Source of the DNA: Hormiphora californensis
Lineage: Eukaryota > Animalia > Ctenophora
DNA length: 64,000 bases
Assembly: GCA_020137815.1 (NCBI GenBank)
Contig: CM035351.1
Coordinates: 8,556,001 to 8,620,000 of the forward strand
Direction: 5' to 3'
Below the pieces are notes generated by a model. The model ran no database searches. It was not told where the DNA came from and saw only the letters and a program-made list of their open reading frames with translations. Position numbers and translations under genes: made by a program. Numbering within the stretch: the stretch's first letter is position 1; each line of letters opens with the position of its first letter. Below are positions 1 through 64,000 of the stretch, piece by piece.

Positions 1-1483
1 AACCTTTGGAACAGTTTCTGCAATTCCAAGTCCTCGGTGTAGAGTGTACGTGCTGTGCTTATCGGGACGGTGGTCGTCTAACTGCTGGCTACTCAGACGG
101 GACAATTCGGACTTTTGATTTGGAGGAGTCAGCCATGGTTCTAAAGATAGTTCCCCATTCTTCTCCTGTTACAAAACTCACTTACAGTAGTGACAGTAAG
201 TTCCAATTTGTGTAGAAAATAGGAATCCTGGGAATAAGTTGCTATCATACCTCCAGGGACTCTCTATTGCACACAAAAGTGTTCCAACACAGACTTGGTT
301 ACCCCCCCCCCCCCCCCCACGCCATGATACTACTTTATTGCGTTGTTGCGACTTGCGTAACCCCTTCTGTAGTGACTAGAATGCCAGACAGTCTTATGAC
401 ACGGTCCAGTTGTTATGCACTTTTAACTCTGACGTGTCTCAATAACTGTCTCGACTTGCTCGACCATCTCCCTCCTTGACTACCTAACTATCTTGATGCC
501 TCTCTGATTTCCATTTCCTACTCTCCAGTTGTTGAGTAACCAACTCAACAACTCTCCAGGGCTGTCAGAGCATTGGCCTGACCCTATTTTCGAGAACTGC
601 CATGGTCAGAGCATTGGCCTGACAACTCAAGGGTGTTTCTAAATTCTAATACTAATAGAACTCTCTCTATCTCTCTCCAGGGTTGGTGTTGCTAGCCGGG
701 GATAAGACGGGCACGGTGTCCGTTAGTAACGCCGAAACGGGCCTAACCCTACGATTAGTTAGTGAACACAAGAATGGGGCAGCTGTTACTGCTCTGGCGG
801 TGTCTCCCTTGTGTTCTCACTGGCTTATTGCTACTGCTGATAGGAGGCTGAGTGTGTGGCAGGCATCATGGGTAAGTGATAGACTGGTAGAGCTAAAACA
901 GACTACAGTATTCACACTATGCTGTCCCCACTCCCCAGACTACTAGTACTACTGCAATCATAGCCTGTTCTGTATAGAGATCCCAATTCCCAATTCTCAG
1001 TATAGCAGCTACTATTATATCTTCACCACCCACCCTCTCTTCAGGAAGTGGACGATAACAAGTTGAAATGTTGGCTGTCATTCCCAGGGCCTGCATTCTC
1101 CCCCGGTGGTACACCCCAGCCCTCATTTGACAAATTACCCCCCTCCCTGGCAGTATTCTCTCCCCTCGAACGAGATACCCTCCTGTATACCGGGTACGGG
1201 ATGTATCAAGGAGGTCACTTTCTACAACTTCATCTCCAAGACCACAACCCGGAAGCTGTCTCTGGCACATTGGGCTGTTAGTATGGTGGTGGTACCTGGC
1301 TCTAATCTCCTTGTGGTGGGCACCCACGATAGGCTGGTGACCATCTTGGACTACACAAGTGGAACTTTCCAGGACTTTGTGGCCCATTGTGGAGAGGTTG
1401 GGGTTGTGAGTTATTGGGAGGGTAAGGGTGTAGTTGTTAGTGGGTCAGGAAGCGCTCTGGCCCTATGGAAACTGAGAGTTTGA
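1..1483 (+). CDS. WDR90: WD repeat protein 90, last exons (<1-195, 681-871, 1045-1483); 5' part outside window
   Basis: WD40 repeats. C-terminus LPPSLAVFSP...YTGYG/KEVTFYNF...GTFQDFVAH...ALWKLRV matches my recollection of the WDR90 C-terminus. GT-AG junctions are phase-compatible. One 1-bp frameshift near 1200. Confidence 0.85.
561..628. repeat. Small dispersed element bounded by direct repeats of GTCAGAGCATTGGCCTGAC
   Basis: Related copies or half-copies at ~16791, ~18058, 20571-20620, ~23515 and 59643-59725. Confidence 0.65.
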
Positions 1484-1738
1484 GACTGAAATCAGACATG
1501 TGAAATTTTCACATTGTGAAAATCTTTACTTGGAGATTCAGAACCGACTCGGATGTTGAACCGCCAAAGTGTCCTAGCCTGTTCATTTTTTAAATCCCAT
1601 GTGATATATTGGTTTGACACTGCCAGACAGAATGAATATTGAATATGAACAATGGACTAATATTATGGAGCTCCATTGAAATGAGCACTGAGCAGTGTTC
1701 AGAACAGTGTTCAGAACAGATTGAGATATGTACAGTAT

Positions 1739-6253
<4,515 letters not shown>

Positions 6254-6543
6254 GTATGTGCAAAGTTTTTAAAGTATAATTATGTTGCCTGCTTTCTATA
6301 GCCATATATTTGTTTCACTGTGTCATTATGTCATCCCCAAAGTATCGATGTGATCGCCCCAACCGATGAAGACCTTTTGCGATTTGACGGCGCGGAAGGC
6401 GCTGTTTCGCAACTGGTTCCATGCAATTCTCCGCCGCGCCGCGCGAAAAAACTTTTTCCTCGCGTTTTTTGTTTATTTTTTATTTGCGACGCACAAAAAT
6501 TTAAAATTTAAAAAAATGAGCGACCTGTAGGGGGCGCGATTAA

Positions 6544-6944
6544 AGTGTAAGCGAAACTAAAACGAACCCCCTGCGCGGCTCAAATTGAACGTTTTTGGTC
6601 ATAACTCCGTCAATTCTTAACCAAATCGCTTAAATTTGGGCTCGTTGGAAAGCCCTGAATGCCCTCTTGCCAATGAACCCAAGATTGTGCAATTTGGTCA
6701 AGAATTGACGGAGTTATGACCAAAAACGACCAAATGTACTTTTTCAGCACTATTTAGCATGTTTTTGGTCATAACTCTGTCAATTCTTAACGAAATTGCA
6801 TAAACTTGGGTTCATTGGAAAGAGGACATTAAGGGCTTTCTAACGAGCTCAAATTTATGCGATTTGGTTAAGAATTGACGGAGTTATGACCAAAAACGTT
6901 CAATTTGAGCCGCGCAGGGGGTTCGTTTTAGTTTCGCTTACACT
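6544..6944. mobile_element. Foldback MITE, Kolobok-like
   Basis: Long TIRs AGTGTAAGCGAAAC.../...GTTTCGCTTACACT, TTAA on both sides, AG...CT termini, nested internal inverted repeats. Confidence 0.8.
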
Positions 6945-6948
6945 TTAA

Positions 6949-7428
6949 AGTCCGTTTCAAGCGACTTGACCCGTAATTCTTGGAATTTGGCGCATTGCGC
7001 GTGTATTTGCAAAGGGGAAATCCCGAATTTCCAGGAATCTCAGGTCAAGTCGTTTGAAACGCACTTTAAAGTCCGTTTCAAGCGACTTGACCCGTAATTC
7101 TTGGAATTTGGCGCATTGTGCGTGTATTTACAAAGGGGAAATCCTGAATTTCCAGGAATCTCAGGTCAAGTCGTTTGAAACGCACTTTATAATCTGGGTG
7201 CCTTGCAGCGACTTTACAGGTGTGCGCTACCAAAAGAGTACACTTAGACCGACTTTTTTCAAACGGCTATAGCCATGCAACCACATGGCCAATTTGAGTA
7301 AACTAAATGGTAACTGATAGAGAATCGATAGGCCTAACCGATAACCCCAAACCAGACCCTAACAGATAGCCCTAACCCGTCGTGCGCGCTAAAACTACGA
7401 ATTGTTAGCAATGAAAGGCACCCAGATT
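6949..7428. mobile_element. Two tandem 117-bp MITEs (6949-7065, 7070-7186) plus a third family (7191-7428), joined by TTAA/TTAT
   Basis: TIRs AGTCCGTTTCAAGCGACTTGACC/GGTCAAGTCGTTTGAAACGCACT and AATCTGGGTGCCTT/AAGGCACCCAGATT. A collapsed remnant lies at 7481-7518. Confidence 0.75.
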
Positions 7429-7959
7429 TTAACGTTTTCCACCTGTGTGTTACCACAACCCAGGGGCTATAACAGCAGGTAAAGTGCGTTTCAAACGACT
7501 TGACTTGAAACGCACTTTAGCACATGCTCTTGGTTATTGCATAAATGGGTTAGCACGATCCAGAAATTGATCGAAACCATGTTTAACGAGTCCAGTTATA
7601 CCTACGTGGAGCGACAGACCGTCCTTCCTAACGAGGTCTGGATCAAATTTCTCTTCGTTTTAACGTCAGTCGTCACTGACGGTAAGAGAAAGAGAAATGT
7701 GATCGTAAGGAGGTGTTGTGATGAGGAATGTAGGTTATGGAGCAGGAGGACGTGATCCTGGATTAGCATCCTCCCACTTGGAAAATATCAGAGACATTTC
7801 TCCTCATCATGTGTTTTATCCGTGTTGGGGCCTCTCACCTCGGGTGGTGTTGTTCCAGGACGCTGATGTACGCTCAAACAGGGTCCATGAGCGGGTAAAT
7901 TTGAGGTTTTTGATAAAATTTGCCTGGCTAGACTGTGTTTCGGGAGGGTTAGAACATAA

Positions 7960-8346
7960 CCCAAGAACGAGCTGCATGATCATATCAGAACGGCACACAA
8001 AAGGAAGTTCCAGTGTGATGTTTGTCCTATGAGTTTCAAGATATCCAGGGCTCTAAATCAGCATAAGCAAATCCATAACAACGGAATTAAACCATACAAA
8101 TGTGAAATCTGTGGAAAAAGGTTTTCTCTGTTGAACGGTTTTAAAAAACATTTTGTTTTACATTCAGGAAAGCATTCAATTGGTTGTGAAGTCTGTGGAA
8201 AAAAGTTTAGTCTGCCACATCACTTGAAAGAACATATGAAGACTCATTCTGGCGAGAAACCCTTTGCGTGTTGTTACTGTGGGAAAATGTTTTCTCAGAC
8301 CTCAAACAGAATCTTTCATGATGCTATCTGTCCTGCGAAACAGTAA
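7960..8346 (+). CDS. C2H2 zinc-finger protein, 3' portion (4 fingers; 5' structure unresolved, possibly from ~7579)
   Basis: CDVCPMSF...HKQIH, CEICGKRF...HFVLH, CEVCGKKF...HMKTH-SGEKPF linker, CCYCGKMF...H. Confidence 0.8.
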   Translation, partial: PKNELHDHIRTAHKRKFQCDVCPMSFKISRALNQHKQIHNNGIKPYKCEICGKRFSLLNGFKKHFVLHSGKHSIGCEVCGKKFSLPHHLKEHMKTHSGEKPFACCYCGKMFSQTSNRIFHDAICPAKQ

Positions 8347-8750
8347 TGTTTGTGTCTTATCATGGTATCGCAGTGCTGGCAAGCAAAACACCTACGAATG
8401 TTTTGATATGAATTTTTGGGGCCTGGGCTGCCGTTAAATTCGCATTCCCATGATCATAACCGGCTCTTCAATGATCATGATTTATCTTATTCCAAATTAT
8501 GATGCAGATTCAACCATCTGTACTGTGCAAAGCAGAGTCTGTCTCAGACATAGAAGAATTGGGGCAAGAATTGTGTGTGTTTGACCTTTGAAAAAACATC
8601 ACGAAAACGCATCCAGACCCCAAAATTTCAGATCCAGTTTCGCACGTGTTTTTGTGGCCCCGACTATCTTAGATCTAGTTTGAGATAAGAATATATCATT
8701 GGTCTCTCGATATTTGGCGGTCGAACGGTTAAATTTTTACCGATGTTTAA

Positions 8751-9901
8751 GGGTACACCTCGGCAAAATTTTTGTCGAGTGCCCGCTTAGCTCTCCATAT
8801 GGGGTTGTAGGGCATACCAAGCCGACCTCAAATATGCAATTTTAGCCCTTAACTCGAATTCATATTTTTGCTACAGCCCCTCAAAGTTTGACCCTAAAAA
8901 CCGGTTTTTAAGGTCCCTAAATTTTATTTTTAGGGCTAGAAAGCTGAAAATTTAGGGATTCATAGAGGATACCAAGGTGTATAGCTCAAACAGAAATTTT
9001 TTGAAATGGAGCTCAATTTTTTGTCTGAGACTATTTTACTTTTTTTGACTTTGAGGCCATATTTGGACATGTTCCTATGGACCGTTAAGGCTAAAAATTG
9101 GATATTAGGTGCTCCTAACAATTTTCAAAGTAGCCACAAATTTTCAGGAGGTCCGAATTTGAAATGTGGCCTACAGGTTTCTTTTTGTAAAGCACATATT
9201 TTAGGAAAACTAATTTGAACATGTTCATTTGAACATGTTCAGCAGAAATAGGTAAGATTAGCTCTAGCTAGAAGCATTTCTGCTAAACATGTACAAACCT
9301 TAAAATACGATTTCTGAAAAAACGGTTAGACTTAGAGCAAAATGTCTAAGAGACAACCCCCCCAAAATCGGACCCGCTGAATCGATTTAGCACGAAATTA
9401 GATCGCTAGGACCTACCGTTTTTGAGATATAGCCATTTTAAGTTTTCCTAAAATATGTGCTTTACAAAAAGAAACCTGTAGGCCACATTTCAAATTCGGA
9501 CCTCCTGAAAATTTGTGGCCACTTTGACAATTGTTAGGAGCACCTAATATCCAATTTTTAGCCTTAACGGTCCATAGGAACATGTCCAAATATGGCCTCA
9601 AAGTCAAAAAAAGTAAAATAGTCTTAGACAAAAAATTGAGCTCCATTTCAAAAAATTTCTGTTTGAGCTATACACCTTGGTACCCTCTATGAATCCCTAA
9701 ATTTTCAGCTTTCTAGCCCTAAAAATAAAATTTAGGGACCTTAAAAACCGGTTTTTAGGGTCAAACTTTGAGGGGCTGTAGCAAAAATATGAATTCGAGT
9801 TAAGGGCTAAAATTGCATATTTGAGGTCGGCTTGGTATGCCCTACAACCCCATATGGAGAGCTAAGCGGGCACTCGACAAAAATTTTGCCGAGGTGTACC
9901 C
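8751..9901. mobile_element. Non-autonomous TIR element with ~460-bp inverted repeats, Kolobok-like
   Basis: GGGTACACCTCGG.../...CCGAGGTGTACCC with TTAA at 8747-8750 and 9902-9905; arms nearly identical. Confidence 0.88.
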
Positions 9902-10383
9902 TTAAATGTTATTACATGATCATTGATCAACTATTCAAAAGTTTCAAGTTTGTAATCCCTCATCCCCTGACCCATTACCTTCTGAACACGCCGTTACTCA
10001 CTCCGTGTCTACTCCCAATACCCCCTTTCTCTCTAGTCTCTGTACCAAATTCTGCACCACAGTTATTGACCCCCTGGAAGATTACGAAGGTACTGTCACT
10101 ACCCCGTAATTACACACTACCAGCTGTCACTCCGGTCCCCTGGCCCTTTCTTCGGCCCCTTCACCAATTGGCGAGGTGCTACAGATTCGTAGAGGGGAGG
10201 GAGATTTTAGCGTACGGCGCAGTAGGGTAAAGTGTGCCTTTCTGTTATTGTTAGTGTAACACCGCGCACCAGGGCGCTCTTTTTGAACAATGCGCGCACT
10301 AAATGTACAGGGTGTCCGTTTGTTTGTGTGCTTGTCAGGTTGTTTGTATGACACCCTGTAACATCATCACCTCTCATTAGCTG

Positions 10384-13770
<3,387 letters not shown>

Positions 13771-14425
13771 GGTGACACCCTGTGTGACCCTGTTTGTGTG
13801 TCAAATAGCTTTTTTTATTGATGTGGCCCCCAATCAAAATATTGTTCTTATGATTTTGTACCGTTCTGGTGTTATGTTTGACAAGAACGATTTAACAGCT
13901 GATATAACTTTGTGTTTCGTGAGATTTTTTGGTATTTTTGACCTTTTGTAACTTTGTTTTTACTCGTTCATCTAATTTTCTAATCCACCCTTAATTTCTT
14001 ATCTAGCCAAATGTCAACAAGTAATCAGGAGTGAATGAGTCATGGTTCAATATTACGGTAAAGACGACGTTCTAGATAGATAGTAAGTAAATCGGTTCAA
14101 ATGTTCAACCCCCCCCCCCCCCCCCCCTATAACAGGCCAGTGCCCTGACACCCCCTCCCCCCTCAATTTTCCAACAAGTTCCTCCCTCCTATCTAGTTTC
14201 CAATTTCCAATCACCACACATATGCTGCTGCAACTGTTGTCCCCCCTGTTGGAATTACACGCGTGATGTGTTCCTCTTCCCTCCATTCATCTCCCCGCCC
14301 CTCCAAGATTCAAATGGCACCCTTATCTAACATTAATTACACCTCTCCCTCTCAGTGCTAGTGATCTGATAAACAGGCTGTCCCTCTCTTTCTCCGCCTC
14401 CTCCTCCCCTAAAGAACACCACAAT

Positions 14426-16199
14426 ATGGACGCACCCGCCAGTGATCCCACCCATTTGTGTCCAAGGCACCGCCGCATAATTGAGGAGAGGAAGAGGAAG
14501 GGAGAGGAGAAGATTCTAGATCCGTTGAAGGGGATTATTGAGGTGGCAAGCGACGAATTGTCGAAAGGAGAGAAGAAGAAAGTTCCTGTTCGAGATACCA
14601 GTCCAGTATTTCGGTCTGCACCACTTCCACGACCGATATTTGAGACACCTCGTGTCAGGTAAGATAGAGGCACGAGATGTTGGTGTTGTTGTTGCGGACA
14701 TTAATAGAAGATATCCACATATATTGGTGTTGTTTTGGTAGTTCAGTACTGTTCCCTAGTATAGATACAATAAGTTGGCAGTGATTTCTTATCTCTTCGC
14801 TTCTTGCTTTATCTGTCACTTCATCATTTATTCGGTTATTATTTGGCAATGGTTTGTACCATTTCTCGTTACAGGTTGTCATATCCCATTGAGAGCGCTA
14901 GGAAGGAGAAACCCAGACCTCTCACACCAGTTCTTACTGTTCATTCTCGGACATCCTCGAGACGACGAGCGGTGAGTGTTTTTAATTTCCTTTAGTTCCT
15001 TGAATTAGTATTTGACAATTGACTTGTTTCCCGCACGTTACAACAATTCAATATTTTATTTGGACCAAGTTTTGGTCTGTCGGTTTACCCCCCCCCCCTA
15101 AACATGATCTCTCTGCTCCAGGTTGCCTCCCCAACTCGTATTGACTTCTTCAAGCAGCTTCCAGTTGAACTCACAATGTCTCTTCTTCTCGACTACCTGT
15201 CTCCTAGAGACCTCATCAAGTAAGATCATATTGTGGGACTGGGCATGACAGATATATTGCTACTGTCACCATTCCAGAATCACCTTGTCTTGCTCGACCC
15301 TATGTCACCGCGCCCCGTTTGAACAAAACAAACAGCCAGTTTGATAACACATTCTCTCTTCTTAGTCTGCGTAGTGTGAGCCGGTACCATCACATGCTAA
15401 CGGAACTGAAAGTGGTCAAGAAAAGGTGGACTTCTTTCTTCATCGCCACTAAACAGCTCAACCTATCTATTGGACAGGTACGTTATCTTTTAGGACATCT
15501 ATTGAATGATAATGGCATATATCCGTTTCCTAGTAGTCCCCTAAAAACCCTTCAGTTTGTGTACAAATTAATACAAAAACTACCACATATTATAACAGTA
15601 ACATAACCTTCCAATCGCAGGAAAATCGCCGAACATCGACCGGCCGATCCACTACAATGTGCCTATCAAGAGGCATCCTGAGTCCAATTCAACATGCCGC
15701 TGCCCCGTCTCCCACCCTCCGGCACTGGCACCTCTCAACTCCGCCTACCTCTTCCACCACATCACGACAATCCCTCTCTGTAAAGGGCCGGAAGATCTCA
15801 CCTGGGAGCTCTGGTGGTAGTAACTCCTCTCGACACCCATCTAAACGGCCAGCCAGTATCAGGGATGTCTGGGAAGACACTCTTCCAACCCCAGAGAAAT
15901 ACAAACCAGTGAAACATAGTTTGCGAGAGTTACTTTCAGAAAGGGGAGGTAGTAGTGGTGGGGGTGTTAGTAAACTGAGAACACCACTCAAGACAATTGG
16001 AACACCAAATACCCTATCAACTTGTAGCAGTAAGACTAGTCTCAGTTCCACGTCTAGTTTCCTAACACCTGATATGACGTCATCGTCACGTCACTGGTCC
16101 TCCGTCACACCCACAACACCTGTCCAGGATAGGGATGGGTTTAAAGTACCCGTACCCACCTCCAGAACCAAATCCAGACAGAGACTTCGACGATTGTAG
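14426..16199 (+). CDS. Emi1/Emi2 (FBXO5/FBXO43)-like APC/C inhibitor (exons 14426-14658, 14875-14971, 15122-15219, 15366-15477, 15621-16199)
   Basis: F-box IDFFKQLPVELTMSLLLDYLSPRDLINLRSVSR, D-box-like RGILSPIQ and RTPLKTIG, C-terminal KSRQRLRRL RL-tail. Confidence 0.7.
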
Positions 16200-16893
16200 A
16201 ATTAAGAGAGGGATAGGGTTGTTTTTTGGGCGATTGACTATGAAATGTATGAGTGTAAAATTTGTGTTTGAGTTTGTGAGTTATAGATCTGTAAGAGACG
16301 TCTCGTTTAGGGCTGAGTATGAACCTGTCGGGCACCGTGCTGACCCGTTATCTCTATTTTGTCGTCATGTTGTTGGTTTTGCGCCTGTGTTATTTTGTTA
16401 GGCGAGTTTTATTTGTAACATTACCACGGGGGTCATATTGAATAGTTGAGGTTGAAGTTTGTTGCAAGAAATCTTCTATATTCTTGAGAAAGCCTCGTTG
16501 ACCAAGACCAGAGAAAATGGGTCTCTATCATCTGCCATTACCTAAAGATGAATGCCAGCAACTCTATTTCAATACCAGATGTTTGTCTACATCGTGTAAA
16601 TGTAGCATGTTTTAGTTTTACATTTTGTGAGGTATGTAGTGACTATCAGGAGGGGAATTTCCCATTCCCACCCACCCCAAGTGTTTGTATAATTATTGTT
16701 ATATTATTTGACTTTGTATTACCATTTCCAGTTATAGCGCTATTATGAAACTTGTTTTGCTTTGTTCACCACAATTGGCTGTCTCGTCTACCAGAGCATT
16801 GGCCTACCAAATCGTAGTAGCACACTGTGGAAACGAGAAATTAGGGGGCATATGACAGCCAATTGATATTGGTGGGTATAACTCGTGTCTGGT

Positions 16894-16969
16894 CTGTCTG
16901 GCGGCGCCAGACCCCAATTTGATTCAAAGCACGCGACAGTGTGCTCAGATGGGTCGCGGCGCCAGACAG
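16894..16969. mobile_element. 76-bp hAT-like mini-MITE
   Basis: TIR CTGTCTGGCG/CGCCAGACAG, 8-bp TSD TGTCTGGT. Related copies at ~17858-17931, ~19903-19975 and ~23265-23339. Confidence 0.75.
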
Positions 16970-17630
16970 TGTCTGGTAGGAAATGTAGCCAAGATGGACT
17001 CCGTCATGGAGCTCTGCAGAGTTTGATCTTGACCAAGTCGTTGGGCTTCTCTTAGATCTCTGAGAGAACTGAGAAGCCCAAAGCTCGGCCCGATCTGAGA
17101 CAGAAATAGAACGAGCACCGGTAGATCCATCCTTACTAAGATCTTACGCGTACTCGTAGAATACCTTGAGAGACCCGAAAGCAACACGAGTGCGTTGGCC
17201 ACATTGATGCCTGAGTGAGATCGAGGTCGCGCAGCGACCGAGATCGATCTCACATACGGAGCGGGAATAGGTTGCAATGGAGCCAAACGGGTGCGTATGT
17301 TGTGGGGTCCGGGTGGCGCCTGGTACGGTTACGCTGCAGAGAAATCTGTACCGGAAGGAGTAAGGACCGTGGCTGAACGTTATTGAAAGGGATATCAGCA
17401 CCCCCGGCACTGAATTTAATATTTATCCTAGCCGTACTGCTTTGCTTTTTGTTGGCACCATTGCCCGATCTCGCACTAGGTGTCAATGTCACCGATGCTT
17501 TTTGTACATTATTGAGTAAGGGGTAAGACTCTTCCCTCTTACTCAACAAGCTGTACATTTGTTGATGCAAAATCTGACTGTTGAGTTTTACCCGCCGTTA
17601 TGCATACTTTATTTTACTTATGCTCCTTTC

Positions 17631-17835
17631 TCGGAACGTGTTCGTCTAGTCATCGCGTGTCGCGGGCTGCCCCGCCAGCCCTCCAAACCCGGGTGAACAA
17701 GCTAACAATAGTGAAATTACATTCGATATACTACATCGCGCACATGTAATTGCACTATTGTTAGCTTGTTCACCCGGGTTTGGAGGGCTGGCGGGGCAGC
17801 CCGCGACGCGCGATGACTAGACGAACACGTTCCGA
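17631..17835. mobile_element. ~205-bp foldback MITE
   Basis: ~90-bp near-perfect inverted arms; absent from the paralogous copy near 23240. Confidence 0.8.
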
Positions 17836-18995
17836 AAATGCAGCATAAGGCCACGATCTGTCTGGCGGCGCCATACCCAAATTTGATTCTCAGGCGACTG
17901 TGCGCTCAGATGGGGTCGACGGCGCCAGACAGAACACGTCGCTGAATCGCTGGTGGTCTGATCGTTTTTGGTTAGTAGCCGGCCGTCTAGAGTGGCGGTT
18001 GGTACCATTGCTACCTATTTGCTCAATCTCGGTCGCTGCACGACCTCGATCGCACTCTGTCAGGCCAATGCTCTGACAGGCTCAGCCTCAGATGGGGCCG
18101 GGTCGCGGCGCCAGAAAGCCCTGGCCAGTGGCCTAAGTTTCCATTTTCCAAAAGCGGCAAAACAGTCAGAATTTGAACCAACAAGTCGGTATAAGTAGTA
18201 AGTACAAATTAACGATTGTCCTTGTTTCGGTTTAAATTTGTTATCGAAATAACATATCGATAGGTCTACTTTTGTTAAATTCAGAAACTCAAATAATCTC
18301 ATCGTATATGTGTAAAATGTTATCATACAAAGAAAAAACAAGACTATATAAGGTACTCTCTATAATAGTTAACATCGCCCAGATAATAATTGGAATGGTG
18401 TATAGATAAGAAAACAGGATCGATATGCCCTGTTCCATGTAGGCCCACTTTGCCACGCTGACTTGTAAGGGGTGAACGAGCCCTGATAGGCTCAACAGAG
18501 TTGTTAGTTTTTCTCAATTTAGGGAAAAGGATGAATTGTGTAGATCTAGCTCTAACACCAAACCGGGTCGAGATGAAGAAACATGGGCGATGCCGGGTCT
18601 GAGACTCTTTCCCGTCCTAATTTACCTCGATCAGGTCTGGTGTTAGATCTAGACTGTAATATATCTCAGGTAGCGGCGGAGTAACAAACTAAAACACATA
18701 TGCCCTGCACAACACACACAAAAACACGCTGACTCAATGTGAGGATATATCATATAGGATAAATGAAATGTACAACCATGTATACCACAAGCTCTACAGC
18801 TTAGTTTGGGGGACTGTGATGGTTGGTACTGGTATCTAATCTTAGTAGGAAACACGCACTCTCACAAATGTGTATAATATTTACAAAACGTTCTCTGGCT
18901 AAAAATCTCTCTGCTGTACAAAACTGATCATCAAGCGCCTCTCTCTCACTCTCTCTCTCACTCTCTCTCTCTCTCACTCTCTCTCTCTCTCTCTC

Positions 18996-19880
18996 GGTCC
19001 ACTACACGCACCACTCCCACATGGGGCCGTAAGGTCCCATGTGGGAACAGGGTTAAATCCCCCGAGCCCGGATCCTGTTGGATCTGAGGGCCCGGAGGGC
19101 CTGCGGAGTAAAGGTAGGTAGAACAATGTACATAGGGGTAAGTTGAACAATGTACATATGGGTTAAAGTAAGGGGAAAATATTTAAAGGGGAATTAAAGC
19201 TCATGGAGACGGAGCATAAGACCTCCTAAACTATCTGGAAAGAAGCCCAACCATCTGGATCGGAGCCTAAGAAGAGACAACTTATCGGGAACAAAACGTC
19301 TGGAACGGAATCTAAGGCAGTCTAATAGCAAGCAGGAACGGGTGAAACGGTAGAATACAAATACAAATATAATACATCTAGTGGGGTTACAGGAGGCTGA
19401 TTACATGTCGAGAACTTTCCGGAGCGTGTTCATCGAGTTGAAGAGTACCGACTTTTGGAGCTGTGAGGGGTAAACTTGGCGGGTTATAGCAGTCAGGTAC
19501 TTCTCCAGTCGGGGGCTGACTCCGCCAAGAGCTCCGATCACGATAGGGATGACCGTGGCCTTTTTAAGATCCCAAATTCGTGTGAGCTCCCTCCGTAGTT
19601 CTTGGTACTTCTCGATCTTCTCCATCTCCCTGTCCGACACTGACCTGTCCTTTGGTACAGCGACATCGATCAGAAGCGCTTCCTTCTTTAGTTTGTCTAG
19701 AAGGACCAAGTCAGGTTTACATGCCTCGATGGGGTTATCCGTCTGAATGTGGAAATCCCAGAGGATCTTGCAGTTCTCATTCTCGAGCACTTTCTCTGCA
19801 TAGTGGCTCCACCACTTTGATTCGGTAGGAAATCCGTGGTCCTTGCATATTCCCCAGTGCAGGGCAGCAGCTACTCGAGG
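18996..19880 (-). mobile_element. 5'-truncated R4/Dong-clade non-LTR retrotransposon (RLE endonuclease + 3' UTR)
   Basis: LHWGICK...ILWDFHIQTD...KPDLVLLDK...IDVAVP...EKIEKYQEL...PIVIGALG; stop at 19401; 3' end abuts a GA/CT tract. Confidence 0.85.
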
Positions 19881-19892
19881 TGGTATAAACGA

Positions 19893-20660
19893 TCTGTCTG
19901 GTCTGTCTGGCGGCCAGACCCCAATTTGATTCAAAGCACGCGACAGTGTGCTCAGAGGGTCGCGGCGCCAGACAGTGTCTGGTAGGAAATGTAGCCAAGT
20001 GGACTCCGTCATGGAGCTCTGCAGAGTTTGATCTTGACCAAGTCGTTGGGCTTCTCTTAGATCTCTGAGAGAACTGAGAAGCCCAAAGCTCGGCCCGATC
20101 TGAGACAGAATAGAACGAGCACCGGTAGATCCATCCTTACTAAGATCTTACGCGTACTCGTAGAATACCTTGAGAGACCCGAAAGCAACACGAGTGCGTT
20201 GGCCACATTGATGCCTGAGTGAGATCGAGGTCGCGCAGCGACCGAGATCGATCTCACTACGAGGCGGGAATAGGTTGCAATGGAGCCAAACGGGTGCGTA
20301 TGTTGTGGGGTCCGGGTGGCGCCTGGTACGGTTACGCTGCAGAGAAATCTGTACCGGAAGGAGTAGGACCGTGGCTGAACTAAATGTAGCATGTTTTAGT
20401 TTTACATTTTGTGAGGTATGTAGTGACTATCAGGAGGGGAATTTCCCATTCCCACCACCCAAGTGTTTGTATAATTATTGTTATATTATTTGACTTTGTA
20501 TTACCATTTCCAGTTAGCGCTATTATGAAACTTGTTTTGCTTTGTTCACCACAATTGGCTATCTCGACTGCCAGAGCATTGGCCTGACCCTATTCTCATT
20601 GCAGTCAGAGCAATGGCCTACCAAATCGTAGCACACTGTGGAAACGAGAAATTAGGGGGC
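19893..20660. repeat. Composite repeat, copy 2 (blocks in permuted order)
   Basis: 19893-20380 matches ~16886-17378; 20381-20660 matches 16597-16868. Confidence 0.88.
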
Positions 20661-21169
20661 ATATGACAGCCAATTGATATTATCGCAAAAGGCAAGCTTC
20701 CCCTCGTCCGACCCGAAGTTGGAATCATATGGGTTTAGTTTGTCGAACCGGCAAGTTGCTAACATGTTTCAAATCTTCACTACTTCTCAAATGATCCCAT
20801 ACTTTCAGTCTAATCCCAAAATCCTATTAAAAATAGAGACAAAAATAACGGCACCAAACTGTGAAATGCCCTTGCATTAGTGCGAGTAGAATAAAATCAA
20901 TTTTCTATCTAAAGGCCGAGTTTATAGCAAGAAAGGACTATTTTACAACGAATTCTCTGGTTAGTATGGTAACCAACTCCGTTGTCATGGTAAATCAATC
21001 GAACTCTATCGAGTTCTATCGCCAGCAACTGGATGAAAATTTATCCATTTCATTATGCACAATGCACAGGCTTTGGTTACGAAGTTACCCCTTGCCAGCG
21101 TGTGCACGCGAAGGTCGCCCGGCGACAGAGTGTGAGGTGTCTTCGATACCATGCAAGCACAGGCTTGTG

Positions 21170-21851
21170 TTGGTGACATTGACACCTAGTGCGTGCGAGA
21201 TCGAGGTCGCGCAGCGACCGAGATTGAGCTCGCACATAGGTGTCCGCTCCGCCCCTAAAAAAAGGTCGTGTCTTTCAAGCCAAATTGCACGTGATCCACT
21301 GGACCGATTTGCATCCGGTTTGTCGCAAAAGACTACAAATTGGTCCTAGTTTATTGGAAAATACCCGAGAAGTTTGTCTGTCAACAGGAAGAGGGTCAAA
21401 ATTGAAACTGAAGTCAAATCTAAAATCTGGCTTCCGAGCCTTTTTGCACCACTCCCACTCCCAGACGGTGTAGAATGAATCTGAGGGTATCAGAAGATAG
21501 GTTGAACTCTTGTGAGTACTGGAAAATACCCGGCATTAATAGCTGATGCTAATTGCATCAACATATCTCCCAATATCTTCTAAATCGCATGGGCGTAGTG
21601 CAGAAACTCTCGGAAGCCAGATTATAGGTTTGACTTCAGTGTCAATTTTGACCCACTTCCTATTGACAGACAAACTTCTCGGGTATTTTCCAGTATATTA
21701 GGATCATTTGTAGTCTTTTGCGACAAACCGGATGCAAATCGGTCCAGTGGATCGCGTGCAACATCCCTTGAAAGAAGCGACCCTTTTTGAGGCGGAGCAG
21801 ACACCTGTGTGTGAGCTCAATCTTGGTCGCACACGGTGTCTATGTCACCAA
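21170..21851. mobile_element. MULE-like foldback MITE
   Basis: TIR TTGGTGACA.../...TGTCACCAA with ~250-bp imperfect arms; 9-bp TSD AGGCTTGTG at 21161-21169 and 21852-21860. Confidence 0.82.
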
Positions 21852-21949
21852 AGGCTTGTGTAACAAAAAGGGGCGTTTTTATAGCTTATTGTTCATCATA
21901 ACCTGAAATAAATAATTTTCATTACTTTCACAAAGGCTCAAAGTTTGAA

Positions 21950-22942
21950 TATCAAATTTGCCAAAACTGTGCAGGGGCAAATTGGTGCAGAGGCAAAAGT
22001 TTTAATTGATTATAATTAATTAATTAATTAGAAAATCAAAAATCCGGCTCCGTTATGACTCGTAGTTATACTACTAGAACATACATGCAAAGTTTCATTT
22101 CGAAATTTCAAACGGTGTGGCCACAGCTGTGCACAGTTTGAATATCAAAGTTGCAAAAAATGTGCAGGGGCAAACAAAATGGTGCAAGGGCACATGTTCA
22201 GGGGAAATTTGCACAAATTGTGCAGGGGCAAATTTTAATTAATTTGCCTATAATTAATTACCTAATTGATATATTAATCATACGGCTCTTCTAGTACTCG
22301 TAGTTATGCTACTAGAACATGCATAGAAAGTTTCGTGTCAAAATATTAAACGGTGTGGACACAGTTCGATCATAAAATTGGTGCAAGGGCTGCCCTTGCA
22401 CCATTTGCCCTTGCACATTGCCTGCCCCTGCACCAAATTCCATTTTTTGCACGGCTCTAACTAACTAATTAATTAATTTTGACTATTCCCACTTTTCGAA
22501 CATCATCTTTTATGATTGAAGAACATTCCTACAAAGTTTCAAGTCGATATTTTAAGCAGAACGGAAAATATAATTTGGTGCAAGGGCGCGGTGCAAGGGA
22601 CAGAACACGCAATGTGCAGGGGCACGGTGCCCTTGCACCGTTTTTAATTACCTATAATTAATTAATTAATTAAAAATTCAAAAATCCGCCAACGTCATGA
22701 CACAAAGGAATACTACAAGAACATGCCTACAAAATTTCAAGTCGATATCTCAAACGGTGTGGCCACAATCGTTGACATGTTTTTTGCCCCCCCCCCCTCC
22801 CCCCCCCCCCCCAAAAAAAAGACCTTTCTTTGTTCTTAATAGGGCCGGCATTTTTGGGTTTTTGTGCAGGGGCAAAAAATTTTTTTTCTTTTTTTCGTTT
22901 TTTGCTGTTTTCTTCGGGTCGGAGGTGCCTGCCGGCACCTAA
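21950..22942. repeat. TE-derived repeat with TGCA(A/G)GGGCA motifs in both orientations and a terminal hairpin (possibly Helentron-associated)
   Basis: More than 10 motif copies, diverged tandem units, AGGTGCCTGCCGGCACCT stem at the end. Classification is uncertain. Confidence 0.5.
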
Positions 22943-24390
22943 ATTGGTGGGTATACTCGTGTCTAGTACTAGTAGGAAATGTAGCCAATATGGACTCCGT
23001 CATGGAGCTCTGCAGAGTTTGATCTTGACCAAGTCGTTGGGCTTCTCTTAGATCTTCATCTCTGAGAGAACTGAGAAGCCCAAAACTCGGCCCGATCTGA
23101 GACAGAAATAGAACGAGCACCGATAGACCCATCCTAAGATCGTACGCGTACCTTGTTGGTAAGACTCTTCCCCCTAACTCAACAACTTGTTGACAACAAG
23201 CTGTACATTTGTTGATGCAAAATCTGACTGTTGAGGGACTTTACTTAAAGTTTTAGGCCACGATCTGTCTGGCGGCGCCATACCCAAGTTTGATTCTCAG
23301 GCGACAGTGCGCTCAGATGGGGTCGGCGGCGCCAGACAGAACACGTCGCTGAATCGCTGATGGTCTGAGTTTTTAGTTAGTAGCCGGCCGTCTAGAGTGG
23401 CGGTTGGTACCATTGCTACCTATTTGCTTCGCACACACATGTTCGAGCTCAATCTCGATCTCACTCGCACTCTGACAATCTGTCAGGCCTTGTTGAGTAA
23501 GGGGTACTCAACAAGTCAGGCCAATGCTCTGACAGGCTCAGATGGGGTCGTGGCGCCAGAAAGTCTAGCCCTGGCCAGTGGCCTAAGTTTCCATTTTCCA
23601 AAAGCGGCAAAACAGTCAGAATTTGAACCAACAAGTCGGTATAAGTAGTAAGTACAAATTAACGATTGTCCTTGTTTCGGTTTAAATTTGTTATCGAAAT
23701 AACATATCGATAGGTCTACTTTTGTTAAATTCAGAAACTCAAATAATCTCATCGTATATGTGTAAAATGTTATCATACAAAGAAAAAACAAGACTATATA
23801 AGGTACTCTCTATAATAGTTAACATCGCCCAGATAATAATTGGAATGGTGTATAGATAAGAAAACAGGATATGCCCTGTTCCATGTAGGCCCACTTTGCC
23901 ACGCTGACTTGTAAGGGGTGAACGAGCCCTGATAGGCTCAACAGAGTTGTTAGTTTTTCTCAATTTAGGGAAAAGGATGAATTGTGTAGATCTAGCTCTA
24001 ACACCAGACCGGGTCGAGATGAAGTAACATGGGCGATGCCGGGTCTGAGACCCTTTCTCGTCCTAATTTACCTCGATCAGGTCTGGTGTTAGATCTAGAC
24101 TGTAATATATCCCAGGTAGCGGCGGAGTAACAAACTAAAACACACACATGCCCTGCACAACACACACAAAAACACGCTGACTCAATGTGAGGATATATCA
24201 TATAGGATAAATGAAATGTACAACCATGTATACCACAAGCTCTACAGCTTAGTTTGGGGGACTGTGATGGTTGGTACTGGTATCTAATCTTAGTAGGAAA
24301 CACGCACTCTCACAAATGTGTATAATATTTACAAAACGTTCTCTGGCTAAAAATCTCTCTGCTGTACAAAACTGATCATCAAGCGCCTCT
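22943..24390. repeat. Composite repeat, copy 3
   Basis: 23256-24390 matches 17848-18945; the 5' part is a deleted version of 16868-17585. Confidence 0.88.
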
Positions 24391-24397
24391 CTCACTC

Positions 24398-24433
<36 letters not shown>

Positions 24434-24443
24434 ACTCTCTCTC

Positions 24444-24529
<86 letters not shown>

Positions 24530-24689
24530 TCTCTCTCACTCTCTCTCTATCTCTCACTCTCTCTCTCACTCTCTCTCTCTCTCTCTCTCTCTCAATCTCG
24601 CTCTCTCCCTTATTTGTGTGCTGCTATGTTGCGCTCTGTTCGCTATATCCCATCATATATGAAAATTGTCTTGGTGAGGAAAGTTGTGG

Positions 24690-29992
<5,303 letters not shown>

Positions 29993-30537
29993 GGTCGCAT
30001 TGCCGACACAACACGCGACTCTCTACACCATAGCTAGACACCTGTAGTAACGGGGTGGTGATCATGACGATTCAATTTCAACGATCTATCCTTAAATTGT
30101 AAAAAAGTATTGTGAAATTTAAATTGTGATAAGGATGGATAAACTGCAATGATACTACATATAACTTATTATGTTCTAACTCTCCTTTAGTTTACATTTG
30201 TCGTGGGTCGAACAAGGCAAACTATAACATAAACATGATGATAGAAGATAGATATAGAGAGACTTAGTCAAATAAGGATATCATTTTTGCCTAACTAATA
30301 TCTTGTGATTGATGTATTTATAACTTTCTAAAGGAGCTACTTCAAATGTACTTCAAAGCAGAATATTAGACGTGGTGTTCTAGTAATAAGGGGTAAATGT
30401 TTCATTCTTTTCGCATATGTTGATGTGATATATAATAATGTGTGTCATATATTATTGAGAGACTTCTGCATGGAGATAAGCATTAGAGGTCATGGTAGAG
30501 AGTGAGAGAGAAAGGGATGAAAAAGAGAGACATAGAC

Positions 30538-30572
<35 letters not shown>

Positions 30573-30972
30573 TAGAGAGTGAGAGAGAGAGAGGGAGCGA
30601 GAGAACGAGAGAAGAGAGATATAGAAATAGAGAGAAAGAGAGAGAGAGAGAGGGGGTATAGAGAGAAAGTCCACTTCAGTAGACAGACAAACCAATACAA
30701 GACCCCGGAAGAGAAGTAAAATTAGCAGGTATTGCAGTACATAGTTGTGCTGTTCTGATGATTTTCGATCACAACTATTATAACGGCTAGATGCTAGATT
30801 CTAACTAAGTAATAAATGATGCAGATAGAAGTCTAGTCGCTCGGCTACCGAGAAGTTGGTGTTTATGTATAAAAGTAGTTATAAGCAAAAGCATATAATA
30901 CATTTTATACTATCAATATTCAATACGTTCGATAACAAAATTGTAAAGATTGAAGATCAGAACATTTCCCCC

Positions 30973-31215
30973 ATGGATCTTCTGACGTCACTAACTATCA
31001 TTATTTTACTCGTGATCTCGCTTTCTCAGAGAAGCATCAATACAAGAGAAACTGGGTAAGTAGTTAGGTCAGGATGCAGGGAAGTTAAGAAATGAAGAAG
31101 GGACATCTGTGGGAGAGAGATTGAGTGGGTAGAAAGGATGCAGGGACAACATGAAAGAGAGTGGCAATAATAGAGAAAGGAGAGAACTGGTTAGTGGTTA
31201 GAGAGAGACAGAAAA

Positions 31216-31292
<77 letters not shown>

Positions 31293-31571
31293 TATAGGCA
31301 TGCTGTGCTACTTAATACAGAATAATAATAATACAGAAATGAAAGAGAGATTGCGACGAAAAGAGCTGATTCGGAAGGAGAAGTATGATATAAAAAAGGA
31401 AGCGAGAAACAAGATGACAGAGGCTAGAGGGGAGAAAGCAATCTACCATAATACAGCATACTTATTCCTGATCGTGTATTAGATTGCCGTCCCATTCACA
31501 GTACACTTGGCCGCTACCATTGCACCATTCTTGCTCTCATTCTTTGGGAAATAGTTCTCTCTGATTTCCTT

Positions 31572-31609
<38 letters not shown>

Positions 31610-31978
31610 CGTTCCTTTATTACTCTGATATCCCATTCTGGTTGTAAAGCAATGATGCAGTCGAAAAATAAAGAATGAAAAATAAAAACAACTTAATCGA
31701 TAGATTTCTTGGCAAGGGAAGCGATGAAGCTGATGCAATGATATATCCTAACACACCATTACATCTATCCTATTGACCATTGCGAATGCACATTCATTAG
31801 GACAACTCGCACACACACTCTACATGCATAATACTGAGTACACACTGCAGGTGCATGACTGTATAATCATTTTTACCAACTCAGACAAAGTGATCAGCAG
31901 AAAATTAAAATTCTACATAAACGGCAAATGGACATTTACTTCCAGAATCCAGCCAGGTATACGGTGAAGGGACGGTGA
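30973..31978 (+). CDS. Candidate neuropeptide precursor (exons 30973-31055, 31885-31978; alternative end 31956 spliced to 34115-34145)
   Basis: Signal peptide MDLLTSLTIIILLVISLS, GG|GTAAGT donor, phase-2-compatible acceptor giving ...ILH-KR-QMDIYFQNPARYTVK-GR-stop. Confidence 0.6.
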
Positions 31979-32349
31979 AGTATCATAGGGGGAGGGAGAA
32001 GATTAAATTATTTGCATGGTGGGATATTTGACAATAAAAACATTTGACATTAAATTATTTGACAACATATGTCAACCAGTTTAGTTGTGGAAATAGATAG
32101 ATTTCATAGTTGAAACAGTTTCTGAGCAAAATATGCTCGTCGCATAATGTGCACCGGGACATTTTCATACACTCCCTAGTGTATTTATATTGGAGCACGC
32201 ATTAACAGCTTATGCTATACACAATTTCTAAATTTTTGTATATCCATATCATATCTCGTGGGACATCATGAAACATGTGTATAGACCTAAAAAACTATCT
32301 TTGTTTTTAATTTGTGTCCATATCCATATAATAAATTCCAAAATGTTAG

Positions 32350-33000
32350 TCCGATAATTGTTTTCTCCCTACTCCTCCTACAGTTTTTGAGCTAGACCCC
32401 TGAAAATTTGTACACTGGTACTTTGGACCAAGGCGGGTGTAAGTACGGGCTCAGATTTTTGATCCGATCTTTACAGCAGTGACGTCACGGGGTGACGTCA
32501 TTGCGACAAAAAGACTTACATTTTTCAAACGCTTCTAAGACCCTGAAAACGGCTCTAAATCAAAAAACTAACGCAATAATGGGGAAAGAGAATCGTTTGA
32601 ACTTCATTTTACCTGATAGCGATTTCCCGTAACTCAATGTTTAAGGGTCGTAAATCGCGTCGGGAAAGTTAAAAATGCCAAAAATGCGATATTTTTCACC
32701 GTAGCCACCCAAAATCTTATCCAATCGATATGAAACTTGGTCGGTATGTGAATTTTAATGTCCTTTGGCCAGGGGTTCCCGGAAAACGGATTGGCAAGAT
32801 GAGAACTGACCGGAGTTCTTATAATTCTAAATTCACGAATTTGGAATTTTTCGTCGACTTTTTTTGGCGACATAAAACGCGAGGAAATTTTCAATGAATT
32901 TTAAAATTTTACACTGCGCGCGTAATTCTAGGTTCCGCGCGCGGCGTAAAAAAGCAGCGCTTTTTTGGAAAAATTCGCGCGTTACAGTAAATGATTTACC
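32350..33000. repeat. Probable non-autonomous DNA transposon remnants
   Basis: Short palindromes (TGACGTCA twice, GCGCGCG) and MITE-like composition. Termini not resolved. Confidence 0.35.
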
Positions 33001-34181
33001 AATTACCATTTACCAGGTCACGGGTTCCCAGCAAACGGGTACTCTAGTCATATGAAAAATCAAAATAGTTAAAGCAAAACACACAAAATATTGCGGATTA
33101 AATCTACTGGACGTACACATCAATCCCTAAACTTTAAACAAGAAAACCATTAAGATTGAGGATGCACTGGCACCCACCGGTACACGCTACACAATAACAT
33201 TTTATAACCTATTGGCCATGGCATCCCCGCAAAAAAGTAATTCTGTGGCGATGAAAAATAAATCTTTACCGAAATCACGATTTACAAGAACAACTAACAA
33301 GCAGTTACTTGATTATTTAAACTTTTTCAATAATTAAGAAAAAGCTATAATAAACTCGTTTCTCCAATAAAAAGCCTCGGAAATGTCCAGGTCGCACACA
33401 TCGTTTTGACCAATCACAGCGTAGAACAGCTCTAGCGTGCACGGTGCACTCGTGATCCGCGCGATATGAGAGCTGCCCTGAACAGTGTTTGGTTAAAACT
33501 ATGCACAATGTGTGCCACGAGAACATTTCCGGGGGTTCCCCGTTGCTTGTAAAATACCACTATCCTAAGTTTTGAAAAATCAAAGATGTCTTGAGTTTTT
33601 GATTTTTCAGGTTTGAAATTTTTTGAAAATTTTAGAGTTTTATTGCTTAGCGCGCGGCACCATAAGAAGTTACTTATGCGCGGCACTTTTGGCAGCGCAC
33701 TTATCAAAAAGATGCCGCTAACGTTAACGTTGATTCTCACTTCTATTAATCTTTTTATATTCGTTTCGACTTTTAGAAATAAAGACAAACATATAACTTC
33801 TTTAAAATAAAACATATAAATGAAGTCTATATACAAAAACAGGTGGATGGATGTGTAACAACATTGGTGTAAATCGATCACGCTCCGTCTCTTCTTTTAA
33901 TTTGCTTCGATCGTATTCTCAACAATTAAATAAACTCTCCCTTTGACTTTGTCATATTTGTAACATGAATACGGAACAATCTCTCTCAAACTTTGAATTT
34001 AATTTGTAAACCCAAATAAACTTTCAAAATGATCCATCTATTATTCCGATTAACTAAAACTGCCTGTTCCGTTCTATTTTTCCCAACAAATGCACGCTTG
34101 TTGATGTACCTCAGGAAAGGAATAGCTGATTCAGCTGATAAATAATAAATTAACAAACCGTCGGTCAGGCGATACAGCTCT

Positions 34182-34309
<128 letters not shown>

Positions 34310-35103
34310 GACACATTCTCTCTCTTTCTCAAATATGGATCGGGTTTAGCACTCCTAAAAGTTAAAACAATATTTTCTGGAGCACTAGCTACCCTAGAAA
34401 TATTTCTGCTCTGGTACACTGTTTAGACACATGAACATGAATGACAGAACAACAGTTGTTAGAGGGAATCACCCATACTACCTAAATGGTAAATGATGGG
34501 TGAATTTCTCTCTCTCCCCCTTCTCAAACAATGATAAAATGAAGCGCTGGACGAATGACACACAAAATAATATTATTCTACTACTGGACCTATATTTCTT
34601 TCTCTTTCTCTCTCCTGATATGCTGCTGACCAAGCTGGTGTTTAAAAACTCATCAAATGTCAAAATAATTTTCAAGCACCGTTCGTAAAATCAGGGAAAA
34701 TAACAAAGCCAAAAATCAGACAGGGAATATAGTTTTGGTGACCAACTGTATTATAGTTCTGGGTAGGTCGATTTTACGAACAATCGTGCCGAGAATCGTG
34801 CATTAATACAAACCTTAAACACTATGCATAATATCTCTCTCTCCCTTCCTCCCTCCTCTCTCTCTTTGTAAATACATATCTGACATAAATCCCTGGTGGC
34901 ACTTCGTTATTGCAAGTAGAAAACATGAAACAAATTGAATATATACTCGGCGCTATAACTCTTCCCCCTCCTCTCTCCGCTCGATTCACCCTACAAAACT
35001 TATATCTGATCAATCAATGCAGCAGATCACACTCTCTCTCTCCATTAAACCCCGGGGGTAAAGAAGACAGAGAGGGATCTACCTGATATAACATATATCT
35101 CTC

Positions 35104-38100
35104 TCACATATAAATCTCTCTCTTAGTGCTCTGGTGTTCCGGTGACACCATGAATGAGTCCTCAGCAACTTTCAGTCTACTATAGTCCATATCCCTGGGT
35201 GTCAGGGGCTCAGCTGTCCCCCGTTTCTCCTCGTTTGTCTTGTAAACACCCTGTTTTCGTCGTGCAAAGCGGCTGACACCGTACGTAATGACTAGGATGC
35301 AGATGAACCCTGCAACTGCGATGCATAGAATGACAGGGAGTCCCAGGGTTCTCTTGCCACCCTTTACTTGGGTTGAGTTACTACCATCTTTAGTAGCCTC
35401 TGTAGCACTCTCAACAGTGTTCTTATCTGTCTTATAGTGACCCTTATTATCCACCTCGTTATTACCCTTATCAGTTGGTATCTTGGGTGGAACAGTCACC
35501 TGATCTTCCTCGCAACTACCCTCAATTAGCCCCGGGGTCTTCTCCACATTCACCACGTCCAGATCCTCCAGTGGCAGCATCCCATTATACTCGAATCCCT
35601 GGATACACCCGGCCCACTGTTTGTTGTTCACAGAGAAACCGAGGAGGATCTTGAGGATACTACCGAACTCCAGGGTGCCTGATGCCAGGGTGTCTGTCTG
35701 AGTGTCCTGGTCGTCAAATGAGAAGGAGACGGCTCCCTGGCGTCGTTGTAGGGAGAAGGAGTGGGGTAGATCATCGTCAATAGGTCCAGGTGATCGGGCG
35801 GTAATGCTCTTTCCTCCCATTTTCATTGAGAGTTCCAGGTGCTGAAATAGAGAGGAGTGTCAGCGATATCTACTAGAGTATATGTGTAAGAAAGATTAAA
35901 TTTCGGAAACTAAACCACCCCGATCACAGCGTTGGTGTGCTTCTAGGCAACCCTTGCTTGATCCTGTTTGAATAAAAAAGGCTTACCTTATTCTTGATGA
36001 GTAACTTGATGAACTGGTTGGGATCATGTGTTTGGATCTGGGCCAGACCCCCATCTGAACTGGTCGTCTTGAATTTGATATTGAGATCATCCTTAAAGAA
36101 TATCTTCTGGCTGTATACGTTGTAGGAAAGAGAGGCCCCTGGGTTGAATCGTACTGGTCTCATTTCTGAGAAGATAGAAAGTGTTAGTATCGTCATAACA
36201 TTTCAAAATAGGAGAGTAGGTAGCGAAGATATATATCCATGATATCGAAATCATTATAAGTGCCTAGACTATTAATGATCTAGGCGCGACAGATCTCTTA
36301 CAGATCTCTAATCTCTAACTTACCCTCAGAGCATGTTTTTCCCGTGAAAAAAGATCCAGTGCACAGACACTCAAACTCCGTTTCAAACTGTCTGCACGTG
36401 CCCCCATTGTTACAAGGGTACGCAGCACATGTTTCCTCACACCGAGGGTGAACACCCGGTACACCGGTCCCTGCTTGAAGGAGATCCTGTATGACGTCAT
36501 TCACTAGGAGTGCCCTGATACACCCCCTAATGTTGGTGGAGGTGGTCATCATATCGGACATGTCATCAGAGTCACTGGAGTGAGATGTGGGGATACCACC
36601 TACAAATAGGCCACCTGGGGGAGGAGAATGGGAGGGTTAGGGTACTGAAGGAGCAAACAAACTTTAATATTGACCATATCAACCGAGCGCCCCAGTAAAT
36701 GGGTGACTTTGTGACCAAACCAACCTAAAGACCTACCCTCAAAGTTGAAGAATGATTTGTAGAGAGGCTTGCTGATGGCATAACCATCCACCTCGAATAG
36801 TAGGTTGCCACCCTCCTCTATAGAGAGGGCGGTGTTGTGCCATGTGTTATCATTCAGGTTATCGGTTAGTGATGTCATAGATATCAGGTTATCACCTAGG
36901 AGAGGGAGGGAGTGTTGTTAGAATAGTGTTAGTTAGGTTAGGAGAGAGGGAGTTTTGATCAAATACGGAATTGATTTTCAACTCCGAAGTCTGAACTGTT
37001 AAATGCTTTGGTAGTTCTGGGGCAAACCTATTTTTAAGAGTCTGAACTAGTCTATTAGTATGTTGATAACTCACCGATCGCCATTTTGGTCATTAGTCGT
37101 CCCTTGGTGACCTCTATCTGTACATAATCCCCATTGGGACTACCATGGTAAACAAGGACCCCCGAGGTTTCCTTGGTCCTGAAGTCAAAGGAGAGGGTGG
37201 AGGTAGCATTGGTACTCTTCCAGGGTGGGAGCCGGATTGTAGCTGACCGAGAGAACCCTGCTACTTGCTGATCGGGTGTCTCCTGAGAGAGAGAGAGAGA
37301 GGGGGATTTTAATATGTGTTGTCGGGGGTTACATTGTTCACAGCGCGAACACAGTACCAGGCGACTCAAGGGGCGGACAGGTAAACTATAAAGAACCCCA
37401 TACCAAGAATCATGGCGGTATACTAAAGCACTGTGTAATCGTCCCCTAAATACCTGGAATTTGCAGCCAGCCCTGGCAGTGTTGACTATCATGGGGTTAC
37501 TCTCTGTATCAGATGATATCAGCTCTCCATTTAGTATGACCTGTTGCATGCACCCGTCATACTCAGTACGGGATTTAGTGAGACGTCGGACATTCCTCCA
37601 TTCATCAGAGGGTGCCCCTCCTAGGTAGACGTATTGGAACAGGAACTCAACTGCAGCTCCCTAGGTGTGCAATGAGGGGTTAGTATTGAGGGGTGTAACT
37701 AAAGTAAGGGAATAACAGGAATTATTTTGTATTGACAACAGCAGTTTATAACTATGTGTGTAAGTAAGTAGTAAGTAGTGTGTAAGTATGTAAGTCATTG
37801 TGTAACTATATGTAAGTCACTAACCCGGATGGTGTATTTCACTTCGTTAGCGTCCAGGGACAGTGTCACACTGTTCTCCTCTCGTTTAAAGGTAACCACA
37901 TGCCACCTCCCATCAGCTACCTCGCTATCCATCCGGAATGATTTGGACTGCCCGAAATTCAGGAACACGAAGAGTTGCCCCCCGAGAACCTCGAAATACA
38001 GGTATTCACTGTTCAGGCGGTAGTCCGTGGTGATAAACAGGAGCATGCCTTGTTCAGATTGGGTTCGGAATCGGAATGAGATTTCGTCACTCGGCTGCAG

Positions 38101-41100
38101 GGAAACAATTGGAATTAGGAAATGAGTTATATTAACATGGGCGTAAAATTCTTTGAGAATATCAAATTAGTTGCCATGGTTACTTACGGATGCAGAGGGG
38201 AAGGTAACATAGTAACGGAGGTACTGTTGGGAGGAGAATGTCAGGGATGGAGATTCCTCCGAACAAACCTCTCCTTCGTAGCCAGTACCGGTACAGTCAC
38301 ATGTGAAACTGTTCATTGCCTGCAAATGATGGGAGGTGAATTAGGGATGCTGCATTACCATAGCAACAACTAACACTCAGAGTAACAAGTCCTATATCTC
38401 TTACCTGGTGACAAGTAGATCCATGGTAGCAGGGCTGAATACCACATGCCTCATCCAGACTACTGCACCCAGCCACCACCCCCGCAGGACGGGATGCCAA
38501 CTTGGTATACAGATCCTGGATCTCCTGTTCAATAGAGAATCCCTGGATACAACCTCTGAATCCCTCCTTCATTGTGTCAGAGGACCCCGCGCCCAGGAAG
38601 AATGCCGTCTTGATACCCAGGTCACCCGGGGAGGAGAATGTGGTCTTGTCAGTCCCCATTTTACCAGTATCTCCATACAGGGTTATATCAATACCCCTCT
38701 CGTCATATCGGACATTACAGGAGTACCACTTGGAATCTGCCAGGTAATCACGCACTGCTACCTCGTACACTTGGCCATCTGAAGAGGGGGGTATTATTAT
38801 TATATTGGCAGGGACGAGAAAGGGGGGTTGTATTCATATTTTATATGATCAGGGATTCAGAGTGTTTGTGATAAAATACGCACCTTTCCGTGCGGCAAAG
38901 AACAGTGATCCATCCCTCAGTTCCAGTTCAAGATAGTTACCAGAGTTACCCCCAGCGTAGGCAATGACTCCGTTAGGGTTACTTGTCTTGAACTGGAGGG
39001 TAACCTCCCTGTTAACCATCCAGGTATCCAGGGTCAGGTGGGATTCGGAGGAGCCAAACATCACCGGAATATACCTGTAATTGGGGGTAATTAGCTGGAC
39101 AAATTGTATGTCATGATGACAGTTCAATAGTTGTTGACAAGTTCGGCTTTTCCTATTTGTCAGCAGCTACAATTACCCCTAGTCCCCCCTTATTAGTGAG
39201 TGTGATTAGGTTAGTAGGACACTGTGATCTCTACAATTGTGGTGAAAGGAGCTACTCTATTGTGTTGCTTCAGAAGCGTGTAGACAATTTATTAAGCTAC
39301 CCTGAGGCAATGACCTAGCCACCACTTTTTAAAGCTCTCTCCCCCGCCACTCCCCTACATATTTACAGCACAACGTCACAACACACACATAACCTCATTG
39401 GGACACAACTTGTACAGTACTCCCCCTTCTATAACACCCACAATTGTAACATACATTCGTGGAGCATAATACCTCAAAAACACCCTAAAATACCCCTATA
39501 AACTCCCCTGTGAACACTGAACACCCCTATCCAACAATATCTCTACTCACTGTATCTCAGAGCAAGTCCAGTCCAGTCTGCCGTGTTTGGTATACCCCAC
39601 AATATCACTCTTCGCCTCCTTCAGCATTGGAACCTTATTGAATGTCAACTGCTGGATGCACCCCACGAAGTTTAACTTGCTCCGGACCCCCTCCATTTCA
39701 AGAAGGTTCTCACCCCCTCCAATGTAGATATCCCGGTTGTATCGGACTGCCACGGGATTATGGAGAGATGTGGACACCTGCCGGCCATCCACTTCCATAC
39801 TGAGGTCAGCCTCGTACCGGCCTATATGGACCTCATGCCACTCGTTGTCACCTGGTTGGGAGAGGGGACGATTAGAGGGTGGTGTTGTATCTACCTAGTT
39901 GTTATTTAGAGAGGTGATGCCATGCTAAGTTATATCTACAATCCTATAATGTGAAGGATGTATATATAAGAGGGGGCGGGAATGTTGCGGCAGTTCCTAT
40001 AGCAGATCTGTTTGTATGCAGCCCGGTGTTTTACCTGCACTACCTAATACATACATGGTGGGAAACTGGGAAGGTATAAATTCAGGGGGAGACTGGGCGG
40101 GTTGCATAAAGGGGCAATATAGGGCTCCGATAAGAAACAGAGTATTTTGTGGAGGGGTACAATTCGTTTAGACATGTTTAAAATTATCTACAACAACCCT
40201 CCTAAATACTTACTGATAAGTGTATTTTCAAGTTGGAGCAACTGTTGTCGGCTCCCAAAGCCCACATTGACGCTCAGTAAACTGGAGATAACTTCAACCG
40301 ACATGAAGTAGTTGTCTGTCTTGTAGTAGAATATCAGGCCATCTGACTTGGACGTCTGGGAAATTAGAAAGGGTGTCAATTTTTGGAATCACGCTGAAGC
40401 CGGAAGTCGATTTTGTGATACTCTGTATTTCAAATTGGTGAATTTATAGTTATAGTCCCTGGAAAATTGAATGGAACATGAAATTGGTGGGAAATAGTTA
40501 TTTCCCGGTATTCCAGAACTAAATAATGGAAAGAAGAGCGTGGGAATAGCCCTGGCCCCCTATTCATGTTTTCTTTTCTTTTCATATCACCGCTCTTCGC
40601 CATCGGTACATGCTTTGAAAAAAAAGGGAAAAGGAAAGCCGAAAAGTACTGATTCAAAGTACTGATAATATATGTGAAGTGGTACTGAAACAACAAGAAT
40701 ATACTTGTGGAGTATGGACTTCTTGGCCATGTAAGTTGCAAAATTAAGGGCGGAAAATTTGATCGGTAAATCTTCCAAAACGCGGATCGACATCGTGTTT
40801 CAAAGATCTCCATCGTGTTTCAACTTACCCTGAATCGGAAGACTAAGGTATCGAATTTGGAGTAAGGTGCATCATCGACCGCTCTGTATTTGATATACTC
40901 GCTAGCTTGGAACTTGGCAACTGCGGCAGCTGAAGGGGGGAGGACCAGGGGTTAGCAAACTTGGAAACAGGAGTCTAGGGGTTACTAATTGGGGAATTAT
41001 TAGTGGTGAAATAGTGAACGGTTTCAAATTGTTCCTATATCATTCAGTGATCCAAATATAATGTCTCACAACACACACAACTTCCCGTACCATATCTGTG

Positions 41101-42344
41101 ATGGGTATAAACAAGGGACAGGGCTGGTGTGATGCAATAGGAGATGGTGAAACACAGGAAACAGAGAAAGGAATTCATGAAATGGCTACAAAACTGTCAG
41201 AGCTGTGTCAGAAAACTAGATATCATGTGTATGAGCTGCTGCAACACGGGTAGTAACAAGATATATTGACCAATCAGGAGCCATGCATGCAGTCACGTGA
41301 CATACCAGGACCAGGGAGAGAGGGCAATAAACTAGATTACATGACCTTTAGATCTGTAACAGTATGACATACGATACACGCATTCTTGACACGCATGGAA
41401 CTCATGTACCAATGTCCAACTACCGGTCTAGCACACTTTGATGGGAACACATGAACAAAAGCTGCAACATGAACAACCTAATTCTAAATTCACTTTCTAC
41501 TTGTGGTTTTACTTTCTCGGCCGAAAATAAAACACTATGGTGCTGCTGCAATGACCTTACAATTACTCTACAAATACCACTTATTGTGATTAATAAGTAA
41601 CAACCCAACCCAACTGTTACAACTGTTCTGGTAAAATATTCCCAGGCTATTTTGGGTGGCCGAGCTGCTATTTGGTAAAGGGAATCTGGAGCTACTGTTA
41701 TTATAATGGAAGCCCACAAAATATTAGTTAGGGAGGAGAACTAGAATAGAGCTGTATGTTTGGTTGGGGGAACGAAAATAGAAAAATAGTAGCATGTTGC
41801 TTCTCTCTATCTCTCTCGCTAGCAGATTATTAATGGACGTGTTATAGTCTCAACTGTTAATTCAGGGTCACAACCACGGCACTGCTATAGAACTGCTGCC
41901 AGCGCTTAATTTAGCAATTTTTTAATCGCACTACAGCTACCCGTCGAAATTGATTAAACCGGCGGTTTAATTTCGCAGTAACCACAAAATACATAAGAAT
42001 GGAGGCAGAAGAGGAGAAAACCCCAACTGACAGGGAGAGGACCACCTTGTGGGAATTTGTCACTCTGACAGGCCCCCCTCTCTCTCTCTTTCTAAGCAAA
42101 CACCCAAGCTGTTATTATGGGTACGAAGACAGGGGAAACATGAAACCAGCCGAGCGAGACATACACCGTGCATGGGAAAGTGGAAGGGAGATGGAGAGAT
42201 AAGATCAGTCTGCTAGCATGTTTTAACGGTTCCTGTGAGTCATGGACCAGAACAGAGGTTGCAACAAAATATACGGAACCGAATATCGACAAAAATATTG
42301 CTAATCAATCTGGCAGCGTTAACAGGTAAACAATATGTCATAGT

Positions 42345-42416
<72 letters not shown>

Positions 42417-45400
42417 AGAGAGAGAGAGAGAGAGAGAAGAGAGAGGAGACAGAGAAGAGAAATAGAGAGATAGCATGATCAGATAGTTGGACTAGAGACC
42501 ATGATGACAGGATTGCAAATAGAACTTTCTGTCACAATGTGAAACACAGGGGGATACAAACTGGGCACAGGGAGGGAAAGAAAGGCTATTCGTCGGAGCG
42601 GAGAAACAAAATACAGAAGGCTGGAGAGATTGAACGGGTGTAACAAAGTTAGACGGTGTAAATTGGCCGTGTTTGAAACAAAACGTTCCAAAGGATTTAT
42701 CAGGGTCACGGTCTACCCTATCTTTATCTCCCTCCCATTCACTCCACCGTGGAGTCCACGCCTCACATCACATGTAGCCCCCTACTCATGCAGGGTGCAA
42801 CTGCACGCCCCAATTGGTAGAATCATGTGGTACTGCACGCCCCAATTGGTAGAATCATGTGCTACTGCAGCACGCCCCAATTGAGCCCACCCAGTATCAA
42901 GTGCTATCTGCATACACCCCCAATTGGACCGAGCGGGATCATGCAGTATCCTAATTAGAAATCTCTCTCTCTCTCTGGGTGTTTTTAAATCAGTGGAGAA
43001 AGATGTGTACCCGGATACGATCTTACATGAAACCACTACTTTTAATTGGGTGTATGTGTGTGTTTCCTAGTTTCCCCTTTCACAAACACTTACTTGATCA
43101 AGTGCAAGATACCCTGATGTACGCGGGGACGCGTGCAGAGGAACCGGAATAGCCACTTCCCTTTCCAGAGAATGATCTCATCATTCCTGCCCGTTCCCTT
43201 GGTTACAATCGCGTGAGTCTGTTTCGTCGACCGACGATTATTTCTTGGTTTACAAGTCTAAATTCTTCGTCTTATTATCATGGATAACGTTGCGGGGAAG
43301 AATATATGGTCGTGAGGACGATGATTTTGTCGTCCCAAACATGTAATAGAATGGAGAAACGACGATATTTTGGACGCGGCCGCGTCCAAAATATCGCGGT
43401 ACATACCATGACCTGGAGCGTGGAGGAATGCGCTTGTGGAAACAATGGGCCAGAAAAAGTACTTAAGGAAGCTCTGGAGCAGAGTTGTCAGTTCTCAGAT
43501 TACCAGCCTAGCCTTCGTTGCTCTCCAGCCTTGCTCTGATCTACATGGAATCTCTACCTGGAACCTCTGCCCGAACTATGCTTGACATTGATAGTGTCGA
43601 CAGGCTTCACTCGATCTTCCCCCTTCTCTCAGTTTAGTAAGATATATAATATACGTAGTACTAGGTAGAATGAGTAGTCGAGTAGATATGTTACAGTCGT
43701 TACGTGGCATTGTAAGACGTGAGTGATACATTATCGTTCTGACCCCATAATATAGATGTGTTTGTTTTGGTCTACTCTTGGTCTACGGTTGCACTTAGTC
43801 ACCCTGGTTAGTGCATTATATCTGAGCTATTATCTAGTGGTACGACAGTTGGGTGTGTATTATTAGGAGCTACACCTTTATATTGCGTACACTGACACAA
43901 TATCCCAGAGGTATCATGATCAGTAAATCTTGGAGCATGAAATCATTTATTACCCCAAGATTTCATTGCAATGATACTGAACAACTGTGACTTACGTGCA
44001 CACTGTGCCAGGAGTGGAGGTGAGCCATCTGGAGTGGAAAGGAGCGAGGAGAGAAGTATTACACAAGGGAACATTGCAATATGATATTCCTGCTGTGCAT
44101 ACTATTAGTTAATATGAGACTCCCTTCTCTCTCTCTGAATCTCGCTCCTCACTCCTCTTTGGCCTTTATCTATCTCTCTCACTACTCACAATCATTTTCT
44201 CACTAATTTTATCTCTGTCTCAGTCTCTCTCGCTCTCTGCTCTCATCATCATTAGACTATCAGAAAGCGAGCTACCGAAATACCGAAAAGAGGTCCTGCT
44301 ACGCAAGAGGGAGCCCACCAAGTCCTACATATGACTGTCATGTGATATGTCTCGAATATAGGACAGTTTCAAATACGGGGTTATGAGATTAGAGTATATA
44401 TGCCTCAAGTCAGAGGGTGTGGATAAGAGAGGGGAAGAAAATCGGAATTGTCCTATCTGTACCAGGTTGTTAAAAACATAAATACTTCTTCAGACCATGC
44501 AACCTGGAATTGCCTTTAATCCAATAACTGCCATACTACTTGGCATGAGGGAGGGGGACATACCGATAACGGAGGACTTGGAAACAGATGAATTCGATGA
44601 GGAGACAGTTGTTGAAGACACAGCCGGAGAGATGGGGGTTGGGCATGAGGGGGACTAATTTGGTACAGACGAGCGCTGACATTACCTTACTTCGTCAGCT
44701 GAGATGGGGCGGGATAACCACCGTACCAGGAAGTATACGACAGCTATTATGCTATCACCTACTGGGGTAATATGATGTCCAGACTGTCTACATATATAAT
44801 TCAATATCCCTGGGGCACAATACCCCTTGAGGACCGAGAAGTCTCTACCCTGACACCTTTCTCCGGGTAGACCAGTCATATGATGTCGGTTTTGGACCGA
44901 AAAAAAACATAATTGATCTAAATGTGATTCCACTTCTAGGGCACTCCAATAGGTCCCTAGAACCACCAAAAAAATTTGTCACTCTTCATCAAATGAATAA
45001 ATGTGGTTTTTGGGCCACGCCCTTATACCTGTATTTTCAGTCATGTGGTCAAAACTGAAAACCATCTTAGGAAACGAGTAGAGAAGAAATCAAGGGCACT
45101 AAAGTGTGTAGCGTCCTCGCATTAGTGGGGGTAGGTGCCGGAATTAAGTCTCTATCTCATCTGGTTAATTAGATAATTGGATAATTAGGTATGCGCATAA
45201 CCGTTTTTTGGCTATATGGCTATAGCCACTTATAAATGGTTTAGAGACTTTTCACTGGTGCCATTTTGTAGGCAATGGCCAAGTTATGGGGGGTCGACGT
45301 CGGACTTTTAAGCTCTATCTCCAACCGTTTAGCCGTTATTTGGCTTTTAAGGTGCTGAAAATGAGCAAAAAACGGGAAAAAGCCCGATTTTTACTCATTT

Positions 45401-47530
45401 TCAGCACCTTTGAATCGAAATAACGGCTAAACGGTTGGAGATAGAGCTTAAAAGTCCGACGTCGACCCCCCATAACTTGGCCATTGCCTACAAAATGGCA
45501 CCAGTGAAAAGTCTCTAAACCATTTATAAGTGGCTATAGCCATATAGCCAAAAAACGGTTATGCGCATACCTAATTATCCAATTATCTAATTAACCAGAT
45601 GAGATAGAGACTTAATTCCGGCACCTACCCCCACTAATGCGAGGACGCTACACACTTTAGTGCCCTTGATTTCTTCTCTACTCGTTTCCTAAGATGGTTT
45701 TCAGTTTTGACCACATGACTGAAAATACAGGTATAAGGGCGTGGCCCAAAAACCACATTTATTCATTTGATGAAGAGTGACAAATTTTTTTGGTGGTTCT
45801 AGGGACCTATTGGAGTGCCCTAGAAGTGGAATCACATTTAGATCAATTATGTTCCCTATCATGCATCATATGACTGGTCTAGGGACCCCCTCCTCTCTTT
45901 CTCCGGGGAATATTGTGTGGGTGGTTGAGATGGCTCCACTAAGGGGGACCCGTTAAAAAGGGAGGGTGCTTGTGTTTTGAGTATTTAACAAGCACACCTA
46001 CACCTTGTGTAGTGCAGTGGTTCTTGTGTTTTGTGCTTGTCACCGGTCACACTCCCCCGCTCTTGGCCAGTGTGCTTACCGGTGTATGGCGCGCACTGAC
46101 CGAGTGCTGACAAAGGGTGACCACAGTTGGATATGGCCGCGCGCTACTGCAGACAATTGTAACAACAAGGGATTCTCTGGAGGAGCTGGGAGGACGCGGC
46201 CACCTGTTGACCTCTCTCTCGAGGTGCTACAACATACAAAGTGAGTGTGAGGTGTGTGTGTAGAATAGAGCGAGAGGAGAGTTCAGAATAGCGTGAAATG
46301 GAGTTAGGTTCCCTCTGAGAGAGTGTGATGTGTTCAACTCTCAGGCTTGTTAGAATAGCTTACAAGAATGAAGAATTGGACTAGCTTGTTTTCAAATTTT
46401 GTGCATTGTCATTCACGATCACTACTAAAACATCTTCCTCCCCTGCTATACCCTGGTCACATGGACTCTACAGGGGGGCTAGTGAAGGGGGGGGGGTCAC
46501 TGTCTGCTATAGCTCATAGTGAGCTAGTGTGGCGGAGGGAGGAAAACCTCTCTCCAATCAGAGGGTACCCAGGGTGGTCAGGTGACTTCCCCTCCGCCAA
46601 CGTGGAGCCGGTGGTAGGTCACGTGACCGGTGTTAACCAATGAAAACCCAGGAAACAATAATCACGTGTTACTACGCTACCAATGGCGGGGGGCAAGGAA
46701 GTAGCGACCAGGGAATGTGTATGTGTGTGTGTGGGGTGCGATACCTTCCCGGGTAGAGAGAGAGGGAGAGAGAGAGAGAGTGGGAGAGAAAAGAGAGTGC
46801 AGTAGAGAGAGAGAAAGAGCGGAAATTCAAAACGACCAACTGTACACAATACAAGCCGGTATGTATACCCCGAGACCCACCCCCAATCTAACAACAAGGG
46901 AGGGAGAAAAGAAAGAATGTATATTTATTGAAACTATCCTGCAGCAGTCTGCAGATCATGATACGAGTCCAGACCGTTTAGAACTCTATCTCAGTAGGGA
47001 GAGTTGCCGGTTTAGAGGTTCTTTGTGTATATGAGGTCAGTGGGCTTGTCTACTTGCCGATATGTGTGTTAGGGAGAGAGAGAGACCAAAATGTAAAGAA
47101 AGGAAGGGAGATAGAAGGGGATAAAGAGATGAAGATACGTAAATACATTGCCTATTCTATGTGGTAGGGACCGCCCCTATATATCACCACCTCCCTCCCT
47201 CAGACACCTCTCTCCGATCACTAGAAAGGGACCGCTCTCTCCTCATCATCATCATTTCTTTGTAATGATAGAGAATGATAGTATCTGTAGTACTTGTGCA
47301 TTTGCACCACTCATGTGACGAATACCTGGCCTCCCTATTGGTCAAGCAAGGTCACGTGATATGTCATAGCGAGTGCTGATTGGCTCGTGAGATAGCGTCC
47401 TCCCCGTCTCTCATTAGGTGGATTAGCTTCGGTCTAATATCTAAATTGCTACTTGACAAGTTTGCCAGTGTCTCGTGAAAGTGAGTGAGAGAGGGAGAGA
47501 GAGAAAGAGAGAGAGAGAAAGAGAGAGGGA

Positions 47531-47601
<71 letters not shown>

Positions 47602-50558
47602 ACAAACATAGAAAGCTTTGATAGAGTGGAAGTGAGTCTTGGGGGTGTTCCACTGTCGTAAGGGAGGTGGGAGAATAGAGAGGAGAGAGTGAATACAGGG
47701 AGGGTGAGAGAGGGTGAGAGAAAGAGAAAGTGAGAGAGAGGAAATACAAGAGTGAGAAAAGATGTAAGAGCGAATCTAGGCTAACAGCTGTCTCTCAAGC
47801 TGTACAGATTGGATTAAACTTGAACACACACATACCCAATCATTTTAGACAAATTGATCAATCATAATAATGATTTCCCAAGACCCCACGACCCCCCTGC
47901 TGCTAGGCCGGCCACCTTGAGTGGGAAGACCGCCTTAGTGGCGCTATGGGAAGTGACCAACAGACCACATGATTTCACCGATCTAAAAATGTCCCCACCA
48001 CTACTGCAGCTGTCTTTAGGCGTGGTTTCTACTCCTCCCCTCTCTCTCTGTCTCCCTATAACAGAGTTAGGGATTGGGAACCAGGTACTCAGTAGCAGGA
48101 AATACAGGGAACCACAGAACCCAGCCCTGTCTTGGGAAAACCACAGATTTGGGATTCCAATCTCCCACAAAATGTGCCATTGAGTAGTCTCCCCATTTCA
48201 TCTTTTTGTGGGGATAAAATTCTCGGGATTCAAAATTCTTGATGAGGTGAAATGTGAGAAGGACTATTGGGGTTTATCTGTAGGATCAGTTTCAATTCGT
48301 GTGTGGCGCTGCAGGGTGGGTCAAGGGGGGGGGGGGGGCGTGTGTACTGTGTACGTTAGTCTGGGCCCCACGAAAGGGCCCCCTGTCGAACGGAGGAAAA
48401 GAGGGGGGAGAGAGAGAAAAGAGGGGAGGGAGAGGAAAGAGAGAAAAAAAGAGAGAGATGGGGGTGTTTGTTTTTGGGTTAAAAGCCAAAACAGGGTGCT
48501 GCTTTTTAAAGTTTCACTCCTTTTGTCCAAATGTTTTCCCCTCTTTCCTATTTAACCTTCCTCGCCGCTCCCTCCCCGACCCGAGATTAGTATCTCACTT
48601 ATTGTGTTTTACTAGTAACACACCCAACAAAAACACACACAATGAGATCTCTGTTTGCAGACAGCTCATTGTGCCGTACTACAGACAGCGCCCTGTATGG
48701 GGGTTTTTTGAAGGGGGACAGTACAATAAAAGACAGTCAAATGTGTCAACGCTGCACCTTCCCTTTCTCGTAATTTTATCTTTTTCTCACCAATTTTACA
48801 TACAAAAATCCCAGCATGCGGGGAAACCCCAAGGCTTACGTGCACACTTTCTTGCTCAGTGCAGAATTTGGGTGTGGATGTGGCTAGTATAATATAGCTG
48901 AGTTGCAGGGTGTGCCAATTTGAATCAAAAGTCAAATATGTCGGGGGAGGGGGGAGAGAAAAAAAAAAAAAAAAAAGGAAAAGGGGAAAATGAATGGTGT
49001 GAGGGGGACCCGGGGGGTGAAGAGAGGGGGGAGCGGGGAAAAGAAAAAAGTAGTGAGAGATAGAGAGAGGAGAGAGAGAAAGAGAGAGAGAGAGGAAGAG
49101 AAAAGGAAAGGGAGGAGAGGGATGGGGGGGAGAGAGGGGAGAGGAGGAGAGAGAGGGAGGGGGGAGAAGAAGAAAGAAAGTGAGAGAGTAAGGATATGCT
49201 AAGAGGGTAGACGACAGCTAAAGAGGGGGGTTCATGGTGCTGCAGACTCCACGTGAACATCAGGAAACTCCAGACACCCCCCGCTGCAGAGTGCAGCACT
49301 ACCCAACTGTTCCCACACACACAGATTAGCTGCTCTTGGGGAGGGGGGGGTAAAATTAGGATTTGGCCCCACAAGTGGGAGAGAGGAGGGGATAGAAGCA
49401 TGGTTGGTAATTGTTGTAAACACCCACACACACACGTCACCACCTGATACATGAGTGCTGAGAGGAACAAGTGTACAAGGGAGGAGCCGCCTTAAAGACT
49501 TGTTATAGAAATTGATTCCTGTCAACTAGAACTGTTCTGACTTGTGGCGGCGGTGGTTTTGGAAATGGAATTGTTAGAGGAAGGGTTCTTTGTAATTCAA
49601 TGAACCTTGTTGGATGTTCGAAGAGACAGGCTGACATGTGTTCCCATGTGGCTTGGGGTGTTAGAAAAAAAAATTCCAAATAGGGGGTGGAGTGGTGGAA
49701 AAAAATCGGGCGAGATCTCAGGTTCCGGGGAGAAGAGTGAGGGTAACCCCGGCTGGCGTTCAGAGACTTCGTACTCGATCATATCGATTCTATTCACCCT
49801 CTCTCTCCCTCTTTATCTCTCCTCTCTCTCCATCAGCCCTCTCCCTTATCAAAAGAAGGCATATACAGCACGAGCTGTGGTTATGCGTATAATACTCCTA
49901 GCCGATGGTGCACATGTTTATATGCACTAGACTGCATGTGAGGTGAGGGGACTGTGTGTACTTGAGGTTAGCTATCTTCAAATGTATGAGAGAGAGGGGT
50001 GTGAAATGACGGAATACTTTGTAGTGACATCATTGATAAATCAGGATGAAGTTCCAGGTGGCCTTGTACCATAATTTAGAGTGAGATATACAAAGATCAT
50101 TGTTTCTGAACCGCAGTGTTTCATTCTAACCCAGATGTCACAAAATTACATTACACCTCAGTATATTACATGATACTCCCCCCTCAAGTCCCCCAAGACA
50201 CTGTTTACACGAGACAGATTCTCGTTCTCTCTCTCCCCAGACCCCATCACCCCTCTCTCTCTCTCTCTCTATCTCCCTCTTCTATCTTATTCTCTCTCAT
50301 TCTCGCCCAGCAAAGTACCGCCCCCGTCTAATTGGAAACTGATAGCGTCCTTGTAGGTACCTGTGACAGACTGTTTAGGGGCCGTCAGACACGCTCCTGC
50401 TACTGCTACTAGAAAAGTTTCGAATGAGCTAGGAGGGTGAAGCGAAGAGGGGAATCTGAGGGAGCAGGGAGAAAAGTTTGCACCGAGGTGTGAAACGAAT
50501 GTTTGCTCTGCATACACGCGGAGAGAAAACGATCAAAGGAGAGAGGGAGAAAGAAAGG

Positions 50559-50596
<38 letters not shown>

Positions 50597-50797
50597 AGAA
50601 AGGGAGAGAGAGAAATAGAGACATGTTAGGTTTTGTTATACACGTGGTGGGGGTTGTATACACATGTACCGCTGCTAGCAATGTAGTGTATACCAAGCCA
50701 CCAAATTGGCAATTCCGCCTCCCATAACGAGGTTTACGGTCCCCTCCCTCATTCTCTCACTTTCTCTCTTTTCTTCTCTCACTTTCTCACTTTCTCT

Positions 50798-50832
<35 letters not shown>

Positions 50833-50942
50833 TTCTCTCTTCTTCTCTCTCATCTCTCTCTCCCAGGCCAGGCTACGGTCCAAGAGAGTACTTTCTAGGG
50901 AGACAAGATGGGGGAGGGACAAAAGAAAACCGGTGAGCGAGG

Positions 50943-50980
<38 letters not shown>

Positions 50981-51560
50981 GGGAAGCTAGGGGAGACATA
51001 TTATGTGCGAATATTACCTTCCTGCTCAGGGGGGAGCACATTTGTCCCATCCCTGGTTTAATGATTACCTTGGCAGGTCCCCCCGCTGTCTATCCACCGA
51101 ATAAATACCTCCCCTCTCTCCAATAAAATATGTCCAATAAATATATGTCTCGCCTTTGCTGACAATCGGATAAATTCGCCCCCAACTCCCGTCTAAAACA
51201 TAGATTATATTATCTCACTCAAATAAACATATATTTCAAAAGAGCCACTTGTTTTAGTAGATACAAGTCATTAGCCTGAGTAGAACCACCACCACCATCC
51301 ATATTGTTGTATCACTACACTGAACATGCCCCCACTATACGGACTACCAGCATGCCCCGGGATATTTCTAATTAGAAAGTGGCAGTGGGCCAAGATCAAC
51401 CGATAACAACGGTCACTTCTGCATACCTTACACAATCCTAAACGTCGTGTATTATTAAACCGTTACAATGTTTATCAGGAATGTTTCAGGAACATGGAAG
51501 AGAATTGGAGTCAGTGGGCCGTGAAGGTGTGCCCCCGGGTAATGCAGCATATCGGGGGGG

Positions 51561-51638
<78 letters not shown>

Positions 51639-53074
51639 CGGTGAACGGATAAGATCAATGTTGTTTGTGTAGTAACTGAAGAAAACCCGTTTACCGGATT
51701 CCAAGCACATTCTATTTCTCTTTCTCTCCCTCCCTCTCTCTCCCTATATCTCTCTGGCTGTCACTTTCCGAAAACCTTTCGTCCAATAATTTAAAGATAC
51801 CTATCTCACTCCCACACACTCTCTCCCACTCACTAAAACTGTATAAAACTGTGTCTAGACTTGACTGAAAAATATCTCACTTTATGTCGGTAGGTTCAAA
51901 GCGAGTGAGTTCAGTTATACCTGAATCAGTACACAAACGAGATATCACTACCCCCTTCTATCTTTCTCTATCTCCCTTCTATCTCTTTCTCTATATCCCT
52001 TCTATCTTTCTATCTTGTTAAAAGTAAGCAGCTATTGTTCTAGCACGTCAATGACGCAGTGATACAAAACAGTAGATTGGAACTTGCGGTTATTGAACAC
52101 TCACGAGGTCGTATTATCATCGTAATTAATTTTTCAACAAGAAAATTTAGAACCTAAATACCAGACAGAAGCCTAAGTTTTTCTACCTCTCAACCCAGAC
52201 ACCGCATAAAAGCAGAATATTTTCTTTTTATAGCTATCAGCACCCACAGCAAGTGAAGGGTGTGGATAATAAGTTTTCAACCAGACCAGATTACAACACA
52301 ACCTACAAAAGACACATCTGAATACCCAAAACGATCATTGGCCAACAAAGTAAAACCCAAAGGAGACAAGTATTAGGCTACAACAAGAGAAGGTCCCCAC
52401 ACAAAAGACCGAAACATATGTTTCTGCGTAACACCGTGGGAATACTTGAATATCGTGCTGACGATATATTCATTATTTCGTTCTCTCTATCTCTCTATCT
52501 CTATCTCTCTCTTTCTCTCTCTCTCTTACTCATACAGTGCTACTGAGCTATTCTCGCTTGCTTGATTACCCTCAATCTTTCCCTCTCTCCCTCCTCTCTC
52601 TCCATGATTTTACTCAAACTCCGTCGTGTGTGTACGTTTTAATGTCAACAAAATCCGCATAATATGCCCCGTATCTTGCTCTCTTTTTCTCTCAGTTGCT
52701 CTGGATCACTGAACGTTTGATTCCATCTCCCAGTGGTAGAATTATTGCTAGTGAGATAGATAGAGATGAGAAGGAGAGATAGAGATGATAAAGAGAGAGC
52801 AAGCTGTTCTCGACAAGCATCTCGCAACACTCGCGTTCTTTCGGCGGCCTACTTCAAAGGGGGGAGGCCTATTGCTCTCTCGCACTATTTTGTTGTAAGA
52901 CTCCTCTCTCCGTCTCTCTCTCTTTTTTTCCTGTTTCTGAACTCGCCCCTCCTCCTACTGATCCTTCTCCAAGCCATGAGCCACAGTCTCGAGAGAAGAC
53001 ATGGGCAGACGTACACACTAGAGCTCCATCGCAGGAACTTTGAAATCTGCCGCATAGAGAGTGGAGAGAGAGAG

Positions 53075-53110
<36 letters not shown>

Positions 53111-56036
53111 GGGTGAGAGAGAGAGAGAGGAAGGGTGAGAGAGGGAGAGAGGAAGGGTGAGAGAGGAAGGGTGAGAGAGAGAGAGAGTCAATTGAGGTCA
53201 CAAAGATTCCGCTTGGTTCTCAAGTCGGGGGATTACAAGATCACAGAGATCTACTTCGGACCACATCAGAAATTGTCATCTAATTGCTTGTAATCACAAA
53301 CTCCGATCGCCCCCCTTTCAGGGTGAGAGAGGTCTGTGGGACAAATAGTGTTTGAAAAAGAGAGAGAGAGCAACAAGCCGGGTCTCCACAAGCAGAAGAA
53401 GCCCGGAGGGTAATGAAGTTGCTGTCAAGGATTTATTAGGTAGTGTTGCAGTTGGTTGATCTTATTAACCCTCGTACCCCTCCCTCAGGCAGCTGTCATA
53501 CATCCAATACTAAACGAGGTCTCGTGTACCGGTGAGGTCTCGTGTACCAGGGAGAGGGTGGAGATATGGTAGACAGAGGAAGGGATGGTCAACCATGAAA
53601 ATGACAAGAAGTCACTTGTCATATGGAGAGAGAGAGAGCATATATGTGTAATGATGAATCCTCCTGAGGATAGCATATATATGATATTGCCTTCTCCCCC
53701 TCCATGACGTATTCTATATTGCTCACCTCGGTTATAGTAAGCCCAGAGTTGAGACAGAGGTTATATTTGTGGGGTGGTTTCGGGGCGACGGTGGGACAGA
53801 CAACATGGTTTTGTAGTTTACTGACAGGGTCAAGAGACTCCATTTGAAAGAGGAGGCGAGACGGAGTAGTGGAAAGATGGTTGAGACAGGAGCGAGAAAG
53901 TGAGACAGGAGTAGAAGGGGTTGGCGTGTCTGCTTTATATTGCGGGACGAGGGGAGCATCGGGGAGGGAGGGAGTAAGAGAGAGGGAAAGAGAGGGAAAG
54001 AGAGGGAGAGACTATGTGAGAGAGGGAGAAAGAGAGAGAAGATGTAGTGTGTATAAGTGGCGGTTGAAATCATGCAGAAAGCCATTAGGGGCTTAATGGA
54101 ATTCCCTCTCTCTCGCGTATGATACCATTGAAACAAAAATCGATATATCACAGGGAGCTGAGGGTGAAAGAAAGGGAATAAAAATGGGTGAAAGGAGGAC
54201 TAAAATATAAATTGTGGGGGGACTGGGATGGGGTTGTAATTGGTACGACGTTTCATGTTTCTATAGTGACCAGATCCCGACCTGATATTCCTGCTACTAT
54301 TTCTTGGTCGTGTATTTACAGACGAGTAGTACATAGAGCTGCTCATGATCCCGCAAGTACTTTACTCTCTCTGTCTCTCTCACTAACTCTTTCTCTCTTT
54401 CTCTCTTTCTCTCTTCCACTCTCTCAACTTGTTTCAGTAAGCTAAAGTTACAAAATCCGCTCCACTAATCAGCGCAGACGAGGGAGGTCACGTGATCGGG
54501 CCGGTGTGGTTAGGGGACCAATACAGAGCCACCCGAGGTACACATCTGATCTGCAAACTACCCTTACTGATGACACTAACTGAGCAGCAGGATCAGACAC
54601 ATCCCTTTCTATCTCTTTCCCTCTCTCTTTCTATCTTTCTCTCTCCCTGTCTCAAACCCGTCCCAACCTTGATTCCAATTCTTGCAGAGAAATATGATAG
54701 ATCATCCGATCACGATGGGCCTAACGTCGTGCGTGTATTGTATTCCAATGCAATGATAATATGAATTACGAATATGAAATATGAAAATGATAGCCTCCTC
54801 TTGGGATAAATATGGAGCTGAGAACTTACTAGCACATTAAAATGACAGAGGTTTTTCAATACCCTATTGTCCATCCCAGCAGCCCTTGAATTATAGTAAT
54901 CCATCAAAAAGTTACACGCCCCCAGTCTACCTCGTGTGCCGTAGCATTACCCGACATGTGAATGAAGCTAGGGCCATGTGAGTGAAGCTGGGGAAATACA
55001 GTGAGGGAAAGGGATAGTAAAGATGGGGTAGTTAGCAAGGGATCGGAGTAAGAGATTGAGAGTAAATTCCGAACATAGCACTAACTGCTCCTCTCCTTAC
55101 ACTGCCTATTGAGGAATAATCGAGCACAGAGAGGAGTTATAATAGTGGAGATGAGCTTTGGAATCCACTGCATACTAACTAATACACACACACATTCCCT
55201 CCCCCACACACACATTGAATGGAGCTTAATGGAATGTGAGATATTATCAAGTTTAACAAGTGGGTGTGAGAGATAATATTAAGTTTAACAAGTACTAACC
55301 TGTTGTGCACTTGGTTCCACTGTACCCAGTCCCGGCACACTCACACTCCATCCCATCCTCAAGACTCAGGCAGGTTCCCCCGTTCCTACAGGACTCCCCT
55401 TGGGAAACTTGATCACACTTCACTTGTCCACAGCCATCAGCAGTTCCCTGTTCCTCGACTATCATGTTCGAAGCAAACCGCTCACTATCCCCACGGCGGG
55501 TGCTCTGGAAATTCCGGATACACCCAGTAAATCGGGGCTCCAGGGCCAGATCAGGTTCGACGAGAGTTTCTGTGTTGTAGGTGCTCACTCCCCCGATATA
55601 ACTGTTACTGGTTAGGATGAGGGTGCTGTCAGCTGCCCCGATATCAAAACTTTGCTCTTTGTTCCAGTTATCGTCAAGGTATACCACCATTCTGCTGGGG
55701 AAGACTTGGACCCGAATCTTGTGAAACTGTCCATCAGACAGACCCGATCCGATATCGAATGATACCCGGCCACTGCCAAAGTCCGTTTGTACGAATGATC
55801 CGCTCGTTGGCCAGTTGGATTTTCAGGAAGTCACTGGATCCCGGTCCGCCATCAGAGTAGTACAAGAGGGCGTTTTTAGAAAACGTCTTAAATTGCATCA
55901 TCATGATTCCCTGGCTGTCGAGAGCCCAGGAGCGATATTTAGCGAATGTGTTCTGCCCATAGTAGAATGTCCTATCTTGAGATATGGCAGCGAGGGTTCC
56001 GGAAGCCGCTAAAAGCGTCAACAGCAACAAAATCAT
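35104..56036 (-). CDS. NRXN: Alpha-neurexin (exons 56036-55300, 40929-40829, 40355-40214, 39851-39551, 39074-38884, 38778-38405, 38319-38188, 38094-37825, 37660-37454, 37282-37075, 36895-36737, 36614-36324, 36165-35987, 35841-35104)
   Basis: Signal peptide, three LamG-EGF-LamG modules, S/T stalk, TM helix, 4.1-binding-like RRKQGVYKTNE, class II PDZ tail KREIYM. Every junction is GT-AG and phase-consistent. One extra base near 55796. Confidence 0.93.
41091..41178 (-). CDS. Alternative first coding exon of neurexin (signal peptide)
   Basis: MNSFLCFLCFTISYCITPALS-LVYTHHRY, then a phase-1 G|GTACGG donor 161 nt from the phase-1 LamG2 acceptor. Confidence 0.65.
41268..41301. promoter_or_regulatory. 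CCAAT box plus palindromic E-box GTCACGTGAC, putative internal promoter
   Basis: Lies 90-125 bp upstream of the alternative ATG at 41178. Confidence 0.45.
42800..42930. repeat. Short tandem repeat of GCACGCCCCAATTGGTAGAATCATG
   Basis: Two full and two partial units, each with CCAATTG. Confidence 0.75.
43407..43412 (-). other. Candidate 6-nt neurexin microexon
   Basis: Pyrimidine-rich ...cattcctccacgctccag|GTCATG|gtatgt; frame-preserving. Confidence 0.35.
43996..44028 (-). other. Candidate 33-nt neurexin cassette exon (DGSPPLLAQCA)
   Basis: cttctctcctcgctcctttccactccag|...GTGCAC|gtaagt; open in phase 1. Confidence 0.5.
44868..45881. mobile_element. ~1-kb foldback element in neurexin intron 1
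   Basis: ~470-bp near-perfect inverted arms around a short spacer near 45380. Confidence 0.88.
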
Positions 56037-56314
56037 TATTGTTATCAACGCATGAACTGTAATGAAATACGAGTTAGAGATTAGGAAATAAGAAGATTCA
56101 GATTGAAATTTCAATTTTCAGAAATGGCATTAAACAAAATTGAGCAAGGCAATAAATTGATCATTTAAGTTCGAAAACATAAATCTGGAAAGCTGTTAAA
56201 TTCAAATTTAAATTTTGACTTAAGTCCAAAAGATTATTACTCCATCTAACATCTTATAGTGAATGTTTGACCAGTCTGAGAGGACCGGGTGTACCATCCG
56301 CGGTAGGAGAAGAG

Positions 56315-56517
56315 GGTTTGCAGCTGGGAGCTGCAGCAGTTCTCGCGTTTGCCAGAGTTCAGAGTTGATTCAGACATTCACAAATCACAACACAAGTAAT
56401 TTCAAATGGGAATTGTTACTGATGAGGGCACCCGTTGCCGAAACGTTTGAAAATTCCCATTTGAAATTACTTGTGTTGTGAAAGTCTGAATCCTACTGCA
56501 GCTCCCAGCTGCAAACC
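56315..56517. mobile_element. MITE just upstream of neurexin exon 1
   Basis: TIR GGTTTGCAGCTGGGAGCTGCAG/CTGCAGCTCCCAGCTGCAAACC plus internal inverted arms. Confidence 0.8.
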
Positions 56518-57446
56518 ATCATCTTGTAGTGAAGGAATTCATTAAATCAAAAAGTTGTAATCTGTCAGCAGCGTAATCAACTTCAAGAAAGTTTCTTACG
56601 GATCCAGCACATACAATAAAGGATTGCGATAGATTTCCTTTACAGACACAACGCACAGGAGAGTGGAGACAGCTTGAAAAGTGAAGGTCGAGTGAAGTTC
56701 TTGGCATACGTTGCAGGCCCCTTATAATATAATATATGAGGGGGCTGCAGCGCATTCCAAGTGAAGTTCGAATTTTCAAAGTGAGCAAAAATTGAAAACT
56801 ACTGAACCGCATAAATCCAGCGCGCCGCGCGGCACAATCTTAAAAGATTTATTGCGCGTGATTTCTTTGCGCGCGGGATTTTTTTGCCAAATGCTGAGTG
56901 CTCACAATTTGGTGATTTGGGACATTACTTCCAATGCCGGTCACTGGTCATTTTCCAAATTCCAATCGGATGGTCAATTCACGTAGATTGAGGCATTGAA
57001 CTGGAAGAGCTTCGGTCACTTCTCTATCCCATATCCTGGATATTATCTAGTGGAAATGGAATTGCAGTACAGTCTGTCTGGCGATTTAATTCAGTGCACT
57101 CAGAGTCAGAATCTGAGTCAGATTGGGTCGGCGGAACACCTATTCACGATCAGACCACGCACAAACAGGTGTCTAGGGTCAAGGGGGACTGGGGAGGGAA
57201 ATTAAAACACTGAATCTGTTGAAAAGATTATTAGATTGAGTCAAAACTTAGATCCAAATTCCAATACTATACAATTACATTTACACGTTGAACAGATACG
57301 GAGAATAAAAACTAAACACATGCTAAATATAACATAGCAACACAAGTAAGTCGGCTGAACAGAAACAGTAAAACGACACGAATTAGTAAACCTGTTTACT
57401 TATTCAAAAATCTCACTCCCTCTCTGCCCTGTCCCTTTCTCCATCA

Positions 57447-60400
57447 CTAAGGGTTATGTTTTACTGTAAACGTGGGTACACTGACATCCAGAATTATGGT
57501 ACAGTCCTTCTGTTGTTTGACAGACCCATCATTGTACTTGATTCTACACGTGTAAATACCAGCGTCCTTCTTCCGTAAACTCAGAATGTGAACCTGAAAA
57601 GAACAAGGAACGTCAGAGATGGGTTTAGAATTTAACCCAAGTTATGGCCATCCCGGTTTTGGGAGCTAGCATTATCTGAATCAGATCAATAACGTATAAT
57701 TCTCACCTCTCTCCGATCGTTCTCAAACCGGACACGGTACCGGGGACTAATTCTCTTGTGATTGTGAAGCCACGTTATGTGATGCTTTTTAATGTGGGCT
57801 GGGAAAATATCCACACGAATTTTAACGCTGTCCTTCAGAACACCTCGGACTATTTCTTCCCCGTTCCACGGATCAATCTTCAGCTCCATTCCTTCCAGAT
57901 CTGAAGTTAAAATTAAATTTTATGTACCGAAGTATTATGTAAATAAGGACTACTACCCAGCCCATAATTATAATAATTTAATGGCCTGCTCACTATTTCA
58001 AACACCCCACAAAACATGCAGGGATAGGATGGAGAAGCAATGTTTTCACTTTGCAGATAGTCCCACAGGGGGGAGGGGGGTGTGGTGGCTGTCACACACT
58101 TACGTTTTAGAGTAACAGCAGATTTAGAGGATGCAGTTGCTGGTTCTTCACTTTCCTCCTCTTCATCCTCTTCAAACTCAGCGGGAGAAGCAGAGTTGTG
58201 CCCTGATCCCACTGCATGAACAGCAGCAGGGGAAAGGGAGGCGGGAGCGGCACGACGTAGTGAATCATACACCTGGTAATGAAGAAATAGCTTCACTCTA
58301 TTGGACCAACCAATACTATTTCTTGGTAACGAAATTACCCCTCGTAGTTCCTAACTAAGACATCGCGGTAGTAAGGCACGTTTTAGCGTTCCCGCAAGGT
58401 AGGGATAATTTCGTTAGGTACCAATACTATTTCTTAGTTCAAATGGGACTAACTCGGCTACAAATATTATAATATGATCTACTTCATCAGGGTTAACTTA
58501 CATTACTCCTTTGCCCAGTGGCGTTGCTTCCAAAATCACTGTTATCAGATGTTATCTGGGATTGGTAATGTAGATCAGGGGTTGAATGACGCTGGTGTAG
58601 GTCTGTCTCAGACGTTTGCAGGAACCTAAAGAAGGATTAATTTACAAATGATGTGATTACAAGTATAGTACAGTATAACCATCAAATAAATAACTTGGTA
58701 CAATATTATTTCTTTCCCGCCAACTAACCTTAGGGCATCTTCCAGGGGAACAAACCCAGGGAGGGCAGAAAAGTCAGCAACTGTAAGGGATTTCCACGTG
58801 TTTGGATTGCTGCCCCGTCTACTGGCGACTGCAGACCGTGGTGGGGAGGAGATGGTATGGGATTGGTAGGATTGCGAGGCAGGGGCAGATTGGTAGGTTT
58901 GCAAGGGGGCAGCCACTTGGGTTGGCGGGTGGAGACTCTGTGTTAGAGAGGTACTGGAGTTCTGTTGTAATTGCTGTAGTTGTTGCTGCTTGGCCTGCTG
59001 AGTATGGGTTGGGTGGTGGTTAGTGGACAGTTATCACAGCTGACAATGATGCATTGTTCCCTGTCACGAAAAAGAATTCTAACAAAATTCCCCCTGTTCA
59101 CAGAGACAACCAAAGCCAGAAACCCTCGCCTACCAGCCTACCCCCCAAATCCCCAATCCCCCAAATAAATACCCCCGTCCCTGCTTACAGGGTTATAGTG
59201 GCCGAGTTTCTCGTGTTTAGCAGGTGGACATCCACAATAGTTACAGTTGTATCCCTTCTCCACTTCGTACTGGGCACAATCCTCGCAGGCCACACACCTG
59301 CCCCGCACTGTACCTCGGATATCCACATTTGTTACAGTCTGACCCGTTCCTGTGTGGAAGAAATTAGGCGTGTTTTACTAAGAAATAGATAGTGCAGATT
59401 AGAGTCATGACTAGATAACTTTTCTGATGGTTGAAACAGGATTTTACATACAACATGTATCGACTATCTCGAGGTTTTCAACAAGGCTAGCCGCAAGTTT
59501 TACTGTCTATGATGTACTAGAGGTGAGGTATGAATAGTACACGTCGCAAGACATGAGGATGACCGATTGAGCCTTTGCATAAAGCTGAATATAGGATCAC
59601 TACATTCTACGTGCCACCCAGGTAGCAAACACAGTAACTATAGCTGTCAGAGTATTGGCCTGACCTTATTCTTTCAAATGTTATGCATGCGGAGCGCATG
59701 AGAACTGTGGTCAGAGCATTGACAGAACCATGGTAACCATGGTAACGTTACCTATGGTTGTGATGGAGATAATGCTGCTGGGCGGAACAGCGGAGCCGCC
59801 ACTCATCATCATGAGAGAGATATTATTGATAACACACACAAACAAAAACACACAAGCTGCAATATATCGTTAACAAAAAGAGGGCGGAGCTCTCAGTTTC
59901 CTCTGGTGGCGTGTGTAACAAGCGAGATAAAGCAAGCCGGGTATGTAGACAAAAACACAGAGAGAGCTTGAATCAAATGAGGAATAATCTTACAGGAGAA
60001 ACATAACAAAACGGAGATGTAGAATAAATTACCTGATAGTGTCTTTGAGCGTTTGGTAGCCGCTTTCACTTGTTGATCCAAAACCAGTTCACTGCTCCTA
60101 TTGGCTGATTGGATACGGTTCCGAGATAGGGTTACCCCATTAACTTCTGTATAGATAGCAGAGGATTTGGTCAGGTCCCGTAGAGGGGGACCTGTATACT
60201 TGGAGTTAGACTGGAGGAGGAAGATCTGGATCTCTGACCCTCCCTGATCCTCGGTGGAGATGTTGTTCTATGGGTCCCTGTTCTCATGCCTAGCAGTAGC
60301 CTCCATCATGACAGGCTCACGTTTGACTGGACTGAGGGATCCTCCTAGCTGCTATATCAGTAGACCTAATCGTGGAATAAACATCCCGCTTATTGACCTC

Positions 60401-62460
60401 TTGGGTCGGTGTTGGCGGGTCTAAGAGTACTGGTTCCCGTAGATTACTCAATCGTCTTATTAACTCCTTCTGACTCCCTGTTTCACTAACTCCCTCGTTT
60501 GAATTCTGCTGCTGTTTCAGCATTAATAGAATCCCTAACTGGTTCGGTGTAAGTTGGGGAGAGAGCCTGTCTAGTCAGTGACCCATTTGCTATGACACTC
60601 TCCCTGGACGCTCTTTACTCGGACTAATTGTCCCTTGCAACACTTCTATCTCAGCTACAAAGGGTGACCGTTCAAGTTGTCCGGGGCTAGATGCACACCT
60701 ATTCCTATCCTCTGTCCTATTCTCCTGAACCTCCTTGAATGCCAGTGTTTGTCGCTTCAACTTCTCTGGAGAGTCATCTGACATGGAGCTGATCTGACGT
60801 TCAGTCTGCATTTGTTCCCTCCGCAACACAGCCGATATCTTCCCCCTGTTCGGCCGGTCCGGAGGTGAAACATCCTCAAGAACCGGGTCGGTACATCCTC
60901 GGGGGGCGTCACATATCGCTGGTATGGACTCGGAGGAAGAGTCGGTGGGACTGTTCTCACTAAAACACTTTAGACACCATTCCCTAAGGCACATCACATC
61001 GCGACGTGCCGATGATCGGTAGATACAGTTCACAAGCTATAGAGAGAGAAATGGTATGTGACCCAGCTTACTCAACAATATGTGACAGGGATACATTTAC
61101 ATTTATATGTAGAATCGTATCTTGAGAAAACTGACGCATAACTAACTGCATACAGACGACAATGCCTAACTACATCCCAATGTCAAAGCGTAGCCCTACG
61201 ACTTGTTGAGGCTGCGTATGGTGGCGTTTGCCGAAACGTGCTTCCAAAAAGAGCAAAAGGCAATAGTAGCAAAAATAAGAAAATTGAGATGAAAGACTGT
61301 GGTACATACTTTCAAAATTGAGCAAGGTCAGAAGGTCTATACTACAGATGTATTAATGTATAGAATGTACTATATACTATATCGTATATAGTCTAAGACC
61401 AAATACTGCCCTAATAAGTTGGTAAATAAACATTAATTCTCAAGTGCACTATAAATACCAACTATCATTCATTTTCAAGTCTCCACTAGGTAAACTTAAT
61501 TGAGCTAACAATTAGTGATTATGTACCAAAGGTTGAAGTAAAACTAAAAGCTAAATACGGCAAAATCAGCTACTTCAAAAGACAGATTTATGTCGCGTGT
61601 GTAAGCATGTGACTCCCCCACACATATATCTGACACGCTTACACAAGGTTTCACTTACCAGGATTTTTAAAATGCCATCCAGCAGAGGATATTATAGGGA
61701 ACAAGGAGGAGGAGGATGAGGTTGAGAAGGGGCTGAACGGGCTGCCAGAGCTGAGAGGACTTGGCGGGGCATCTGGCCTAATAAAGAAAGGGTTGGTTAG
61801 TAGTTTCTAGTAGTCTTTATAAATAAGGTGTACGTATTTTTCTCAGTGTAAAAAGTATCAATACCTTCGTATCAGTACGTTGACTTGAGGCGGCAACCCA
61901 TTTGCTAAGGCAAGGATACGCTTCTTTAGCTCGTGGGATATTTCTGAAGCCATGGAGGAGCTTGATGTTGAAGAGGTATCATCACCAGGTCCCAGTATTG
62001 CAGAGGACACATCAGTGTCATCAGAGTCCTCAAATCTGCTCCCATAATCGATCTTGGCAAGTTTTGGAAAGAACACTTTGTCAAACCAAAAGTCAGCCTT
62101 TTCTAAGATTTGTATGACCTTTTCATCAAGTTTCTTTTAACTTTTGGTTTTGGTAATGTTTTGGCAGGGCTTGGTGTTGCAGGCTTCTCCTTTTCTTTCT
62201 TTTTACGGGTGATAGCATGTCGTAACAGAGTCTCACTGTATAGCGTTCTCTTCATCTGGTCGTCAGTCATATCAGCTGTGATCTCCAAGATCAGAGGGTG
62301 TATCTGGTAACCTGATGTGAGGGGTTCTGATTCATCATATGTGAAGTTGGTCTCCGTCGGGGATAGTTCTGAATCTTCTTTGATCTCTACAGGCTCCTGA
62401 TTGAAGCACATCGTGTTTCGGACATCGAAACGATTAGAAGAGTCTTGAAAACGACTCAAC
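57447..62460 (-). CDS. Uncharacterised protein: low-complexity N-terminal region, Cys/His zinc-binding motif, Q/S/P-rich linker, C-terminal Ig-like domain; 5' end unresolved
   Basis: RGRCVACEDC...CNYCGCPPAKH; Ig motifs ITWLHN and DAGIYTC; the phase-1 donor at 60033 fits the acceptor at 59349. Several apparent indels make the model approximate. Confidence 0.6.
59752..59812 (-). CDS. Alternative first exon (MMMSGGSAVPPSSIISITTI) of the Zn/Ig gene
   Basis: Triple ATG, 61 nt, phase-1 AG|GTAAC donor compatible with the acceptor at 59349. Confidence 0.55.
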
Positions 62461-62658
62461 CTGGAAAAATGAGTTATTGTAAGCTGGTCTATTAGTATTA
62501 CACTATTAATAATAGTATTAGTGGTCCGTCAGAATGCTGGCCCAATCCTGAATCCATTGTGCAATGAAATGGCAGCCAACGAATGCCCGGCCCTTGTTCG
62601 CTCATCTCTAAGTTTGACATGTTCCCAATCTGTCGGCTCTCACCGAGCTCGAAGGAAA

Positions 62659-63269
62659 CCTAGCCAAGTCAAAGCCGAGCTCGGAGTCGGCCGGCCCTGA
62701 CAATTAATTGTGAAGTTAACTTCACAACTAATTGTCAGGGCCGGCCACCGGATCGCGACCTGGAGCTCCATGGAGTCAGGAGTGGTTGCGGCGACCAGCT
62801 GTGGTCAGCTGGAAGACACTCAAATGACCGGTCATGACCACCAGATAATCACAAAATAGTCACACACACATGACAGTACACACACACTGCACTGTCAGTG
62901 ATAGTGTGTTCTGTGTGACAGTGCCACACAAAACACACTATCGAAAGAGACGAAAAACGTCGGCGGCGAGTTCGCTTTAAATAAATTAAAACATAGCGCC
63001 GCGCAAACGAGTAGGCGCGCGCGGTGTTGAAACAAAAATCTGAATCTTTCGAATAAACTTTTTTTTCGGATCTTTTTTCAAAAGTGTTTTTGGGTCTCCC
63101 CAAACTTCGCCTCCAATCATCACAAATTGACCTACACTCTACAGTCATAGTTTTTGTTGCTAAGTATGTAGTTATTAAGATGCATTTGATATGTGAGGAG
63201 TGAAGCGCATCGCATGCATCTCACATCACTGCAGTCGCCAGTCAGCAGTGCTGCGACAGCTTGGCTAGG
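62659..63269. mobile_element. Possible MITE with clustered palindromes
   Basis: CCTAGCCAAG/CTTGGCTAGG ends and a ~56-bp palindrome at 62690-62746. No TSD seen. Confidence 0.4.
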
Positions 63270-63279
63270 GATCCGATTC

Positions 63280-64000
63280 TACTTTTCTCAACAAATCCGA
63301 GTTTCGTGATGCTCTTGCCCTGAGGTATGACCTTTCCCTTCGGGAGTTTCCCAACCATTGTGCTTGTGGTAAACCAAACTCCATTGAACACTGTCTAACT
63401 TGTGCTCGTGGAGGCTATGTGCATCTCAGGCACAACCAGATTCGCGATCTAACTGCCAATCTTCTAGTGGAGGCTGGGTGTACGGATGTTAAAGTGGAGC
63501 CCATCTTCTCCCTCTAACTGGTGAGACACTCCAATATGCCTCCGCGATCACCAATGATGAGGCACGTCTTGATGTCTCGGCTCGTGGTGTCTGGTCTGAC
63601 TTATCAAAACTGTTCATTGATGTCCGCATCTTCAATTCTCGAGCCCCAACCAATAAATCATTGCCAGTCAACAAGGTTTTGAAGAAGCACGAGGACGAGA
63701 AGAAGCGTGCTTATGGAGAGCGTGTACTGCAGGTGGAGAAAAGCTCCTTCACACCAGCTGTTTTCTCTACCTCTGGAATCATGGGCGATGAGGCTGACAA
63801 ACTTTACAAACAAATTGCCCACCTACTCTCAAAAAAGACCAAACAGTCCTACCCCGATTGCATCCGGTATATCAGACAGAGACTATCTTTCTGCCTGTTA
63901 AAAACTCTTATCATTAGTCTCCGGGGTCATCGTGGCCAGAGCCCGAAGAGTTTTAGTGATCGCAATGACATTAACATTTTATACATGATTAAAAACAATA
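63280..64000 (+). mobile_element. 5'-truncated CRE-clade non-LTR retrotransposon (zinc knuckle + RLE)
   Basis: EFRDALALRY...CACG...HCLTCARGG...RHNQIRD...ARLDVSARG...DVRIFN...HEDEKKRAY...FSTSG; 1-bp frameshift near 63502; the frame runs off the window. Confidence 0.88.

What the first reader, a model, noticed from the sequence alone, without database searches (positions are those of the whole stretch)
41091..41301. Beta-neurexin-like internal first exon at a non-canonical position (before LamG2)
An 88-nt exon encodes a signal-peptide-like sequence (hydrophobic core, A-L-S cleavage motif). It ends in the same phase as exon 1 and lies 161 nt from the LamG2 acceptor, with a CCAAT box and E-box just upstream. 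It predicts a 5-LamG/2-EGF neurexin lacking LamG1-EGF1 and bypassing the 14-kb intron. Vertebrate beta isoforms start before LamG6 and gamma isoforms after it, so this would be an independently evolved dual-promoter neurexin system.
Basis: partly seen in the sequence, partly recalled or inferred. Interest (0 to 1): 0.85.

Follow-up and report, generated by a model that had tools for sequence, protein, structure and literature searches.

The report
Comb jelly neurexin with three starts
The long first intron of a comb jelly's neurexin gene (a nerve-cell adhesion protein) holds two small exons that likely act as alternative starts, matching shortened neurexins already listed in databases for two other comb jellies, so these early-branching animals probably evolved their own short neurexin forms, which papers had credited only to bilaterian animals.

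Summary
The 88-nt exon is there as described (minus strand, ATG 41178, GT donor after 41091, 161 nt from the LamG2 acceptor). The gene is the single alpha-neurexin of a pleurobrachiid ctenophore, nearly identical to Hormiphora californensis neurexin. The window holds a counterpart of each: the reported exon matches type B, and a second, overlooked 79-nt exon (44074-43996, strong donor) matches type A. Each ranks first among 120 intronic candidates, and both together arose in 0 of 150 simulated introns. So the gene probably has three starts, not two. Not shown: RNA across either junction in this species, a start site, a cleaved signal peptide, or whether a promoter or spliced-leader trans-splicing makes the 5' end. 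Exon B's donor is weak. No paper describing these isoforms was found; one states that short neurexin variants emerged only in bilaterians. The scan's earlier notes hold nothing on this.

The parts
41091..41178 (-). Internal first coding exon, type B (the finding): 88 nt, signal-like peptide, phase-1 donor ATG|GTACGG (weak)
   Evidence: best match of 120 intronic candidates to Bolinopsis X3 / Mnemiopsis 1134-aa N-termini; RNA junction not seen
43996..44074 (-).
   Evidence: donor among the top 3 of 822 GTs; best match of 120 candidates to Bolinopsis X2 / Mnemiopsis 1137-aa N-termini, only candidate ending Cys-Ala plus junction Pro; RNA junction not seen
41292..41301 (.). Perfect palindromic E-box GTCACGTGAC, 114 nt upstream of the exon B ATG; candidate promoter element
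   Evidence: 6 matches at up to 1 mismatch, 1.1 expected; 5 of the 6 lie in intron 1
41268..41277 (+). Extended CCAAT box (GACCAATCAG), 14 nt from the E-box; candidate promoter element
   Evidence: the NF-Y-type consensus used is recalled
41186..41250 (-). AG acceptors ahead of exon B (first exon bases 41238, 41235, 41202, 41193, 41185) and a 9-codon upstream ORF at 41226-41197 that the three nearest acceptors would cut away: candidate trans-splice or UTR-intron sites
   Evidence: sequence; acceptor scores are modest (81st-92nd percentile of intronic AGs)
40829..40929 (-). Shared acceptor exon, start of LamG2; joined by exon 1, exon A or exon B
   Evidence: same junction in all six lobate isoforms and in the H. 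californensis transcript-derived protein
55300..56036 (-). Exon 1 coding part: signal peptide, LamG1, EGF1 of the full-length alpha form; one-base frameshift near 55793 in this assembly
   Evidence: the published H. californensis protein is open across this place
40930..55299 (-). Intron 1 (14,370 nt) holding exons A and B and at least four E-box plus CCAAT clusters
35104..40355 (-). Exons 3-14: rest of LamG2 to LamG6, EGF2, EGF3, stalk, transmembrane helix and tail
   Evidence: five introns confirmed by RNA contigs of runs X1 and X2

Best explanation
The exon at 41178-41091 is likely one of two conserved internal first exons (the other at 44074-43996) of the ctenophore alpha-neurexin gene, each predicted to be transcribed from its own start inside intron 1 and spliced onto the LamG2 exon to give a membrane neurexin lacking LamG1 and EGF1. 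Shown: both exons exist, are in phase with the shared acceptor and give open 1126-aa and 1123-aa models; two other ctenophores have annotated proteins of this build with two distinct N-termini. Inferred: transcription starts a little downstream of the E-box and CCAAT pair; the 5' end may then receive the spliced leader at one of the AGs just before the ATG, which would remove a short upstream ORF; the hydrophobic peptide is cleaved, leaving about ten residues ahead of LamG2. Inferred function: the isoform is the LamG2-LamG6 core without the loosely tethered LamG1-EGF1 unit, so it would lose LamG1 partners and expose LamG2, and separate starts would let different cell types choose the form, as the internal promoter does for beta-neurexins.
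For: Bolinopsis X1/X2/X3 (1344, 1137, 1135 aa) and Mnemiopsis 1341, 1137 and 1134 aa records; the four short ones diverge from the long ones exactly at the LamG2 junction and fall into two N-terminal types shared by both species; Pfam counts 6 LamG in the 2 long and 5 in the 4 short proteins. In the window, of 120 ATG-to-phase-1-GT candidates, exon B ranks first against type B (15.5; best other ATG 6.0) and exon A first against type A (16.0; next 15.5); each scores below zero against the other type. The junction residue agrees (Ala for B, Pro for A), as do the last exon residues (Tyr; Cys-Ala). Controls: 0 of 62 signal-like candidates outside the intron reach either score; in 150 simulated introns an A-like exon arose 0 times, a B-like one 2 times, both 0 times. 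The nearest upstream AGs give 95, 103 or 112 nt, none a multiple of three, so B is not an in-frame cassette. The E-box plus CCAAT pair is expected 0.005 times per 64 kb. In vertebrate alpha-neurexin LNS1-EGF1 is flexibly tethered to an LNS2-LNS6 body (PMC3084293, passages).
Against: Similarity of the window exons to the lobate N-termini is weak: shuffle p 0.019 and 0.037 for B, 0.0006 and 0.0016 for A; without the signal-peptide filter 5 of 1014 control candidates reach each score, about 0.6 expected among 120. Thresholds were set after seeing the candidates. Exon B's donor scores 2.2, at the bottom of the gene's 13 real donors (leave-one-out 2.2-11.7). Exon A's hydrophobic stretch is short. 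The E-box plus CCAAT module recurs at 46554-46641, 47337-47385 and 54487-54522, so it may mark intronic enhancers, which are common in ctenophores (PMC12221973, passages), and not a start. The lobate isoforms are automatic annotations whose genomic exons and read support I could not see.
Confidence: 0.7

Rival explanations
1. The short isoforms are real but have no promoters of their own: the spliced leader is trans-spliced onto internal acceptors of the long pre-mRNA, turning exons A and B into first exons after transcription.
For: At least 56% of H. californensis Iso-Seq reads carry the leader (PMC8527503, passages). AGs lie 7, 15 and 24 nt before the B ATG, 15 and 18 nt before the A ATG and 20 nt before the exon 1 ATG. 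Alternative trans-splicing makes short transcripts in C. elegans sma-9 (PMC2904332, abstract).
Against: Those AGs score below most of the gene's 13 cis acceptors; a rare E-box plus CCAAT pair sits at promoter distance from exon B. A leader on the 5' end is equally compatible with an internal promoter plus a short outron.
Confidence: 0.13
2. The short isoforms are real in ctenophores, but in this species only exon A is used; the reported exon B is a decayed or chance frame, and any true type B exon lies elsewhere or is lost.
For: Weak donor (146 of 822 GTs as good); low similarity to type B; B-like exons arose in 2 to 4 of 150 simulated introns depending on the criteria.
Confidence: 0.13
3. All the short forms are annotation artefacts (truncated transcripts extended to a nearby ATG) and the window exons are chance frames.
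For: All four lobate records are automatic predictions; published ctenophore neurexins used in two papers are full length; P. bachei's own record is a truncated model.
Against: Two species carry the same two N-terminal types with conserved sequence, both hydrophobic, both in phase at one junction, which intronic run-ons would not give; a third, distant species has a counterpart of each.
Confidence: 0.04

Closest known systems
Bolinopsis microptera neurexin-1-like isoforms X2 and X3 (XP_063694627.1; XP_063694628.1 and 629.1) and Mnemiopsis leidyi KAL5257004.1 and KAL5257005.1
   Same: Same gene, same junction at the start of LamG2, five LamG domains, own hydrophobic N-terminus, two types. Window models are 55-56% identical to them (611 of 1108 and 616 of 1102 aligned residues).
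   Different: They are unremarked automatic annotations; the N-terminal exons have diverged strongly from the window's; no record of the short forms for Hormiphora or Pleurobrachia was found in three protein searches, one profile-free HMMER search and two cluster look-ups.
Vertebrate beta-neurexins (internal promoter of NRXN1-3)
   Same: An internal first exon with its own signal sequence spliced into the alpha transcript, sharing the membrane anchor and tail (PMC12665717 and PMC10084454, passages).
   Different: Beta keeps one LNS domain (LNS6); this keeps five. Different intron, no sequence relation tested or expected, two such exons in one intron, promoter unproven.
Gamma-neurexin (vertebrate Nrxn1; short forms of C. 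elegans nrx-1 and Drosophila)
   Same: Short product of the alpha gene from an internal start.
   Different: Gamma has no LNS domain (PMC11294457 section 6).
Cnidarian and placozoan alpha-like neurexins with four or five LNS domains; cnidarian delta- and epsilon-neurexins
   Same: Shortened neurexin ectodomains in non-bilaterians (PMC11294457 section 6).
   Different: Encoded by separate genes, not alternative starts of one gene; which LNS domains they lack is in a supplementary figure I could not see.
Unnamed neurexin P0248 (assembled from a public run, 1295 aa)
   Same: Hydrophobic N-terminus followed directly by LNS2; aligns to a fish alpha-neurexin from residue 254.
   Different: Bilaterian-type tail; single record; organism unknown; cannot tell isoform from paralogue. 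It shows the architecture is not unique to ctenophores.

Membership tests
Alpha-neurexin (host gene) | Signal peptide, three LamG-EGF-LamG repeats, one transmembrane helix, short tail | tested here: met
   Pfam hits on window exons; tblastn of Bolinopsis X1 across 14 exons; 6 LamG in the orthologues; 887 of 909 residues identical to P. bachei neurexin
Beta-neurexin | Own first exon with a signal sequence, spliced in frame into the alpha transcript | tested here: inconclusive
   In frame and signal-like by heuristic; annotated so in two relatives; junction not seen in RNA of this species; SignalP not available
Beta-neurexin | Enters just before LNS6, so the ectodomain has a single LNS domain | tested here: not met
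   Enters before LamG2; five LamG remain
Beta-neurexin | Transcribed from an independent internal promoter | not testable with these tools
   Only motifs; needs CAGE, ATAC or H3K4me3
Gamma-neurexin | No LNS domain | tested here: not met
   Five LamG domains
Cnidarian delta/epsilon-neurexin | Short neurexin encoded by a separate gene | tested here: not met
   Exons lie inside intron 1 of the alpha gene and share exons 2-14
Ctenophore LamG2-start isoforms (types A and B) | Phase-1 exon in intron 1 with hydrophobic N-terminus and type-specific end (Tyr then Ala; Cys-Ala then Pro) | tested here: met
Ctenophore LamG2-start isoforms (types A and B) | Expressed as a spliced RNA in this species | tested here: inconclusive
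   The 3 runs laid gave no cover of exon B or of the junction, and the two same-species-like runs did not cover the LamG2 exons either; exon A lay outside the stretch laid

The most novel reading that the evidence does not exclude
[quoted passage not shown] This would be a third, separate route to short neurexins beside bilaterian beta/gamma promoters and cnidarian delta genes, and would explain why gene-level single-cell data show ctenophore neurexin as broadly expressed.
Probability: 0.3. Interest if true: 0.85.

Novelty: new variant of a known kind. Interest (0 to 1): 0.62.

Why it matters
Whether ctenophore synapses share an origin with those of other animals is an open question, and neurexin is one of its test genes. 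The current picture is one full-length alpha-neurexin in ctenophores, broadly expressed, with short variants arising only in bilaterians (PMC11294457 section 6; echoed in PMC12665717). Two conserved internal first exons change that and give isoform-specific probes: one can now ask whether type A or B marks neurons while the long form is epithelial. The isoform also equals the LNS2-LNS6 core seen in structural work on vertebrate alpha-neurexin.

Tried and rejected
RNA: the one run search returned 3 runs, 2 with small shares (0.06, 0.05). Laid on 35050-41950, all as contigs: X1 and X2 (95-99% alike in 9 of 11 records) confirm five downstream introns, but apart from one short X1 piece at 41792 they show no depth above the bin ending at 38976; X3 is a more distant relative (12 of 13 records under 90% alike). 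No depth over exon B and no joint from 41091; tables of loose ends and pieces were cut (8 and 15 rows not shown). This is no evidence either way. Short matches of X1 and X3 near 41792-41820 lie on GA-rich sequence; the ATG at 41795 stops after 23 codons with no phase-1 donor, so I did not take it as an exon. JGI metagenomes: 295 pattern matches to the LamG2 exon peptide, 0 confirmed. No whole genome is held for the window. A search with a window LamG2 exon among longer proteins gave 1 hit, a laminin-like protein. The HMMER search of 50%-identity representatives gave only short ctenophore-like fragments, none seen to include the junction (11 of 150 hits read in full). Of 117 non-ctenophore neurexins, 1 starts late (a beetle model beginning at EGF1, no signal-like start); of 24 neurexin-like proteins, 2 have a hydrophobic start directly before an internal LNS domain. 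In-frame cassette reading of exon B rejected on phase. My first exon model had three boundaries off by one or two bases, corrected. The bacterial promoter scan is irrelevant to an animal. No leader-gene-like sequence in the window. Literature: five searches on neurexin isoforms listed no paper on these isoforms; the library lacks most subscription journals, and Supplementary Fig. 1 of PMC11294457 (domain drawings) was in a file that could not be read, so a drawing of a short ctenophore form there is not excluded.

Full report
What is there. On the minus strand the window holds a 14-exon neurexin gene from 56036 to 35104. Its last exon is 94% identical to Pleurobrachia bachei neurexin and the model matches that record at 887 of 909 residues. 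The transcript-derived Hormiphora californensis neurexin in a supplement of PMC11405698 (files 5 and 16, search hits only) is closer still by eye: its first exon peptide equals the window's, and at five places I compared the window sides with it against P. bachei. The organism is thus a pleurobrachiid ctenophore, H. californensis or very near. That record is open across a one-base frameshift that exon 1 has in this assembly near 55793, so the shift is probably an assembly error, and it shows the exon 1 to LamG2 junction.

The observation. The 88-nt exon, its phase-1 donor, the 161-nt gap to the acceptor, the E-box and the CCAAT box are all as stated. Taken alone it is unremarkable: intron 1 has 120 ATG-to-phase-1-GT candidates from 54 ATGs, 5 of those ATGs give a signal-like peptide by my heuristic, and this donor is weak, with 146 of 822 GTs scoring as high.

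Relatives decide it. The protein clusters of the two lobate hits contain a long and two short forms in each species: Bolinopsis microptera X1, X2, X3 (1344, 1137, 1135 aa) and Mnemiopsis leidyi 1341, 1137 and 1134 aa (7 of 7 and 9 of 10 members read). All four short forms leave the long form exactly at the start of LamG2 and carry one of two hydrophobic N-termini shared by both species: type A ends Glu-Cys-Ala with Pro at the junction, type B ends Ile-Glu-Tyr with Ala at the junction. Pfam finds six LamG in the long and five in the short forms. The junction lies where fish alpha-neurexin LNS2 begins (residue 258). That RefSeq isoform models usually rest on RNA alignments is my recollection; one Mnemiopsis chromosome-level annotation built its isoforms from RNA-seq with PASA (PMC11797021, passages), but I could not tie these records to that paper.

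Two exons, not one. The second has one of the three best donors of 822 in the intron, is the only candidate with such a donor and the only one ending Cys-Ala plus Pro. Both splice to open models of 1126 and 1123 aa, 55-56% identical to their lobate counterparts. The similarity is weak in itself: 5 of 1014 control candidates reach each score. With the signal-peptide filter 0 of 62 controls do, and in 150 simulated introns an A-like exon with such a donor arose 0 times, a B-like one 2 times, both 0 times (by similarity alone 3 and 4 times); thresholds were set after the fact.

How it most likely works. Inferred: a start just downstream of the E-box and CCAAT pair (41301-41268; this pair is expected 0.005 times per 64 kb, pattern defined after seeing it) makes a transcript of about 6 kb instead of 21 kb; exon B splices to 40929; the signal-like peptide is cut after about residue 19-21; the product is a type I membrane protein LamG2-LamG3-EGF2-LamG4-LamG5-EGF3-LamG6. 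In vertebrate alpha-neurexin, LNS1-EGF1 hangs flexibly from the LNS2-LNS6 body (PMC3084293, passages), LNS1 binds some alpha-specific partners (PMC12665717, passages) and LNS2 binds latrophilin and dystroglycan (PMC11294457 section 6); the short form would drop the former and keep the latter. The promoter is the least secure step. The same motif pair recurs at three more places in intron 1, and 69% of looped enhancers in Mnemiopsis are intronic (PMC12221973, passages). At least 56% of H. californensis long reads carry a trans-spliced leader (PMC8527503, passages), AGs sit just before all three ATGs, and a 9-codon upstream ORF at 41226 would be removed by a leader joined at the nearest three. 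A promoter with a short outron, or leader splicing from the long pre-mRNA, both fit. An in-frame cassette does not fit those three nearest AGs (95, 103, 112 nt); the two farther ones were not checked for phase.

What RNA showed. Three contig-only runs were laid. They confirm five downstream introns but do not cover exon B or its junction, and the two close runs do not cover the LamG2 exons at all; exon A lay outside the stretch. Expression of either exon in this species stays open.

Against what is known. It works like beta-neurexin (internal first exon with its own signal sequence) but is not one: beta enters before LNS6. It is not gamma, nor a cnidarian delta or epsilon gene. PMC11294457 (section 6 read whole, supplements searched, one picture file unread) gives ctenophores a single six-LNS alpha form and places short variants in bilaterians only; PMC12665717 repeats this. 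Five searches listed no description of the LamG2-start forms. They are, however, already in databases as automatic isoforms, and the architecture is not unique: one unnamed assembled neurexin with a bilaterian-type tail also starts with a hydrophobic peptide before LNS2 (P0248), and a Tubulanus model does so before LNS4. None of 117 other neurexins did. Independent origin in ctenophores is therefore likely but untested.

Verdict. Observation confirmed. A real, conserved short isoform system with two internal first exons: about 0.85 that the isoforms are real in ctenophores and exon B is one of them or its direct counterpart, 0.7 for the full reading with internal starts. New variant of a known kind; interest 0.62.

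Noticed in passing
window 55790-55800 (minus strand): One-base frameshift in exon 1 (LamG1) of the neurexin gene as assembled; the published H. californensis protein is open here, so probably an assembly error.
   Followed up: partly
window 44906-45376 and 45383-45853: 471-nt arms, 99% complementary, 6 nt apart, inside intron 1: a foldback element or an assembly artefact.
   Followed up: no
window 46554-46668, 47337-47385, 54487-54522: Further E-box plus CCAAT clusters in intron 1; 5 of the window's 6 matches to the 10-base E-box lie in this intron. Candidate enhancers or extra promoters.
   Followed up: partly
window 46080 and 43094 (minus strand): The two best-scoring donors of intron 1; 46080 lies about 470 nt downstream of a motif cluster and upstream of exon A, 43094 between exons A and B. 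Possible non-coding leader exons.
   Followed up: no
window 40922-40921 (minus strand): A second AG nine bases into the LamG2 exon would keep the frame and drop three residues, near the place of vertebrate splice site 1 (recalled).
   Followed up: no
window 41724-41820 (minus strand): GA-rich stretch then ATG 41795 with a 23-codon frame; short RNA contig matches from X1 and X3 end here with unrelated loose ends. Probably low-complexity matches.
   Followed up: partly
PMC11294457 supplements 4 and 5 versus P0013: The domain that paper aligns as ctenophore LNS2 is the third LamG by position in the full-length proteins.
   Followed up: no
window 35104-35125 (minus strand): The tail ends KREIYM (lobates KRELYM), resembling the KE[W/Y]YV motif of other neurexins, although PMC11294457 calls the PDZ motif absent in ctenophores.
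   Followed up: no
proteins P0248 and P0265: Neurexins with a hydrophobic start directly before LNS2 (unnamed) or LNS4 (Tubulanus polymorphus model): possible further internal-start isoforms or paralogues in other phyla.
   Followed up: partly
window 7960-8346 (+), 10362-10907 (+), 11190-12191 (+), 19401-20147 (-): Other frames seen: a C2H2 zinc-finger run, an alpha/beta-hydrolase-like exon, a 333-aa frame like a retroelement ORF1 and a reverse-transcriptase-element endonuclease-like fragment; labels are recalled, not searched.
   Followed up: no
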